A stretch of 64,000 nt of DNA from Eubacteriales bacterium. GTDB lineage: Bacteria; Bacillota; Clostridia; Oscillospirales; CAG-272. The stretch covers positions 43,846 through 107,845 of the forward strand of contig JAZRUG010000032.1 of NCBI GenBank assembly GCA_045652425.1, written 5' to 3'. The position numbers and the translations under genes are program-made. Below the pieces are notes generated by a model. It was not told where the DNA came from. It ran no database searches and saw only the letters and a program-made list of their open reading frames with translations. Positions 1 through 64,000 of the stretch are shown in pieces; position 1 is the stretch's first letter; each line of letters starts with the position of its first letter.

Positions 1-475
1 TGTTGTTTGGGTGTATGGATTCAGCCGATTCAGGATCAACTCTTTGGAGTTCAGAAAAAACCAAATCAATCCCCTCTTCTTCAATTTTTTTATTCAAATA
101 ATCTCTGTATTCATCGTCGCGTCCCGCTTCAGAAAATGAAGTATTTTTTAAAACGTGGTCAACATACAAACCGGTACCGCCGCAAAATATAGGCAGCTTT
201 CCTCTATTTATCACTTCTTCTATCTTTTCTTTAGCCAACACAGCATAATCAGCACACGAAAATGACACATCGGGTTCCACAATATCAATTAAATGATGTA
301 TAGCAGATGTCTGTTCTTCATCCGTCGGTTTTGCTGTACCAATGTCCATCATTCTGTAAATCTGCATAGAATCGCAAGATATTATTTCCCCATTAAGTTC
401 ATTGGCAAGGGCTATAGCAAGAGCCGTTTTCCCGGATGCTGTCGGTCCTACAACCGAAACAACCTTTTTTTTCAT
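1..475 (-). CDS. miaA: tRNA dimethylallyltransferase (MiaA), N-terminal part; the C-terminus lies beyond the left window edge
   Basis: The open frame runs off the left edge, so it is absent from the ORF track. Reverse-strand translation from the ATG at 475-473 reads MKKKVVSVVGPTASGKTALAIALANELNGEIISCDSMQIYR...KLPIFCGGTGLYV. This shows the P-loop GPTASGKT and the GGTGLY motif typical of MiaA. It starts 18 nt after the queA stop. Confidence 0.85.
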   Translation of the reverse strand, partial: MKKKVVSVVGPTASGKTALAIALANELNGEIISCDSMQIYRMMDIGTAKPTDEEQTSAIHHLIDIVEPDVSFSCADYAVLAKEKIEEVINRGKLPIFCGGTGLYVDHVLKNTSFSEAGRDDEYRDYLNKKIEEEGIDLVFSELQRVDPESAESIHPNN

Positions 476-493
476 ATATCAATTCTCCCAAAA

Positions 494-1579
494 TCAGATT
501 AACAACATACAGTCGCCAAACGAGAAAAACCTATATTTTTCCTCAACTGCAGTCTTATACGTATCAAGAATAATTTCACGTGTCGAAAAAGCAGAAACCA
601 GCATCATCAACGTGCTTTCGGGTAGGTGAAAATTAGTCAACAAAGCATCTACAACTTTGAATTTGTACCCAGGATAAATAAATATTCCGGTATCTCCCGA
701 CATTGCAATAACCTCGCCGTCATCATTACTTGCGCTTTCAAGGGTTCTGCAAGAAGTTGTTCCTACGGCAAACACACGACCGCCGTTTTTCTTACATTCG
801 TTTATAATATCTGCACTTTCTTTTGAAACAGAAAAATATTCCGAATGCATTATATGATCGTTAATATTATCAACTTTTACAGGTCTAAACGTACCAAGTC
901 CTACATGTAACATAACAGGCGCTATTTTCACGCCCTTCTTTCGAAGTTCCTCAAAAACTTCTTCGGTAAAATGTAAACCTGCAGTAGGCGCCGCGGAAGA
1001 GCCTTCGTGCTTTGCGTACACTGTCTGGTATCTGTTCTTGTCTTCAAGCTTCTCCTTGATATAAGGAGGAAGTGGCATATTACCTATTTCATCAACCAGT
1101 TCCATAAGAGAGTGTTTTTTATCATAATCAAATCGCACTATTCTGTTTCCGTCTTCAACAACTTCAAGAACCTCGGCACGAAGTTTGCCATCACCGAATA
1201 TAATAACAGTACCCGGTTTTGTTCGTCTTCCGGGGTATGTCATAACCTCCCACGTATCGAGTCCCTTGCTTTTTAGCAAGAACACCTCAACATCTATACC
1301 GCTGTCACTTTTTTTACCTATAAGACGAGCCGGAATAACCTTCGAGTCATTTATTACAAGCACGTCACCTTCATTGAAATAATCGACAATATCGCTAAAG
1401 ATTTTGTGTTCTATTTTTCCGTTGTCTTTTTCAAGAACAAGCATTTTAGAAGTATCACGTTTTTTTAACGGTGTTTGCGCAATAAGCTCTTCGGGAAGCT
1501 CATACCAAAAATCACTCTTTGTCAACGTAGTTTCAATATGTTTGTTTACAATCATTTTCGCCAAAATTTCCTTTCGCAT
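494..1579 (-). CDS. queA: S-adenosylmethionine:tRNA ribosyltransferase-isomerase (QueA)
   Basis: 361-aa ORF of full QueA-like length with [33 protein letters not shown] and [10 protein letters not shown]-type motifs. An alternative ATG at 1555 (MIVNKH...) is possible. Confidence 0.9.
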
Positions 1580-1611
1580 CTGCTAATTTGTCGATATATA
1601 TAAAAAATGTA

Positions 1612-1640
1612 TTGACAAATCAAAAGAATGATGTTATCAT
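1612..1640 (+). promoter_or_regulatory. Sigma-A type promoter of the lysine-riboswitch/dapAB transcript
   Basis: TTGACA (1612-1617), 17-nt spacer, TATCAT (1635-1640), immediately upstream of the L-box. Confidence 0.6.
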
Positions 1641-1644
1641 AAAT

Positions 1645-1915
1645 CCAAGATAGAGGTGCGGTTTCAATGAATAAACATGTGGAGGCTCCGCTTGCCGATT
1701 AAACATGTCCAAAGGTGAACCCGCCGAAGTTTATCACACGTTAGCGGTTGGTGTGATAGGCTGGGCCGTCACTTAACAAGTGCCGGACTGTCATCAGTGT
1801 TTGCTGATGGAGGGCTATCATGTATATACTATTCTTTGTAGCGCACGTTTTGTTGCACATTGTTTATATTATATTACATGGTAAGCTGGTTTTCAACCGG
1901 TTTTTTTATTTTTTT
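1645..1915 (+). promoter_or_regulatory. Lysine riboswitch (L-box) with terminator-type expression platform
   Basis: AGATAGAGGTGCGGTTTCAATGAATA ... CCCGCCGAAG ... GGGCCGTCACTTAACAAGTGCCGGACTGTCATCAG ... GATGGAGGGCTATC closely parallels the B. subtilis lysC L-box core blocks (GATAGAGGTGCG, GCCGAAG, GGCTGTCA). A small hairpin plus a U-run (GCTGGTTTTCAACCGGTTTTTTT, about 1884-1908) precedes the dapA RBS. Confidence 0.85.
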
Positions 1916-1936
1916 ATCAAAAAAGGAGATTTTACC

Positions 1937-2821
1937 ATGAAAAATTTAGTTTTTGAAGGCGCGGGCGTCGCAATTATCACCCCTTTTAAGAACAACAAGG
2001 TCGATTTTGACGCATTAGGTTCGCTTATTGATTATCAAATCAACAACAAAACCGATTCAATTGTAATCTGCGGTACAACGGGCGAAGCATCAACTCTTAC
2101 AGATGAAGAACACAGAGCATGTATCAAATACGCCGTTGAAAGAACTGCAGGAAGAGTTCCCGTTATTGCAGGTACAGGCAGTAACGACACCGATTATGCT
2201 ATTGACCTTTCAAAATATGCTTGCGAAGTCGGCGCAGATGCATTATTGCTTGTTACCCCCTATTATAACAAAGCTACACAAAAAGGTCTTATCAAGTCTT
2301 TCTTTGCTGTTGCTGACGCTACAGACAAACCTATCATTCTTTACAACGTTCCCTCCAGAACAGGCTGCAATATCACAACAGCTACATATAAAGAACTTGC
2401 AAGGCACGAAAGAATTGTTGCAGTTAAGGAAGCATCGGGAAATATCAGTGCTATCGCTGAACTCGCCGCAGAAGTTGGAAATGATTTGGCTATCTACAGC
2501 GGTAATGATGACCAGATAGTTCCCATCCTTTCGCTCGGCGGTAAGGGTGTCATCTCTGTTCTTTCGAATATTATGCCTAAAGAAACACATGACATTTGCG
2601 AACTTTTCTTTAAAGGTCAGGTTAAAGAGTCAGCTGCACTTCAGCTCAAACTCCTTGAACTTATAAACTCACTCTTCTGCGAAGTTAACCCTATTCCCGC
2701 AAAGACGGCTTGTGCTTTGATGGGTATGTGCTCTGACGAAATGAGACTTCCTCTTTGCGCTATGGAAGATAACACAAAAGCAAGACTCATGGCAGCAATG
2801 AAAGCACAGAATCTTATCTAA
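1937..2821 (+). CDS. dapA: 4-hydroxy-tetrahydrodipicolinate synthase (DapA)
   Basis: MKNLVFEGAGVAIITPF...GTTGEASTLT...YNVPSRTG...KEASGN pattern of DapA. The ATG at 1937 follows the RBS AAAGGAG. The track's longer ORF (from 1820) would overlap the riboswitch. Confidence 0.93.
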   Translation: MKNLVFEGAGVAIITPFKNNKVDFDALGSLIDYQINNKTDSIVICGTTGEASTLTDEEHRACIKYAVERTAGRVPVIAGTGSNDTDYAIDLSKYACEVGADALLLVTPYYNKATQKGLIKSFFAVADATDKPIILYNVPSRTGCNITTATYKELARHERIVAVKEASGNISAIAELAAEVGNDLAIYSGNDDQIVPILSLGGKGVISVLSNIMPKETHDICELFFKGQVKESAALQLKLLELINSLFCEVNPIPAKTACALMGMCSDEMRLPLCAMEDNTKARLMAAMKAQNLI

Positions 2822-2852
2822 TAATTCTTGAAATTATAAAAGGACGCTGAAA

Positions 2853-3617
2853 ATGATAAATATACTTCTTACAGGTTGCAACGGCAGAATGGGCAATGCA
2901 GTTGCCGCATCTTGTGATGCAAATGAAAATTGTAATATAATAGCCGGTGTTGATGTTATGGGCGGAAAGAATACGTCTGACTTCCCTGTTTTTGTTTCTT
3001 TAAATGATTTTACAGGTAAAGCTGACGTTATAATTGACTTCTCTCACCATACGGCTACAGAAGGTCTGCTTAATTATGCCAAAACAAAAAACATACCGGT
3101 AGTATTAGCTACAACAGGACATACTCTCGAAGAAACCGAAATGATTAAAGAAGCATCAAAAGCAATTCCCGTATTCTATTCAAGAAATATGTCCCTTGGA
3201 ATCAATCTTCTTATTGCACTTGCTAAAAAAGCATGTTTGTCACTTGGCGAAGCGTTCGATATTGAAATAATAGAAAAACACCACAATCAAAAGCTTGACG
3301 CTCCCAGCGGAACTGCTCTTATGATTGCAGATGCTTTAAAAGAAACAAGAGAATGCGAAACTGAATACATCTATAACAGACAGCCACTTCACCAGAAAAG
3401 ACAGTCTACCGAAATCGGCATACACGCTGTCAGAGGAGGCACTATCGTTGGTGAACACGAGGTAATGTTTGCAGGAAAAGATGAGGTTATCACGCTTTCC
3501 CATTCGGCTTCTTCAAGAAACGTATTTGCCGAAGGCGCAGTAAGAGCCGCTCTTTTCCTGGCAGATAAGCCAAGCGGTCTATACGATATGAACGATATTG
3601 TAAATTCAATAATATAA
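2853..3617 (+). CDS. dapB: 4-hydroxy-tetrahydrodipicolinate reductase (DapB)
   Basis: 254 aa with an N-terminal GCNGRMG dinucleotide fold, EKHHNQKLDAPSGTA (the DapB signature E-x-HH-x-K-x-DAPSGTA) and HAVRGG. Follows dapA by 31 nt. Confidence 0.93.
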   Translation: MINILLTGCNGRMGNAVAASCDANENCNIIAGVDVMGGKNTSDFPVFVSLNDFTGKADVIIDFSHHTATEGLLNYAKTKNIPVVLATTGHTLEETEMIKEASKAIPVFYSRNMSLGINLLIALAKKACLSLGEAFDIEIIEKHHNQKLDAPSGTALMIADALKETRECETEYIYNRQPLHQKRQSTEIGIHAVRGGTIVGEHEVMFAGKDEVITLSHSASSRNVFAEGAVRAALFLADKPSGLYDMNDIVNSII

Positions 3618-3627
3618 CAACTAAAAC

Positions 3628-3659
3628 AAAAAAAGCACACGAAACCGTGTGCTTTTTTC
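3628..3659. terminator. Bidirectional rho-independent terminator between the convergent dapB and cohesin genes
   Basis: A-run, GCACACG / CGTGTGC 7-bp stem with a 4-nt loop, then a T-run. Usable on both strands. Confidence 0.8.
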
Positions 3660-3664
3660 TATGT

Positions 3665-5182
3665 TTAATTTTCAAGTACATACTCTATTATTAACGAAGA
3701 ATCGTTAAAAGTGATATCCCCTGATTCGTCAATATCTATAGCTTTCAAAATAGATTCGGTAACTTCAAGAGCCTCTCCCGATGCTATCTTATGCGCGATA
3801 TTGGCTTCAAAGACTGTAATCACTCCATCGCCGTCAATATCCTCGGGTTCAACAGGCGGTTCTTCTATAACACCTGTTAACGTTATATACTCAAGTTCCA
3901 CCTTTTTATAATTTACATCATACACATTAGTGCCTTCAATAGAAACAATATAACTTTCATTCGAACCTTTGAGAATTTCCCATTCTATACAAATAAGTTC
4001 AATATCAGTTTCTGAATAACCGTTTTCATTTACGTAAGGAAACTCGATTGAGCCATCACCAAACCCATCGTCGACAATCAACGTACCGCCTATTGAAGCA
4101 ATATCTTTTCCTACTGATACGGATACACACCTCAAAACTTCGGGATCGTAGTTAATTTTAAAATCTCCCGCCGCAACCCCTGCGCCTTTTTCGAGTTTCA
4201 AAACACTGGTTGCAGTTTTTCCTCTGTAGAACACGTCGCTCGATTCAAGCCAAATATTCGAATTATCCACAGTTTCGGGAAGTTTTTTTAAAGTAACACT
4301 ACTTGTAGACGAATATGGTAAATACTGCGTCAAATCTTCTGTATAAATATTTCTCGATTCATAAGAAAGCTTCGTACTTCCGTTTATATCTGCAATAACC
4401 TTCAAATTAATTTTTATCATATAAAATGAATTTACAGCAGTAGAATTGGCATAAGAAACAAGAACAGTTCCCTTTATATCCTTATTAATCGAATAAGTTG
4501 CGGTTTCTTTTTTCAGTCCGCTCTCAAGTTCGACAGATTCAACCTCAAAAATCTCACTGTCATAGTTCAGAACAAAATCACCGCTGCCAAAATAGTATCC
4601 GTTGGAATTAGCCAACCTCACAGATACAACGTCGCCACAACTTGCTGATGTTTTTGATAAATAGGAATAAACGCTAAACGTCTTTTGTGTTGCGGAGACC
4701 TCGGTAACGCTGATTGAAGCTCCTGTACCTCTTGCCGTAACCCCTGCAAAATCAAGTCCATAGCAATCTCCAACAGACATTCTAAGGTCATAAGAGCCGG
4801 CCACACATTCAGAATTAACATTAAATACAATATTTAACAATGTTCCGCTTGTACTGAAACCATCAGGATTAACCAAACTCACGTTAATAACACCACTGTT
4901 ATCTGTATTCACAGAGCTTATAGAATTCTGTGTAATCATACCTCCATTTGAGGTGGATTTAACAGACATAGCAGCAGAATCGTAGTAGACGTTAAAATCA
5001 ACTGCGCTTACCGTTTCGAAATTCGACGCCTTGATACTCAGGGTAAAATTATTACCCTGAGTAACCGAAGAAAGCGACGTTTGTGCCGTCAGTGTTGGAG
5101 GATTTTCAGCATAAACCGTTATTGAAACAGATGCAAAAACCACCGCTACTGCTATAAGGCATAATATAATTCTTTTTTTCAT
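3665..5182 (-). CDS. Secreted scaffoldin-like adaptor: signal peptide, three cohesin-like modules, C-terminal dockerin
   Basis: 505 aa. Sec signal MKKRIILCLIAVAVVFASVSITVYA. Three ~130-aa modules each carry the cohesin-type core (VSAVDFNVYYDSAAMSV; GSGDFVLNYDSEIFEV; AAGDFKINYDPEVLRC). The C-terminus has a duplicated Ca-loop, DIDGDGVITVFE ... DIDESGDITFND. RBS AGGGAG. Starts 29 nt after the protease gene stop. Confidence 0.8.
   Translation of the reverse strand: MKKRIILCLIAVAVVFASVSITVYAENPPTLTAQTSLSSVTQGNNFTLSIKASNFETVSAVDFNVYYDSAAMSVKSTSNGGMITQNSISSVNTDNSGVINVSLVNPDGFSTSGTLLNIVFNVNSECVAGSYDLRMSVGDCYGLDFAGVTARGTGASISVTEVSATQKTFSVYSYLSKTSASCGDVVSVRLANSNGYYFGSGDFVLNYDSEIFEVESVELESGLKKETATYSINKDIKGTVLVSYANSTAVNSFYMIKINLKVIADINGSTKLSYESRNIYTEDLTQYLPYSSTSSVTLKKLPETVDNSNIWLESSDVFYRGKTATSVLKLEKGAGVAAGDFKINYDPEVLRCVSVSVGKDIASIGGTLIVDDGFGDGSIEFPYVNENGYSETDIELICIEWEILKGSNESYIVSIEGTNVYDVNYKKVELEYITLTGVIEEPPVEPEDIDGDGVITVFEANIAHKIASGEALEVTESILKAIDIDESGDITFNDSSLIIEYVLEN
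3668..3844 (-). other. Dockerin module of the adaptor (aa ~447-505)
   Basis: Two EF-hand-like Ca-binding repeats, each followed by a helix: DIDGDGVITVFEANIAHKIA and DIDESGDITFNDSSLIIEYV. Confidence 0.75.
3869..4267 (-). other. Cohesin-like module 3 (aa ~306-438)
   Basis: ...TATSVLKLEKGAGVAAGDFKINYDPEVLRCVSV...IELICIEWEILKGSNESYIV... Boundaries are approximate. Confidence 0.65.
4289..4687 (-). other. Cohesin-like module 2 (aa ~166-298)
   Basis: ...GDVVSVRLANSNGYYFGSGDFVLNYDSEIFEVESVE...FYMIKINLKVIADINGSTKL... Boundaries are approximate. Confidence 0.65.
4703..5095 (-). other. Cohesin-like module 1 (aa ~30-160)
   Basis: ...GNNFTLSIKASNFETVSAVDFNVYYDSAAMSV...GTLLNIVFNVNSECVAGSYDLRM... beta-sandwich-type pattern typical of cohesins. 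Boundaries are approximate. Confidence 0.65.
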
Positions 5183-5211
5183 ATATCTTGCAAACTCCCT
5201 TGTATCTTTTA

Positions 5212-8200
5212 CTATGCTGTCATATCAAGAGAGCCAACCTTACCTGTAACGTAATGAAGTATTCTAAGAGCTTCAACAGCGGAAAGCTGTTCGTCACTAT
5301 TAAGGTCTGCGCGTTTGAATTCATCTTCTGTCATATTGTACTTATGGCTTATTGCCAAAAGAAGAATCAAAGCGTCCTTGTTTGTAACAGTACCGTCACC
5401 GTCAACGTCTCCGAGAGAATTCTTATCTATAGATTCTTTAACAGTTACGGCATAAGGTTCACTTGCAGAGCCTCTGTAGGTATAACTTACACCGTCAAAT
5501 GCTTCAATATAGTATTCCAAACCTTCAAGCTCAAGACTTGATGCAGGAATAATTGCAGAATACTTGTCATTAAGATTGTTCATACGAACTGTCTTCCACT
5601 CGGTCTGACCTTTTGTACGGAAATACAGATTAGCATAAGAAATAGTCAAGTTGTCCGTAACGTCGGCAGAAATAATGAGATTCTGTCCCATCGTAGCTGA
5701 ATATACGGGGCTGTGATAAATATTCGGCGCCATTGTATCCTTTGACATAATGGTTATCTTACCGGAAGGTGTAGACTCGGTGAGGTCAGTCTTAACAACT
5801 GTAAAGTTGTAGTAGTAAACAACGCCGGGTTCAACGGTATCATCAAAGAATTCCATCGTATCGAAAGGTATTACAGTCTTGTTGACTCTTTGATACAAGC
5901 CATTCAAAGAGGTTGAACGATATACGTTGTAACCCATAAGGGTATCAAAGTCGTCTTGTGTCCAACGGAGATTGATTCCGGTATCGGTAGCCTCGCCCTG
6001 CATGATAAGCGCCTGCGCTGCTGTGGTATCAATTACAAAAGCAAAACGAGCATTGTCGGGCTGAAGTGTCAAATCTTCCGTTGCAGAACAACCGTTGCTT
6101 ATTGCAACAAACTGATTACCGTTTTCGATTACAGTGGTAAGTGTGTACTTACCTTCCCAAGTACGAGCATCAACGTAGCTTCCCTCTACAGTGTAATCTG
6201 CATAAGGATAAGCACTTCCGAAAGTAAATCTCAAAGGAATTGAAGTATCCATATCTCTGTTGAACGTTACGCGGAATGTAACCTCTTCATTTCCAACAGT
6301 TGTAACAACTTCGCCTGTTTTGTTTATAAGGGATACAGAAGTAACGAACGGGAATGTGTTTTCGGGCGCTTCTGTGAGATAGGGAGCGTACATAAGACGA
6401 TTATAAGTGATAAAGTCAGAATAGTCGACCATCTGCAACTCAATAGCTCTTTCGTTAGTTGTTCCCCAATAGTTTTCGGCCAAAGGAATCTCCGAATAAG
6501 CTCCCGCAGTAACCGTAGGCGCAATAGGTCTCAACCAATGTGTAACATCGGTGTCTGTAGAAATGGGATTGAGTATTGCATTACCATAAAAATTTGGGTT
6601 GATCTGCAATTCCGCAAGAAGCGATTGCAACTTTGCAACAAAACTTTCAGCAGTATAAATACGTTCAATTGTTGTATCCAGAACAGAATCATGAATAACA
6701 GGTTCTTTTTCTTCGGTTTCAATCTCTGTATCTTCTTCTATTTCTGTGTCAGTTTCGGGAGCTTTATATGTAAACGTAATTGTAATATCCTCGGCATTGG
6801 TTACACCCTCTGCACCAGCAAGATCTCCTGCAGAGAACAAAAGAGTATATTCTACGCCTTCTTCAAAAATAGCTGAAGATAATATAACATCATTCACATT
6901 TTCAATCCTAGGAATTGCAACCACCTGTTCATCCCGAGCATATAATACCAAACTAACATTTTTAAGAGCTTTATTAAATGTCAGTACCAAATTCTCGTCT
7001 GATAAAACCAAATATTCAGATAAATTTGTAGCAGTTAAAGTAAGGTTTTCTACTAGAAGTGGTTTTAAATGTACTACATAAGGTGTTTCTCCATCATTAA
7101 AACATAATAAAGCTTCCGGTGTGACAACATAATGCATTCCATCGTATGCAAATACATCTATGGCATTCGTTATTCCTGGGACTTTTGTGATTGAATCCGA
7201 ACCACTTTTGAAAGTATAAACCCCGCCATTTAGAACCCCTATAGCAGTAGAGTCTGATTTGTATACTTTAAAAGAATCAAATTGTTCTGCAGGACTCTTA
7301 CGAACTGTTACACCCGATGAGGATATACTACACCATTCTCCGTCCGTATTTCTTGCATAACAAGTACTTAAAGAGCCTATATTCCCTGCATATAACTCAA
7401 CTATATTTTCAGCAATTTTTGTCGGATATAAGCGAGTTGAATCAGCACAGTATACATTTCCATTTTCTGTGTGGAAATAAGTAATATTATAACCGCACAC
7501 AATATCAATCACTTTTTCCGGCAACTGAACCAATTCAGCGGTTGATTTAACAGCATCTGATGAACCAACACCAAGAATATTACCGTTTTCACCTTTCGCA
7601 TATACTTTTCCATCTTCGGTAATAACGAAATATGTATAAAAACTAAAAGTATATGTTGATATTTTATAGCACGCAACGGATTTAATATTTAAGCCTTCGA
7701 ATCCACTTATCGATTTACTTGAACCATCAGTTCTATAGACATATTCAACAGAACCATCTTTCTTCAAAAGCATTGGATATTCGGGAGAACAATAAGAAAT
7801 AGAAAAATCATCAACATTAGAAACAGTCCAATTTACAGATTCACTACGACAGTATAACTCTCCGTTCTCCAAAAGTATCATTGTAATTCCCTCTCGGTAC
7901 GTTTCGGAGTAGCGAATATCAATCTTCTTTATAGGAGAATAATCATTATCACTAACATTTATCAAACAAGTAGCAACTAATCCACTACGTTCATCTTTTA
8001 CAACTAAAGTAGAGGTACCGGCAGTTTTAGGAATCAATTTATCATCATCAATAACCACAACATTTGAATCGGTCAATCGCCAATTTAGTTCGGGTTCTGC
8101 GCCCTCGTTTGTTATAATCATAGGAAATTCGACTGCGGATTCAGAAAGAGCGATTTTCATCACTGTTTTATCAAATTCCAAACTTACAGCCTTCACATAA

Positions 8201-11200
8201 ACAGTAATTTCAACACTTGCCGTAAATTCTTCACACGTTGCGGTAATTGTAGTAGTACCTGAACTTACGCCATAAATTACACCTACAGCATCTACAGTAG
8301 CAACGTTTTCATTTGATGAAGAATATTTCACGTTTCTTCTTGTTGTGTTTTCGGGTGTAAAGGTTACTTTTGTAGATAAAGTTTCGCCTGCTGCCAAGAG
8401 TGAGTTTTCTTCTTTTAACTGAAGCTCAATATTCTCAAGAGGAACGTATTCAATTACTTCAAAAGAAATATAATTGGAAACAGCTCTGTCTTTTGAGTAT
8501 ACATATACATCTGCATTTCCAACTCCAACAGGGGTAACAAGACCGTTTTCGTCAACAGTGATTACGTTTTCGTCGTTACTCTCGTATACAAATCTGTCTA
8601 AACCAAGTTGAACAGGTTTATTTGTAGGAGTAATCTGATAAGTCATTTCGGTATCCATCGATACTTCGTATTCGGTAAAGGTAATTTCCGTTGGAAGAAT
8701 ATCACCGGGGATTTCATAGAGATAATAACTCCAAGAGTCATCATTAATTTTCATCAAATAGGATAAAAAACAATAATTACTGCAATATTTTTGGGTTACA
8801 CCATTTGGATCTAAAAAGTCAGCTATTTCAGTTCCGTCATACCAAACAGCCTTATTTTTTAATGCATCATACTTGATACCAACCGTAAAACCTGAAAACT
8901 CAGAAAAATTCATTTTAATCCATTCTGCTTCTTCTTGAGATTCAATGATAACAAATGATCCTCCAAGTTGTTCAAGGTAATATTGGTTAATAGCACCATT
9001 TGATACTATATATGTTGTACCTGTTTCTTCGCGATATGAAATTTTGTTTATATAACTATACAAACTCACACTCGGTACTGTATACGTAAAATTAATACTT
9101 CTATCCGGACTTGTTTGATCTACAAATAAATTTTTCAAAAACACACAGTTTTGTGCCTTTAATTTAGAAGACAAAGTGATAATCTGTCCCTCTAAACCAC
9201 ACTCAACAAATATACATCTATCAGCATTTCCACTAATGTACACCTGACTATACGCACCAATTTTGTAGAAGACACTATCATTTACGTTGTTAAAGCTAGC
9301 TAAATAAGGATTACTGGTAAAAGCATAACCTACTTTTCCAGAATAAACGTGACGATAATACATATTGTTGCCATAATTGAACCTAAAGGTACAATGGTCG
9401 GCATGTCCAATTATATTATATAAACCTGTATTACCTGAACTGCCGGTAGCTAGATTGGTTATATCAGCGTATTTGAGAGAAATATAACCATTTGAACTTT
9501 GAGTAAGTTCAACGTTATACTTATCCATGAGCTGACTCGGGTAAATATAGACAGGATTCTCTTTCGTTCCCTCTACCAAGAATTTACCGTTTACAAGCAA
9601 GTATGCAATATAGTCGCTTGCATAGGGGTCGTTCGCATCATCTGACCAGAACTGAATATGTGTACCGGATTCAACGCGAACGGTTACCCCCTCGTTGATT
9701 ACTGTCGAATTTGGGATAATATAGAGGTTATCGGCTGTGAGAACCATATCCTCGTCAATAACGCTCGGCAAAATCTTTCCGCTTCTTACTGTGAGATTGA
9801 TTTTTGATTCAGAAGTATATACAGTTTCATCAGCTTCATCAAGAGCATTCTTGCACGTGATGGTTACGTAGATAGTAAATCTGTAGTCATTGGGACAGTC
9901 TTTTGCTATGCGAACGTAAAAAGGATTTTCCCAACCTGTAAGAAGTTCGTCTGTATATATTTTTCCGCAATCCTGAGTTGAATAAGTTCCTACAGAGCCA
10001 TAGTTCACAGTAGGATTGATGAATGTAATATAGGGGTCAGCAACGCCGTTGTTGTTTGCATTTATCGATACTACAGTATCTTCACTCATTCCCCAACGGT
10101 TACGAAGTGTAAGTCCGAGAGCAACTGTTTCACCAGCATCAATGACACCATCACCATTATTCACCTTGTCTTTGTCATTTTTGAATCCTTCGGTATCAAA
10201 AGCAGCAAAATCCTGAACTGACACTTCGGGTTTCGGAAGTTTTGTCAATGCAGCATCAAGATTTACAATTTGAGGAAGATTGTGGGGCATTCCATTTACA
10301 GTATGCTCCTTGGGGTTGATACAAGTAGCGTGATAATCGGAGGTACATGCAAGCTGACCGTAAATAAACTTGGTAGGATACATATCACGGTCCTTAAATT
10401 CACTTCTTAAAATAGCCGCAATAGCAGAAACGGTAGGCGCCGCCATAGACGTACCGCTGAGTATACCATATTGGTTGTTGGGTAACGTACTCATTATAGC
10501 TTCACCTGGGGCATAAAGCTCATATTCAACACCGTTGAACGCTTTTGCATCCCAGTTCGAGAATGAGGATTCAACACCGTTTTCGTCAACACTCATTACA
10601 CCGAGAACGTATGTAAGTCCTGCAGGATAATTAGGAAGCGGATTCAGATAATTATCTGTTTCTTCATTAGGCATACCACTGTTACCCGCAGAGGCTACAA
10701 GTACGCATCTGCTGTATGCAACAGCGAGCGCATCTTGTACTGCAATAGAACAAGCTGTACCGCCGAATGACATATTAATTATTTCAGCGCCGTTTTCATA
10801 AGCGTAAAGAACAGCTTTCGCTATTGTCGCCTGATTAAGCGTACCGTTTGCTGCTGCCGCTTTGATGGGCATTATCTTTACGTTGGAAGCAATACCCACA
10901 ACACCCACGTTGTTGTTCTGCGCGGCAATAACACCAGCAACGTGCGTTCCGTGTCCGTTGTCATCGTCGCCGTTGCCCTTGCCTGCTACAAGGTTTACAC
11001 CGTAGTAGTCGTCAATGTAGCCGTTATTGTCGTCATCTTTGCCGTTTCCGGCAATTTCTTTAGTGTTTACCCAAATGTTTTCGGAAAGATCCTCGTGGTC
11101 ATAGTCAACACCGGTATCAATAACAGCTACGATTACAGACGAGCTTCCCCCAACCTCTTCAACCTTATCCAAGCCGTCGGTTACGCCGCAGTGGTGCATG

Positions 11201-12141
11201 TGCCACTGCTTGTTGTGATATGGGTTTTTGTGATGTCCCCATTTTTCAAAACATTCTTTGCAAATATCTATATTCGCTGTTTCAATTTCGAAATTGTATT
11301 CAACAAGTTTTACTTCATCAAGCAAACGGAGTCCGTCTATAGTAGTTGCAACGTCTGTTCCCTCTACAAGCTTTGCTTCGTACCAAGTCTGTTTTTCCAT
11401 GGGTACAACGGGTGTGAGAAGTGCCACGCCGTACTTCTTCATACCCTCGGTTATTTTTCCCTCAAGGGTGTTGTTAAGTTTGATAAGTACACTTTCGTCA
11501 CTATACTTGACAGTTCCGTTTTCAACAAGCTCGGGATATACTTCGTCAAAAGGCTTCGTCATTGCACCGTTTTCGTCATACGTACCGTCATTATCTTTGA
11601 CTGTCTCCGAAGTATCGGCTACAAGAGGCGCTTTGTTTGTGCCTAAATTAACAATACCCGAATCGTTGTTTGCATTTGTTGAGGTCTTGTTGTTATCCAA
11701 TCCTTGAATAAGCTCTTCAACATAGTCGTTGATTTCTTCGTCGGTCATATTTTCGGTGTTTTCACCGTTACCGAGAACTTCAACAACTTTTTCAAACTCT
11801 TCTCTGCTTCCTAATGCAGATTCATTCTTTTCGTTTGTTACGGTCTTATTGTTATCCAATCCTTGAATAAGCTCTTCAACATAGTCGTTGATTTCTTCGT
11901 CGGTCATATTTTCGGTGTTTTCACCGTTGCCGAGAACTTCAACAACTTTTTCAAGCTCTTCTCTGCTTCCTAATGCAGATTCTTCAAACTTTTGGAGTGT
12001 GTTTGCATTACCATTTTCCTTGGGCAATACTTTTACCGTGTCCGAAGTCGGAACTTTCGCGCATCCGACAACACCTAAAAGCATTATTGCCGCAAGAAGA
12101 AATGCTAACGTTCTTCTTGGGAATAAATGCATTTTTTTCAT
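5212..12141 (-). CDS. Giant (2309 aa) lipoprotein-type subtilisin-family (S8) serine protease with multiple Ig-like, lectin-like, propeller-like and FN3 modules and a C-terminal dockerin
   Basis: One uninterrupted ORF. Lipobox LGVVGC (Cys27). Catalytic triad motifs VAVIDTGVD (Asp342), HGTHVAG (His397) and GTSMAAP (Ser565), plus the oxyanion ASAGNSG. The C-terminus is DVDGDGTVTNKD...DLNSDEQLSAVE. RBS GGAGGA before the ATG. Confidence 0.9.
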   Translation of the reverse strand: MKKMHLFPRRTLAFLLAAIMLLGVVGCAKVPTSDTVKVLPKENGNANTLQKFEESALGSREELEKVVEVLGNGENTENMTDEEINDYVEELIQGLDNNKTVTNEKNESALGSREEFEKVVEVLGNGENTENMTDEEINDYVEELIQGLDNNKTSTNANNDSGIVNLGTNKAPLVADTSETVKDNDGTYDENGAMTKPFDEVYPELVENGTVKYSDESVLIKLNNTLEGKITEGMKKYGVALLTPVVPMEKQTWYEAKLVEGTDVATTIDGLRLLDEVKLVEYNFEIETANIDICKECFEKWGHHKNPYHNKQWHMHHCGVTDGLDKVEEVGGSSSVIVAVIDTGVDYDHEDLSENIWVNTKEIAGNGKDDDNNGYIDDYYGVNLVAGKGNGDDDNGHGTHVAGVIAAQNNNVGVVGIASNVKIMPIKAAAANGTLNQATIAKAVLYAYENGAEIINMSFGGTACSIAVQDALAVAYSRCVLVASAGNSGMPNEETDNYLNPLPNYPAGLTYVLGVMSVDENGVESSFSNWDAKAFNGVEYELYAPGEAIMSTLPNNQYGILSGTSMAAPTVSAIAAILRSEFKDRDMYPTKFIYGQLACTSDYHATCINPKEHTVNGMPHNLPQIVNLDAALTKLPKPEVSVQDFAAFDTEGFKNDKDKVNNGDGVIDAGETVALGLTLRNRWGMSEDTVVSINANNNGVADPYITFINPTVNYGSVGTYSTQDCGKIYTDELLTGWENPFYVRIAKDCPNDYRFTIYVTITCKNALDEADETVYTSESKINLTVRSGKILPSVIDEDMVLTADNLYIIPNSTVINEGVTVRVESGTHIQFWSDDANDPYASDYIAYLLVNGKFLVEGTKENPVYIYPSQLMDKYNVELTQSSNGYISLKYADITNLATGSSGNTGLYNIIGHADHCTFRFNYGNNMYYRHVYSGKVGYAFTSNPYLASFNNVNDSVFYKIGAYSQVYISGNADRCIFVECGLEGQIITLSSKLKAQNCVFLKNLFVDQTSPDRSINFTYTVPSVSLYSYINKISYREETGTTYIVSNGAINQYYLEQLGGSFVIIESQEEAEWIKMNFSEFSGFTVGIKYDALKNKAVWYDGTEIADFLDPNGVTQKYCSNYCFLSYLMKINDDSWSYYLYEIPGDILPTEITFTEYEVSMDTEMTYQITPTNKPVQLGLDRFVYESNDENVITVDENGLVTPVGVGNADVYVYSKDRAVSNYISFEVIEYVPLENIELQLKEENSLLAAGETLSTKVTFTPENTTRRNVKYSSSNENVATVDAVGVIYGVSSGTTTITATCEEFTASVEITVYVKAVSLEFDKTVMKIALSESAVEFPMIITNEGAEPELNWRLTDSNVVVIDDDKLIPKTAGTSTLVVKDERSGLVATCLINVSDNDYSPIKKIDIRYSETYREGITMILLENGELYCRSESVNWTVSNVDDFSISYCSPEYPMLLKKDGSVEYVYRTDGSSKSISGFEGLNIKSVACYKISTYTFSFYTYFVITEDGKVYAKGENGNILGVGSSDAVKSTAELVQLPEKVIDIVCGYNITYFHTENGNVYCADSTRLYPTKIAENIVELYAGNIGSLSTCYARNTDGEWCSISSSGVTVRKSPAEQFDSFKVYKSDSTAIGVLNGGVYTFKSGSDSITKVPGITNAIDVFAYDGMHYVVTPEALLCFNDGETPYVVHLKPLLVENLTLTATNLSEYLVLSDENLVLTFNKALKNVSLVLYARDEQVVAIPRIENVNDVILSSAIFEEGVEYTLLFSAGDLAGAEGVTNAEDITITFTYKAPETDTEIEEDTEIETEEKEPVIHDSVLDTTIERIYTAESFVAKLQSLLAELQINPNFYGNAILNPISTDTDVTHWLRPIAPTVTAGAYSEIPLAENYWGTTNERAIELQMVDYSDFITYNRLMYAPYLTEAPENTFPFVTSVSLINKTGEVVTTVGNEEVTFRVTFNRDMDTSIPLRFTFGSAYPYADYTVEGSYVDARTWEGKYTLTTVIENGNQFVAISNGCSATEDLTLQPDNARFAFVIDTTAAQALIMQGEATDTGINLRWTQDDFDTLMGYNVYRSTSLNGLYQRVNKTVIPFDTMEFFDDTVEPGVVYYYNFTVVKTDLTESTPSGKITIMSKDTMAPNIYHSPVYSATMGQNLIISADVTDNLTISYANLYFRTKGQTEWKTVRMNNLNDKYSAIIPASSLELEGLEYYIEAFDGVSYTYRGSASEPYAVTVKESIDKNSLGDVDGDGTVTNKDALILLLAISHKYNMTEDEFKRADLNSDEQLSAVEALRILHYVTGKVGSLDMTA
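5227..5415 (-). other. Dockerin module of the protease (aa ~2243-2305)
   Basis: GDVDGDGTVTNKDALILLLAI ... ADLNSDEQLSAVEALRILHYV has two Ca-loop + helix repeats. Residues at the putative recognition positions differ from those of the adaptor dockerin. Confidence 0.8.
5767..6006 (-). other. Fibronectin type III-like domain, aa ~2046-2125
   Basis: INLRWTQDDFDTLMGYNVYRSTSLNGLYQRVNKTVIP...TVEPGVVYYYNFTVV shows the classic FN3 W ... Y-x-V-Y-R ... Y-Y-Y pattern. Confidence 0.7.
7057..7944 (-). other. Degenerate RCC1-like / beta-propeller repeat region, aa ~1400-1695, tentative
   Basis: Recurrent ~50-aa units carry the pattern (E/D)(D/N)G-x-(V/L)Y, e.g. EDGKVYAKGENGNILGVGSS, TENGNVYCADS, LENGELYCRSE and NGGVYTFKSGS. 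Confidence 0.45.
7951..8694 (-). other. Three tandem bacterial Ig-like (Big_2-type) domains, aa ~1150-1397
   Basis: Repeated ~80-aa units contain ...ENVITVDENGLVTPVGVGNADVYVYS..., ...ENVATVDAVGVIYGVSSGTTTITATC... and ...VVVIDDDKLIPKTAGTSTLVVKD..., which are typical Big_2 signatures. Confidence 0.75.
8707..9024 (-). other. C-type-lectin-like module (aa ~1040-1145), tentative
   Basis: The pattern LGGSFVIIESQEEAEWIKMNF ... FTVGIKYD ... AVWYDGTEIADF ... YCFLSY ... NDDSW resembles the CTLD layout (GG-x-L-x-x-I-x-S-x-EE-x-x-F; WIGL; W-x-W-x-DG; W-x-D). The canonical cysteines are not all present. Confidence 0.4.
10222..11154 (-). other. Peptidase S8 (subtilisin) catalytic domain, aa ~330-640
   Basis: The Asp342 codon is at 11116-11118, His397 at 10951-10953 and Ser565 at 10447-10449. 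All sit in canonical subtilase motif contexts. It is preceded (aa ~205-290) by a propeptide/I9-like segment. Confidence 0.9.
11665..11982. repeat. Tandem 159-bp (53-aa) direct duplication inside the protease gene
   Basis: 11683-11823 and 11842-11982 align with a 159-bp period and only 3 mismatches by eye. They encode ESALGSREE(L/F)EKVVEVLGNGENTENMTDEEINDYVEELIQGLDNNKT twice (aa 54-106 and 107-159). Confidence 0.95.
12061..12141 (-). other. Lipoprotein signal peptide (SPase II lipobox, Cys27)
   Basis: MKKMHLFPRRTLAFLLAAIMLLGVVG-C has a positive n-region, a hydrophobic core and V-V-G-C matching the [LVI][ASTVI][GAS]C lipobox. Confidence 0.8.
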
Positions 12142-12228
12142 GACATATCCTCCATTGCACTATGTACAAATCTATTTATTGGGTTATTTGTATAAAAACA
12201 CAAAAAAGTAAATATTTATACAGTTTAT

Positions 12229-12257
12229 ATTCTATTACTTTTCGAGAGGAATGTCAA
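12229..12257 (-). promoter_or_regulatory. Sigma-A type promoter of the protease/cohesin operon
   Basis: On the minus strand: TTGACA (12257-12252), 17-nt spacer, TAGAAT (12234-12229), about 90 nt upstream of the ATG at 12141. Confidence 0.6.
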
Positions 12258-12289
12258 TTGATATTGTTCACAAAAAAATATGCTTATAC

Positions 12290-13591
12290 TTATATAACTT
12301 TCCTTATGTTATACTTCGCGTTAAGCACGAGCCAGTTTTGCGGGAACCATTCCATCAAATTCCAATACCCTACGCCGTATAAATTGTATTCGGGTACGAG
12401 CTTTAATTTTTCGTCGATACTCCTTGCGTCATCAAACCATACTACATGTTCCGTTCCATTTTCCGTATAGTTGAAAAAAGGTGTCTGCGCCACTTCGTCA
12501 AAGTTTATACTTACACCTTTTTCTATTGCTAAATCAACCGCTTCAACGTTGGATATTTTTTGAGCTTTCGTTGTTCCCATCTGATAAGGTAAAGGCCAGT
12601 CATACGCGTAATTTGGCACTCCTAAAAATATCTTTTCGGGGTTTATTACACCAACACCGTAGTTCAGCACCCTCTCTACTTCATTTAAGGGAGCTACTGC
12701 CATTGGAGGTCCAAATGTATATCCCCATTCGTACGTCATAAGCAAAACATAATCGCTTACCGCGCCTATACCGCCGTAATCGTGCGACTCATATAATCCA
12801 CCGGGTTGATCCCCCGACGCTTTCGGTATAAGCGCGGTAATCAATATATATCCGTTTTCATTTAATGCAATCCCGAGACGTCTTACGAAATCTGTATATT
12901 TATCTCTGTTTGCACCGTCAAGATACTCAAAATCCACGTCAAAACCGTAATAATTCTTCTCGTTCATTCTTGTAATTATGTTTTGAATAAGCACATCTTG
13001 CGCCTGTCGGTTGTTTAGAAATGCGTTACCAAGCTCACTACTGAAAACTCCTGCTTCGGTTAAGGTTGATAGGTGCATTATCGGAGCTACACCGTATTCT
13101 CGCGCGAGTGATATTATCTCGTCTTCGTCAAGTCCGAAATCGGTTATTCCTCTATCCACAAGCTGTCCATCGGGGGTGAATCCGTATGTGAATAGTGTTA
13201 TGTATGTCAAATACGGCAGGGTTCTTATAAGCGTATCTCGTTCAACAAATGGATATATATATCCGTTTACAGCTATTTCTCCTTGTTTCTCGGTCGTATA
13301 ATCTATTATTATCGTTTGCCCTGCGAATATTTCGTCTCTTCCTTTAAGTATAGGGTTATTGCGGAGAAGCTGATTCACAGATACTCCGTAACTGTTCGCA
13401 ATCCCTTCAAGTGTATCTCCCAGCTGTACTGTATAAACTTGTTCGGGATACAAAATAACTATAGTCTGACCAACAGTTATTTTTCCCTCTTCGTTAAGCT
13501 CATTTTGCGATATAAGTCTCGACAACGGTACACCGTATTCTCGGGCTATAGAATCAAGAGTATCCCCCGGCTGAACAACATAAATTATCAT
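12290..13591 (-). CDS. LysM-LysM-GH18 spore cortex hydrolase-like protein (YaaH/SleL family)
   Basis: Two LysM repeats (YVVQPGDTLDSIAREYGVPLSRLISQN; YTVQLGDTLEGIANSYGVSVNQLLRNN) are followed by a GH18-type TIM barrel (GFDVDFEYL catalytic-region motif). The start is set at ATG 13591 behind the RBS GGGGAG. The track's longer N-terminus would overlap the ahcY terminator. Confidence 0.8.
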   Translation of the reverse strand: MIIYVVQPGDTLDSIAREYGVPLSRLISQNELNEEGKITVGQTIVILYPEQVYTVQLGDTLEGIANSYGVSVNQLLRNNPILKGRDEIFAGQTIIIDYTTEKQGEIAVNGYIYPFVERDTLIRTLPYLTYITLFTYGFTPDGQLVDRGITDFGLDEDEIISLAREYGVAPIMHLSTLTEAGVFSSELGNAFLNNRQAQDVLIQNIITRMNEKNYYGFDVDFEYLDGANRDKYTDFVRRLGIALNENGYILITALIPKASGDQPGGLYESHDYGGIGAVSDYVLLMTYEWGYTFGPPMAVAPLNEVERVLNYGVGVINPEKIFLGVPNYAYDWPLPYQMGTTKAQKISNVEAVDLAIEKGVSINFDEVAQTPFFNYTENGTEHVVWFDDARSIDEKLKLVPEYNLYGVGYWNLMEWFPQNWLVLNAKYNIRKVI

Positions 13592-13639
13592 ATTAATCTC
13601 CCCTAAAGCAAAAATATATACTATTATCTTATTCGACGA

Positions 13640-13680
13640 AAAAATAAAGGTGCAGTCCATAATAAGCGAACTGCACCTAT
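13640..13680 (-). terminator. Rho-independent terminator of ahcY
   Basis: Minus strand: AGGTGCAGT / ACTGCACCT 9-bp stem followed by TTATTTTTT. Confidence 0.75.
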
Positions 13681-13691
13681 GCAATATATTT

Positions 13692-14933
13692 TTATTCAGC
13701 TTTATTCAGATATTCAATCTGTTCATTTGAAAGTTTATCTATTGAAACGCCGAGAGCTTTTAATTTTAATTCTGCAACCTTTTGGTCGATTTCTACGGGA
13801 ACACTATAGAGTTTATGTTCCAAAGCACCTTCCGTTTTTACAAGATATTCTAGGCATTTTGCCTGAAGGCTGAAGCTCATATCCATTATTTCTGCGGGGT
13901 GTCCGTTTCCTGCCGCGAGGTTAACAAGTCTGCCCTCCGCCATAAGATTAAGCACTCTGCCGTCAGCCATTTTATAGCCTACGATATTGGGCTTTCTGTC
14001 AAATACTTCTATAGCACATTCTTTCAACGCCTTCTTATCAATTTCACAATCGAAATGACCTGAATTGGAAATAAGAACGCCGTCTTTCATAACCTCAAAA
14101 TGTTCTTTTCTTATAACGTCGCAACAGCCTGTAACGGTTATAAACAAATCGCCTATTCTCGCCGCATCGTCCATCTTCATTACGGTAAATCCGTCCATTA
14201 CAGCTTCAATAGCCTTAACGTTGTCAATTTCTGTAATTACGGGTATACCGCCCATACCTTTAACGCGCATAGCAATACCCTTACCGCACCAACCGTACCC
14301 TGCAATTACAACTGTTTTTCCTGCGATAATCAAGTTTGTACTATTCATTATACCGTCTAACGTCGATTGCCCTGTTCCGTAACGGTTATCAAAAAGATGC
14401 TTACAGTCAGCGTCGTTTATATTAATCATTGTATAATCGAGTTTTCCTTGAGCCTGTTTTGCCTTAAGTCTATGAATACCCGTTGTTGTCTCTTCACAAC
14501 CGCCGATAAGATTCTTACCATATTCGCGACACTCACCTTGAAGGAGATTTATCAAATCGCCGCCGTCGTCTATCATAACGTGAGGACAAAGAGAGAGTGT
14601 TTTCTTCAGGTGTTCTTTATATTCCTCTTCATTTACTCCACGCCAAGCGTTAACCTCAAAACCTTCGGCAACAAGAGCCGCCGCAACGTCATCTTGTGTC
14701 GAAAGAGGATTACAACCGGTAACATATACTTCCGCTCCGCCTGCCTTCAAAACCTTTGCAAGAAACGCGGTCTTTGCTTCAAGGTGAATAGACATAGATA
14801 TTTTTTTACCTGCAAAAGGTTGGGTTTCCTCAAATTCTTTCTTGATTATATTCAAAACAGGCATATAGCTTTCTACCCATTTTATTTTATCCGCGCCCGA
14901 GGGAGCAAGATTTATATCCTTGATATTACTCAT
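13692..14933 (-). CDS. ahcY: Adenosylhomocysteinase (S-adenosyl-L-homocysteine hydrolase)
   Basis: 413 aa: ...GADKIKWVESYMPVL...HLEAKTAFLAKVLKAGGAEV...GCNPLSTQDDVAAAL...GYGWCGKG (NAD fold)... Archaeal/Firmicute short-type SAHH. Confidence 0.92.
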   Translation of the reverse strand: MSNIKDINLAPSGADKIKWVESYMPVLNIIKKEFEETQPFAGKKISMSIHLEAKTAFLAKVLKAGGAEVYVTGCNPLSTQDDVAAALVAEGFEVNAWRGVNEEEYKEHLKKTLSLCPHVMIDDGGDLINLLQGECREYGKNLIGGCEETTTGIHRLKAKQAQGKLDYTMININDADCKHLFDNRYGTGQSTLDGIMNSTNLIIAGKTVVIAGYGWCGKGIAMRVKGMGGIPVITEIDNVKAIEAVMDGFTVMKMDDAARIGDLFITVTGCCDVIRKEHFEVMKDGVLISNSGHFDCEIDKKALKECAIEVFDRKPNIVGYKMADGRVLNLMAEGRLVNLAAGNGHPAEIMDMSFSLQAKCLEYLVKTEGALEHKLYSVPVEIDQKVAELKLKALGVSIDKLSNEQIEYLNKAE

Positions 14934-14970
14934 AATTCTCTCCTTAAAATTTTGCTTTCTTCCGAATCAT

Positions 14971-14999
14971 ATTATAACAGATTTTACTTATTTAGTCAA
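14971..14999 (-). promoter_or_regulatory. Sigma-A type promoter of ahcY
   Basis: Minus strand: TTGACT (14999-14994), 17-nt spacer, TATAAT (14976-14971). The leader is only ~35 nt. Confidence 0.65.
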
Positions 15000-15097
15000 T
15001 TTTTTTGCATAATTTTATGTTTTTTTAATATAATTTACTTTATCAATCTTCTTTTTTTGTTAAATTTGTAATTATTTTGTTTTTTTAACAAAAAATA

Positions 15098-15126
15098 TTG
15101 TAAAACGAAAATTTCTGTGCTATAAT
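15098..15126 (+). promoter_or_regulatory. Sigma-A type promoter of pgk-tpiA
   Basis: TTGTAA (15098-15103), 17-nt spacer, TATAAT (15121-15126). Confidence 0.6.
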
Positions 15127-15195
15127 AAATAAGATTGATACAGATATCAATTTGATTAGTTTGAAAAAAATAAAATAATTATATGAGGTGAAAAA

Positions 15196-16497
15196 ATGTA
15201 CAACAAGAAATCTATTAAAGATGTAGCTGTTGCCGGCAAAAAAGTTATCGCTAGATGCGACTTCAACGTACCTATGCAGGACGGCGTAATCACCGACGAC
15301 AAGAGAATTGTTGGAGCTCTTCCCACAATCAAATATCTTGTAGACAACGGTGCGGCAGTTATTCTCTGCTCACACATGGGACGCCCCCACAATATCCTCA
15401 ATGAAACTTTGAAGCTCAGCAAGAAGGACAAGAAAAAAATCGATGCTCTTCCCGAAGAAGAGAGAGAAGCTGCAGCTGCAAAAATCCTCGCAAAAGCAAA
15501 AGATGAATTCACTACCCTTTCTCTCGCACCTGTTGCAAAGAGGATCTCCGAGCTTCTCGGTAAAGAAGTAATTATGGCAAAAGACGTTGTAGGAGAAGAC
15601 GCAATGGCTAAAGCTAAAGCGCTCAAGTCCGGCGAAGTTATGCTTCTCGAAAACGTTCGTTTCCACGAAGAAGAAGAAAAGAATAACGAAGAATTCGCAA
15701 AGAAGCTCGCTTCTATGGCTGATATCTACGTTAACGATGCATTCGGTACAGCTCACAGAGCTCATGCTACAACAGCAGGTATCGCTCAGTTCTGCCCCGA
15801 AATGCCTGCAGTTTGCGGAACTCTTATCCAGAAAGAAATCGACGTTATGGGCGGCGCTCTTTCCGAACCCAAGCGTCCTTTCGTTGCTATCCTCGGCGGC
15901 GCAAAGGTTTCCGACAAGATTGGTGTTATCGAAAACCTTATCAACAAAGTTGACACACTTATCGTTGGCGGCGCTATGGCTTACACCTTTAACAAGGCTC
16001 TCGGCTACGAAATCGCTGATTCAAAATTCGAAGAAGACAAACTTGACCTTGCTCTTGAACTTATGAAGAAAGCAGAAGCTAAAGGCGTAAAATTCTTGCT
16101 TCCCGTTGATAACCGCGCAGGCGACAAGTTTGATAACGACTGCAACGTACTTGTTGTTAGTTCCGAAAAAATTCCTGCTGGTTATATGGGCCTCGATATT
16201 GGTCCCAAGACAGAAGAACTTTTTGCAGATGCTATTAAGAGCGCAGGTACAGTTATCTGGAACGGTCCTATGGGTGTGTTTGAGTTCGAAACATTTGCAA
16301 ACGGTACAAAAGCGGTTGCAAAGGCTGTTGCTGAAAGCAATGCAATCTCCATCATTGGTGGCGGCGACTCTGCGGCAGCAGTTGAATTGCTCGGTTACGC
16401 TGACAAAATGACTCACATCTCTACCGGTGGCGGCGCATCTCTCGAATTCCTTGAAGGTAAAGACCTCCCCGGAATCTCTTGCCTTAACGACAAATAA
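15196..16497 (+). CDS. pgk: Phosphoglycerate kinase (with a ~40-aa internal insertion)
   Basis: 433 aa: ...RCDFNVP...ILCSHMGRP...[18 protein letters not shown]...[13 protein letters not shown]...[11 protein letters not shown]...[18 protein letters not shown]. Confidence 0.95.
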
Positions 16498-16524
16498 TTC
16501 ATTAACGATTGAAGGTATAATAAA

Positions 16525-17292
16525 ATGAACAGAGAAACAAGAAATACAGTTATCGCAGGTAACTGGAAAATGAACCTTACTCCCTCTAAGGCAAAGGCTG
16601 TTATCGAAGAGCTTAAGCCCTTGGTTGCAGGTAAGGACAACTGCACAACTATTCTTTGTGTTCCTTTCGTCGATATTGCAACAGCAGTTGAAGCGGCAAA
16701 GGGTTCAAACATTAAAATCGGCGCACAGAACGTTCACTTCGAAGAAAAGGGTGCTTTCACAGGCGAAATCGCAGCTGATATGCTCCTTGAAATCGGCGCT
16801 GAATACGTAATCATCGGCCACAGCGAACGCAGACAGTACTTCGGTGAAACAAACGAAACTGTTAACAAGAGAGTTCTTGCAGCTCTTAAAGCAGGTCTCA
16901 AAGTTATCCTCTGCGTTGGTGAAGTTCTTGAAGAACGCGAACAGGATATCACCGCTGAAATCGTTTCTTTGCAGACAAAGATCGCGCTCCTCGGTGTTGA
17001 CGAAGAAATGATGAAGAACGTTATTATCGCATACGAACCCGTTTGGGCAATCGGTACAGGCAAGACTGCCACTGCTGAACAGGCTGACGAAGTTTGCGGT
17101 ATTATCCGTAACGTTCTTGAAGCAAAGTACGGCAAGACCGTTGCTGAAGCAACTACTATCCAGTACGGCGGCTCTATGAATGCTGCAAACTCTGCAGAGC
17201 TTCTTTCCAAAGTTAACGTTGACGGCGGTCTCATCGGCGGCGCTTCTCTTAAACCCGCAGATTTCTCCGTTATCGTAAACAACGCTCAGTAA
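16525..17292 (+). CDS. tpiA: Triosephosphate isomerase
   Basis: 255 aa: AGNWKMN...IIGHSERR...YEPVWAIGTGKTAT...YGGSMN, the canonical TIM motifs. Confidence 0.95.
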   Translation: MNRETRNTVIAGNWKMNLTPSKAKAVIEELKPLVAGKDNCTTILCVPFVDIATAVEAAKGSNIKIGAQNVHFEEKGAFTGEIAADMLLEIGAEYVIIGHSERRQYFGETNETVNKRVLAALKAGLKVILCVGEVLEEREQDITAEIVSLQTKIALLGVDEEMMKNVIIAYEPVWAIGTGKTATAEQADEVCGIIRNVLEAKYGKTVAEATTIQYGGSMNAANSAELLSKVNVDGGLIGGASLKPADFSVIVNNAQ

Positions 17293-17313
17293 TTTTGAAA
17301 CTATATAAAAAAT

Positions 17314-17343
17314 CACTCCGACACAAATTCGGAGTGTTTTTTT
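17314..17343 (+). terminator. Rho-independent terminator after tpiA
   Basis: CACTCCG / CGGAGTG stem with a 9-nt loop, followed by a T-run. Confidence 0.8.
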
Positions 17344-17406
17344 ATTATCCGAAACCGTCTTTCAATCATACAATGTAGTGAGTACAAATGAAAGGAGGTT
17401 TAAAAG

Positions 17407-17814
17407 GTGTGTCAAAATATAAACAATGTTTATTTCAAGTTCGCAATAGCAACTCTCGTTGCAACTGTTCTCGGAATAATTGCAGGAATCGTGTGGCCGG
17501 AGTTCTTTACGAACTTCCCTACACTTCTTCTGATAGAGTTGATAACCGCTGCCGTTGTTCTCGTAATTCTCGGGGTGTATCTTCTTACTCGTGGAACAAG
17601 AGGTAATCAGTCATCTTCTTTTATCGTATATTATATCAGATTTCTTCTTTTTGCAACAATCGGAAGTTTTGTATTCTCCGTTATTGCCCTCTCAACAACT
17701 CTTACAGCTTCTCTTGTTAGCGCAATAATCTTTGGTATAGCAGTAGGCTTCTTCGTTCTTACAATAATCGCTGTAATCTTTCTTTTCGATTATCTCTTAA
17801 AAAACGCTTTTTAA
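17407..17814 (+). CDS. Small integral membrane protein, function unknown
   Basis: 135 aa. GTG start 8 nt after a strong RBS (AAAGGAGG). About four hydrophobic helices (e.g. IATLVATVLGIIAGIVW, LIELITAAVVLVILGVYLL). Has its own terminator. Confidence 0.6.
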   Translation: MCQNINNVYFKFAIATLVATVLGIIAGIVWPEFFTNFPTLLLIELITAAVVLVILGVYLLTRGTRGNQSSSFIVYYIRFLLFATIGSFVFSVIALSTTLTASLVSAIIFGIAVGFFVLTIIAVIFLFDYLLKNAF

Positions 17815-17887
17815 CCAAGTATTTAACCAAAAACAGAACAAAACATCATCGAAAATCCAGTTGCCTTAAACAATAAAAAATACCAAA

Positions 17888-17927
17888 AAGCTCCCCACCT
17901 AAATAAACGGCGGGGAGCTTTATTTTA
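17888..17927 (+). terminator. Rho-independent terminator
   Basis: AAGCTCCCC / GGGGAGCTT 9-bp stem followed by TATTTTA. Confidence 0.7.
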
Positions 17928-17985
17928 CAATATATTTTAGATTTTTTTAAATATAATTTTTTTAAAAAAATATTCTAAAAAACTA

Positions 17986-18014
17986 TTGACTTTATCACTT
18001 TAGTGTGATAAACT
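17986..18014 (+). promoter_or_regulatory. Promoter of the yerC-his operon with an embedded 8-bp inverted repeat (candidate operator)
   Basis: TTGACT (17986-17991), 17-nt spacer, TAAACT (18009-18014). TTTATCAC (17991-17998) and GTGATAAA (18005-18012) are perfect reverse complements separated by 6 nt. They span the spacer and the -10. Confidence 0.55.
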
Positions 18015-18061
18015 ATCTACCGTTATTTGTATAACTAAATTATTCTGAAAAGGTGATTACA

Positions 18062-18358
18062 ATGAAAGATATTCATAACGAATCCACTGAAAGATTTATT
18101 AAAGCGATTCTTAATCTTGAAACCATTGATGAATGTAAAAGATTTTTTGAAGATATTTGCACAATAAAAGAACTACAAGATATGTCTCAAAGACTTGATG
18201 TTGCCCTCCTCCTCAACGAAGGTAAGAGTTATCAAGAAGTTTTGGCAAAAACCGGTGTTAGTACTGCAACAATCAGTCGTGTAAATAAGTGCTTGAATTA
18301 CGGTAGCGGCGGATATAAAGAAGCAATAGAAAAATTGTCTTCAAAGGAGAGTAAGTAA
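18062..18358 (+). CDS. TrpR-like YerC/YecD family DNA-binding protein (candidate histidine-operon repressor)
   Basis: 98 aa: ...FFEDICTIKELQDMSQRLDVALLLNEGKSYQEVLAKTGVSTATISRVNKCLNYGSGGY, the characteristic YerC/YecD (Trp-repressor fold) sequence. Its stop lies 1 nt before the hisZ ATG. Confidence 0.8.
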   Translation: MKDIHNESTERFIKAILNLETIDECKRFFEDICTIKELQDMSQRLDVALLLNEGKSYQEVLAKTGVSTATISRVNKCLNYGSGGYKEAIEKLSSKESK

Positions 18359-18359
18359 A

Positions 18360-19487
18360 ATGGATATAAAAGAAACAGTTTTAAAAAATGAAGAAAAAGC
18401 TATTTTCAAACTCCGTCAGCTTTATGGTAAGTACGGTTACTCGCAGTATAAAATGAGCAAATTCGAAGAATACGACCTATACGTAAGAAATAAAGACTTT
18501 CTTGTTTCGGACAGTATAATCACCTTTACCGATACGAACGGAAAGCTTCTCGCTCTGAAGCCTGACGTTACCCTTTCTATTATAAAAAACACAAAAGACG
18601 AAAAAAATACGGTAAACAAAGTATACTACAACGAAAACGTATACCGTATTTCAAAGGGTGCTCACTCCTTTAAAGAAATTATGCAATCGGGACTTGAATG
18701 CATAGGCGATATTGATAACTACAATATTTATGAAGTTCTTATGCTTGCCTGCGAAAGCTTAAAAAGTATTTCGGAAGACTGCGTTCTTGATATTTCAAAC
18801 CTCGGTATACTTTCCGACGTTATTGAAAACATAAACATTTCCGAAGAAAACAGAAAATACGTTTTGAAATGCGCAAGTGAAAAGAACGTTCACGAAATCA
18901 CAAGAATTTGCATAGAAGAAGGCATTTCTGAAAACAAATCAAATGCATTAAAAAAACTTATTTCAACCTACGGCTCTCCCGAAAGAGTTCTTGAAATGCT
19001 GAAAACCGAACTTTCCGAATATATTGAAAAGAAAAAAATTGATGATTTGTCAGCTATAATCGATACTCTTGTTGAAAACGGTTATGGAAATATGATTCGA
19101 ATTGATTTTTCTGTAATAAACGATATGAATTACTATAACGGAATCGTTTTCAAAGGCTTTATTAACACAATTCCTAGCGGTGTTCTCTCCGGCGGTCAAT
19201 ACGACAAACTTATGCAAAAAATGGGTAGAAAATCAGGCGCTATAGGCTTTGCTGTTTACCTTGATATGCTCGAAAGGTTTAACGAAACCGAAAAAGACTT
19301 TGATGTCGATACGGTTATTCTCTACTCCGACGGCGATGATATTAATTCGCTTAATAACGCAATAAAAATGATGGCTGACAACGGTAAAAGCGTTATGGCT
19401 CAAAAGGCTGTTCCTAAAGATATTAAATACAAACAGTTGTTGAAATTAAATGACAAAGGGGTGGTTATTCTTGAAAACAATGCTTAA
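18360..19487 (+). CDS. hisZ: ATP phosphoribosyltransferase regulatory subunit (HisZ)
   Basis: 375-aa HisRS-paralogue pattern (LALKPDVTLSI..., YYNGIVFKGF...). Precedes, and overlaps by 8 nt, a short-form hisG. Confidence 0.85.
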   Translation: MDIKETVLKNEEKAIFKLRQLYGKYGYSQYKMSKFEEYDLYVRNKDFLVSDSIITFTDTNGKLLALKPDVTLSIIKNTKDEKNTVNKVYYNENVYRISKGAHSFKEIMQSGLECIGDIDNYNIYEVLMLACESLKSISEDCVLDISNLGILSDVIENINISEENRKYVLKCASEKNVHEITRICIEEGISENKSNALKKLISTYGSPERVLEMLKTELSEYIEKKKIDDLSAIIDTLVENGYGNMIRIDFSVINDMNYYNGIVFKGFINTIPSGVLSGGQYDKLMQKMGRKSGAIGFAVYLDMLERFNETEKDFDVDTVILYSDGDDINSLNNAIKMMADNGKSVMAQKAVPKDIKYKQLLKLNDKGVVILENNA

Positions 19488-20109
19488 TATTGCTCTTCCA
19501 AAAGGCAGACTTGGTGAAAAAGTTTACGATATGTTTGAAAGAGCCGGATTTGAATGCCCCTCCATTAAAGAAAACAGCAGAAAACTTATTTTCGAAAACG
19601 ATGAATTATGCGTAAGATATTTTTGGGTTAAGCCCTCCGATTCTGCAATATACGTCGAAAGAGGCGCGGCTGACATAGGCGTTGCAGGAAAAGATATTCT
19701 TCTTGAATACAATCCCGACGTTTATGAGCTTCTCGACCTCGACATAGGCAAATGCAGAATGGCTGTCGCAGCTAAAAAAGAATTTAGAGACGATCCCCAG
19801 AAAACACTTCGCGTTGCAACAAAATTTACAAATATCGCTCAAAATTTCTACGCTTCAAAAGGCAGAGAAATCGATATGATTCACTTGAACGGTTCTATTG
19901 AAATAGCTCCGATATTGGGACTTTCCGACGTAATAGTAGATATAGTTGAAACCGGTACAACATTAAAAGAAAACAATCTCGAAGTTAAAGAAACTATTTT
20001 TCCCATAAGCGCCCGTCTTATCGCAAACAAATCGAGCTTTAAATTCAAAAATACACAAATCGAAAAAATAGTGCGCGAACTTTCAGCGCAAGTTGAGGCA
20101 AAAAAATGA
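19480..20109 (+). CDS. hisG: ATP phosphoribosyltransferase, short form (HisG)
   Basis: MLNIALPKGRLGEKVYDMFERAG...DIVETGTTLKEN. 209 aa, the short HisG type that requires HisZ. The start is chosen at ATG 19480. Confidence 0.92.
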   Translation: MLNIALPKGRLGEKVYDMFERAGFECPSIKENSRKLIFENDELCVRYFWVKPSDSAIYVERGAADIGVAGKDILLEYNPDVYELLDLDIGKCRMAVAAKKEFRDDPQKTLRVATKFTNIAQNFYASKGREIDMIHLNGSIEIAPILGLSDVIVDIVETGTTLKENNLEVKETIFPISARLIANKSSFKFKNTQIEKIVRELSAQVEAKK

Positions 20110-21383
20110 TTAAGATTTTAAAATACGGTGAAGTTGAAAACAAAGATATATTTGCCAGAGCAATATCGGAAATTGACGTTGCCGGTACAGTTACCGAAAT
20201 AATCGAAAACGTAAAAGAAAATGGCGATTCTGCCCTTTTTATGTACTGCGAAAAATTTGACAAAGCAAAATTATCATCACTTGAAGTTTCAAACGATGAA
20301 ATTGAAGAAGCTTTCGCTTCCGTTCCTGCCGAGTTTATTGAAATATTAAAAAAAGCAGCGGCAAATATCAGAAAATTCCACGAAAAACAGATAAGAAACA
20401 GTTTTATTATAAACGACGAAGACGGAATTGTTATCGGACAAAAAATCATCCCTGTAGACAAAGCCGGACTTTACGTCCCCGGCGGTACTGCGGCATATCC
20501 GTCAACCGTGCTTATGGACTCTATTCCCGCAAAAATCGCAGGTGTTAAAGAAGTCGTTATAACGACTCCCCCCTCCGCTAACGGTAAAATTAATCCTGTT
20601 ATACTTGCGGCTGCAAAGATTGCGGGCGTTGACAGAATATTTAAGGTAGGCGGTGCTCAGGCTATCGCGGCATTGGCATACGGAACAGAATCAATCCCTA
20701 AGGTTGACAAAATAGTCGGCCCCGGAAACGCTTTTGTTGCAGAAGCAAAAAAGCAGGTATTTGGAAACGTATCTATTGATATGATTGCAGGACCTTCCGA
20801 AATTCTTGTCGTATCTGATGGAAAAGGTAATCCGGCGCACACAGCGGCTGACCTCCTCTCGCAAGCTGAACACGACAAAATGGCAAGTGCTGTTCTTGTT
20901 ACCGATTCTCTTGATTTTGCAAGAAACGTACAAGCAGAAATTGAAAAACAAATCCCGAAACTCGAAAGACAGGAAATAGCACGTGTATCTATTGACACCA
21001 ATGGTAAAATAATTGTCGCAAATACACTAGACGAAGCTATAGAAATTTCAAATGAAATAGCTCCCGAGCATCTTGAACTTTGTGTAGACAATCCTTTTGA
21101 TTATCTTGATAAAATAAGACACGCAGGTTCGATTTTTATGGGAAGATACTGCCCCGAGGCCTTGGGTGATTATTTTGCAGGACCTAACCACACACTCCCC
21201 ACAAGCGGTACTGCCAAATTCTCAAGTCCGCTTTCGGTTGACGATTTTATTAAAAAAACACAGTATACATATTACACAAAAGACGCGTTGGCAAAAGTTG
21301 CAAATGAAGTTGCTTACTTTGCTGAAAAAGAAGGTTTGACAGCTCACGCCAAGAGCGCTACAATCAGATTCGAAGAAAATTAA
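20106..21383 (+). CDS. hisD: Histidinol dehydrogenase
   Basis: 425 aa: ...GLYVPGGTAAYPSTVLM...AGPSEILV...QAEHD...PEHLEL... ATGA overlap with the hisG stop. Confidence 0.95.
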   Translation: MIKILKYGEVENKDIFARAISEIDVAGTVTEIIENVKENGDSALFMYCEKFDKAKLSSLEVSNDEIEEAFASVPAEFIEILKKAAANIRKFHEKQIRNSFIINDEDGIVIGQKIIPVDKAGLYVPGGTAAYPSTVLMDSIPAKIAGVKEVVITTPPSANGKINPVILAAAKIAGVDRIFKVGGAQAIAALAYGTESIPKVDKIVGPGNAFVAEAKKQVFGNVSIDMIAGPSEILVVSDGKGNPAHTAADLLSQAEHDKMASAVLVTDSLDFARNVQAEIEKQIPKLERQEIARVSIDTNGKIIVANTLDEAIEISNEIAPEHLELCVDNPFDYLDKIRHAGSIFMGRYCPEALGDYFAGPNHTLPTSGTAKFSSPLSVDDFIKKTQYTYYTKDALAKVANEVAYFAEKEGLTAHAKSATIRFEEN

Positions 21384-21398
21384 TCGGAGTTTATTATA

Positions 21399-22463
21399 AT
21401 GAGCAGATTTTTTAGTGAAAAATATAAAAAACTTATTCCCTACACCCCGGGCGAACAGCCGAAGGATATGAAATACATCAAGCTAAACACCAATGAATCG
21501 CCCTTTCCCCCCTCTGAAAAAGCTATTATCGCGGCTATGGAAGAAGCGCAGAAATTACAGCTTTATCCTGACCCCGAATGTAGAGCTTTAACCGAAAGAG
21601 TAGCCGAATACTGCGGTGTAAAATACGAAAACGTGCTTATGACAAACGGCTCTGACGAAATACTCAATTTCGCATTTATGGCTTTTTGTGATGAAAACAC
21701 CCCCGCGGCATTCCCGGATATATCGTACGGTTTTTACAGCGTTTTTGCAGAGCTTAATAACGTACCATACACACAAATTCCTTTAAAAGACGATTTTTCA
21801 ATTGACGTAAACGATTACAAAGGAATAAACAAAACTATATTTATTGCAAACCCCAATGCCCCTACAGGTATGACGCTTACGCTTCCTCAAATCGAAGAAA
21901 TATTGATTTCTAACCCCAACAACGTTGTTGTTATAGATGAAGCGTACGTTGATTTCGGCGCAGAAAGCTGTTTGCCATTAGTAGAAAAATATGACAATCT
22001 TTTGGTTTGTCAGACATTTTCCAAATCACGTTCTATGGCAGGTGCGAGACTTGGTTTCGGTGTCGGTTCTGCCGCACTTATCGCCGACTTGAATACCGTT
22101 AAATATTCAACCAATCCTTACAACATCAACAGAATGACAATGGCAGCGGGAATAGGTGTTTTAAACGATGATGCCTACACTAAAGCAAACTGCGCGGAAA
22201 TTGCTGAAAACAGAGAAAATGCTACCGCAAAATTAAAAGAAATGGGATTTGTTACAACAGATTCAAAATCTAATTTCCTATTCGCTAAACACCCCGATGT
22301 TAACGGACAAACCATATACGAAAACCTCAAGAAAAAAGGAATTCTTGTACGCCACTTCTCGAAACCGAGAATCAGCGAATACGTTAGAATTACCGTAGGC
22401 ACGTCCGAACAAATGACAGCGCTTTTGTTTGCTTTAAAAAAGATATTGGAGGAAAACAAATGA
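21399..22463 (+). CDS. hisC: Histidinol-phosphate aminotransferase
   Basis: 354-aa class-II aminotransferase pattern with LNTNESPFPP, NPNAPTG and TFSKSRSMAGARLG (PLP lysine). Confidence 0.92.
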   Translation: MSRFFSEKYKKLIPYTPGEQPKDMKYIKLNTNESPFPPSEKAIIAAMEEAQKLQLYPDPECRALTERVAEYCGVKYENVLMTNGSDEILNFAFMAFCDENTPAAFPDISYGFYSVFAELNNVPYTQIPLKDDFSIDVNDYKGINKTIFIANPNAPTGMTLTLPQIEEILISNPNNVVVIDEAYVDFGAESCLPLVEKYDNLLVCQTFSKSRSMAGARLGFGVGSAALIADLNTVKYSTNPYNINRMTMAAGIGVLNDDAYTKANCAEIAENRENATAKLKEMGFVTTDSKSNFLFAKHPDVNGQTIYENLKKKGILVRHFSKPRISEYVRITVGTSEQMTALLFALKKILEENK

Positions 22464-23050
22464 TTAGAGTTGCTGAAATCAAAAGAAAAACCGCCGAAAC
22501 AGATATATATTTAAAGATAAGACTTGACGGAAAAGGCGAATCAAAAATAGAAACAGGCTGTGGTTTTCTTGACCACATGCTTACTCTATTCTCAAAACAC
22601 AGCCGATTTGATATAGAAGTATCTTGCAAAGGCGACACATACGTCGATTACCACCACTCTGTTGAAGATATTGGTATTTGCCTCGGTATAGCTTTTAATG
22701 ATGCTATCGGCGATAAAAGAGGTATAAACAGATACGGAGATATCACGCTTCCTATGGACGAAGCTTTGATATTATCCGCAGTAGATATTTCGGGCAGAGA
22801 TTATCTCGGTTATAACCTCAATATTCCTACAGAAAAAGTTGGAGATTTTGACACAGAGCTTGTTGAAGAATTTTGGCTCGGCTTTGTACGTAATGCAAAA
22901 ATAAATCTCCACATAAAACAGCTTGCAGGAACAAACTCCCACCATATTATAGAAGGTGTTTTCAAGGCTGTAGGAAGAGCGCTCGGTCAGGCAACAAAAA
23001 AAGATCCTGCTCTTTTGAATGAAATCCCCTCAACGAAAGGACTCCTTTAA
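22460..23050 (+). CDS. hisB: Imidazoleglycerol-phosphate dehydratase
   Basis: 196 aa: RKTAETDI...GCGFLDHML...DYHHSVEDIGI...NSHHIIEGVFKAVGRAL. Confidence 0.95.
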   Translation: MIRVAEIKRKTAETDIYLKIRLDGKGESKIETGCGFLDHMLTLFSKHSRFDIEVSCKGDTYVDYHHSVEDIGICLGIAFNDAIGDKRGINRYGDITLPMDEALILSAVDISGRDYLGYNLNIPTEKVGDFDTELVEEFWLGFVRNAKINLHIKQLAGTNSHHIIEGVFKAVGRALGQATKKDPALLNEIPSTKGLL

Positions 23051-23670
23051 TGATTGCAATTGTTGATTACGGAGTGGGAAATCTCTTTTCTTTGAAAAGC
23101 TCACTCGCATACGTTGGCGCTGATACGGTTGTTACAAGCGATCCTAACGTATTAAAAAAATCAGAAAAAATAATACTTCCAGGTGTTGGAGCATTCAAAG
23201 ATGCATCAGACAAGCTTTTTGCATCAGGACTTGCTGAAATAGTTACAGAAGAAGCCAGAAATGGTAAACCACTTCTTGGAATATGTCTCGGTATGCAGAT
23301 GCTCTTTGAAAAAAGTTTTGAATACGGCGAAACAAAAGGTCTTGGCTTACTTAAAGGTGAAATAAGACCATTAACTGATGTTGTTGACAAGGAATTAAAA
23401 ATTCCACACATTGGTTGGAACGCTTTAAAATTTACAGAAAACAAATCACCTCTGTTTAAATATATAAACGAGGGTGATTGCGTGTATTTCGTGCATTCAT
23501 TTTACGCAACCGGCTGTGATGATTCACTTATCGCAACCGCTGAATATAGTTGTGATATAACAGCGGCAGTCGGAAAAGGCAATATATACGGCTGTCAGTT
23601 CCACCCTGAAAAAAGCGGAAACGTTGGTCTTAATATTCTCCGCGCATTTTGCGAGAAAGGCGGTATTTGA
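23050..23670 (+). CDS. hisH: Imidazole glycerol phosphate synthase, glutamine amidotransferase subunit
   Basis: 206 aa: IVDYGVGNLFS...LPGVGAF...GICLGMQ...QFHPEKS. Confidence 0.95.
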   Translation: MIAIVDYGVGNLFSLKSSLAYVGADTVVTSDPNVLKKSEKIILPGVGAFKDASDKLFASGLAEIVTEEARNGKPLLGICLGMQMLFEKSFEYGETKGLGLLKGEIRPLTDVVDKELKIPHIGWNALKFTENKSPLFKYINEGDCVYFVHSFYATGCDDSLIATAEYSCDITAAVGKGNIYGCQFHPEKSGNVGLNILRAFCEKGGI

Positions 23671-23672
23671 TT

Positions 23673-24386
23673 ATGATAATATATCCCGCTATTGACCTTT
23701 TCGAAGGAAAAGCAGTACGTCTTTACAAGGGCGACTACAATCAGTTAACCGTCTACAGCAATAACCCCATCGAAATTGCAGAAGACTTTGTAAAACAAAG
23801 CGCAACACATATCCACCTTGTTGACCTTGAAGGAGCCAAAGACGGTACAACACCAAATCTTGAAATTATATGCAATATAAAAAAGAAAACCGGACTTTTT
23901 TGCGAAGTCGGCGGCGGCATACGCTCAATGGATATAGTCGATAAATATATTAGCGCCGGCCTTGACCGCGTTATACTCGGTACGGCGGCTGTTGAAAATA
24001 AAGATTTTGCCGCTGAAGCTGTAAAAAAATACGGAGATAAAATTGCAATCGGCGTTGATATAAAAGACGGTTTCGTTGCAGTAAAGGGCTGGACTGAAAA
24101 ATCCTCGCTTGATGCGTTTGATTTTTGTCTTCAAATGCAAGATATTGGCGTAAAAACGCTTATTTGTACCGATATCTCCAAAGACGGCGCAATGAAAGGT
24201 ACGAACCATGACCTATACAATGAACTTTCACAAAGATGTAATATGCAAATAATAGCGTCGGGCGGTGTTTCGTCTATCCAAGATGTAAAAAAACTCGCTG
24301 ACAAAAAGATATATGGCACGATTATAGGTAAAGCTTATTACACAAAAGCAATTGACCTGAAAGAAGCAATCGAGGTGGCAAAATGA
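23673..24386 (+). CDS. hisA: 1-(5-phosphoribosyl)-5-[(5-phosphoribosylamino)methylideneamino]imidazole-4-carboxamide isomerase
   Basis: MIIYPAIDLFEGKAVRLYKGDY...VGGGIRS...ASGGVSS. The start is set at ATG 23673, after the hisH stop. Confidence 0.93.
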   Translation: MIIYPAIDLFEGKAVRLYKGDYNQLTVYSNNPIEIAEDFVKQSATHIHLVDLEGAKDGTTPNLEIICNIKKKTGLFCEVGGGIRSMDIVDKYISAGLDRVILGTAAVENKDFAAEAVKKYGDKIAIGVDIKDGFVAVKGWTEKSSLDAFDFCLQMQDIGVKTLICTDISKDGAMKGTNHDLYNELSQRCNMQIIASGGVSSIQDVKKLADKKIYGTIIGKAYYTKAIDLKEAIEVAK

Positions 24387-25141
24387 CTACCAAAAGAATA
24401 ATTCCCTGCCTCGACGTAAAAAACGGCCGAGTTGTCAAAGGGGTTAATTTTGAAGGACTTAATGACGTTTCTTCTCCTGTTGAATTAGCCAAATACTATA
24501 GCGACAACGGCGCTGACGAGCTTGTTTTTTATGATATTACGGCATCATTTGAAGAAAGAAAACTCTTTTCGGATATACTTTGCGAAGTTGCAAGTAAAAT
24601 ATTTATTCCCCTTACAGTAGGCGGTGGAATAAACACAGTCGATGACTTTGACAGGGTTTTAAAATGCGGCGCAGATAAGGTCAGTGTTAACTCGGGAGCA
24701 ATTAGAAATCCCGATTTGGTATACCAAGCCGCAAAGCTCTACGGCGACCAATGCGTTGTACTCTCGGTTGACGTAAAACGTGTTGACGGTGTATTCAGAG
24801 TCTTTGCAAAAGGCGGAAGAGAAAACACGGGTATGGAAGCTATTGAATGGATAAAACGATGCGTAGGCAACGGCGCGGGCGAAATAGTTGTTAACTCAAT
24901 AGATACAGACGGTGTAAAAAAAGGCTTTGACCTTGAAATGCTTGATGCCGTATGTAACGCCGTATCAGTTCCTGTTATTGCCTCGGGCGGTGCGGGAAAC
25001 ATACAGCACTTTATTGAACTGTTCAACACTCTTCCCAAGGTTGATGCAGGTCTTGCGGCATCTATCTTCCATTTTGGCGAAGTAAAAATATCCGACCTCA
25101 AAAAAGAACTAAATAAAAACGGAATTTGTATGAGAATATAA
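24383..25141 (+). CDS. hisF: Imidazole glycerol phosphate synthase, cyclase subunit
   Basis: 252 aa: KRIIPCLDVKNGRVVKGVNF...VGGGI...ASGGAG... Confidence 0.95.
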   Translation: MTTKRIIPCLDVKNGRVVKGVNFEGLNDVSSPVELAKYYSDNGADELVFYDITASFEERKLFSDILCEVASKIFIPLTVGGGINTVDDFDRVLKCGADKVSVNSGAIRNPDLVYQAAKLYGDQCVVLSVDVKRVDGVFRVFAKGGRENTGMEAIEWIKRCVGNGAGEIVVNSIDTDGVKKGFDLEMLDAVCNAVSVPVIASGGAGNIQHFIELFNTLPKVDAGLAASIFHFGEVKISDLKKELNKNGICMRI

Positions 25142-25164
25142 CGCTTTGAAAGGATTAAATAAAA

Positions 25165-25815
25165 ATGATAAACATTGACGAACTCAAATTTGACGAAAAA
25201 GGACTTATACCCGCAATTGTGGTTGATGCCAAAACCAAACAAGTCCTTACACTTGCATATATGAACAAAGAAAGCCTTCAGATTTCTATGGAAAAAGGAT
25301 TGACTTGCTTCTACAGCCGTTCAAGACAGTGCCTCTGGCTTAAAGGTGAAACAAGCGGAAATTATCAGCATATAGTTTCTATCACCGCAGACTGCGACAA
25401 AGACGCACTTACCGTTATGGTTGAACCCGACGGTCCCGCTTGTCATCTCGGCACAACTTCATGTTTTGAAAACACGGTGTGGGAAAGCGATGAATTGCAT
25501 GAATTCTCTCTTGAAGGTCTTTTAAAACTTATTGAAGGAAGAAAAACCGACAAAAAAGAGGGTTCATACACAACTTATCTCTTTGAAAAAGGACTTGATA
25601 AGATTCTCAAAAAAGTCGGCGAGGAATGTACCGAAGTTATTATCGGTGCCAAAAATAACGATAAAAAAGAAACTATCTACGAAATCGCTGACCTTACATA
25701 TCACGTAATGGTACTTATGATTGAAATGGGCATTTCTCTTGAAGATATACACAATGAACTTGCATCAAGACACATAATTGATAAAAAAATTAAGCAGGAG
25801 AAAATGACACAATGA
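25165..25815 (+). CDS. hisI: Bifunctional phosphoribosyl-AMP cyclohydrolase / phosphoribosyl-ATP pyrophosphatase
   Basis: 216 aa. The N-terminal half is HisI (LIPAIVVD...[17 protein letters not shown]...DCDKDAL). The C-terminal half is HisE (SYTTYLF...KKVGEECTE...[13 protein letters not shown]). Confidence 0.93.
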
Positions 25816-26582
25816 TCGAATATGATCTCCACATGCATACAACCTTTTGCGACGGTAAAAACACCCCCGAAGAAATGGTTCTTTCGGGAATAAAAAGAGG
25901 GTTGAAAACAATCGGCATTTCCGGACATTGTAACACGGGCTTTGATGAAAGTTACTGTATGACAGATCCTGTTATGAAAGAATATTTTGAAGAACTTCAA
26001 AGGCTAAAAAAAGCATACGAAGGTAAAATCAAAGTATTATGCGGTGTTGAACAAGATTACTTTGCAGGAAAACCCAAACTTGATTTTGATTATGTAATAG
26101 GAAGTGTGCATTACATACATAAAAACGGACAATATCTTTCTGTAGACCACAAAGAGTCAATAACATTAAATGACGTAAAAGAACACTACAACGGCGATTT
26201 TTATACATACGCCGAGGATTATTATAAACTTGTGGGCGATGTTCTCAACAATACCGGCGCGGATATTATCGGACATTTTGACCTTGTAACAAAATTCAAC
26301 GAGGGTAACAAACTCTTTGACGTAACCAATCCCAGATACGTAAATGCTTGGAAAGCGGCTGTAGATAAGTTACTTCCCTACGGTAAACCCTTTGAAGTAA
26401 ATACGGGCGCTATTTCAAGGGGCTACAGAACTGCGCCCTATCCTTCTCTACCTATATTGGAATACATAAAAGAAAAAGGCGGAAAGGTAATACTTTCCAG
26501 CGACAGCCACTCGGCTGAAAATATATGCTTCCAATTTGATAAATGGGAAAAACATATAAGAGATGTAGGTTTTGAAATTTAA
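25812..26582 (+). CDS. hisK: Histidinol-phosphatase, PHP family
   Basis: [23 protein letters not shown]...GISGH...GSVHY...IGHFD...SSDSHS, the PHP metal-binding His/Asp pattern. ATGA overlap with the hisIE stop. Confidence 0.85.
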
Positions 26583-26610
26583 AAAACGGCTGTTAAACAG
26601 CCGTTTTTTT
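26581..26610. terminator. Bidirectional terminator between the convergent his operon and obg
   Basis: A-run, ACGGCTG / CAGCCGT stem, T-run. Confidence 0.8.
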
Positions 26611-26611
26611 G

Positions 26612-27892
<1,281 letters not shown>

Positions 27893-27910
27893 TTAAGCCA
27901 CCTGCTCTTT

Positions 27911-29926
<2,016 letters not shown>

Positions 29927-29953
29927 TTATTAAAATTATACACCGAAATTCCG

Positions 29954-29982
29954 TTGACAATACAAAAAAACTCTGTTATAAT
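29954..29982 (+). promoter_or_regulatory. Consensus sigma-A promoter of the dehydrogenase gene
   Basis: TTGACA (29954-29959), 17-nt spacer, TATAAT (29977-29982). Confidence 0.7.
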
Positions 29983-30038
29983 AATAACATAAATAATTGA
30001 TTTTTGCAATATTATTCAGAAAGAAAGAGGCATTAAAA

Positions 30039-31301
30039 ATGAAAACAAAAGCAGTTAGACTTTACGGCGTAAATGATTTGCGACTTGATGAGTTTGAGCT
30101 TCCTAAAATAAAAGACGATGAAGTGCTCGTTGAAATCATTTCTGACAGTATTTGTATGTCTTCATACAAAGCTGCTATTCAGGGCGCAGCACATAAGAGA
30201 GTCCCTGACAACGTTGCTGAAAACCCCATTATTATCGGACACGAATTCTGTGGTAAAATAGTTGAAGTAGGCGCAAAATGGGCAGACAAGTACAAAGCAG
30301 GTGATAAGTTTACAATTCAGCCCGCTATCAACTACCAGGGCAAACTTGATGCTCCCGGTTATTCTTACAATATGTGCGGCGGTGCTGCTCAATACGTTAT
30401 CCTCCCTCATGAAGTAATGGAAATGGATTGTTTGCTCCCCTATGAAGGTGATGCATACTTCTACGGTTCATTGGCTGAACCTATGTCTTGTATTATCGGT
30501 GCATACCACGCTCAATACCATACAACAAACGGCAGTTACGTTCATGAAATGGGTATAAAAGAAGGCGGCAAACTTGCTATTATGGCAGGTGCCGGTCCTA
30601 TGGGTATGGGTGCTATAGACTACGCTATACACGTTGATCCCCGCCCCTCACTTGTTGTTGTAACAGATATTGACACTGCAAGACTTAACAGAGCTGCTGA
30701 AATTATCACAGTTGAAGATGCTGCAAAGAACGGTGTTAAGCTCGTTTACGTTAACACAGCTGAACTTGAAGATGCAGATGCATATATGATGGAACTTACC
30801 GAAGGAAAAGGCTTTGACGATATATTCGTTTTCGCTCCAGTTAAGCCTGTTGTTGAAATGGCTGACAGACTTCTCGGTAGAGATGGTTGCCTTAACTTCT
30901 TCGCAGGTCCTGTTGACTCCAAATTCTCCGCAATGTTCAACTTCTACAACGTTCACTATGGTTCAACTCATATAGTTGGTACCAGCGGCGGTAACACAGA
31001 TGATATGAACGAATCCAACACACTTGCACATAAAGGTATTATCGACCCCTCTTGTATGATTACTCATATCGGCGGTCTTGATGCTGTAGTTGATACAACA
31101 CTCAACCTCCCCAAGATTCCCGGAGCAAAGAAGCTTATTTACACACACAAGTCACTCCCCTTGACTGCTCTTGCTGATTTCGCAGAGCTTGGAAAGAATG
31201 ATCCTTTCTTCGCTGACCTCGCAAACATCATTGCAAAAAACAACGGTCTCTGGTGTGCAGAAGCTGAAAAGTACGTTCTTGCAAACGCTAAAGAAATCTA
31301 A
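30039..31301 (+). CDS. Zinc-dependent MDR-family dehydrogenase, long (420 aa) SorE / L-sorbose-1-phosphate-reductase-like subtype
   Basis: MKTKAVRLYGVNDLRLDEFELPKIKDDEVLVEIISDSICMSSYKA...IIGHEFCGKIVEVG...GAGPMGMG. The N-terminal pattern recalls enterobacterial SorE from memory. The substrate cannot be assigned. Confidence 0.6.
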   Translation: MKTKAVRLYGVNDLRLDEFELPKIKDDEVLVEIISDSICMSSYKAAIQGAAHKRVPDNVAENPIIIGHEFCGKIVEVGAKWADKYKAGDKFTIQPAINYQGKLDAPGYSYNMCGGAAQYVILPHEVMEMDCLLPYEGDAYFYGSLAEPMSCIIGAYHAQYHTTNGSYVHEMGIKEGGKLAIMAGAGPMGMGAIDYAIHVDPRPSLVVVTDIDTARLNRAAEIITVEDAAKNGVKLVYVNTAELEDADAYMMELTEGKGFDDIFVFAPVKPVVEMADRLLGRDGCLNFFAGPVDSKFSAMFNFYNVHYGSTHIVGTSGGNTDDMNESNTLAHKGIIDPSCMITHIGGLDAVVDTTLNLPKIPGAKKLIYTHKSLPLTALADFAELGKNDPFFADLANIIAKNNGLWCAEAEKYVLANAKEI

Positions 31302-31322
31302 TTTTTTAATTAACACAAAACA

Positions 31323-31355
31323 AAACCACCGATTTTTGTCGGTGGTTTATTTTTG
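31323..31355 (+). terminator. Rho-independent terminator
   Basis: AAACCACCGA / TCGGTGGTTT 10-bp stem followed by ATTTTT. Confidence 0.8.
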
Positions 31356-31398
31356 AATAAAATTGAGCAGCTTTGGACATTGCCCGTAGCCTTTCAAA

Positions 31399-32013
31399 TT
31401 ATTTTACCCAAGCCTCAAGTCTATGAATATTGAATCCTTTTTCCGAGAAATTTTTTTCATATTCTGTCATAATATTATCTTTTGCAAACTCGCTGTTATG
31501 TAAATCATAAGTAACATTTTTTAATTTCCAACCATCTTCAGTAAACTGCTCGAGCGAAAATTCAAAAAGTCCTGCGTTATCCGTTTTGAAGAATATTGCT
31601 CCGTCTTCTTTTAATATGTGTCTGTATACATCCAGAAAGGCTTTGTAAGTCAATCTGCGCTTGTAGTGCCCCGCTTTCGGCCACGGATCAGAAAAATTCA
31701 AGTAAATATAATCAACAGAATGTGGTGGAAAAACTTCAGTTAACCCCTTGGCATCGCAAATCATAAATTTAATATTTTTTAATTCTCTTTCGCTCGCTTT
31801 TTCTGCCGCAAGCAAAATAACATCCGACACCTTTTCTACAGCTATATAATTAATATCTGGATTTCTTTCTGCATTCTCAATAATAAATTTTCCTTTTCCA
31901 CACCCAATTTCAAGATATGTAACCTTGTTCGAATCAAGTTCAGGGATTTGTGTAAAATATTCAGATACAGCCGCCAATCTTTCAGCTCCATGTTTCTTTT
32001 TTCTTGCTCTCAT
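31399..32013 (-). CDS. trmB: tRNA (guanine-N7)-methyltransferase
   Basis: 204 aa: ...LEIGCGKGKFI...INYIAVE...YLNFSDPWPK..HYKRRL..., the TrmB motifs. Confidence 0.9.
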   Translation of the reverse strand: MRARKKKHGAERLAAVSEYFTQIPELDSNKVTYLEIGCGKGKFIIENAERNPDINYIAVEKVSDVILLAAEKASERELKNIKFMICDAKGLTEVFPPHSVDYIYLNFSDPWPKAGHYKRRLTYKAFLDVYRHILKEDGAIFFKTDNAGLFEFSLEQFTEDGWKLKNVTYDLHNSEFAKDNIMTEYEKNFSEKGFNIHRLEAWVK

Positions 32014-32073
32014 AGTTAATCCTCTTTTTTATCTTGTACATAGAATATTTATAAATACAAGACAATATTATTA

Positions 32074-32102
32074 TTGCATTTTTATTTTTTTTGTGGTATA
32101 AT
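32074..32102 (+). promoter_or_regulatory. Promoter with extended -10
   Basis: TTGCAT (32074-32079), 17-nt spacer ending in TGG, TATAAT (32097-32102). Confidence 0.5.
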
Positions 32103-32171
32103 AATATTATAACATATTTTTTTACTTAAAACAACACATTACCTTATTTTTTTGAGGAGGTTTTTTATAAA

Positions 32172-33134
32172 GTGGAAAAGTTCATCTTTTTAGCTACAAT
32201 AAAAGACAAGCTTGCAGAAATGAATTTACCGCAAGAGTCTATCGATAAACACGTTAAAATTTTTGATGATTGCTTTAAGGGAAAGAATGCCGAAGAAATC
32301 GATGCTATGCTTGAAAGCGCCGGTGGAGTTGAAGGTATTATAAAATCAATACAGAATTTGGAAATTGTAAAACAAAAACGTGCTCCCAAATCTCCTGAAC
32401 CCTTCATCAAAACAAAATCAGACGGCAATGTTGAAAATGTTGAAGGAACTACAACCTCACCCGATTTGAAATCTAAAATTGAAGTTTCCGAAGAAGTTCC
32501 AACCTACGCTGAACAAGAACAGGCGGATAATGAACTTCCTACTATGGAAATGCCTAAAGCTCCTAATATCGACAAGCATATCCAAGAAGCAGAAGAATTA
32601 AGTGAAACTATGGAAAGAATTCCCGTTCAACCCGTTGTTAATGAAGAATTTTCTGCAGAGATTTCTGACTATGATTTCGAGTTGCTTTTCCAAGAAAAAT
32701 TAACAAAAATTGAATCTTCAATAAAAAATCTCCGCAAAAAACTCTCAAGTAAGACCTACAAAGCTACCTTGCCTATCGCTTTAATTATAACGGCACTCGT
32801 CTTTGTTCTCGTTTCTGCTCTCTTTCCTATCCTTGTTGTTTCAGCAGCAGTCTTTTCAATTGCATATATTTGCTTACTTGTAGCAGGTGTATGCTTTGCT
32901 ATCGTTCCTATAGGATACGGAATTTATATGTGTTTCAAATCAATGCCAATTGCTCTTTATGAACTTGGTATCGGTATTATTTCATCAGGCATTACAATGT
33001 TCTCTTGTATCTTACTTTATAATTACGTTAAGAGACTTGTTCCATACCTCTTCAAAAAATTGATAAAATTATTTAAATACTGTATCAAGTTAACAAAAAG
33101 ATACTTTGGAAAACAAGTAAAGGAGGAAGCATAA
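32172..33134 (+). CDS. DUF1700-like membrane protein
   Basis: 320 aa with a GTG start after GAGGAGG. The N-terminus (FLATIKDKLAEMNLPQESIDKHVKIFDDCF...EEIDAMLESAGGVEGIIKSI) follows the DUF1700 pattern. It has an acidic middle region and about 4 C-terminal TM helices. Confidence 0.6.
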   Translation: MEKFIFLATIKDKLAEMNLPQESIDKHVKIFDDCFKGKNAEEIDAMLESAGGVEGIIKSIQNLEIVKQKRAPKSPEPFIKTKSDGNVENVEGTTTSPDLKSKIEVSEEVPTYAEQEQADNELPTMEMPKAPNIDKHIQEAEELSETMERIPVQPVVNEEFSAEISDYDFELLFQEKLTKIESSIKNLRKKLSSKTYKATLPIALIITALVFVLVSALFPILVVSAAVFSIAYICLLVAGVCFAIVPIGYGIYMCFKSMPIALYELGIGIISSGITMFSCILLYNYVKRLVPYLFKKLIKLFKYCIKLTKRYFGKQVKEEA

Positions 33135-33135
33135 T

Positions 33136-34023
33136 ATGAAAAAAACCTCTATAGTTTTCCTTGTTGTTTCAGTTCTTCTCATTGCAACCGGCTTCTATAT
33201 AAAAAACAAAGGCTTTGAACAAGCAGAAAAAGCAGAAATTAATTTATACAGCCAAGAACTGACGGATGGCGGAGACATTGTTGAAAAGATTGAATTTTCT
33301 TTGGAAGATACAAACAAAATTAATATAAACCTTAAAGACACAGATATAAACATAATCGGCGGCACAAGCAAGAATTATGTTGAAATTATTAATTTCAATA
33401 TGCTTGAATATTCTGCATATCCCAATAACCGTTCATTTAATGTAGAAAGTGACATTGTTTCTTCCCTTACCGGAAGAGCTGAAGGCGGAAATATATCTTT
33501 TAACGGTGTACGCGATTTTGTAAGATTTAACAAACATAATAAAAATAAAGTTTTAAATATCTATCTTGCCGAAAACTCGGAAGTAAAAATATTTGAAATT
33601 GAACTTGAAAAAGGCGATATTTTCGTTTCCAAAATTAACCAAACATGTGATTATAATATTAAATTAAAAAACGGAAATGTTACACTATCTGATACCCCTA
33701 CTGTTTCTCTTGCAAACTTTGACATCAAAAAAGGTAACGTTGTTTTAGATAAAACCTTTATAACAAACACGAACATGAAGATTGAAAACGGTAATTTGGA
33801 CTTTACCAGCTTTTCGAACATCACATACGATTTTGAAATCGAAGCTGAAACCGGTGATATTAAAATCAACGAAGAAACACATAAGGGTAAATATACTCTT
33901 GAAAACGACGAAGTAAACGGTATTTTTGCTGCGCACATTGGTGTAGGTAACGTAAATATTATAACATCCCTTCCCCCTGTAACTACACCGACACCGGCAC
34001 CTGAAACCACTCCTGCTCAATAA
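33136..34023 (+). CDS. DUF4097-like (putative adhesin / beta-helix) membrane-anchored protein
   Basis: 295 aa. N-terminal TM, then repeated x-G-(D/N)-(I/V)-x-(I/V/L) beta-solenoid rungs (TDINIIGG, KGDIFVS, NGNVTLS, KGNVVLD, NGNLDFT, TGDIKIN, VGNVNII), and a Pro/Thr-rich tail. Starts 1 nt after the upstream gene. Confidence 0.6.
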   Translation: MKKTSIVFLVVSVLLIATGFYIKNKGFEQAEKAEINLYSQELTDGGDIVEKIEFSLEDTNKININLKDTDINIIGGTSKNYVEIINFNMLEYSAYPNNRSFNVESDIVSSLTGRAEGGNISFNGVRDFVRFNKHNKNKVLNIYLAENSEVKIFEIELEKGDIFVSKINQTCDYNIKLKNGNVTLSDTPTVSLANFDIKKGNVVLDKTFITNTNMKIENGNLDFTSFSNITYDFEIEAETGDIKINEETHKGKYTLENDEVNGIFAAHIGVGNVNIITSLPPVTTPTPAPETTPAQ

Positions 34024-34029
34024 TAATTC

Positions 34030-34061
34030 ACGCACACGACGTACTTTCGTGTGCGTTTTTC
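34030..34061 (+). terminator. Rho-independent terminator
   Basis: ACGCACACGA / TCGTGTGCGT 10-bp stem followed by TTTTT. Confidence 0.8.
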
Positions 34062-34159
34062 ATTAAAAAATAATAACCATTTTTGTTTGTTGCGAATAAA
34101 ACCAAAAATTTTGTCAATCCTAATATTGCTCAAATTTAAATATTAAGGAGCTGAAAAAA

Positions 34160-34369
34160 ATGCTTGACAGAATTTCATTGATTCTGCTTATAGTCGGCGG
34201 TCTCAACTGGGGTAGTATCGGTCTATTTAAATTCGATATAGTTAGTTGGCTCTTCGGCGGTCAAACAGACTTGATAAGCAGAATAATATACACCGTTGTC
34301 GGTCTTTCGGCAATTTGGTGCGTTTCGCTTCTTTTCAGAAGACGTGAAGAAATTTTTGAAGACGACTAA
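34160..34369 (+). CDS. DUF378-family small membrane protein
   Basis: 69 aa: LILLIVGGLNWGSIGLFKFDIVSWLFGG, the hallmark DUF378 GG-x-NWG motif. RBS AAGGAG. Confidence 0.75.
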   Translation: MLDRISLILLIVGGLNWGSIGLFKFDIVSWLFGGQTDLISRIIYTVVGLSAIWCVSLLFRRREEIFEDD

Positions 34370-34370
34370 A

Positions 34371-34406
34371 AAATATATCCTCCGAAAACGGAGGATATAT
34401 TTTTTT
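34371..34406. terminator. Bidirectional terminator between the convergent genes
   Basis: ATATATCCTCCG / CGGAGGATATAT 12-bp stem flanked by A- and T-runs. Confidence 0.8.
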
Positions 34407-36279
34407 ATTCTTCTAATAATTCATAGAGTTCAAGTAATCTTGCTTCAAGTTCTTCTTTCTTTTCCCACAGTTCAGCAGATTTAACGTAATCCGTAGCACA
34501 TTCTTCGATGAGTTTTTCTAAATCTACAAGCTGCTGTTCTATGTTCTCTGCCTCTTGTTTCGCTTGTTGTATCTTTCTTTCACGTTTTCTTGTTTCTGCA
34601 AGTTCTTTTTTGTTCTGAAGATAACTTTCTTTTGAACCTGTCTGAACCACTGTTTTGTTTTCAGAATCGGAAAGCGTTTGTCTATTCCTTTTATATTGAC
34701 AAAATTGCTCGTATGTGCCTATAAAATCAGCTACTGTCCTATTTTCAAAATCTATTATTCTGTTTGCAAGTTTTGAAAGAAAATATCTATCGTGAGATAC
34801 TGCAATAATCGTACCATCAAACTCTATAAGCGCATTTTCAAGTGCTTCTCTTGAATTAATATCAAGGTGGTTCGTTGGTTCGTCAAGTATAAGAAGATTC
34901 ATTCTCGACAAAATCAATTTACATAAAGTTAGCCTTGCCTTTTCGCCACCGCTTAACTTTGATACGGTTTTAGATATATCATCGCCTTTAAACAGAAATA
35001 ACGCGAGAGCATTTCTTACTTCGGTTTGGGTTAAATTGGGGTATGAGTTCCACAACTCATCAAGAACAGTATTGTCTTCATTAAGTTCTTGATTTTCCTG
35101 GTCATAATATCCCACCTTAACGTTATAACCGTATTCCATAACCCCAGTATCAGCACGAAGTTTTTCTGCAAGAATCTTTATAAGCGTGGATTTTCCGCAT
35201 CCATTCTGACCGGTTATAAATACGTGCTCTCTCTTGTGGATCTCAAACGATACGTCACTAAATAGTTTTAAATCGCCAAATGACTTTGACAACCCTTTTG
35301 CTTTCAAAACATCGCTACCACTTTCGGATGCCGTGTTAAAACGCAACCTTATGCTTTCAGGTAAGCTATCAGGCCGCTCCACCCTCTCCATCTTGTCAAG
35401 AAGCTTTTGTCTGCTTTCAGCCGCAATTATATTACGCTCACGGTTCCAACGTCTTTGTTGCTCTATATAGCTCTCAATACGCGCAATTTCTCTTTGTTGA
35501 TTTTTATAATGTCTTTCTTGAATCTCCCTGTCGGTCTTCTTTTGCTCAACGTATTGCGTATAATTCCCATTATAAATATGACTTTTTCCATTTTCAATTT
35601 CAAGAATCTTCGTTACGGTTCTATCGAGAAAATATCGGTCATGGGAGATTATCAAAACCGTCTTCTTATAAGTACGCAAAAAATCTTCAAGCCATTCAAC
35701 AGAATATGTATCAAGATGGTTTGTTGGCTCATCAAGAAGCATAATATCGGGTTCACGTAAAATAAGCCTTACCATAGCAAGTCGAGTTTTTTGTCCGCCG
35801 CTTAACTTCGAAATACGTGTATCCCACATAGACTCGTCAAATCCCATATATTTTAACGTGCCTTTTACTCTACCGCGAAATTCGTATCCACCATCTTTGG
35901 TAAAACGTTCGTGTAAAGAAGCATATCTATCAGCAAGTGAATTGTTGCCATTTTCTATTTCTCTGCGCAAAAATTCAAGCTCTTTTTCGGTTTCAAGCAG
36001 CTGCGCTTTTGCAAGCATAGTTTCCCCAAGAACAGTTCCGCTTTCTTCAAAAGCATTTTCCTGCGCCAATACACCTAAAGTTTTGTCTTTTGCTATAAAT
36101 ACATTTCCTTCAGTTTGAGTATACTCACCCGAAATTATGCGAAAAAGAGTCGTTTTCCCCGCACCGTTAACGCCGACAATTCCTAATCTTTCTCCCTCGT
36201 TAAGCGCAAAAGAAACTTTTTTTATAATTTCCTCATCGCCAAAAGCCATATTGATATTTTCACAAGATATACTTATCAT
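34405..36279 (-). CDS. ABC-F family ATPase (two ABC domains, no TMD, C-terminal coiled coil)
   Basis: 624 aa. Two Walker A sites (GVNGAGKTT; GQNGCGKST), two LSGG signatures (LSGGQKTRL; LSGGEKARL), an inter-domain linker and a charged C-terminal helix. Confidence 0.88.
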   Translation of the reverse strand: MISISCENINMAFGDEEIIKKVSFALNEGERLGIVGVNGAGKTTLFRIISGEYTQTEGNVFIAKDKTLGVLAQENAFEESGTVLGETMLAKAQLLETEKELEFLRREIENGNNSLADRYASLHERFTKDGGYEFRGRVKGTLKYMGFDESMWDTRISKLSGGQKTRLAMVRLILREPDIMLLDEPTNHLDTYSVEWLEDFLRTYKKTVLIISHDRYFLDRTVTKILEIENGKSHIYNGNYTQYVEQKKTDREIQERHYKNQQREIARIESYIEQQRRWNRERNIIAAESRQKLLDKMERVERPDSLPESIRLRFNTASESGSDVLKAKGLSKSFGDLKLFSDVSFEIHKREHVFITGQNGCGKSTLIKILAEKLRADTGVMEYGYNVKVGYYDQENQELNEDNTVLDELWNSYPNLTQTEVRNALALFLFKGDDISKTVSKLSGGEKARLTLCKLILSRMNLLILDEPTNHLDINSREALENALIEFDGTIIAVSHDRYFLSKLANRIIDFENRTVADFIGTYEQFCQYKRNRQTLSDSENKTVVQTGSKESYLQNKKELAETRKRERKIQQAKQEAENIEQQLVDLEKLIEECATDYVKSAELWEKKEELEARLLELYELLEE

Positions 36280-36338
36280 ACTTCGTCTCCGTAAAAAAAG
36301 AGCTTAATCAGAACGTAAGCCCTTTTTTTCGTAATATT

Positions 36339-36746
36339 TTATTCTTCTGATGCCACTTCGGTTACTTCTTCTGCTTCTTCTTGTTCGGCCTCAAACGCCT
36401 CGCCGCATTTGGGGCAGTAAAGCATTTCTTTCGTTAACTTTTCTCCGCATTTTTGGCAAACCTTTGTATTATTAATAACGTTTGTCTGTGTATTGAGTCT
36501 TTCAATCTCTGTGATAGATTTTTCAATCTTATCATAAGCCAAAGCTATTTTTTTGTCGTCATACTCGGAATTTTTCATTTGGTTGTAATAAAGTTCACCC
36601 ATTTCCTTGTATGCATCTTCTAATTTTGCCTTTTCGCGCATCAAGTTATACTTAACCTTTGCAAGTTCAGATAGTCTTCCTGTTTCCTTTGCTGTATAAT
36701 TTGCAGCATCAGATACTTTTTTATATACGTCATCCCAAAAATCCAT
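36339..36746 (-). CDS. Coiled-coil protein with a C-terminal zinc ribbon, function unknown
   Basis: 135 aa from the ATG at 36746 (RBS AAAGGAGA): CQKCGEKL...CPKCGEAF (CxxC-x10-CxxC) and an acidic tail. A possible hairpin/T-run terminator lies at about 36293-36329. Confidence 0.6.
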   Translation of the reverse strand: MDFWDDVYKKVSDAANYTAKETGRLSELAKVKYNLMREKAKLEDAYKEMGELYYNQMKNSEYDDKKIALAYDKIEKSITEIERLNTQTNVINNTKVCQKCGEKLTKEMLYCPKCGEAFEAEQEEAEEVTEVASEE

Positions 36747-36810
36747 AGTATGTCTCCTTTTCATATATTTCTTATATTATTATAACAATTTTTTCTGTTA
36801 CTGTCAACAA

Positions 36811-38799
36811 TTAAATATCAGCCTCTGCTAAATATTCGTTTCCGTGAATAGTAATAAATCTCTTTCTTTCAGCAAGATTATCGCCCAACAGTGTCTCAAA
36901 TATTCTTTCGGTCTCTTCTTCATTTGCAGGTTCAACCTTAATAAGTCTTCTTGTAGCCGGGTTCATAGTTGTCTGCCACATCATATCAGGCTGGTTTTCA
37001 CCAAGTCCCTTCGATCTCTGTAATGTGTATTTCGACTTACCTAAACTCTTTATTATTTCAAGTTTTTCAACTTCATTGTAAGCAAAATAAATCTCGTCTC
37101 CGCAAGTTATCTCAAACAAAGGAGATTCAGCTATATATACTCTTCCCTCTCTGATAAGCGTTGGTAACAATCTATAAAACATCGTAAGAATAAGCGTTCT
37201 TATCTGGAAACCGTCTTCATCGGCATCGGTACAGATTATAATCTTCGACCAATTGAGTGAATCAAGGTCAAACGGAACGATATCGCCCTTAACCTTGGTA
37301 TTAATCTCAACACCGCAACCGATAACCTTTAATAAATCTATAATAATATCATTTTTAAATATCTTATCATAAGTACTCTTCAAACAGTTAAGAGTCTTAC
37401 CCCTGACAGGGATAATCGCTTGATATTCGGCGTTTCTACCCAACTTACAAGAACCCATAGCAGAATCACCCTCTACTATATAAAGCTCACGCTTCGTACC
37501 GTCCTTTGTTCTGCAGTCTACGTATTTTTCAACGCGGTTTGCTACATCCATAGTGCCCGTAAGCTTCTTCTTTAAGTTGAGTCTTGTCTTTTCTGCATTC
37601 TCACGACTTCTCTTATTAACAAGTACCTGATTCGCAAATCTTTCGGCTTCAATAGGTTTTTCCTTGAAATAAACTTCAAGATTACGCTTAAGAAATGCAG
37701 TCATACTATCAGCAATAAACGGGTTATTTATTGCCTTTTTAGTTTGGTTTGCATACGAAGTTTGAGTGGAAAAGCTGTTCGAAACCAAAACCAAACAGTC
37801 TTCAATGTCATTAAAACTTATTTTCGATTCATTTTTGAGATATTTGCCCGAATTCTTCAAGAATTTATCAACTTCATACAAGAATGCATTTTTTACAGCT
37901 TTATCGGGAGAACCGCCGTGTTCAAGAAAACTTGAGTTGTGATAATATTCTATAGCCTTGTTAGTATTAGATGCACAGAAAATAACCTCTGCCTTTAAAT
38001 CGTAATCGTCTTTGTCCTCTCTGTCTCTTCCTCTGTCTTCATAGCTCCAGAGAACAGGTTGTGTTAACGGATTTTCTCCTGCAAGTTCAACGACGTAATC
38101 GGATATTCCGTTTTCGTAAACAAACTCAAACGTTTCAAACTTGCCGTTTTCGTTCTCGTATTTTAGTTCAAATTTAATACCTGCATTAACAACCGACTGT
38201 TTTCTCAACATCTCGGTGAAGAAATCAAGCGGAATATTTATATCAGTAAAAACTTCAAGGTCGGGCTTCCATTTAACTATAGTACCGTGCTTCTTGTCCT
38301 TCTTCTCTATTTCTCTTACGGTAAATTTACCGCTGGGTTTACCCTTTTTAAAGTTCATTTCTGAAACTTCATTTCCTTTGAATGAACGAACTTTCATATA
38401 CTCGGAAGAATACTGTGTTGCACAAGCGCCAAGACCGTTTGTACCCAAAGAGTATTTATACGCGCCGTCGGCGTTGTTAAGATATTTACCGCCAGAATAC
38501 AAATCGTTGTAAACCAAATCCCAGTTGTATCTCTTCTCTTTTTCATTATATCCAAGCGGAACGCCTCTTCCAAAGTCCTCTATTTCAATCGAATGGTCAG
38601 CAAAAACAGTAATAATAATCTTATCGCCGTATCCCTCTCTCGCCTCATCGACAGAGTTTGACAATATTTCAAATACGGAATGCTCACAGCCCTCAAGTCC
38701 GTCAGAACCAAAAATAACCGCCGGTTTCAGTCTTACACGGTCAGCCCCCTTCAAACTTGATATACTGTTATCATCATAAACCACTTTCTTTTCTGCCAT
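36811..38799 (-). CDS. Type IIA DNA topoisomerase subunit B (ParE/GyrB family)
   Basis: 662 aa. GHKL ATPase N-terminus (FEILSNSVDEA...FGRGVP...GTNGLG), a Toprim domain (ELYIVEGDSA...ICTDADEDGFQIRTL) and the tail motif LQRSKGLGE. No A-subunit gene is adjacent. Confidence 0.85.
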   Translation of the reverse strand: MAEKKVVYDDNSISSLKGADRVRLKPAVIFGSDGLEGCEHSVFEILSNSVDEAREGYGDKIIITVFADHSIEIEDFGRGVPLGYNEKEKRYNWDLVYNDLYSGGKYLNNADGAYKYSLGTNGLGACATQYSSEYMKVRSFKGNEVSEMNFKKGKPSGKFTVREIEKKDKKHGTIVKWKPDLEVFTDINIPLDFFTEMLRKQSVVNAGIKFELKYENENGKFETFEFVYENGISDYVVELAGENPLTQPVLWSYEDRGRDREDKDDYDLKAEVIFCASNTNKAIEYYHNSSFLEHGGSPDKAVKNAFLYEVDKFLKNSGKYLKNESKISFNDIEDCLVLVSNSFSTQTSYANQTKKAINNPFIADSMTAFLKRNLEVYFKEKPIEAERFANQVLVNKRSRENAEKTRLNLKKKLTGTMDVANRVEKYVDCRTKDGTKRELYIVEGDSAMGSCKLGRNAEYQAIIPVRGKTLNCLKSTYDKIFKNDIIIDLLKVIGCGVEINTKVKGDIVPFDLDSLNWSKIIICTDADEDGFQIRTLILTMFYRLLPTLIREGRVYIAESPLFEITCGDEIYFAYNEVEKLEIIKSLGKSKYTLQRSKGLGENQPDMMWQTTMNPATRRLIKVEPANEEETERIFETLLGDNLAERKRFITIHGNEYLAEADI

Positions 38800-38853
38800 T
38801 TATAACCTCCGATTCGCTTTTTATGAGCGAATTTCAAACAATCTTATTAAAAT

Positions 38854-38882
38854 ATTATATTATTTTTTCGATATTTTGTCAA
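38854..38882 (-). promoter_or_regulatory. Consensus sigma-A promoter of the topoisomerase B gene
   Basis: Minus strand: TTGACA (38882-38877), 17-nt spacer, TATAAT (38859-38854). Confidence 0.7.
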
Positions 38883-38950
38883 GACCTACTTGTTTTAGAT
38901 AATTCGTATGATATAATATGTATAGCTTTACGCTCGAAAGGACAGACAAA

Positions 38951-39718
38951 ATGTTAAAGACAATGATCAAAGTCGTCAAAGATGCATCACAAATAATGCT
39001 TGACGCGCAAAATATTACAGACAACACCATAAAAAAAGGCGACAGAAATTTTGTAACCCTCTACGATACAAAAGTTCAAAAATACATTCAGGATACTATG
39101 AATGGTATATATCCTGAAATTAGTTTTTTGGGTGAAGAAGAATCCGCGGATTGTAACCCCTATGAAGGATACTGCTTTATATGCGACCCTATCGACGGTA
39201 CAGCTAATTTCAGACGCTCGTACAAGCACAGTGCTATTTCCCTCGCTCTTGCAAAAGACGGTGAAATCATTTGCGGTGTAGTTATAAATCCCTATTCAAA
39301 GGAAATTTTTTACGCCTCTAAAGGCAAAGGCGCATTTTTAAACGACACAATGATAAGTGTATCGGATGCATGTCTTAAAGATTCATTCGTAAGCTTTGGT
39401 ACAGCCCCCTATTATCCTGACCTTATCGACAAAACAATGAGAATGATTGCAAAAATTATGCCTGACTGCGAAGACATACGAAGAACAGGCAGCGCGGCTT
39501 TAGACTTGTGTTATCTCGCTTGCGGAAGACACGATATGTTCTTCGAGCTTAATCTCTTCCCTTGGGATTACGCCGCCGCAAGTATTATTATTGAAGAAGC
39601 GGGTGGCATTATAACTGACAGAAACGGTAACAAACCGCCTCTTCACAAACGAACTGAAATCTATGCGGGTAACAAAAAGGTATATAAAGAGTTTTTTGAC
39701 AGAAACTACTTTATATGA
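38951..39718 (+). CDS. Inositol monophosphatase (IMPase/SuhB) family phosphatase
   Basis: 255 aa from ATG 38951: ...FLGEEE...ICDPIDGTANF...WDYAAASIII, the IMPase metal-binding motifs. The track's ATG at 38918 abuts the extended -10 (TGATATAAT, 38909-38917), so it is unlikely to be the start. Confidence 0.85.
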   Translation: MLKTMIKVVKDASQIMLDAQNITDNTIKKGDRNFVTLYDTKVQKYIQDTMNGIYPEISFLGEEESADCNPYEGYCFICDPIDGTANFRRSYKHSAISLALAKDGEIICGVVINPYSKEIFYASKGKGAFLNDTMISVSDACLKDSFVSFGTAPYYPDLIDKTMRMIAKIMPDCEDIRRTGSAALDLCYLACGRHDMFFELNLFPWDYAAASIIIEEAGGIITDRNGNKPPLHKRTEIYAGNKKVYKEFFDRNYFI

Positions 39719-40266
39719 ATACCAAAACTAACCCTTTAAAATATAAGAACTATTTATCATATCTTTATGCTAACGCAAAGAAAACAACTTTAGCGCACAA
39801 AATAAAAAGCATCTACAGTTTTCTTAAAAAATACATTCTCGTCGGAAGAATATTCAGATATTTGCGAATATTTTTCGTCTGGATACAGACAGGCGCGTAT
39901 TTTTTAATATTTTCTACCGCTTTATTTATTTTAATTCCCTTACTCTCGATTTCTGTTCTGGTCTTCTTTTTATACAGCTCGGCTCTACACAAAAAATATA
40001 ACAAGTATTTTTTAAGATTGACCAAAAATAAAAACGTATGCATTTCTTTCAGCGAAAACGAAAATACAATTCCGGAAAAGTGCTCAAGTGAAGACATTTA
40101 TATATATGTTATAACAAATCCATTTACACAACTGACAGAGTGTGTCAGAAAAATTAATTCAAACACCTTTTATATAAGTATGAGTTATTTTTATTCTATG
40201 AAAAAGCATATACTTGATAAAAACAAAACAAACGTTGTTTATAGTCAAGATGAGGTGATTTTTTGA
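39715..40266 (+). CDS. Hypothetical membrane protein
   Basis: 183 aa. ATGA overlap with the IMPase stop and a 4-nt overlap with the next gene. Two central hydrophobic helices (YFLIFSTALFILIPLLSISVLVFFLY). No recognisable motif. Confidence 0.5.
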   Translation: MNTKTNPLKYKNYLSYLYANAKKTTLAHKIKSIYSFLKKYILVGRIFRYLRIFFVWIQTGAYFLIFSTALFILIPLLSISVLVFFLYSSALHKKYNKYFLRLTKNKNVCISFSENENTIPEKCSSEDIYIYVITNPFTQLTECVRKINSNTFYISMSYFYSMKKHILDKNKTNVVYSQDEVIF

Positions 40267-41555
40267 AAAAATTATTAGTTATCCTTTGTTTATCATTCGT
40301 TATTTTCTCTATTACGTCATGCAAAAACAACAGTACACAAAAAAACAACGAAATAGATACTTTACCTCGAGACACCACCTCGGATATGGGGGACAAACCT
40401 GTCAATGAAATTATGAACTACAAAAATATTAAAGCTATGTGGCTTTCACAATTCGACTTGCAAAGCATTTATACAGACTCTGGAAAGCAAAGAAACCAAA
40501 CGGATTTTCAAGTGCGAATAATCCAAGTACTCGAAAATGTAAAACAAAACGGATTTAACACTGTTTTTCTGCAGGTACGACCTAATGCAGACAGCTTCTA
40601 CCCATCTCAACATTATCCGCCGTCAAAATACGTAACGGGAAGTTATTCCATTAATTTCAACTATGACGCTATAAAAATAACAGTTGAAGAAGCTCATAAA
40701 ATAGGGCTTTCAATACATGCGTGGATAAACCCGTTAAGAGCGATGTCAGCCGATGAAATACCCGAAGTTAATGAAACCTTTTTGATTAAAAAATGGTATA
40801 AAACCAAGAGTCCTTTTTTAGTTTTGTTCAACGGAAAATATTATCTAAATCCCGCATACGCTGAAACAAGGCAGCTTATCATTGACGGAGTAAAAGAATT
40901 AATCAATAATTATACTTTTGACGGCGTACACATGGATGACTATTTTTATCCTACGACATCTGAAAGCTTTGACCTTGCTTCATATACAGATTACAAGTCC
41001 CAAGGCGGCATTTTAGACCTGAAAGAATACAGATATTCTAATTTAAATAAGCTCGTTTCGGGCATATATTCGGCTGTGAAAGAAAGAAATAATAATCTTC
41101 TCTTTGGCATAAGTCCCGAAGGTAATATGTCGAACGCCACCAACAATGCATACGCCGATGTATATACATGGTGTTCCGAAAAAGGTTATATTGACTATAT
41201 CTGCCCACAAGTTTATTTTGGTTTAAAGCACGAAACTCACCCATTTGACCAAACTGTCGAAAAATGGAAAAATATTATAAAAAACAACGACGTAAAACTT
41301 ATAATCGGTATGACCTTTGGAAAAGCTCTCTCAAAAACAGATAAGTGGGCAGGAAGCGGTAAAGACGAATGGAAAAACGATACCGATATAATGAAAAAAT
41401 GCCTTGATTACACAAAAAATGTCGATAAATGTATAGGGGTGTCGGTATTTTGTTACCAATATTATTATGAGCCCTTAACCAACACAGAAATACAAGAAAC
41501 AAAAAACGAAAGAAATAGTTTTACATTTTCTTTAAAAGAGATTCAATGGAATTAA
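40263..41555 (+). CDS. Lipoprotein of the glycosyl-hydrolase-like 10 (GHL10 / DUF187, YngK-like) family
   Basis: 430 aa with a TTG start. Lipobox FSITSC. ...KAMWLSQFDL...GFNTVFLQVRPNADSFYPS...HAWINPL...DGVHMDDYFYP..., the characteristic GHL10 TIM-barrel pattern. Confidence 0.7.
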   Translation: MKKLLVILCLSFVIFSITSCKNNSTQKNNEIDTLPRDTTSDMGDKPVNEIMNYKNIKAMWLSQFDLQSIYTDSGKQRNQTDFQVRIIQVLENVKQNGFNTVFLQVRPNADSFYPSQHYPPSKYVTGSYSINFNYDAIKITVEEAHKIGLSIHAWINPLRAMSADEIPEVNETFLIKKWYKTKSPFLVLFNGKYYLNPAYAETRQLIIDGVKELINNYTFDGVHMDDYFYPTTSESFDLASYTDYKSQGGILDLKEYRYSNLNKLVSGIYSAVKERNNNLLFGISPEGNMSNATNNAYADVYTWCSEKGYIDYICPQVYFGLKHETHPFDQTVEKWKNIIKNNDVKLIIGMTFGKALSKTDKWAGSGKDEWKNDTDIMKKCLDYTKNVDKCIGVSVFCYQYYYEPLTNTEIQETKNERNSFTFSLKEIQWN

Positions 41556-41563
41556 AAAAACTA

Positions 41564-41592
41564 TTGAAAGATAGCTGAAAATATGATATAAT
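41564..41592 (+). promoter_or_regulatory. Promoter (extended -10) of the HAD-thyA-folA transcript
   Basis: TTGAAA (41564-41569), 17-nt spacer ending in TGA, TATAAT (41587-41592). Confidence 0.65.
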
Positions 41593-41641
41593 ATATCCAT
41601 AAATATACAAAAAAGACTATTATTAAAAGAAAGAGTACATA

Positions 41642-42418
41642 ATGGAAAAATTAAGACAAAAAAAAGGATTTATATGTGATATGGACGGTGTTATCTATCA
41701 CGGTAACAACCTTCTCCCCGGAGCAAAAGAATTTGTTAAATGGCTTAACGACAATAACAAAAACTTCTTATTTTTAACCAATGCAAGTAACAGAACACCA
41801 GAAGAATTAAGACAAAAACTTCTTCGAATGGGACTTGACGTTGATGCATCTCATTTTTATACAAGCGCACTTGCAACTGCAAAATTTTTACAGATTCAAA
41901 AACCTAACTGTTCAGCTTTTGTAATTGGCGATGCCGGTCTTTACAACGCACTTCACGATGCGGGTATTACAATGAATGATATTGATCCCGATTACGTTAT
42001 AATCGGTGAAACAGCGCAATACAACTACGAAAACATCACCAGGGCTATGCGTCTTGTTAACAACGGCGCAAAGCTTATTGGTACTAATACAGATTTAACA
42101 GGTCCTTCCGAAACAGGTCCTATTCCCGCCTGTCGCGCACTTGTAGCACCTATCGAAAGAACGACGGGTAAACAAGCATATTACGTGGGTAAACCTAATC
42201 CCCTTATGATGAGAACAGGACTCCGTATACTAGGCGTACACTCTGAAGATACCGCAATGATAGGCGACAGAATGGACACCGATATTATCGCAGGAATAGA
42301 AAGCGGTCTTGACCCCATACTTGTTTTAACGGGGGTTACCAACCTTTCTAATATTAATCAGTATCCTTACAGACCAAGACTTATTATAAATTCAATCGGC
42401 GATATTGCCGCAGAATAA
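41642..42418 (+). CDS. HAD-superfamily subfamily IIA phosphatase (NagD-like)
   Basis: 258 aa: FICDMDGVIY (DxDG nucleophile motif)...FLTNAS...GKP...GDRMDTDI. Confidence 0.8.
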   Translation: MEKLRQKKGFICDMDGVIYHGNNLLPGAKEFVKWLNDNNKNFLFLTNASNRTPEELRQKLLRMGLDVDASHFYTSALATAKFLQIQKPNCSAFVIGDAGLYNALHDAGITMNDIDPDYVIIGETAQYNYENITRAMRLVNNGAKLIGTNTDLTGPSETGPIPACRALVAPIERTTGKQAYYVGKPNPLMMRTGLRILGVHSEDTAMIGDRMDTDIIAGIESGLDPILVLTGVTNLSNINQYPYRPRLIINSIGDIAAE

Positions 42419-42433
42419 AAGGAGATTACCAAA

Positions 42434-43264
42434 ATGAGTTCAGCTGATATTGCTTTTATAAACACCTGTAAAGATATACTCGAAAATGGTTCTTGGGTAA
42501 AAGACGAGAAAGTAAGACCTCATTGGGAAGACGGAGAACCTGCATATACGATTAAAAAATTCGGTGTTGTAAACCGCTATGATCTTTCAAAAGACTTCCC
42601 TCTTATAACTCTTCGTCCTATTTCTCTTAAAGCTGCAATTGACGAAATTCTTTGGATTTGGCAAAAGAAATCAAATAATATAAATGACCTTAATTCACAC
42701 ATTTGGGACAGCTGGGCTGACGAAAACGGTTCTATTGGTAAAGCATACGGTTATCAAATGGGCGTTAAACATAAATACCGCGAGGGTGAATTTGATATGG
42801 TCGACAGAGTTCTCTACGACCTCAAGAATAACCCCTGCAGCCGCCGTATAATGACAAACCTCTATACCTTTGCAGATTTGCACGAAATGGCATTATACCC
42901 CTGTGCTTACAGCATGACGTTCAACGTAACAGACGGAAAACTCTGCGCTATACTTAATCAACGTTCACAGGATATGCTCGCCGCAAACGCGTGGAACGTT
43001 GCACAGTATGCCGCACTCGTTATGATGTTCGCGCAGGTTTCGGGCCTTGAAGCAGGTGAGCTCGTTCACGTTATTGCGGATGCTCATATCTACGACAGAC
43101 ATATTCCAATTGTTGAAGAACTTATTAAACGCGAAGTATATCCAGCCCCCGAAGTAATCCTAGACAAATCAATTACAAACTTCTATGACTTCACTCCCGA
43201 AAGCTTCACCGTAAACAATTACGTTCACGGTGAAAAAGTGGGAAGATTCCCTGTCGCTATTTAA
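42434..43264 (+). CDS. thyA: Thymidylate synthase (ThyA)
   Basis: 276 aa: ...SRRIMTNLY...ALYPCAYSMTFNV (catalytic Cys)...NQRSQDM.., the folate-dependent ThyA pattern. Confidence 0.9.
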   Translation: MSSADIAFINTCKDILENGSWVKDEKVRPHWEDGEPAYTIKKFGVVNRYDLSKDFPLITLRPISLKAAIDEILWIWQKKSNNINDLNSHIWDSWADENGSIGKAYGYQMGVKHKYREGEFDMVDRVLYDLKNNPCSRRIMTNLYTFADLHEMALYPCAYSMTFNVTDGKLCAILNQRSQDMLAANAWNVAQYAALVMMFAQVSGLEAGELVHVIADAHIYDRHIPIVEELIKREVYPAPEVILDKSITNFYDFTPESFTVNNYVHGEKVGRFPVAI

Positions 43265-43294
43265 AACAGGATTTTGAAAGGAATTGATTAATTT

Positions 43295-43804
43295 ATGAAA
43301 CTTGTAGTTGCTGTAGATAAAGAATGGGGTATCGGCTACAAAGGCGATCTTCTCGCAAGAGTCAGAGCCGATCTTATGAATTTCAGGGATTTAACGTCAG
43401 GTAAAATAGTTATTTTAGGTTCAAACACATTAGCCACTTTTCCAGGCGGAAAGGCTTTAAAAAACAGAACGAATATTGTTCTCCACCCCTCTGAAGAATA
43501 TCATCCCGAAGATACGACGGTCGTTCACTCAATAGAGCATTTACTTGAAGAAGTAAAGAAATATAATACAGACGACGTATTCGTTATCGGCGGCGCAAGC
43601 GTTTATAAACAAATGCTTCCCTACTGTAACACAGCATACGTTACGAAGTTTGACAAATCATTCGAAAAAGACGTGTATTTCCCAAATCTCGATGAAGACG
43701 AAAACTGGGAAATGGTATGGAAAGGTGAACCACAAACCAGCGACCCAGAAAAAGATACTGAAGCAGATTTGAAATTCTATTTTACAGAATACAGAAGAAA
43801 ATAA
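43295..43804 (+). CDS. folA: Dihydrofolate reductase
   Basis: 169 aa: MKLVVAVDKEWGIGYKGDLLARVRADLMNFRDLT...VFVIGGASVYKQ... Follows thyA. Confidence 0.9.
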   Translation: MKLVVAVDKEWGIGYKGDLLARVRADLMNFRDLTSGKIVILGSNTLATFPGGKALKNRTNIVLHPSEEYHPEDTTVVHSIEHLLEEVKKYNTDDVFVIGGASVYKQMLPYCNTAYVTKFDKSFEKDVYFPNLDEDENWEMVWKGEPQTSDPEKDTEADLKFYFTEYRRK

Positions 43805-43811
43805 AAATATT

Positions 43812-43853
43812 GGTGTGTCTCTTTTTTTAAGATAATCGAGACACACCTTTTTA
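43812..43853. terminator. Terminator hairpin between the convergent folA and sigma-factor genes
   Basis: GGTGTGTCTC / GAGACACACC 10-bp stem with a 16-nt loop, followed by TTTTT. Confidence 0.7.
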
Positions 43854-43898
43854 TTATGTGAAAACTAACGGCTTAGCCGGTGATTTTATTAAATCCTC

Positions 43899-45569
43899 TT
43901 AAATTCTCAAAAATGTACCAAGCATTTTTCTTTCATCATTCTCTTTGTAGAAAATATACCCTTGACGCAACGCTTCTTCTAACACTGCACCTCTAAGATC
44001 AAAAATATTCGCGCATGCGTGATCAATCTGATATTCATCATCCTTCAAAAATTCGGGGATTTCTTTATGAATCTGCTCTCTACAGAATATATAATGTTGC
44101 ATAGCAATATTTGTAGCAACACTACGCAATTTTTCTAACGACTCAAGCTCTTTTTGGGGCATGGCTTTATTTTTGCTTTTAAACATTACCAAGAAAGTCG
44201 GGCTGTAGGCTTTACCCTCTTTCTTGATATACCCATGCTTTTCGAGATACGCAACAACTGATTCATCCAATTTATTATCTTCGCATTTAGCAATTGAAAC
44301 AAGCGCCCGTGCATAATTGTACGGCATAGATACAGGAGTTTTATCTTCAATTTTTTGATATTGAAACTTAAATTGCTGAAACTCTATTTTTGCAAGATTC
44401 CGTTCAGCCGGAGAATTCACACAACCGTGTAAACCGACAAATTCAGGTCTTATGCCTTGATAACTCTCCCTCCCAAGAATATCCCACTCTCCTCCGTTTG
44501 GCCGAATCGTATGTCCCCAAACTCCTAAATTTGCGTTTGTATATTTTTTTCTTGTTGCATTAAAAGCATTTAAAGTATCAAACCATATAATATCTGTTTG
44601 ATACATAAGTAACGCCCATTTCATATCCTCGAACGGCTGATACCCTTCATGCCATTCAGAGCAATTCTCATTTTTCCAATGGATTTCATACTCCATGGCA
44701 GCTATCACAGCTTGTGTAAGCTCCGACGTTATTGTTTGCAAATGTACATTTATTTTTTCTTGCGCATCTGCGCTGACAATAAAGAAATTTGTTTCGTATT
44801 TATTTCCGTTCTTCTTCATCAATGTAGCATCCACAAGCCCACGCAGTTCTTCTTCCATATACGGAAGCGCAACGCCAACTTCCATTGCCAATTCTTCTGC
44901 CGTAGAAGGGGTTCTGTAAGCTGCAAGCAAAATATTTTTGCAAAGCGAACGTGAGATAAAACTCCAGGGTTCACCATTTGCACCATACAACCCGTTATTG
45001 ATAAATAAAATGTTCTCGGGATTATAACTCAATTTTCCAAAATCTCTTGCCATATTAATTCCTTCCTTCAATATAACTCTTGCGCGGTGAAGTCTTTGCT
45101 GAACCGCGCTAATTGAAATAGAAAGCGACGATGCAATATCACGCACACTCTTATTTTCTATGTAATAGGCAACTACGATATTACGATAATCACTCTTAAT
45201 GAACGCCAACTCTCGTCGCAGCAAAGCCACTTGCTCTGTATGTATCATTTCATCAAGGATATTTTTGCTCTCGTCCTCGATATCATAATCGCCTATATTG
45301 AAACCAGTTACCGACTCGTTTCGACTGTGCTTTTCTTTTGCCCATACTGAATAACGATTTCGCGCAATTTGCCATACCCACGCCGAAAATCTCGTTGGTA
45401 TCGTACCTTTGTTCAAAGCTGTAAGAATATGAATTGCAATATCTTGAGTCAAATCTTCAGCTTCAATTTGGCTTCCCGTTTTTTTTAGACAGAAGTAAAA
45501 TAGTTTTTCCATATAATTCTCGGTAAACTCGTTGATAAACCAATCCCGCATTCCGTTCGTTTCCTGCAT
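43899..45569 (-). CDS. ECF-type sigma-70 family factor fused to a ~380-aa non-membrane C-terminal extension
   Basis: 556 aa from ATG 45569 (RBS AAAGGAGG). Region 2 (EDLTQDIAIHILTAL...FSAWVWQIARNRY), region 4 (KSVRDIASSLSISISAVQQRLHRARVILKEGI), then about 380 aa with no hydrophobic helix and one wHTH-like stretch (STAEELAMEVGVALPYMEEELRGLVD). Confidence 0.8.
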   Translation of the reverse strand: MQETNGMRDWFINEFTENYMEKLFYFCLKKTGSQIEAEDLTQDIAIHILTALNKGTIPTRFSAWVWQIARNRYSVWAKEKHSRNESVTGFNIGDYDIEDESKNILDEMIHTEQVALLRRELAFIKSDYRNIVVAYYIENKSVRDIASSLSISISAVQQRLHRARVILKEGINMARDFGKLSYNPENILFINNGLYGANGEPWSFISRSLCKNILLAAYRTPSTAEELAMEVGVALPYMEEELRGLVDATLMKKNGNKYETNFFIVSADAQEKINVHLQTITSELTQAVIAAMEYEIHWKNENCSEWHEGYQPFEDMKWALLMYQTDIIWFDTLNAFNATRKKYTNANLGVWGHTIRPNGGEWDILGRESYQGIRPEFVGLHGCVNSPAERNLAKIEFQQFKFQYQKIEDKTPVSMPYNYARALVSIAKCEDNKLDESVVAYLEKHGYIKKEGKAYSPTFLVMFKSKNKAMPQKELESLEKLRSVATNIAMQHYIFCREQIHKEIPEFLKDDEYQIDHACANIFDLRGAVLEEALRQGYIFYKENDERKMLGTFLRI

Positions 45570-45682
45570 TTTCTCGCCTCCTTTCACTCATATAGTGTGG
45601 TATTTTTCAATTTGCTGACAATATTATTTAAAATTACAAGATTATTTAAAATATTATAACATAATTTTGCAAATTAATCTAC

Positions 45683-45696
45683 ACAAATGCATTTGT
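45683..45696. promoter_or_regulatory. Perfect 14-bp palindrome ACAAATGCATTTGT (candidate operator)
   Basis: Self-complementary over all 14 nt. It lies just upstream of the putative extended -10 promoter of the sigma gene (TGTTATAAT on the minus strand, -10 at 45658-45653) in the divergent intergenic region. Confidence 0.5.
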
Positions 45697-45858
45697 CGTT
45701 GAAATACACGCTTTCGAACAACTTACTCCTTAAGTCACTTTTTGTGACATCTCCCTTTGGTAGAGTGACTGCAATTGCTCGTAGCCACACTGGCTATGGT
45801 TGCTAATGAATAGTACTTATTATTCAACCTCTGTTTGATTTTATCAATTTCCTCTCCG

Positions 45859-45887
45859 TTGAAATCAACTATCGCTTGTGATATACT
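45859..45887 (+). promoter_or_regulatory. Promoter of the XRE-family gene
   Basis: TTGAAA (45859-45864), 17-nt spacer, TATACT (45882-45887), 44 nt before the ATG. Confidence 0.55.
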
Positions 45888-45930
45888 ATACACAGAAAGC
45901 AGCTTTCAAATATTTCAAAGGAGAAAATTT

Positions 45931-46776
45931 ATGAGTATTGAAATAATAGGAAAACAAATTGCATCTATGCGCAAAGAAAAAGGCATAAAACAAGAAGAAC
46001 TTGCAAATTACGTTGGAGTAAGCACACAAGCAGTCTCCAAGTGGGAAAATGGCGGTGTGCCGGATATAGAACTTTTACCTAAAATTGCAGATTTCTTTTC
46101 TGTTTCAACAGATTCTTTGTTTGGACGAAATAATACAGATTACAGTGATATCAAATCAGCACTCTTTAAAAATATATGTGATACGCCTTGCGACGAACGC
46201 TTCAAACTTGTTTTCAATTATTGTTGGGATATGGAAAAAGCGCTTATGCCAAGTGGGCATACGATAGAGGGAGGAAGCATTGAAGATTACGAAAGGGAAA
46301 TAAATGCCGATGCACAGCATTATTCTTCAGTGATGCAGAATAACGGCTTCACTCGAATGGGTATTGCTAACCGTTCACAATATTTTTTAATAGTACCTGA
46401 TCCTAAAAATACGAATGACGCATATTTTAACGGTATTAATTATGCTGCTTTTTTTAAAGATATGTCTGATGAAGATTTTTGGAATGCTTGCGTTTATCTA
46501 TATAAACGTGATTATAAAAAGGCTTTTACAAGTGCGTTGTTTATAAAAAGATTAGGAATCAATGCTGAAAAGTCAGAAAAGATTTTAGGTATGTTAAAAA
46601 AATATCATATGGTTTATGACACACAAATCGAAATGGATGATGAGATACAAACGGTTTATCATTTTACTCCAACTCCCTCATTTATCGCGTTGCTGATTTT
46701 TGCGCGAGAGATTATCGAAAAACCTGAAATTTTTTCATATTATTGTGATAATAGAGCTAATCCATATCTTAAATGA
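45931..46776 (+). CDS. XRE-family HTH regulator with a ~215-aa uncharacterised C-terminal domain
   Basis: 281 aa from ATG 45931 (RBS AAAGGAGA): IGKQIASMRKEKGIKQEELANYVGVSTQAVSKWENGGVPDIELLPKIADFFSVSTDSLFG is a textbook HTH_3/Cro-C1 domain. The remainder has no motif I recognise. Confidence 0.8.
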   Translation: MSIEIIGKQIASMRKEKGIKQEELANYVGVSTQAVSKWENGGVPDIELLPKIADFFSVSTDSLFGRNNTDYSDIKSALFKNICDTPCDERFKLVFNYCWDMEKALMPSGHTIEGGSIEDYEREINADAQHYSSVMQNNGFTRMGIANRSQYFLIVPDPKNTNDAYFNGINYAAFFKDMSDEDFWNACVYLYKRDYKKAFTSALFIKRLGINAEKSEKILGMLKKYHMVYDTQIEMDDEIQTVYHFTPTPSFIALLIFAREIIEKPEIFSYYCDNRANPYLK

Positions 46777-46836
46777 ACATTTCAATTTTATTGGATATAT
46801 AGTAATATATTTTCATCTTTAATTAAGTAAATAATC

Positions 46837-46874
46837 AAAAAGACAGAGAACAAAAATTTTCTCTGTCTTTTTAT
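46837..46874. terminator. Bidirectional terminator between the convergent XRE gene and addA
   Basis: A-run, AGACAGAG / CTCTGTCT stem, T-run. Confidence 0.8.
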
Positions 46875-46939
46875 TTGCGTATAGGTAGCTTATTCTTTTT
46901 TAAAACTGTCCTGCAAAATACGTACTATACGACGTTTTT

Positions 46940-49900
46940 TTATATCTCAATAGTCTTACCTAAAGCAAAAGAATAAATAAGAATCTTATCAACCTTTTTG
47001 CCAAACATCTTTTTACAAGCCTCGGCATAATATGAAAGCTGTGTTTTGTGTCTTTCTATTATTATCTTTTCAGCATTACCGTTACTTATATCTTTGTCCG
47101 AAAACCAGTCGGTTTTATAGTCGGCTAACACAAGTTTATCATTTTCATCAATAAACAACAAGTCAATAACACCTTGAACAAGTATACTTTCGTCTGCATA
47201 CTTCTCTTTCAGTTCTGAATCTTGAGTAAATTCCGCTGCAGGAAGTTTTATATTAAATCTTCTTTCACGCCAAACATTTTTTGCTTTTGAAAGACTACGG
47301 AAAAATTGTCCGCTGAAAAACTCTTTTATTTTTTCAACATTTACAAGCGAAGAATTGCGTTTGTCAATATACCCCTGCTCCGTCAATCTCAAAAGTTCGT
47401 TTTCCACACCGTTATTCGCCACGTTGTCAAAATCGCAGAACTGCATAAATATATGTGTTGCAGTCCCCCTCTCTGCCCCTGTTGCCCTTTCCTTTTCAGG
47501 AAGCAAAAATTTAGGTTTCACGTACATAGACGGCGCTATGGGTTCAGTTTCCGTCGTATATTCATCAAGTACTGCAGGATAAAGCTTTGATACTGCAAGT
47601 TTTGAAGGCAATTCGGTCATTTCTTTATAAGGATATTCAAATGAAAACCTATTCTCGATTTCCCCTAAAACATCATTAATCAAATCTTCATTAAATACTT
47701 TTTCTGCTGTTTCAACGACTGTACGTTCCTTTTCAACACTATTAGAAACGTATTCAAGGTCAAAAGTATCATAATCGGATTTTAAAATTCCCCACAGAAT
47801 TAACTCTGACATATTCTTTGCTTCAAGCAAAACGTGTCTTGAAACCTTTCTTTCGGGAGAAGATATGCTTTCTATTACATCTCTTGCATGTTTTAATGAA
47901 GATGTTATAATAAGCCGTTTCTTTGCTCTTGTTAAAGCAACATAAAGAACGCGCATTTCTTCGTCAAGTGCTTCTTCTCGTAATGCTATTTCTGCAGCAC
48001 TTCTTGCCATCGTATTAAATTTACCAAACGAAGTTCCATCACGCAGTCTTAACGTTAAGCCATAATCCTTGTGAATTATATACGCGCTTCTTTCATCACC
48101 TCTGTTAAACAAATGCGCAGTATCACAAAAGAACACCGTATCAAATTCGAGTCCTTTTGAATTATGGACAGACATAATGTTTACAACGCCTTTTCCTTCA
48201 CCCGTAAGTCTTGCATTTGAAAGCTTGGTTTTCTTATCTAAAACGTCGTTCAAATAGAGAATAAAATTATAAAGCCCTTTGAAACTTCCGTTTTCGAACT
48301 GACGCGCATATTCATAAAGCAAAAGTAAATTCGCTTGACGTTCGATATCGGAATCCTTATTTTTTCTTCCGGAAAGCAACTCTACTATATGAGTATCGTT
48401 ATATATATACCTTACAAGTTTATCAACGGGACAACCCTCAGCGTATTTACGCCACTGATTTAACTTTTCAAAGAAATTCTCGCATTTTTTATCCGAAGTA
48501 TCATTGTAGTATTTTTGCACAGCATTAAATAAAGTACCGTTTTTTTCGTATCTGCGGATAGCCGTTAATTCGGATAGCGTAAATGAAAATATAGGACTTT
48601 TTAACGCTCCGGCAAGATAGATATCTCTGCTTGGATTGTCGATAGTATTCAAGATACATAACATCAAAAGCACGGCATCATTTTCAAAAAAATCTCTGTC
48701 AACTTGGTTAAAACTCGATATATTTCGCTTTTTTAAAGCCTCTTCAAAATATATAGTATTATTCCTTGAACGGAACAAGAGAGCTATATCCGATGGATCT
48801 GTTCCATCTTTTACGAGTTTTTCTATTTCAGAAGCAACAAACTCGGCTTCTCTGACAACACCAGATACTTCGTCGTCATCTTCCATAAAGCAAAGTCTTA
48901 CGTTGTAATCCTTTTCTCCCTCTTTATAAACCTTTGAGCATACAAGCCTATCCCCTTCGGTATAGGGGGCTTTTCCGCTGTTGTTGTTAAATAACACTTC
49001 AAATACAGCGTTCGAAAAATCTATAACTGCTTTATCGCTTCTAAAGTTATTGGACAGATATAGAGTTACGCCGTCATCATCGGGACATTCCTCTTCGGGT
49101 GAAACCACGGGAAAATTTTTTCTGTATTCTGAAAATAACGCAGGTTCAGAACCTCTGAATCCATAAATACTCTGTTTTATGTCACCAACCATAAATCTGT
49201 TTACAGACGTACTTATACCTGAAAAAATCTTATCCTGAAGCTCATTTACGTCTTGGTATTCATCAATAAAAATATACTTATATTTTTCTTTTATACTGTT
49301 TGCAAGTTCACTTGAAACCGTACATTCCTTGTCGGAATACAGAAGACGTAATGCAAAATTTTCAAGGTCGTTATAGTCAAGAAGCCCTCTGCTTTTTTTC
49401 TCTTCTTTATACATACCGTCAAAAGCCGAAAGAAAAGCATACATATCACGACACACCACAGACGTGCGCTCAAAATGTTTTTTCACTATATTTTCAGAAA
49501 AAGCAAAATAATTAGATGCCGATTTTGAAAGCTTGTCCCAAAACTCTGCACGTATCCCTCTGTAGTAATCAGATTCGGCTGTCTGTAACTCGGTCTTTAC
49601 ACTACCAAGTTTCAATTTAGTATTTCCGTTGAAACATTCTGCCAATTCGGTATAAGTTGAACCTTCTATCGATGATACTATTCTATAACAAATACGCCTA
49701 TCCTCTTCAAATGCAGGAAGATATGCTTTTGCAAATTTTTCATCTCCGATAAAATATCCACAAGCATTATCAAGCTCTTTGTAATAATATTCGAATGTTC
49801 TTTTAAGATAATCGGTTATTTTTCTTCCCCATTTGGTTTCAAGCGGGTTTATTTCTGCGCCAGTATTAAGTTCTTCGGCACATATTTTTAACAACTCCAC

Positions 49901-50482
49901 ACCTATTGGAAAATTACGTAAATAATTATATATTCCCGTAAAAATCATAGGCAAACTGTCATCTTTTTTCGCCTGTAAAAAGTTCTCGGTAAAATCAGCA
50001 AAATCAGATATTTTTTCGGAATATAAACCGCCGTAGCACGAATCTATAAGCTCATTCATAATATTATTGCAAATTAGCGCAGATTCGCTTTCGTCAGCTA
50101 TACGAAGATTTGCGGGTAGGTCTAGATTTTGGAAGTTATTTCTCACGAGGTCAGCACAAAACGAGTGAATGGTACATATTTTCGCCTTGCCCAGATTAAG
50201 CAATTGATTTGAAAGATGCTTGTTTGTCGGGTCCTCTTTCAATGCAGAAAAAACAGCTTTTGAAATACGCTCCTTTAACTCTGTAGCCGCCGCCTTTGTA
50301 AAGGTAACAACAAGCATTTCAGATACGTCAACAGCGCTTTGGGAATCGGTAACAAGCTCAATTATTCTTTTAGTCAATACTGCGGTTTTACCCGAGCCGG
50401 CAGCGGCAGAGACAAGCATAGTGTGGCCGCGCAGGTTAACAGCAACTTTTTGCGCGGGAGTTAGTTCAAATTTACTGCTCAT
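46940..50482 (-). CDS. addA: ATP-dependent helicase/nuclease subunit A (AddA)
   Basis: 1180 aa. UvrD-type helicase motifs (VSAAAGSGKTAVL; DEYQDVN; VALTRAK) plus a C-terminal RecB-type nuclease (GVIDLLF..D..VLADYKTD). Confidence 0.92.
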   Translation of the reverse strand: MSSKFELTPAQKVAVNLRGHTMLVSAAAGSGKTAVLTKRIIELVTDSQSAVDVSEMLVVTFTKAAATELKERISKAVFSALKEDPTNKHLSNQLLNLGKAKICTIHSFCADLVRNNFQNLDLPANLRIADESESALICNNIMNELIDSCYGGLYSEKISDFADFTENFLQAKKDDSLPMIFTGIYNYLRNFPIGVELLKICAEELNTGAEINPLETKWGRKITDYLKRTFEYYYKELDNACGYFIGDEKFAKAYLPAFEEDRRICYRIVSSIEGSTYTELAECFNGNTKLKLGSVKTELQTAESDYYRGIRAEFWDKLSKSASNYFAFSENIVKKHFERTSVVCRDMYAFLSAFDGMYKEEKKSRGLLDYNDLENFALRLLYSDKECTVSSELANSIKEKYKYIFIDEYQDVNELQDKIFSGISTSVNRFMVGDIKQSIYGFRGSEPALFSEYRKNFPVVSPEEECPDDDGVTLYLSNNFRSDKAVIDFSNAVFEVLFNNNSGKAPYTEGDRLVCSKVYKEGEKDYNVRLCFMEDDDEVSGVVREAEFVASEIEKLVKDGTDPSDIALLFRSRNNTIYFEEALKKRNISSFNQVDRDFFENDAVLLMLCILNTIDNPSRDIYLAGALKSPIFSFTLSELTAIRRYEKNGTLFNAVQKYYNDTSDKKCENFFEKLNQWRKYAEGCPVDKLVRYIYNDTHIVELLSGRKNKDSDIERQANLLLLYEYARQFENGSFKGLYNFILYLNDVLDKKTKLSNARLTGEGKGVVNIMSVHNSKGLEFDTVFFCDTAHLFNRGDERSAYIIHKDYGLTLRLRDGTSFGKFNTMARSAAEIALREEALDEEMRVLYVALTRAKKRLIITSSLKHARDVIESISSPERKVSRHVLLEAKNMSELILWGILKSDYDTFDLEYVSNSVEKERTVVETAEKVFNEDLINDVLGEIENRFSFEYPYKEMTELPSKLAVSKLYPAVLDEYTTETEPIAPSMYVKPKFLLPEKERATGAERGTATHIFMQFCDFDNVANNGVENELLRLTEQGYIDKRNSSLVNVEKIKEFFSGQFFRSLSKAKNVWRERRFNIKLPAAEFTQDSELKEKYADESILVQGVIDLLFIDENDKLVLADYKTDWFSDKDISNGNAEKIIIERHKTQLSYYAEACKKMFGKKVDKILIYSFALGKTIEI

Positions 50483-53400
50483 CGTCTTCCTCCTTATCCA
50501 GCCTTCTGCATATAGCCTTCATCTTACAATACGTGCAAGGACTGTCGTTCTTGTTTTTCATTTCCAAAGGCTCTGCTTTTACGCTTCCCGATTTCATATC
50601 CATTGCAATTTTGTTTAATATATCGTCAATCTTACGCGATAACTCGCCGAATTCTTCAACGGTTTTAAGATATTTTGTATTACTTAAATTGCCGTTTTTG
50701 TAAAGCTTCACCGGAATATACTTTTGCTCAAGATTCTTGTCCATTGCTTTGAGTATTTCAATATCATTCACAAGCATACCAACTCTGCCGATACTGCTTT
50801 CGGCTATTGTATATGCATTTTCTATATCTCCGTCATTCTCAATAGTAAAATCGGGGGCTTTTGCGGCAAAGTAAAGTATGCCAGCGGGCAAAACTTCACC
50901 CTCACACTTAATCCGTTCTTTGAAATCATTTCTTTTTGTGTTCCAAATCGCAAACAGATACAAAAGCATCTGCAAATTCAAGCCCTTTTCTATATCATCG
51001 GGCGAAAAAGTCTTCGTGCCTGTTTTATAATCAACTATTCTGATATATACGTCTTTACCTTTTTTAAACGTATCAACTCTGTCAACAATTCCGCGCATAA
51101 AAAGTTTTGTACCATCTTGAAGCTTAATTTCATAAGGTTCTACACCATTCTCACTCTCGTGTGAAATCGGGAGTTCAAAAAATCTTGGAACAAACTCACT
51201 TTGACGAAATTCTGCCAAAATATTACGAACAAGCAAAAGCGTCGTTCTTTTTAGCCGCTTTATAAGCTGCATAAGGCGTGGGCTGTTTTCAGACATTCCC
51301 TGACATGCACTCTTCACGTAATCATTGATTATTTCATCGATAAGCTGAACAATCGTTTCATTGTCAATGTCGGTATTAATGCCATTATCCGTAGCAATTC
51401 TCGACATAAAACGCTCAAGAACGATATGAACGAAATTACCTATATCGTTGCTTCTGAATACTGCAGTTTTCTTTTCTTGAAGTTTGAGAATATATTTACA
51501 ATGATACTCAAATGAACATTTTACATAACTGTCTATTCTCGATTGACTTGTAGACATATTACCCTTGTATATTTCGTTCGCAAGTTCATTATCAATATCG
51601 GATACTCCTGCATCAAGTGAGGTATCCAAAAGATTAGTAAACTGACCGTAGGCATTATTCTTTTCAAAATATCTTTGCAGGGCTATACCTATTTCATTAT
51701 CTCTGTTTAATGCAAGGAGTTTTAATGCGGTATTTTTGCCTTCAATCTTTTCTTCAGTTGGCATTTCCGCATAATTTATAATTGGTTTATTATTCAACAG
51801 GAAATTAACTCTTGAACCTGCAACGGATATATTACCGGTCGCGCCTTTCAGGTCGGAGCCGCAATAAGTAAGTGTCAACGACTCTCTCGCTGTTGATATT
51901 GATTTATAAAACCAATATAATTCATCTGATGTAAGCCGCTCTGTCCCGGGACTTAATTCAACGTCAACAGATTTTAATATTCCCTTTTCATTGTCGCTGA
52001 AAATACAGTTTTCTTCTGCTGTTTTGGGAAATACACCTTCGTTTACGCCTATTAAATATACGTGCTTTACGCTCCCTGTACGAATCATAGAAGCACTGCC
52101 GAGCATAATCTGGTCAACCTTTGCGGGTATTGTTCCAATATCTATCTTACTCAAAACGAGATCAAGAATAGTGGCAAAAGTATTACCGTCAGCTTTCATT
52201 TCTCCCGCAAATTCTACGATATCGTCAAGTGCATTTATAAACAAATTCCAAAGTTGTACAAGTTCTTTTTCCTCTGCATAATCAACTTTTTGACGACACT
52301 CTGCCGCTTTATGTTCGATCTGCTCTTTTATATTTAGTTCACATAAAAAATCATACAAAGCCACCGTAACGTCAGAAACTGTAGTTCCACCTATAGAATC
52401 AAAAAACTTTACAAGTGGTGGTACTACCTTATTTCTTATTTCGTTGGCCTTATTCAGCAAATCTGCGCCTTCATCTGTAATCTTTTCGACAAAACCGTCG
52501 GGGTTCATATTCCAATCAATTCCGTCATACCAACGTCTGCCGTTTATATTCCAAGCAGAAGCATAATTTTCAAGAATATCACACTCGTCATAACTTATAC
52601 CCACAAGTCCCGTTTTTACGTACGAAATAACGTCGTTAAAACGCCAACCTTTATTCTTTATTGCAAGTGCTGCAAGAATAAGTTTAAACAAGGGTTTTGT
52701 TGTAATATCCGTTCTGCGCGACATAAAGAAAGGAATACCGTTATTTTCAAGTTCACAGTCGATAATTCCCTCGTAAGAATTAATATCTCTCGCAATAATA
52801 AGAATATCTTTATATCTTACGCCGTTTCGTACCTTTTTCAGTATGTCGCAAACAACAGCTTCGCACTCTTCAAACTTATCATGGCATACAATAGTGTTAA
52901 CGCCGGAAGCATCACCGGAAAAATCGTCGCTTTGTACGCTGTGATGCCAAAGATTTTTTGAAACATATTCTATAGCCTCACTGTCAAAACCAAGGCTTTT
53001 TTCTAAATATATTTCTTCAATATCGGTGTTATATCTTTCGGCAATCTTTTTTAAATTTTTATATGTAATTTCCGTTGTACCAAACACACCGGACGTATTT
53101 TTCATATCATAGCAAAGCGAAAAATAAACATTTTCGGCTTGTTCTGTAATATTACTTATAACCCTATACTGTTGTGGGGTAAAGCTGTCAAATGCATCTA
53201 TATACACGTTGTATGAATCAAAAAAATTATTGTTTTCCAACGTTTCGGCAAGATGCGTCAATTCATCCGACGGATCATTATATTCCTTTGAAAGAAAAGC
53301 CTGATATGTCGAGTATATAAAACTTATATCATACAATTTATCACTTAAAGCCTTGTATCTGCCGCAAAGTTTTTCTGCCGCCTTTTCAAGCATAATAGGC

Positions 53401-53798
53401 GTAACTGCAAACTGTTTCATTTCATCAACAGTAGAAAGCATAAGCTCGGCAAAAGACGTATTTCTATCATCAACGTTATTGTAAATCTTCAGAAAAGCTG
53501 AAGCCTCGCGAAGAGCGCGCCACATTATGAGCAAACGGCTTCCCTCGTTTAAATCATTAAACGATAATCCTCCGAAAACTCTAAATATCTGGTTTGCAAG
53601 TCGTCTGAAACTCAACACCTCAAGATTCAGAGTCGATACATCATTTGACATATCCGTTATAGACCTTTCAGCAGATAATACATTCTGTTCGGGTACTATA
53701 AGAATAGCCTTTTTCCCCTGCTCCAAATCCTCAATTATTTTGTTGTAAACATAAGTACTTTTTCCGCTAGCGGCGGGACCGTACACAAGTTTTAGCAT
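50472..53798 (-). CDS. addB: ATP-dependent helicase/nuclease subunit B (AddB)
   Basis: 1108 aa from MLKLVYGPAASGKST. C-terminal nuclease (RIVDYKTG) and Fe-S cysteines (...SPCTYCKMKAICR). Overlaps the addA start by 11 nt. Confidence 0.9.
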   Translation of the reverse strand: MLKLVYGPAASGKSTYVYNKIIEDLEQGKKAILIVPEQNVLSAERSITDMSNDVSTLNLEVLSFRRLANQIFRVFGGLSFNDLNEGSRLLIMWRALREASAFLKIYNNVDDRNTSFAELMLSTVDEMKQFAVTPIMLEKAAEKLCGRYKALSDKLYDISFIYSTYQAFLSKEYNDPSDELTHLAETLENNNFFDSYNVYIDAFDSFTPQQYRVISNITEQAENVYFSLCYDMKNTSGVFGTTEITYKNLKKIAERYNTDIEEIYLEKSLGFDSEAIEYVSKNLWHHSVQSDDFSGDASGVNTIVCHDKFEECEAVVCDILKKVRNGVRYKDILIIARDINSYEGIIDCELENNGIPFFMSRRTDITTKPLFKLILAALAIKNKGWRFNDVISYVKTGLVGISYDECDILENYASAWNINGRRWYDGIDWNMNPDGFVEKITDEGADLLNKANEIRNKVVPPLVKFFDSIGGTTVSDVTVALYDFLCELNIKEQIEHKAAECRQKVDYAEEKELVQLWNLFINALDDIVEFAGEMKADGNTFATILDLVLSKIDIGTIPAKVDQIMLGSASMIRTGSVKHVYLIGVNEGVFPKTAEENCIFSDNEKGILKSVDVELSPGTERLTSDELYWFYKSISTARESLTLTYCGSDLKGATGNISVAGSRVNFLLNNKPIINYAEMPTEEKIEGKNTALKLLALNRDNEIGIALQRYFEKNNAYGQFTNLLDTSLDAGVSDIDNELANEIYKGNMSTSQSRIDSYVKCSFEYHCKYILKLQEKKTAVFRSNDIGNFVHIVLERFMSRIATDNGINTDIDNETIVQLIDEIINDYVKSACQGMSENSPRLMQLIKRLKRTTLLLVRNILAEFRQSEFVPRFFELPISHESENGVEPYEIKLQDGTKLFMRGIVDRVDTFKKGKDVYIRIVDYKTGTKTFSPDDIEKGLNLQMLLYLFAIWNTKRNDFKERIKCEGEVLPAGILYFAAKAPDFTIENDGDIENAYTIAESSIGRVGMLVNDIEILKAMDKNLEQKYIPVKLYKNGNLSNTKYLKTVEEFGELSRKIDDILNKIAMDMKSGSVKAEPLEMKNKNDSPCTYCKMKAICRRLDKEEDDEQ

Positions 53799-53803
53799 AA
53801 TAA

Positions 53804-55552
53804 TTACCTCATGCGGAGTTTTTCGCATAACTTTTCATCGGGAGTTACGTATGCGGTCCAGTTCGTAGAATAAGTAACTAAACCGAGTTTCGATGAATTT
53901 ATCTTTTTTATATTTTTCACAAAAGTATAGTCAACGGCAACATTTTCACCCTCGGAAATTTTAGAATGGGTAGCCGCTATAATCGCCGCCTGTGTAAAAT
54001 CAATTTCGGGCGGTTCCTCCCCGTTACATATCATAATACAGTGAGAACCAGGCATATTTTTTACGTGAAACCAATAATCAAGCTTCGCTGCCGTCTTAAA
54101 TGTAAGCGTATCATTTTGAATATTATTTTTACCGCAAAGAACCGTGTACCCATTTTCTGTCTTAAATTCAAATGGATATGTTTTAGGAGCATTTTTCTGC
54201 TGGGATTTAGACTTTACACCATACCCCGAAGCTCTTAACTCTCTTCTTATTTCTTCGAGATCATTTTCCCCCTCTGCTCTTGAGAGTGAATCAATAACAG
54301 ACCTTATATAAGAGAGTTCAATTTCATCATTTTTTAATTGTTCTGTTAAATACTCAATCGCCTTTTTCGACTTGTTATATTTCTTGTAATACCTTTGGGC
54401 GTTCTGCGACGGAGATAGTTTTGAATCAAGCACTACTTCTTTCTCTACAGGTGTTTCCAATGAGTAATCCCATAGTTTCACCTTGGTATCCCCTCTTTTA
54501 AGCAAATATATATTTGCTGTAATAATATCACCAAGATTCTTTAGTTTAAGTCCTTCATTCGCTCTTCTTATCTCTTCTTTATGAATAGAAATCTTTTTTA
54601 CTATGCGATTTTCGTTTGTAGTAAGATATTTGAGCAAATCTGCAGAAATTTGTTTAATATGGTTTATACGTTCTTTCTTTACGTAATACTCGTCAATAAG
54701 TTTGCTGAATGATTCACATTCGCTTTTTGTATATGTTCCGCCAAACTGTCTTAAATTCATAAAACAAAATTCAATCGGCTTTTCATTAGTCCTAAAAAGA
54801 TATGGAACAAAACTTCTCTCTTTAACAATTAAAATAAAATCGTTAAAGTTGAACCACAAATCATTAAATGAACATTCTGACAATACTGAATCAACGTTTC
54901 CCGTTGTTTTATAAGCAATTTCAGAAGAAACAAGAAGCGATATTCCCATATAAGAATCTGTAATAAATCGCGAAATAAGTTTGTCGGGCGATGCGTTCTC
55001 ATACAAGGTTTTAAACTGCTCTTTTGAAGTTTCAAGCGGTGATATTTTATCCTGCTCGGGTGGGTATTCATAAGTCATTCCGGGCAAAACCTGTCTTTTA
55101 CTGCTCGTCGTGAAATCAACAGGTTTAATAGCGCTTATTATTTTCATATTCTCATCGCAGAAAATAATGTTACTGTATTTACCCATTATTTCAACAATAA
55201 GATAACGAACACAAAGGAATCCCATTTCATCTCTGCATTCCATCTTTATCTGCAAAAGTCTTTCAAAACCGTATTGTTCAACAGATATAATTCTTCCGCC
55301 CGTCAAGTGTTTACGCAAAAGCATACAGAACATAGGCGCCGAGGCGGGATTTTCTTTAACAATATCTGTTAAATTAATTCTCGGATTGTTTGCGCCAGAA
55401 GAAACAGACAGTCTTAGATTCTCTCTGTCTGCTCGCAATGTCAAAACTATCTCCTCTTTTTCGGGCTGTTGAATCTTATCAATTCTTGCTCCCGATAATT
55501 TTATATTAAGCTCATTTGCCAAAGCGGCAACCATACCTGCATCAAATGCCAT
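53804..55552 (-). CDS. rqcH: NFACT-family ribosome quality control protein RqcH (FbpA-like)
   Basis: 582 aa: MAFDAGMVAALANELN...ARIDKIQQPEKEEIVLTLR..., a coiled-coil middle, and the C-terminal NFACT-R motif (HVKNMPGSH). Its stop lies 5 nt before the addB start. Confidence 0.85.
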   Translation of the reverse strand: MAFDAGMVAALANELNIKLSGARIDKIQQPEKEEIVLTLRADRENLRLSVSSGANNPRINLTDIVKENPASAPMFCMLLRKHLTGGRIISVEQYGFERLLQIKMECRDEMGFLCVRYLIVEIMGKYSNIIFCDENMKIISAIKPVDFTTSSKRQVLPGMTYEYPPEQDKISPLETSKEQFKTLYENASPDKLISRFITDSYMGISLLVSSEIAYKTTGNVDSVLSECSFNDLWFNFNDFILIVKERSFVPYLFRTNEKPIEFCFMNLRQFGGTYTKSECESFSKLIDEYYVKKERINHIKQISADLLKYLTTNENRIVKKISIHKEEIRRANEGLKLKNLGDIITANIYLLKRGDTKVKLWDYSLETPVEKEVVLDSKLSPSQNAQRYYKKYNKSKKAIEYLTEQLKNDEIELSYIRSVIDSLSRAEGENDLEEIRRELRASGYGVKSKSQQKNAPKTYPFEFKTENGYTVLCGKNNIQNDTLTFKTAAKLDYWFHVKNMPGSHCIMICNGEEPPEIDFTQAAIIAATHSKISEGENVAVDYTFVKNIKKINSSKLGLVTYSTNWTAYVTPDEKLCEKLRMR

Positions 55553-55627
55553 TATAAATATCTCCTAATTTACATCATATAATTATTTTACCATTTTCTC
55601 GAAAATAAGTCAACAAAATAATAATGC

Positions 55628-55657
55628 CCTTACCGAGTTTTTTACAATTCGGTAAGG
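55628..55657 (-). terminator. Terminator hairpin downstream of the SASP gene
   Basis: CCTTACCGA / TCGGTAAGG 9-bp stem with a 12-nt loop, 43 nt past the SASP stop. The following U-tract on the minus strand is weak (ATTATTATTTT). Confidence 0.55.
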
Positions 55658-55699
55658 ACACTATCTTTTCTTGTTCTTATTATAACTGTTTAATTACAG

Positions 55700-55900
55700 T
55701 CAGTTAGAACCCTTAATATCGTTCTCGTACTTTTCGATCATCTTCTTAACCATCTGACCGCCAACGGAACCAGCCTGCTTAGAGGTGAGGTCGCCGTTGT
55801 AGCCCTGCTTAAGATTTACGCCAACTTCGTTAGCAGCTTCCATCTTGAAACGGTTAAGAGCTTCCTTAGCTTCAGGAACGAGTGTCTTGTTAGATGCCAT
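55700..55900 (-). CDS. Small acid-soluble spore protein, alpha/beta type
   Basis: 66 aa from ATG 55900 (RBS AAGGAGAA): MASNKTLVPEAKEALNRFKMEAANEVGV...LTSKQAGSVGGQMVKKMIE, the two conserved alpha/beta-SASP blocks. Confidence 0.92.
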   Translation of the reverse strand: MASNKTLVPEAKEALNRFKMEAANEVGVNLKQGYNGDLTSKQAGSVGGQMVKKMIEKYENDIKGSN

Positions 55901-56194
55901 TTTGTTTTCTCCTTGTTTTTTGATAATAATCAAAAATCTATATCAATTGAGTCTGTTTGACTCTGGTATTATTATAAACAATCATACAAGGTTTATAACT
56001 GCCAATTTTTTGAAAATATAAATACAAACATAATTAAAATTACATTAATAATTTTAGTTTATCTATTGCTAAGCTCATATTATTGTGTTATATTTATTAT
56101 GTAGAACACCAAAACCACTCAAAATAAAAACGTTATTTTTCTTAATTTTTAGTTTAAATAAATTATAATAAACAAATCGCGAAAGGATAAACTA

Positions 56195-57493
56195 ATGAAA
56201 AAGACAGTATTACTTTTATCCTCTTTAATACTCACTACTCTACTAATGTTTTCTTGCGGTAATTCAAGCAATTCAAAAAATTCCCCTACCACACCACCGG
56301 ACACAAAAGATTCTCTCGGAAGTAGTGTAAAAACTGAACCACCGGAAACTGAGACAAATGAACCTAAAGATCCGGCATATACAGATTTTCCTAAAAAACA
56401 AATCCCCAAAAAAGAAGACTACGATTACTACCACGTATTTAAAGCCCCTGAAGGCACTCCCCGTGATATTGTAATGGACTATATGCTTAAAATGGCAAAA
56501 GTCGAATGGACTCCAACTACTACATGGACAACTTCTTGGAAAGATACTGCAGAATTTAAAGTCAACCTTACATATAAAGCGGGAAAGACATACTACGGAG
56601 TTCCCTATTCCGATACAAGAGCGCCTCTCGGAGAGTTTGAATTATTCCTCAACGACGATAAATTTACACCAAACAGTCCCTATTACGAAGAACTTATAGG
56701 CAATCATTGCTCTTCTTCCATGATTATGGCGTACCAACAGATCATTGACCTTTCTTATCCCGCAGGCCTCAGACCCACAACCGTAAGAAGAGGTCTTCTC
56801 CGCTTCCCTGACGGTATCGAAACACCACCTTCAGAAAGTTCTACTTCCCCTAACCTCTGGTATTCCGACACAGTCCTTAAGATCAACTCGCGCGATACCA
56901 TATTTGAGGGTTACGCCTCACTTGACAAGGGCGATATTGTTATGAAAGACACAAAAAGCGGCGGACATACCCGTATGATAAGCAAGGTCGAAATCTCCAA
57001 AAGCTTTACAGGCAAGATTAATCCCGGAAAAAGCTATGTCTACTGTGTAGAACAAACTAATGCATGGTATGACAAAAATGAAAACTCTACGTGGTGGATA
57101 GACAAGAAGTATTCGTTTACTCAACTTTATGAGGATAGCTTTATGCCCGTTACGTTGTGCATTTTCCATCAAGAAAATCCCGTAATTGACGATGCCGTTA
57201 TCTGTATGCAAGGTAAAAATACACCTACCACTATTACAAAAATGCTTAACGGTACTATTGAATCGAACTTCCCTCTTTCCTATATCTACGTTACGGTTAA
57301 GGACATCAACGGAAAGATTGTCAGCGAAAAGCTTGAATATAATCTTGGTGAATTATACAAGTTCAGCCTCAGAAAGCTCTCATACGACCTCGATATAGAC
57401 AAACTCGCTCCCGGAAACTACAGCTTTAAAGTGGATGCAGGTATTGCCAGAGGCTCCGTAACACTCGAATCCTTTGATTTCACAATAGCTTAA
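56195..57493 (+). CDS. Uncharacterised lipoprotein with an NlpC/P60-like Cys...His pattern
   Basis: 432 aa. Lipobox LLMFSC, followed by a Ser/Pro/Thr-rich linker. IGNHCSSSMIMAY (Cys172) and KGDIVMKDTKSGGHTRMI (His258) resemble the papain-like NlpC/P60 nucleophile and GD-x-hydrophobic...H motifs. The C-terminus looks like a ~90-aa Ig-like module. Confidence 0.45.
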   Translation: MKKTVLLLSSLILTTLLMFSCGNSSNSKNSPTTPPDTKDSLGSSVKTEPPETETNEPKDPAYTDFPKKQIPKKEDYDYYHVFKAPEGTPRDIVMDYMLKMAKVEWTPTTTWTTSWKDTAEFKVNLTYKAGKTYYGVPYSDTRAPLGEFELFLNDDKFTPNSPYYEELIGNHCSSSMIMAYQQIIDLSYPAGLRPTTVRRGLLRFPDGIETPPSESSTSPNLWYSDTVLKINSRDTIFEGYASLDKGDIVMKDTKSGGHTRMISKVEISKSFTGKINPGKSYVYCVEQTNAWYDKNENSTWWIDKKYSFTQLYEDSFMPVTLCIFHQENPVIDDAVICMQGKNTPTTITKMLNGTIESNFPLSYIYVTVKDINGKIVSEKLEYNLGELYKFSLRKLSYDLDIDKLAPGNYSFKVDAGIARGSVTLESFDFTIA

Positions 57494-57501
57494 TTTTATA
57501 C

Positions 57502-57540
57502 AAAAAAGACTTACTGTTATTATTCAGTAAGTCTTTTTTA
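57502..57540. terminator. Bidirectional terminator between the convergent lipoprotein gene and pflA
   Basis: A-run, AAGACTTACTG / CAGTAAGTCTT 11-bp stem, T-run. Confidence 0.85.
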
Positions 57541-57565
57541 TTTATTACATTAAAGGCATTTTTTA

Positions 57566-58267
57566 TTAAAATATTTTTTGATATTTTTTCATATCACTTT
57601 CTTTCGGAAGCGGAATTTCTGCGAAAGGAAAGTTAATATTCAACATATCATATTTGGTTATACAAATATTTTTGAATGGTAAAAGCTCAACTTTTTCAAC
57701 AACGCTATATTTATCGGCAATTTCTTTCAGCTTTACAAAATTTTCTTCGTAATCGTTAACCGTCGGAATAACCACCTGACGCAATATAGTTTTTATATTC
57801 ATCTCTTGAAGAGTATCAAGAAATTTCAAAACTTTATCCATATCACAGCCGACGTGCTTCTTATAAAGCTCGTTTTCGGTATATTTAATATCAAGCAAAA
57901 CTATATCTGTTTCTTGCAATAGTTTGATAACACTATCGTTAAGTATACTTCCCGATGTATCAAGACAGGTGTTTATACCTTCCAAATGGCAAAGTCTAAA
58001 CGTCTCATTTACAAAATCCGGTTGAAGCAAAGGCTCACCGCCCGAAAATGTTATCCCGCCTTCGTTCCCAAAGTATTCTTTGTATCTCTTTGCGCGATTT
58101 ACTATTTCTTCGGGTGAATATTCTTTCCCCTCGTTACAATTCCATGTATCCGGGTTATGACAGCACGAACATCGCAAATTACACCCTTGGGTAAACACAA
58201 CGAAACGAACTCCCGGACCGTCTAGGGTTCCGAGAGTTTGTATCGAATGAACATATCCTTTTATCAT
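57566..58267 (-). CDS. pflA: Pyruvate formate-lyase activating enzyme (radical SAM)
   Basis: 233 aa: [26 protein letters not shown] (CxxxCxxC cluster)...[15 protein letters not shown] overlap with the pflB stop. Confidence 0.92.
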
Positions 58268-60495
58268 AAAGCTTCGTGGAAGGTACGGCTGATAACTTCT
58301 TTCTGCTGTTCGCGAGAGAGCTTATTAAAGTTTACAGCGTATCCCGATACTCTTATTGTAAGATTTGGGTAACTTTCGGGATCTTCGTACGCCTTCATCA
58401 ACGTTTCTCTATTCAAAACGTTTATGTTAATGTGGTGCGCCTTCTTTGCAAAATATCCGTCAAGAATAGAAACAAGATTGTCAATTCTTTCATCTTCGGT
58501 TCTGCCGAGGGCTTGAGGTGTAATCGAGAAAGTATTAGAAATACCGTCGCGGCAATCGTCATAAGAAAGCTTTGCTACAGAGTTAAGACTTGCCAAAGCC
58601 CCGTTCTCTTCTCTGTTGTGCATGGGGTTAGCGCCGGGGGCAAAAGGCATACCTGCCCCTCTTCCGTCGGGAGTAGCGCCCGTATTCTTACCGTACATTA
58701 CGTTTGACGTAATTGTAAGAACAGATAGTGTGTGAATTGCGTTTCTGTACGTAGGTGTCTTACGAAGCTCTGTAATAACCTTGTGAGTCATTTCTTTTGC
58801 TATATCGTCAACTCTATCGTCATCGTTACCATACTTGGGGAACTCTCCCTTTGTATCAAATCCAACAACAAATCCTGCTTCATTAGTTATAGGTTTAACG
58901 TTTGCATATTTTATAGCACTCAAAGAGTCTGCAACAACGGACAAACCTGCGATACCAAACGCCATAAAACGTTCAACAGAAGTATCATGCAACGCCATTT
59001 GCGTCTTTTCATAAGCATATTTATCGTGCATATAGTGAATAACGTTCATAGTCTTAACGTAAAGCTCACTCAACCACTTGATATAAACATCATAACGCTC
59101 CATAACAGCATTATAATCCAACTTATCAACAGTCATAGCTTCCATTTGAGGACCGATATGCATATCGCTGTCTGCATCGTATCCACCGTTTATTGCAATA
59201 AGCAAAAGTTTTGCAAGGTTGCAACGAGCACCAAAGAACTGCATCTGCTTACCCACTCTCATTGCAGATACGCAACAAGCTATCGCATAGTCGTCGCCAT
59301 ATATAGGACGCATAACGTCATCATTCTCATACTGAATAGAGTCTGTATCTGCAGAAACCTTCGCACAGAATTTCTTAAAATTGTTCGGCAACTGATTCGA
59401 CCACAGAACAGTAAGATTAGGTTCGGGTGAAGAACCCAAAGTATAAAGTGTATTCAAAACACGGAAGCTGTTTTTTGTAACTAACGTTCTGCCGTCTTCG
59501 CCCATACCGCCTACCGCTTCGGTTATCCACATCGGATCTCCGCCGAAGAGTTCGTTATATTCAGGGGTACGAAGATGACGAGCCATACGAAGTTTCATTA
59601 CAAAATCGTCAATAAGCTCCTGTGCGCCCGTTTCATCAAGAATTCCGTTTTCAATATCTCTTTCAATATATATATCAAAGAATGTGCTTACACGGCCCAA
59701 GGACATCGCAGCACCGTTTTGCTCCTTAATTGCACCGAGATATGCAAAGTAAGTCCACTGTATAGCTTCTCTGGCATTACTTGCAGGTTGGCTGATATCA
59801 AAACCGTACATTTCAGCCATTTCTTTTAAGTATCCCAAGAAAGCAATCTGCTGATACAATTCCTCTGTGAGTTTAATGTTGTCCGCATTTAATACATCAC
59901 CGGCAAGAGCCCTTTTGTCTTTCTTCTTTTCCTCAATAAGCTTGTCTATACCGTACAAGGCAACACGTCTGTAATCACCTATAATTCTCCCTCTGCCATA
60001 CGCATCGGGAAGACCTGTGATAACGTGACATTTACGCGCGTCTCTCATCTCATCGGTATAAGCTCTGTATACGCCCTCATTGTGAGTAGTTCTGAATTTG
60101 AATTCTTCCTGAACTTTAGAGCTAAGCTTGTAACCGTAAGCTTCACAAGCCTGCTTAACCATTCTCATTCCGCCAAATGGATTAACGCCACGCTTTAACG
60201 GTCTGTTTGTCTGAAGTCCAACTATTATCTCATTATCTTTATCAAGATAACCGGGGGCAAATGCCGTTAAAGTTGAAACCGTCGATGTATCAATATCAAG
60301 AACTCCGCCAAACTGTCTTTCAATTGCAAAAAGAGCCTGAAGCTTCTTCATCAAAGCACTGGTTCTCTCGGTAGCTCCCGCTAAAAACGAGTAGTCACCC
60401 GTATATTCTTTATAGTTTGACTGTATAAAATCGCGAACGTCTATATTATCTTTCCAAAACGTTCCTTTAAACCCTGCCCAATTGTTGTGTTCCAT
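58264..60495 (-). CDS. pflB: Pyruvate formate-lyase (formate C-acetyltransferase)
   Basis: 743 aa from ATG 60495 (RBS AGGAGG). Active-site ACCVSAM and the C-terminal glycyl-radical motif [11 protein letters not shown]. Confidence 0.95.
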
Positions 60496-60509
60496 ATTTT
60501 TACCTCCTA

Positions 60510-60635
60510 AAAAACCAAAAAAAGGCAAATCAGCTTTTTTTACAAAACTGACTTGCCCAGACGGTCGGCGTTATTAACTTTTACATTCCACCGCAGTTAT
60601 TCTGCGTTTTTCCGTCAGTTATGTAAAAGCTGTAT
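60510..60635 (-). promoter_or_regulatory. ZTP riboswitch (pfl motif) with intrinsic-terminator expression platform
   Basis: Minus-strand leader: CUUUUACAU-AACUGACGG-AAAAA-CGCAG-AAUAA-CUGCG-GUGGA-AUGUAAAAG ... GCCGACCGUCUGGGCA. The P1 arms (CUUUUACAU / AUGUAAAAG), the P2 hairpin, the GACGG/CCGUC pseudoknot and the GCCGACCGUCUGGGC 3' subdomain match the ZTP consensus. As I recall it, they also match the Fusobacterium ulcerans ZTP RNA. A terminator follows: GGCAAGUCAG...CUGAUUUGCC + U7 (60517-60557), whose 5' arm overlaps the aptamer's 3' end. Confidence 0.88.
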
Positions 60636-60639
60636 GTTA

Positions 60640-60668
60640 ATTATACACGAGTTTAACGCATTTGTCAA
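60640..60668 (-). promoter_or_regulatory. Consensus sigma-A promoter of the ZTP-pflBA transcript
   Basis: Minus strand: TTGACA (60668-60663), 17-nt spacer, TATAAT (60645-60640). It lies directly after the GH13 stop codon. Confidence 0.75.
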
Positions 60669-62513
60669 TCACGATAACAAAATAAATCCGAATTTTTTTA
60701 TTAATTTTTTGTTACATTGATAATCGGTATTTTTATACAAAAGAACTTTCTTAAAACTGTCAACACAAAAATCGGTATCAGTTACGTTAATATAAGCAGT
60801 TAACGTAGCTTGTCCTACAGCTCGTTCTATTCTCAAAACACCGTCTTTCTCAACAAACACTTCGATATTTCCATTATTTAAAAGCTCCAAAGAAGCCTTA
60901 ATTGATGACAGTTCCTTGTAAAAATCAAGAATTTCGTTTTGTTCAGTCTTTGTCCAATCAAAAAAAGTTCTGCAAAATGGATCTTCAAACCCTTCGGTTC
61001 CAATTTCATCTCCATAGTAAATACAAGGATTGCCCGGAAGTATAAATTGCAAAAAAATTGCAACAATTAGTTTTTGCTTCGCTTCTTCAAACAGTATTTC
61101 AGTCATACGATAAACCGCTCTGTCCGTCTTGCTTGCAGGTATGTCATTAACCCCAAGAGCTGTAAGTATTCTTACTGTGTCGTGAGTCGACAAAATGTTC
61201 ATAAGCGAGTTAAGAACACTCCTAGGGTAGTTCTCGGCAATTGACATAACTGTTTCTCTGAAATTATTCCCTTTATCATAACCCTTTACAAAATCTATTA
61301 TCGCGTTTTTAAAAGGGTAATTCATAACCGAATCAAGTTCACCGTCAGTAAAATATTTTCGCCTTACACCATAACTGCATTTATTTGATGCATCTTCCCA
61401 AACCTCGCCTATAAGAAATGACTCTTCTTTTACTTCTTTCATTTTGTTTCTTAAAGCTAAAATAAATGAGTCGGGTAATTCATCAGCAACATCAAGTCTG
61501 AAACCATCAGCACCGAGCTTTAACCAGTGCGAAACAACACTGTCTTCATCATTAATTATATAATCTCTGTAACTATCATTATTTTCATCGACACAAGGCA
61601 AAGTCTTTATTCCCCACCATGCAGTATATTCATTCGGGTAATTTTTAAAATCAAACCATTCTCTATATTTTGAATCGACATCAGAAACAGCCCCATCACC
61701 GAATACACCTTCTGAATCAAAATATATACTGTTTGAACCTGTGTGAGAAAATACTCCGTCAAGTATAATCTTTATACCTGCGTTATGAGCAGTATCACAA
61801 AGGTTTTTAAAATCCGCTTCAGTTCCCAACATCTCGTCAATTTTTTTATAATCAGCCGTATCGTATCTGTGATTTGAATACGCCTTAAAAATTGGATTAA
61901 GATATATAATTCCAACGTTAAGTGATTTTAAATACTCTATCTTTTCTGTTATTCCCTTTAAATTTCCGCCAAAAAAATCATTATTCTGCACTATTCCCTT
62001 TTCATCGGGCAAAAAGTGCGGAATTTCGTCGGTCGAAATATGCAAAGAAAAAGGCTTTAACTTTTTTTCCGTATCACATTCACCCGATTTATAAAACCTA
62101 TCCGGAAAAATCTGATACATAACCTTACCTGAAAAACTATTACTAACATTAAAATCCAAAGGAATTACCGATAACTGCCAAAATTCTCCCTCTTCCATAT
62201 TGGTCATATCATAACCTTGCTTATAAAGGGAGAACTTTTCGTTCTCTGTTTCAATAACAAAATAATAGAAAAAAAGCCCCGATTTTGCAAAACAGATATC
62301 GCAAGAATATATTTCATATCCTTCGTATTCATCGGTTTTAAACATAGTATTAGATGAAAACCTGCTTCCGTCTTCTCTGTTAAATACAACATCAACGTTA
62401 ACAGTTTTACAATTTAAAGGTATATGAATATTTAATTCGCACCCTTCGCTTTCACGAAGGGTGCCAAATTTGGACTTATGTTTTTTATCTTTGCTGTCAA
62501 ATAAAATTCGCAT
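60669..62513 (-). CDS. Intracellular GH13 alpha-glucosidase/neopullulanase-type enzyme (cyclomaltodextrinase-like)
   Basis: 614 aa from ATG 62513 (a TTG at 62528 is also possible). It has an N-terminal E-set/CBM34-like domain, then GH13 conserved regions DGVFSHTG, GFRLDVADE, IGEVWED and LSTHDTVR. No signal peptide. Confidence 0.85.
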   Translation of the reverse strand: MRILFDSKDKKHKSKFGTLRESEGCELNIHIPLNCKTVNVDVVFNREDGSRFSSNTMFKTDEYEGYEIYSCDICFAKSGLFFYYFVIETENEKFSLYKQGYDMTNMEEGEFWQLSVIPLDFNVSNSFSGKVMYQIFPDRFYKSGECDTEKKLKPFSLHISTDEIPHFLPDEKGIVQNNDFFGGNLKGITEKIEYLKSLNVGIIYLNPIFKAYSNHRYDTADYKKIDEMLGTEADFKNLCDTAHNAGIKIILDGVFSHTGSNSIYFDSEGVFGDGAVSDVDSKYREWFDFKNYPNEYTAWWGIKTLPCVDENNDSYRDYIINDEDSVVSHWLKLGADGFRLDVADELPDSFILALRNKMKEVKEESFLIGEVWEDASNKCSYGVRRKYFTDGELDSVMNYPFKNAIIDFVKGYDKGNNFRETVMSIAENYPRSVLNSLMNILSTHDTVRILTALGVNDIPASKTDRAVYRMTEILFEEAKQKLIVAIFLQFILPGNPCIYYGDEIGTEGFEDPFCRTFFDWTKTEQNEILDFYKELSSIKASLELLNNGNIEVFVEKDGVLRIERAVGQATLTAYINVTDTDFCVDSFKKVLLYKNTDYQCNKKLIKKFGFILLS

Positions 62514-62515
62514 TA

Positions 62516-64000
62516 TTATAAATTCCAAATGTTCTCAGCATATTCGGTTACCGAACGGTCTGCCGAGAATACTCCTGCCTTTGCAATATTGGTAAGAGAC
62601 ATCTTCATAAACGCCTCTTTGTTCATATAAGTTTCCGATACAAGATTCTGCGCTCTAACGTAATCATCAAAATCTGCCAAAGCCATATACTGATCGGCAA
62701 CACCGTATCTATTTGTAAGAAGAGATGCTGCAACATCGTCAAAACGTCTGCCAAGCACACCGGAAGTCAGCATATTAACAACCTGACGAAGCTCTGAACT
62801 TTTTGCTATAAAGTCATTAGGATTATATCCCTTTCTCCAAAGTTCCTTGACTTCGTCAACATCCATACCAAACAAGAATATATTATCTTCTCCGACTTGT
62901 TCGAATATTTCAACATTCGCACCGTCAAGAGTACCCAAAGTTATGGCACCGTTTATCATAAGCTTCATATTGCCTGTACCTGATGCCTCTTTACCGGCAA
63001 TAGAAATCTGCTCTGATATTTCAGCTGCAGGAATAATCTTTTCTGCCAATGAAACTCTGTAGTCTTCAAGGAACACAACCTTAATTCTATTCTTAATAAC
63101 AGGATCATTGTTAACAAGTTCTGAAACTGCAGATATAAGGCTTATAATTTGCTTTGCAAGGTCATATCCCGCAGATGCTTTTGCACCGAAAATAAACGTT
63201 CTCGGTACGTAATTACCATTTGGATTATTCTTTATACGATTGTACATTGAGAGTATCTGTAATACGTTAAGCAACTGTCGCTTGTATTCGTGAAGTCTTT
63301 TTATCTGCACGTCAAATATTGAATCAGGATCAACGTTAACTCCATTTTTATGAGCGATATAATCCGCAAGTGCCAACTTATTCTCTCTCTTTATTTTCGC
63401 AAGATCGTTAAGAACTGAAGAATCATCACGGAATTTCAAAAGTTTTTCCAGTTCATTTGCATCTTTCTTGAAACCGTCACCGATAAGTTCTGAAATAAAT
63501 GACGTAAGCTTGGGATTAGCCTGACAAAGCCATCTGCGGTATGCAATACCGTTTGTAACATTTATAAAACGACTGTTGTCAAGATTGTAGTAATCATTGA
63601 AAATACTGTTCTTCAAAATTTCAGTATGAAGCTTTGATACGCCGTTAACCTTGTGACAACAAGCAAGACAAAGATTTGCCATACGAACTTCGCCGTCAGC
63701 AATTGGCGCCATATAATTGATCTTTGCAACATCACCGGGATATACTTTTTCAAGTTCGGATACAAGTCTTCTGTTTATTTCACAAACAATAGAATATACT
63801 CTCGGAAGCTGTTCATTAAACAACCATTCACTCCACTTTTCAAGAGCCTCGCTCATTACGGTATGGTTTGTATAAGACAAGGTCTTACAAGTAATACCCC
63901 AAGCGTTATCCCAACCATACCCATGTTCGTCCATAAGCAGTCTCATAAGCTCGGGAACACAAAGCGCAGGGTGTGTATCGTTAATGTGGATAGATACTTT
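62516..64000 (-). CDS. glgP: Alpha-glucan (glycogen/maltodextrin) phosphorylase, C-terminal ~495 aa; the N-terminus lies beyond the right window edge
   Basis: The frame stays open to position 64000 (KVSIHINDTHPALCVPELMRLLMDEHG...). The PLP-lysine motif is EASGTGNMKLMINGA. The ATG at 63946 listed in the track is internal. Confidence 0.92.
   Translation of the reverse strand, partial: KVSIHINDTHPALCVPELMRLLMDEHGYGWDNAWGITCKTLSYTNHTVMSEALEKWSEWLFNEQLPRVYSIVCEINRRLVSELEKVYPGDVAKINYMAPIADGEVRMANLCLACCHKVNGVSKLHTEILKNSIFNDYYNLDNSRFINVTNGIAYRRWLCQANPKLTSFISELIGDGFKKDANELEKLLKFRDDSSVLNDLAKIKRENKLALADYIAHKNGVNVDPDSIFDVQIKRLHEYKRQLLNVLQILSMYNRIKNNPNGNYVPRTFIFGAKASAGYDLAKQIISLISAVSELVNNDPVIKNRIKVVFLEDYRVSLAEKIIPAAEISEQISIAGKEASGTGNMKLMINGAITLGTLDGANVEIFEQVGEDNIFLFGMDVDEVKELWRKGYNPNDFIAKSSELRQVVNMLTSGVLGRRFDDVAASLLTNRYGVADQYMALADFDDYVRAQNLVSETYMNKEAFMKMSLTNIAKAGVFSADRSVTEYAENIWNL

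Follow-up and report, generated by a model that had tools for sequence, protein, structure and literature searches.

The assembly of proteins through cohesins and dockerins is usually regarded as a device for carbohydrate degradation. Gram-positive bacteria also display multi-domain S8 subtilases of about 2000 residues on their surface, among them lactocepin PrtP (with its lipoprotein maturase PrtM) and the streptococcal C5a peptidase. These lactocepin-type proteinases and the C5a peptidase have an N-terminal prodomain, a PA-domain insert and an LPXTG/sortase or wall-binding C-terminal anchor, and they degrade extracellular protein. Proteases that carry a dockerin and dock on surface cohesins are already known (PMC5301203; PMC12484212). 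The peptidase-dockerin protein of Ruminococcus flavefaciens binds the cohesin of anchoring ScaE (PMC5301203), and the double dockerin of a Clostridium thermocellum S8 protease prefers the cohesin of cell-bound ScaD (PMC12484212). An earlier note on the DNA described here took the cargo of such systems to be normally carbohydrate-active, which understates these peptidases. It could not, on the other hand, place a dedicated protease-scaffoldin operon among the described systems, and nor could we: our literature search found no description of such a cassette.

The operon in question lies in a 64-kb window, the whole stretch of DNA that was analyzed. We think it probable that its two genes form a cassette for displaying a giant subtilisin-type protease on the cell surface, where the enzyme is held by a scaffoldin through cohesin–dockerin binding. 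The principle by which cellulosomes assemble would then most likely be serving proteolysis rather than the digestion of fiber.

Layout of the locus

The protease and scaffoldin genes follow one another on the minus strand as the earlier note had it, 29 nt apart (Table 1). No terminator was found in the spacer, which holds an AAGGGAG ribosome-binding site, and a GGAGGA ribosome-binding site precedes the protease ATG at 12141. The sequence that had been called a consensus promoter, about 85 nt upstream of that start codon, is indeed the best-scoring site between 3000 and 13000. Promoter-like sites overall, however, are not enriched (28 observed against 30.2 in shuffled sequence), so the site is plausible as a promoter rather than proven. 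The terminator at the other end was borne out, and proved to be bidirectional, common to the scaffoldin gene and a convergent dapB. Beyond the two genes, no further cohesin or dockerin was found in the 64-kb window. No dockerin-bearing CAZyme was found there either (a neighboring LysM-GH18 gene is without a dockerin), and the S8 protease, reported as the only cargo encoded with the cohesins in an operon free of CAZymes, is also the sole dockerin-bearing enzyme of the window.

Table 1. Features of the protease-scaffoldin locus, in window coordinates
Feature	Position	Strand	Details
Bidirectional intrinsic terminator	3628..3659	.	14-bp hairpin stem, T-runs both sides
Scaffoldin/adaptor gene	3665-5182	-	ORF, 505 aa
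Scaffoldin C-terminal dockerin-like module	3674..3844	-	Residues 447-503; loops DIDGDGVITVFE and DIDESGDITFND
Cohesin 3	3863..4270	-	Residues ~305-440; 31.9 bits alone; pLDDT 94-98
Cohesin 2	4283..4687	-	Residues ~166-300; 34.6 bits alone; pLDDT 98
Cohesin 1	4703..5104	-	Residues ~27-160; 47.3 bits alone; pLDDT 96-98
Sec (type I) signal peptide	5108..5182	-	Residues 1-25; …TVYA/EN
Intergenic spacer, 29-nt	5183..5211	-	AAGGGAG ribosome-binding site within
Protease gene	5212-12141	-	ORF, 2309 aa
Protease dockerin	5248..5415	-	Residues 2243-2298; Ca loops DVDGDGTVTNKD and DLNSDEQLSAVE
Highly conserved C-terminal block	5422..6594	-	Residues ~1850-2240
Big_2/Ig-like modules and RCC1-like propeller region	6892..8625	-	Residues ~1173-1750
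Beta-sandwich pair, beta-helix, alpha/beta lectin-like module	8692..10224	-	Residues ~640-1150; approximate boundaries
Peptidase S8 catalytic domain	10390..11142	-	Residues 334-584; Pfam E 2.8e-47
Putative subtilase-type prodomain	11281..11508	-	Residues ~212-287; AF2 model
159-bp tandem duplication	11675..11982	-	1.9 copies, 96% identical
Signal peptide with lipobox	12061..12141	-	Residues 1-27; V-V-G-C, Cys27
Candidate sigma-70 promoter TTGACA-17-TAGAAT	12229..12257	-	11/12 matches

The protease and the scaffoldin

From its N terminus, the protease runs through a lipoprotein signal, a repeat linker, a prodomain, the S8 domain, beta-sandwiches, a beta-helix and a lectin-like module to Big_2 modules, an RCC1-like region, a conserved C-terminal block and the dockerin. 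Its full-length orthologues number more than 120, with identities of 41-56%. The signal peptide fits the lipobox pattern [LVI][ASTVI][GAS]-C at MKKMHLFPRRTLAFLLAAIMLLGVVG/C27, and the protein is a predicted lipoprotein, a substrate of signal peptidase II. An L-x-[GAS]-C lipobox stands at the same place in 96 of 120 orthologues. The other 24 are without a recognized one, so a lipid-anchor step would not be universal. In the linker that follows the lipobox, the tandem duplication gives rise to an acidic repeat of 53 aa, the second copy of which (residues 51-100) is missing from 95% of the aligned orthologues.

Ahead of the catalytic domain, the AF2 model has a beta-alpha-beta-beta-alpha-beta element (pLDDT 82-90) followed by a low-confidence linker at residues ~288-330. 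Foldseek alignments to the pro-forms 3WHI, 3AFG, 1R6V, 8POL and 3T41 cover prodomain and catalytic domain together, and those to 3WHI (433 columns) and 3AFG (612 columns) are longer than the catalytic domain. Pfam Inhibitor_I9 did not match the prodomain, and the S8 core of the model that holds it reaches only ~60 pLDDT; as modeled, the element has a prodomain-like fold. The lipoprotein signal and the prodomain had both been overlooked in the earlier note, and both change the mechanistic picture. The catalytic domain itself carries Asp342, His400 and Ser565 with Asn487 at the oxyanion position, a triad and Asn unchanged in all 46 aligned orthologues, and to judge by these residues the active site is intact. 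Among solved sequences deseasin MCP-01 comes nearest (3VV3, E 4.8e-47), and in type the domain is closest to deseasin, SUB1 and subtilisin Carlsberg. By Foldseek it compares with subtilisins at a TM of ~0.8.

What follows the catalytic domain is a patchwork of conserved and variable regions. Residues 585-900 are highly conserved among aligned orthologues and residues 900-1150 are variable; the fold names given for ~640-1150 are our reading of the strand pattern in the AF2 model, which has a pLDDT of 80-97 there. The variable middle of the protein, poorly conserved among orthologues, comes next, with Pfam matches to Big_2 (63.6 bits), HL_N-beta, RCC1_2 (33.1 bits) and WD40_RLD. Conservation returns in the C-terminal block, which is 64-85% identical to orthologues and whose sole Pfam match, to the GlgE N/S domain, is weak. 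At the very end is the dockerin that had been reported, with two duplicated Ca2+-binding loop-helix (F-hand) segments whose loops lie at 2245 and 2279. It scores 27.2 bits against Dockerin_1 (PF00404) in the whole protein and 36 bits alone (cut-off 22.9), and the loop motifs quoted earlier for both proteins are all present. Its best solved-sequence match is 8X39, the double dockerin of a serine protease (E 8e-7), followed by the type I XynY dockerins 2CCL and 1OHZ. Of 120 orthologues, 119 have the module, with a sequence that is nearly constant across them.

The scaffoldin is a much simpler affair: a Sec signal, three cohesins, a short Pro/Glu linker and a divergent dockerin, modeled by AF2 at a mean pLDDT of 93.9. 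Its signal peptide has no lipobox and is helical over residues 2-18 of the model. The HMM check of the cohesins had been set in advance as a refutation test. Pfam Cohesin (PF00963) gave 86.4 bits in three stretches of the whole protein and, when the modules were scanned separately, every one of them exceeded the cut-off of 24.1 bits. Cohesin 3 has the most family columns conserved at 80% or more among the three modules (14 columns). All are nine-stranded beta jelly-rolls in the model that superpose on solved cohesins: 6KGC_A at TM 0.83 and rmsd 1.8, 2XDH at 0.82 and 4UMS at 0.77, with a further Foldseek match to the cohesin dyad 3L8Q. Short linkers join the three into what AF2 presents as a single rigid unit (pTM 0.64).

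The tail of the scaffoldin is harder to name. It had been described as a second, different dockerin, and this holds as far as both DxDxxG loops are present and the model has helices at 457-467, 476-482 and 492-502 with no helix ahead of loop 1, as in the topology of a dockerin. The score does not follow: against a Dockerin_1 cut-off of 22.9 bits, the module reaches 22.6 alone and 18.1 within the whole protein. By sequence, generic EF-hands match the module about as well as the dockerin 4UYP_B does, and we regard its assignment as borderline.

Conservation of the gene pair and its interpretation

Linkage of the two genes in related genomes, on which the earlier note had set store, turned out to be strong. 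At all 11 orthologue loci examined (the window together with L001, L003, L004, L005, L007, L009, L011/12, L013, L014 and L015), a triple-cohesin gene directly follows the protease gene, among flanking genes that are unrelated. The same is true of 70 of 74 informative metagenome loci, which represent 17 scaffoldin clusters at 80% identity; 45 of the 70 fall in one cluster, many being variants of a single lineage from the human gut. Human gut metagenome is the label of many contigs with the cassette. Adjacency is not obligatory, since the remaining four loci are without an adjacent cohesin gene. The scaffoldin family is large, with 320 cluster representatives at E <= 1e-30. In at least 150 representatives of 50%-identity clusters the triple-cohesin head aligns end to end, followed by tails of 0 to 2700 residues. 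It is the tail that varies. The position taken here by the dockerin is filled in orthologues by SLH repeats, by CW_binding_2 repeats or by a C-terminal hydrophobic (transmembrane) segment, all of them cell-envelope anchors, and in some nothing was detected; this lends indirect support to the further tier of attachment that had been proposed. Where the tail is a dockerin its sequence is very diverse, in contrast to the nearly constant dockerin of the protease.

From these observations, we propose the following course of events. The two genes would be co-transcribed, and export of the protease would yield a lipoprotein zymogen, held on the membrane by its lipid-modified Cys27. The prodomain would aid folding; the enzyme would next process itself within the flexible linker that precedes the S8 domain, and so release a mature protein of 2000 residues from the lipid anchor. 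The mature enzyme would be kept on the cell by its conserved C-terminal dockerin, binding in the presence of Ca2+ to at least one of the three cohesins of the scaffoldin. The combination of lipobox, prodomain and dockerin suggests just such a hand-over, by which a self-processing enzyme is retained on the cell. The scaffoldin would be the adaptable half of the partnership, its rigid triple-cohesin head constant and its tail setting the location of the complex. In the present case the divergent-dockerin tail would dock on the cohesin of an anchor protein whose gene lies beyond the window, and in relatives an SLH, CW_binding_2 or transmembrane tail would do the anchoring. Once displayed, the enzyme would most likely degrade extracellular protein or glycoprotein of the gut, for nutrition or for remodeling of surfaces.

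Might the two genes be co-regulated without their products being partners? The triple-cohesin protein could be a general adaptor, and the protease, docking elsewhere or nowhere, could mature, trim or recycle scaffoldin-borne proteins. Cellulosomal S8 proteases have been proposed to act in post-translational processing or turnover (PMC12484212), and three of the four loci without an adjacent cohesin gene retain the protease dockerin. Some relatives encode other dockerin proteins nearby, such as the GH3 of L013, but that dockerin differs in sequence type from the one on the protease, and the window has no other dockerin or cohesin at all. A near-invariant protease dockerin, an invariant triple-cohesin head and strict adjacency in at least 17 lineages with unrelated neighbors are, moreover, as a cognate pair predicts. 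In cassettes of the SLH and CW_binding_2 types the only dockerin is that of the protease and the only cohesins are those of the scaffoldin, so no pairing but protease with scaffoldin is possible within them. We consider this explanation unlikely, and put a little below it the idea that the unit belongs, as an accessory arm, to some larger complex for the breakdown of carbohydrates (a cellulosome, amylosome or mucinolysome). The protease would then be a single cargo among many, and the dockerin of the adaptor would join a primary scaffoldin loaded with CAZymes. Dockerin-bearing peptidases do occur in cellulosomes and in mucinolysomes (3-6 per Limousia genome), and the dockerin-like end of the scaffoldin needs a partner elsewhere. 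In many relatives, though, the scaffoldin is anchored directly to the wall by SLH or CW_binding_2 and has no dockerin, which makes the unit self-sufficient; by their locus tags, none of the Limousia Doc-peptidase genes adjoins a scaffoldin gene; and the lack of a dockerin-bearing CAZyme in the window also speaks against an accessory arm.

A more radical alternative is that the cohesin-fold modules bind no dockerin, forming instead a rigid beta-sandwich stalk or adhesin, with the so-called dockerins as Ca2+-binding stabilizing modules. Cohesin-like and dockerin-like modules are found outside assembly systems, the three-module unit is rigid where classic scaffoldins are flexible beads on a string, and the scaffoldin's own dockerin resembles EF-hands as much as dockerins. 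Set against this, all three modules score above the curated cut-off for Cohesin and can be superposed on functional cohesins of type I, the protease module is a clear Dockerin_1 whose closest solved relatives are cohesin-binding dockerins, and it would be difficult to account for the strict co-occurrence of cohesins and dockerins in neighboring genes if they do not interact. We find the stalk very improbable.

The display cassette, then, is the reading we prefer. In its boldest form, which we put forward tentatively and think may well prove too ambitious, it would be a self-contained 'proteolysome', a widespread and so far undescribed pair of genes in gut Oscillospiraceae-like Clostridia: a lipid-tethered zymogen that, once its prodomain has been autoprocessed, is handed over to a rigid triple-cohesin scaffold carrying up to three proteases, with an interchangeable tail to set the site of display. 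It would be the first cohesin–dockerin system with a dedicated protease cargo and a major route of foraging for extracellular protein or glycoprotein in the human gut. Whatever the fate of that idea, an assembly principle here appears to be tied firmly to one giant protease, in a compact cassette that recurs in many uncultured gut Clostridia. Should the pairing be real, this would be a new and easily recognizable surface-protease system that could shape the turnover of protein, mucin or immunoglobulin in the gut. It would also supply a natural series in which one conserved cohesin–dockerin pair is combined with exchangeable wall anchors, useful for engineering surface display, and an annotation rule for two large unnamed families, those of the protease and the scaffoldin.

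Comparison with known systems

The closest parallels are the two dockerin-bearing proteases with which we began. The peptidase of R. flavefaciens FD-1 (PMC5301203; PMC3573020), likewise from a gut member of the Oscillospiraceae/Ruminococcaceae lineage, is attached to the surface through a cohesin, a binding shown by ELISA there and predicted here. It is, however, a papain-like cysteine peptidase rather than an S8 enzyme, it shares its anchor with a whole cellulosome, and its gene is not paired with that of a dedicated scaffoldin; neither a triple-cohesin adaptor nor a lipoprotein signal is reported for it. C. thermocellum dDoc_0689 (8X39/8X3A; Chen et al. 2024 via PMC12484212), the best solved-sequence match to our protease dockerin, belongs like it to an S8 subtilase, and the preference for ScaD is read as surface anchoring. 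That protease is a much smaller protein with two dockerins instead of one, from a cellulolytic host with a general cellulosome anchor, and no adjacent gene for a dedicated scaffoldin is reported.

The Limousia mucinolysome (PMC12997984) and the Ruminococcus bromii amylosome (PMC4611034) are likewise cohesin–dockerin complexes of gut Clostridia for substrates other than cellulose. They too have multi-cohesin adaptor scaffoldins whose C-terminal dockerin leads to a wall-anchored cohesin, and some peptidase cargo. What defines them is their glycoside hydrolases with dockerins, peptidases being minor and unlinked, whereas the only linked cargo here is one giant protease in a compact two-gene cassette. 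The CAZyme-dominated cargo that marks cellulosomes, amylosomes and mucinolysomes was found neither in the cassette nor in the 64-kb window; what the locus does encode, in genetic linkage, is a scaffoldin with three cohesins and an enzyme with a dockerin, and their integration is predicted. The S8-bearing scaffoldins (Acetivibrio cellulolyticus ScaO, that of A. mesophilus and C. alkalicellulosi ScaO2; PMC3413522, PMC11557425) also bring S8, cohesin and dockerin together in a clostridial surface system, but in one polypeptide of a cellulosome producer; here they are split over two genes, with three cohesins. In Clostridium perfringens, toxin and glycosidase complexes (PMC12997984) are another case of non-cellulosomal cohesin–dockerin binding by secreted hydrolases that attack host material. 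As that source summarizes them, single cohesins and dockerins sit within the glycoside hydrolases themselves, and the complexes have neither a dedicated non-catalytic scaffoldin with several cohesins nor a protease as cargo.

In its mode of action, the present enzyme is probably best likened to the cell-envelope proteinases of the lactocepin type. The family resemblance has its bounds: Pfam found no PA-domain match in the protease, its C terminus is a dockerin, and the NCBIfam LPXTG serine peptidase family NF040553, with a cut-off of 1400 bits, matches at a negligible 21. The difference lies above all in the predicted means of staying on the cell, which for lactocepin and the C5a peptidase is a C-terminal anchor of their own and would here be an N-terminal lipid, a C-terminal dockerin and a separate scaffoldin.

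The cassette and its surroundings

Two minus-strand genes make up the cassette, 29 nt apart as the earlier note had described them, the one encoding a giant protease of 2309 aa and the other a scaffoldin of 505 aa. The spacer between them carries AAGGGAG, a ribosome-binding site, and a search of it for terminator-like hairpins found none. The terminator proposed downstream of the scaffoldin gene is indeed there, as a 14-bp bidirectional hairpin held in common with the convergent dapB. The promoter proposed for the pair is a more delicate matter. Its sequence, TTGACA-17-TAGAAT, matches at 11 of 12 positions and is the best site in the region, but taken together, promoter-like sites are no commoner here than in shuffled sequence (28 observed against 30.2), so the cassette promoter is plausible, not demonstrated.

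The neighbours are housekeeping genes: queA, the dapA-dapB pair, a LysM-GH18 gene, AdoHcy hydrolase, pgk and tpi. Base composition is unremarkable, and on this and the neighbours we rejected a mobile or phage origin. The LysM-GH18 gene, with two LysM modules, adjoins the cassette upstream on the same strand. We rejected it as an operon member because the candidate promoter lies between and its product has no dockerin; the protein probably hydrolyses peptidoglycan or spore cortex and has nothing to do with the cassette. Two riboswitches also lie in the window: one for lysine (Rfam RF00168, 114 bits), directly 5' of dapA and controlling dapA-dapB, and one for ZMP/ZTP (RF01750, 59.4 bits), upstream of a 754-aa ORF.

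Coordinates of the cassette, its neighbours and features of orthologous loci
Feature	Sequence	Position	Strand	Remark
Lysine riboswitch	window	1643-1825	+	
dapA	window	1820-2821	+	like dapB, runs towards cassette terminator
dapB	window	2853-3617	+	like dapA, runs towards cassette terminator
Terminator	window	3628-3659		
Scaffoldin gene	window	3665-5182	-	505 aa
Protease gene	window	5212-12141	-	2309 aa
Conserved C-terminal block of protease	window	5422-6594	-	residues ~1850-2240
159-bp tandem duplication	window	11675-11982	-	acidic linker of protease
Candidate promoter	window	12257-12229		
LysM-GH18 gene	window	12290-13684	-	
754-aa ORF	window	58264-60528		
ZMP/ZTP riboswitch	window	60548-60632	-	
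Cys-rich repeat array	L003	2109-4469		
Cys-rich repeat array	L007	17015-19687		
Cys-rich repeat array	L009	6950-10522		
Cys-rich repeat array	L015	13102-16494		
Tandem proteases and triple-cohesin gene	L013	3141-19580		GCA_964599835.1, CAZRHF010000005.1

The pair is conserved in relatives. More than 120 full-length orthologues of the protease, at 41-56% identity, carry a dockerin in almost every case, and in all the loci we opened (L001, L003, L004 and L005 (Faecousia MAGs), L007, L009, L011/L012 (Hadza gut), L013, L014 and L015) the gene that follows the protease begins with the same N-terminal triple-cohesin head. Flanking genes are unrelated from one locus to the next, so protease and scaffoldin genes travel as a cassette. 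An alignment-based scan of genome contigs gave three loci, in two Faecousia MAGs and one Oscillospiraceae MAG; the genome contig scan with a single protein as query gave none. Among metagenome contigs, cohesin patterns retrieved no locus. A profile of the conserved protease C-terminus succeeded, returning 77 loci, many labelled human gut metagenome. With at least 600 nt of downstream sequence, 74 of these are informative, and in 70 a triple-cohesin gene begins 10-130 nt past the protease stop. Clustered at 80% identity, the scaffoldins of these 70 make 17 groups; since 45 near-identical sequences fall together in a single group, the loci count as roughly 17 independent cases, to which those opened earlier are added. 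Four loci are exceptions: three have a dockerin but no adjacent cohesin gene, and in one the protease has no dockerin.

In the proteases of L027, L083 and L085 (JGI Ga0074195_1000144, Ga0172382_10002624 and Ga0265295_1001338) the dockerin takes a variant form, …LEAWEALKILMYVSG…, and no cohesin gene follows; the scaffoldin of these lineages, if one exists, would be encoded elsewhere. In L013 a single triple-cohesin gene follows two giant proteases, tandem paralogues of 2259 and 2207 aa that each carry a dockerin. On the scaffoldin side, an exhaustive HMMER search with the triple-cohesin profile found 320 cluster representatives at E <= 1e-30, and the top 150 of these all match the profile end to end at their N-terminus, in proteins of 500-3152 residues. 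The mere 6, then 11, relatives from a word-indexed search were an index artefact.

A subtilase with a predicted lipid tether and a probable prodomain

The S8 domain, cohesins and dockerins had been recognized from the outset; what had been overlooked was that the protease also has a lipoprotein signal and a probable prodomain. Its N-terminus, MKKMHLFPRRTLAFLLAAIMLLGVVG|C, is a signal peptide with a lipobox at its end, and the lipobox lies at the same position in 96 of 120 orthologues. The protein is thus predicted to be a lipoprotein anchored by its N-terminus. An acidic linker follows in the AlphaFold2 model, then a beta-alpha-beta-beta-alpha-beta element at residues ~212-287 (pLDDT 82-90), a disordered stretch and the S8 domain. 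Foldseek matches the model to subtilase pro-forms (pro-subtilisin E 3WHI, ProN-Tk-SP 3AFG, fervidolysin 1R6V, SUB1 and EpiP) in alignments with too many columns to come from the catalytic domain alone. Although Pfam finds no I9 match in the protease, these alignments support a putative subtilase-type prodomain at ~212-287. The linker itself contains a 159-bp tandem duplication (1.9 copies, 96% identical) that doubles a 53-aa acidic segment, ESALGSREE…NNKT, between lipobox and prodomain. The second copy is absent from 95% of aligned orthologues, so the duplication is recent and lineage-specific.

Peptidase_S8 covers residues 334-584 (Pfam, E 2.8e-47). Asp342, His400, Ser565 and the oxyanion residue Asn487 are unchanged in every one of the 46 orthologues aligned, so we take this to be an active enzyme rather than a pseudo-protease. 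By sequence, the nearest solved catalytic domains are those of deseasin MCP-01, Plasmodium SUB1 and subtilisin Carlsberg. The S8 core (residues ~335-590) is weak in the AlphaFold2 model of the N-terminal half, with pLDDT about 60 and several segments below 50, and its flanks, prodomain and beta-rich domains, are confident in the same model; lineage-specific insertions or a shallow alignment of close relatives may be the cause. Membership of the lactocepin-type cell-envelope proteinases was rejected, as the protease has neither a PA domain (Pfam) nor an LPXTG motif and its NCBIfam scores are far below cut-offs. Scores for the mycosin, PatA and dentilisin families are likewise far under theirs.

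Beyond the catalytic domain comes a series of modules that, by strand pattern, look like beta-sandwiches, a beta-helix and a lectin-like fold. Big_2 modules and an RCC1-like propeller follow, both matched by Pfam, and then a highly conserved C-terminal block of ~400 residues. This accessory region probably serves as spacer and in substrate recognition. Residues ~1850-2240 are 64-85% identical to those of orthologues, a conservation like that of the S8 domain and among the highest in the protein. Pfam gives them no convincing assignment, only a weak match to the GlgE N/S domain.

Constant dockerin and cohesin head, variable scaffoldin tail

The three cohesins claimed for the scaffoldin, each of ~135 residues, all pass when checked as separate modules against Pfam Cohesin (47.3, 34.6 and 31.9 bits, cut-off 24.1). 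With a 92-sequence family alignment as input, AlphaFold2 gave a scaffoldin model of mean pLDDT 93.9: three all-beta modules, then a three-helix module. Taken singly, the modules can be overlaid on type I cohesins of known structure (6KGC, TM 0.83, rmsd 1.8 Å; 2XDH, 0.82; 4UMS, 0.77). The linkers are short with high pLDDT, and pTM is 0.64, so the three cohesins are predicted to form a single rigid unit, unlike loose beads on a string. If the model holds, such packing bears on a real question, whether one, two or three proteases dock per scaffoldin.

The dockerins are of unequal quality. That of the protease scores 27.2 bits against Dockerin_1 in the whole protein and 36 bits alone (cut-off 22.9), as proposed. 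The one claimed for the scaffoldin has both Ca2+-loop motifs and, in the model, a dockerin-like topology of three helices, but at 22.6 bits alone falls just short of the same cut-off, and its matches to EF-hand proteins are about as good as those to solved dockerins. We call it a divergent dockerin with reservation; it is our weakest call. The window holds no further cohesin or dockerin besides those of the cassette.

Across 119 orthologues the protease dockerin is near-constant (consensus LGDVNGDGVITNLDALLLLYAINDKYNLTAEEFARADLNGDGELWAAEALRILQYVSG), its two halves unlike each other. The C-terminal dockerins of scaffoldins are extremely diverse and often internally symmetric. Dockerins are, moreover, only one of the tails on offer: depending on lineage the scaffoldin ends in a dockerin, SLH, CW_binding_2, a C-terminal hydrophobic segment or nothing detectable. 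Three SLH repeats form the tail in L009 and in P0006, a scaffoldin relative, and CW_binding_2 repeats in L014. Cys-rich CxxC repeats often precede the variable tail. In most orthologues a repeat of the form …APTCTE.G…C..C.…LGH… recurs up to about 30 times between cohesin head and anchor; the window scaffoldin lacks it and is among the shortest members of the family.

A constant dockerin, a constant cohesin head and a variable anchor are the pattern expected if the protease docks on the neighbouring cohesins and the tail holds the complex to the envelope. This is our strongest evidence, genetic in kind, and as far as computation allows it supports the cognate pair of the earlier note. Other readings have to be weighed. 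The scaffoldin might be a general adaptor, with the protease docking elsewhere and processing the complex. We think this unlikely, given the constancy of protease dockerin and cohesin head; moreover, a GH3 enzyme just upstream in L013 does have a dockerin, but of a different sequence type from the protease's. A role for the cassette as accessory arm to a CAZyme complex seems to us slightly less likely again, since the SLH and CW_binding_2 versions are self-sufficient: their one dockerin is the protease's, and their one cohesin set belongs to the wall-anchored protein. The clear dockerin identity makes a purely structural role for the cohesin-fold modules, with no dockerin binding at all, highly improbable.

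For the cognate pair, then, a course of events can be proposed. The two genes would be transcribed together and the protease exported as a zymogen tethered by its lipid. The prodomain would aid folding, after which the protease would process itself. In other subtilases autoprocessing removes the prodomain; were it removed here, the mature enzyme would be without its lipid anchor and the dockerin would be its only hold on the cell. Ca2+-dependent docking of that dockerin on the secreted triple-cohesin scaffoldin would catch, or keep, the mature enzyme of ~2000 residues, and the scaffoldin tail would fix the complex to the envelope. In the present organism, the divergent dockerin would attach to an anchor that carries a cohesin and whose gene lies outside the window. 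As for the substrate, our guess is an extracellular protein or glycoprotein in the gut.

Relation to known systems

Cohesins and dockerins are established outside cellulose degradation, in the R. bromii amylosome (PMC4611034) and the Limousia mucinolysome (PMC12997984); C. perfringens toxin complexes are another such use, as summarised in the latter source. Peptidases are no strangers to these systems. Limousia has 3-6 dockerin-bearing peptidases per genome (PMC12997984), none of whose genes, judged by locus tags, adjoins a scaffoldin gene. A peptidase-Doc of R. flavefaciens binds the anchoring ScaE cohesin and is thus surface-docked (PMC5301203). In C. thermocellum an S8 protease has a double dockerin that favours the cell-bound ScaD cohesin (PMC12484212) and is, among solved sequences, the best match to our protease dockerin. 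An S8 module is present within some Acetivibrio scaffoldins (PMC3413522, PMC11557425).

The earlier note could not place a dedicated cassette of this kind, and our full-text literature searches likewise found no description of a triple-cohesin scaffoldin paired with one giant protease, of a lipoprotein signal, a prodomain and a dockerin combined, or of interchangeable wall anchors attached to an unvarying cohesin head. In function, we take the protease to be comparable to the cell-envelope proteinases, of ~2000 residues, that lactic acid bacteria possess. It is no member of that family, having neither a PA insert nor LPXTG. The cassette is best seen as cellulosome-style assembly turned to the display of a protease.
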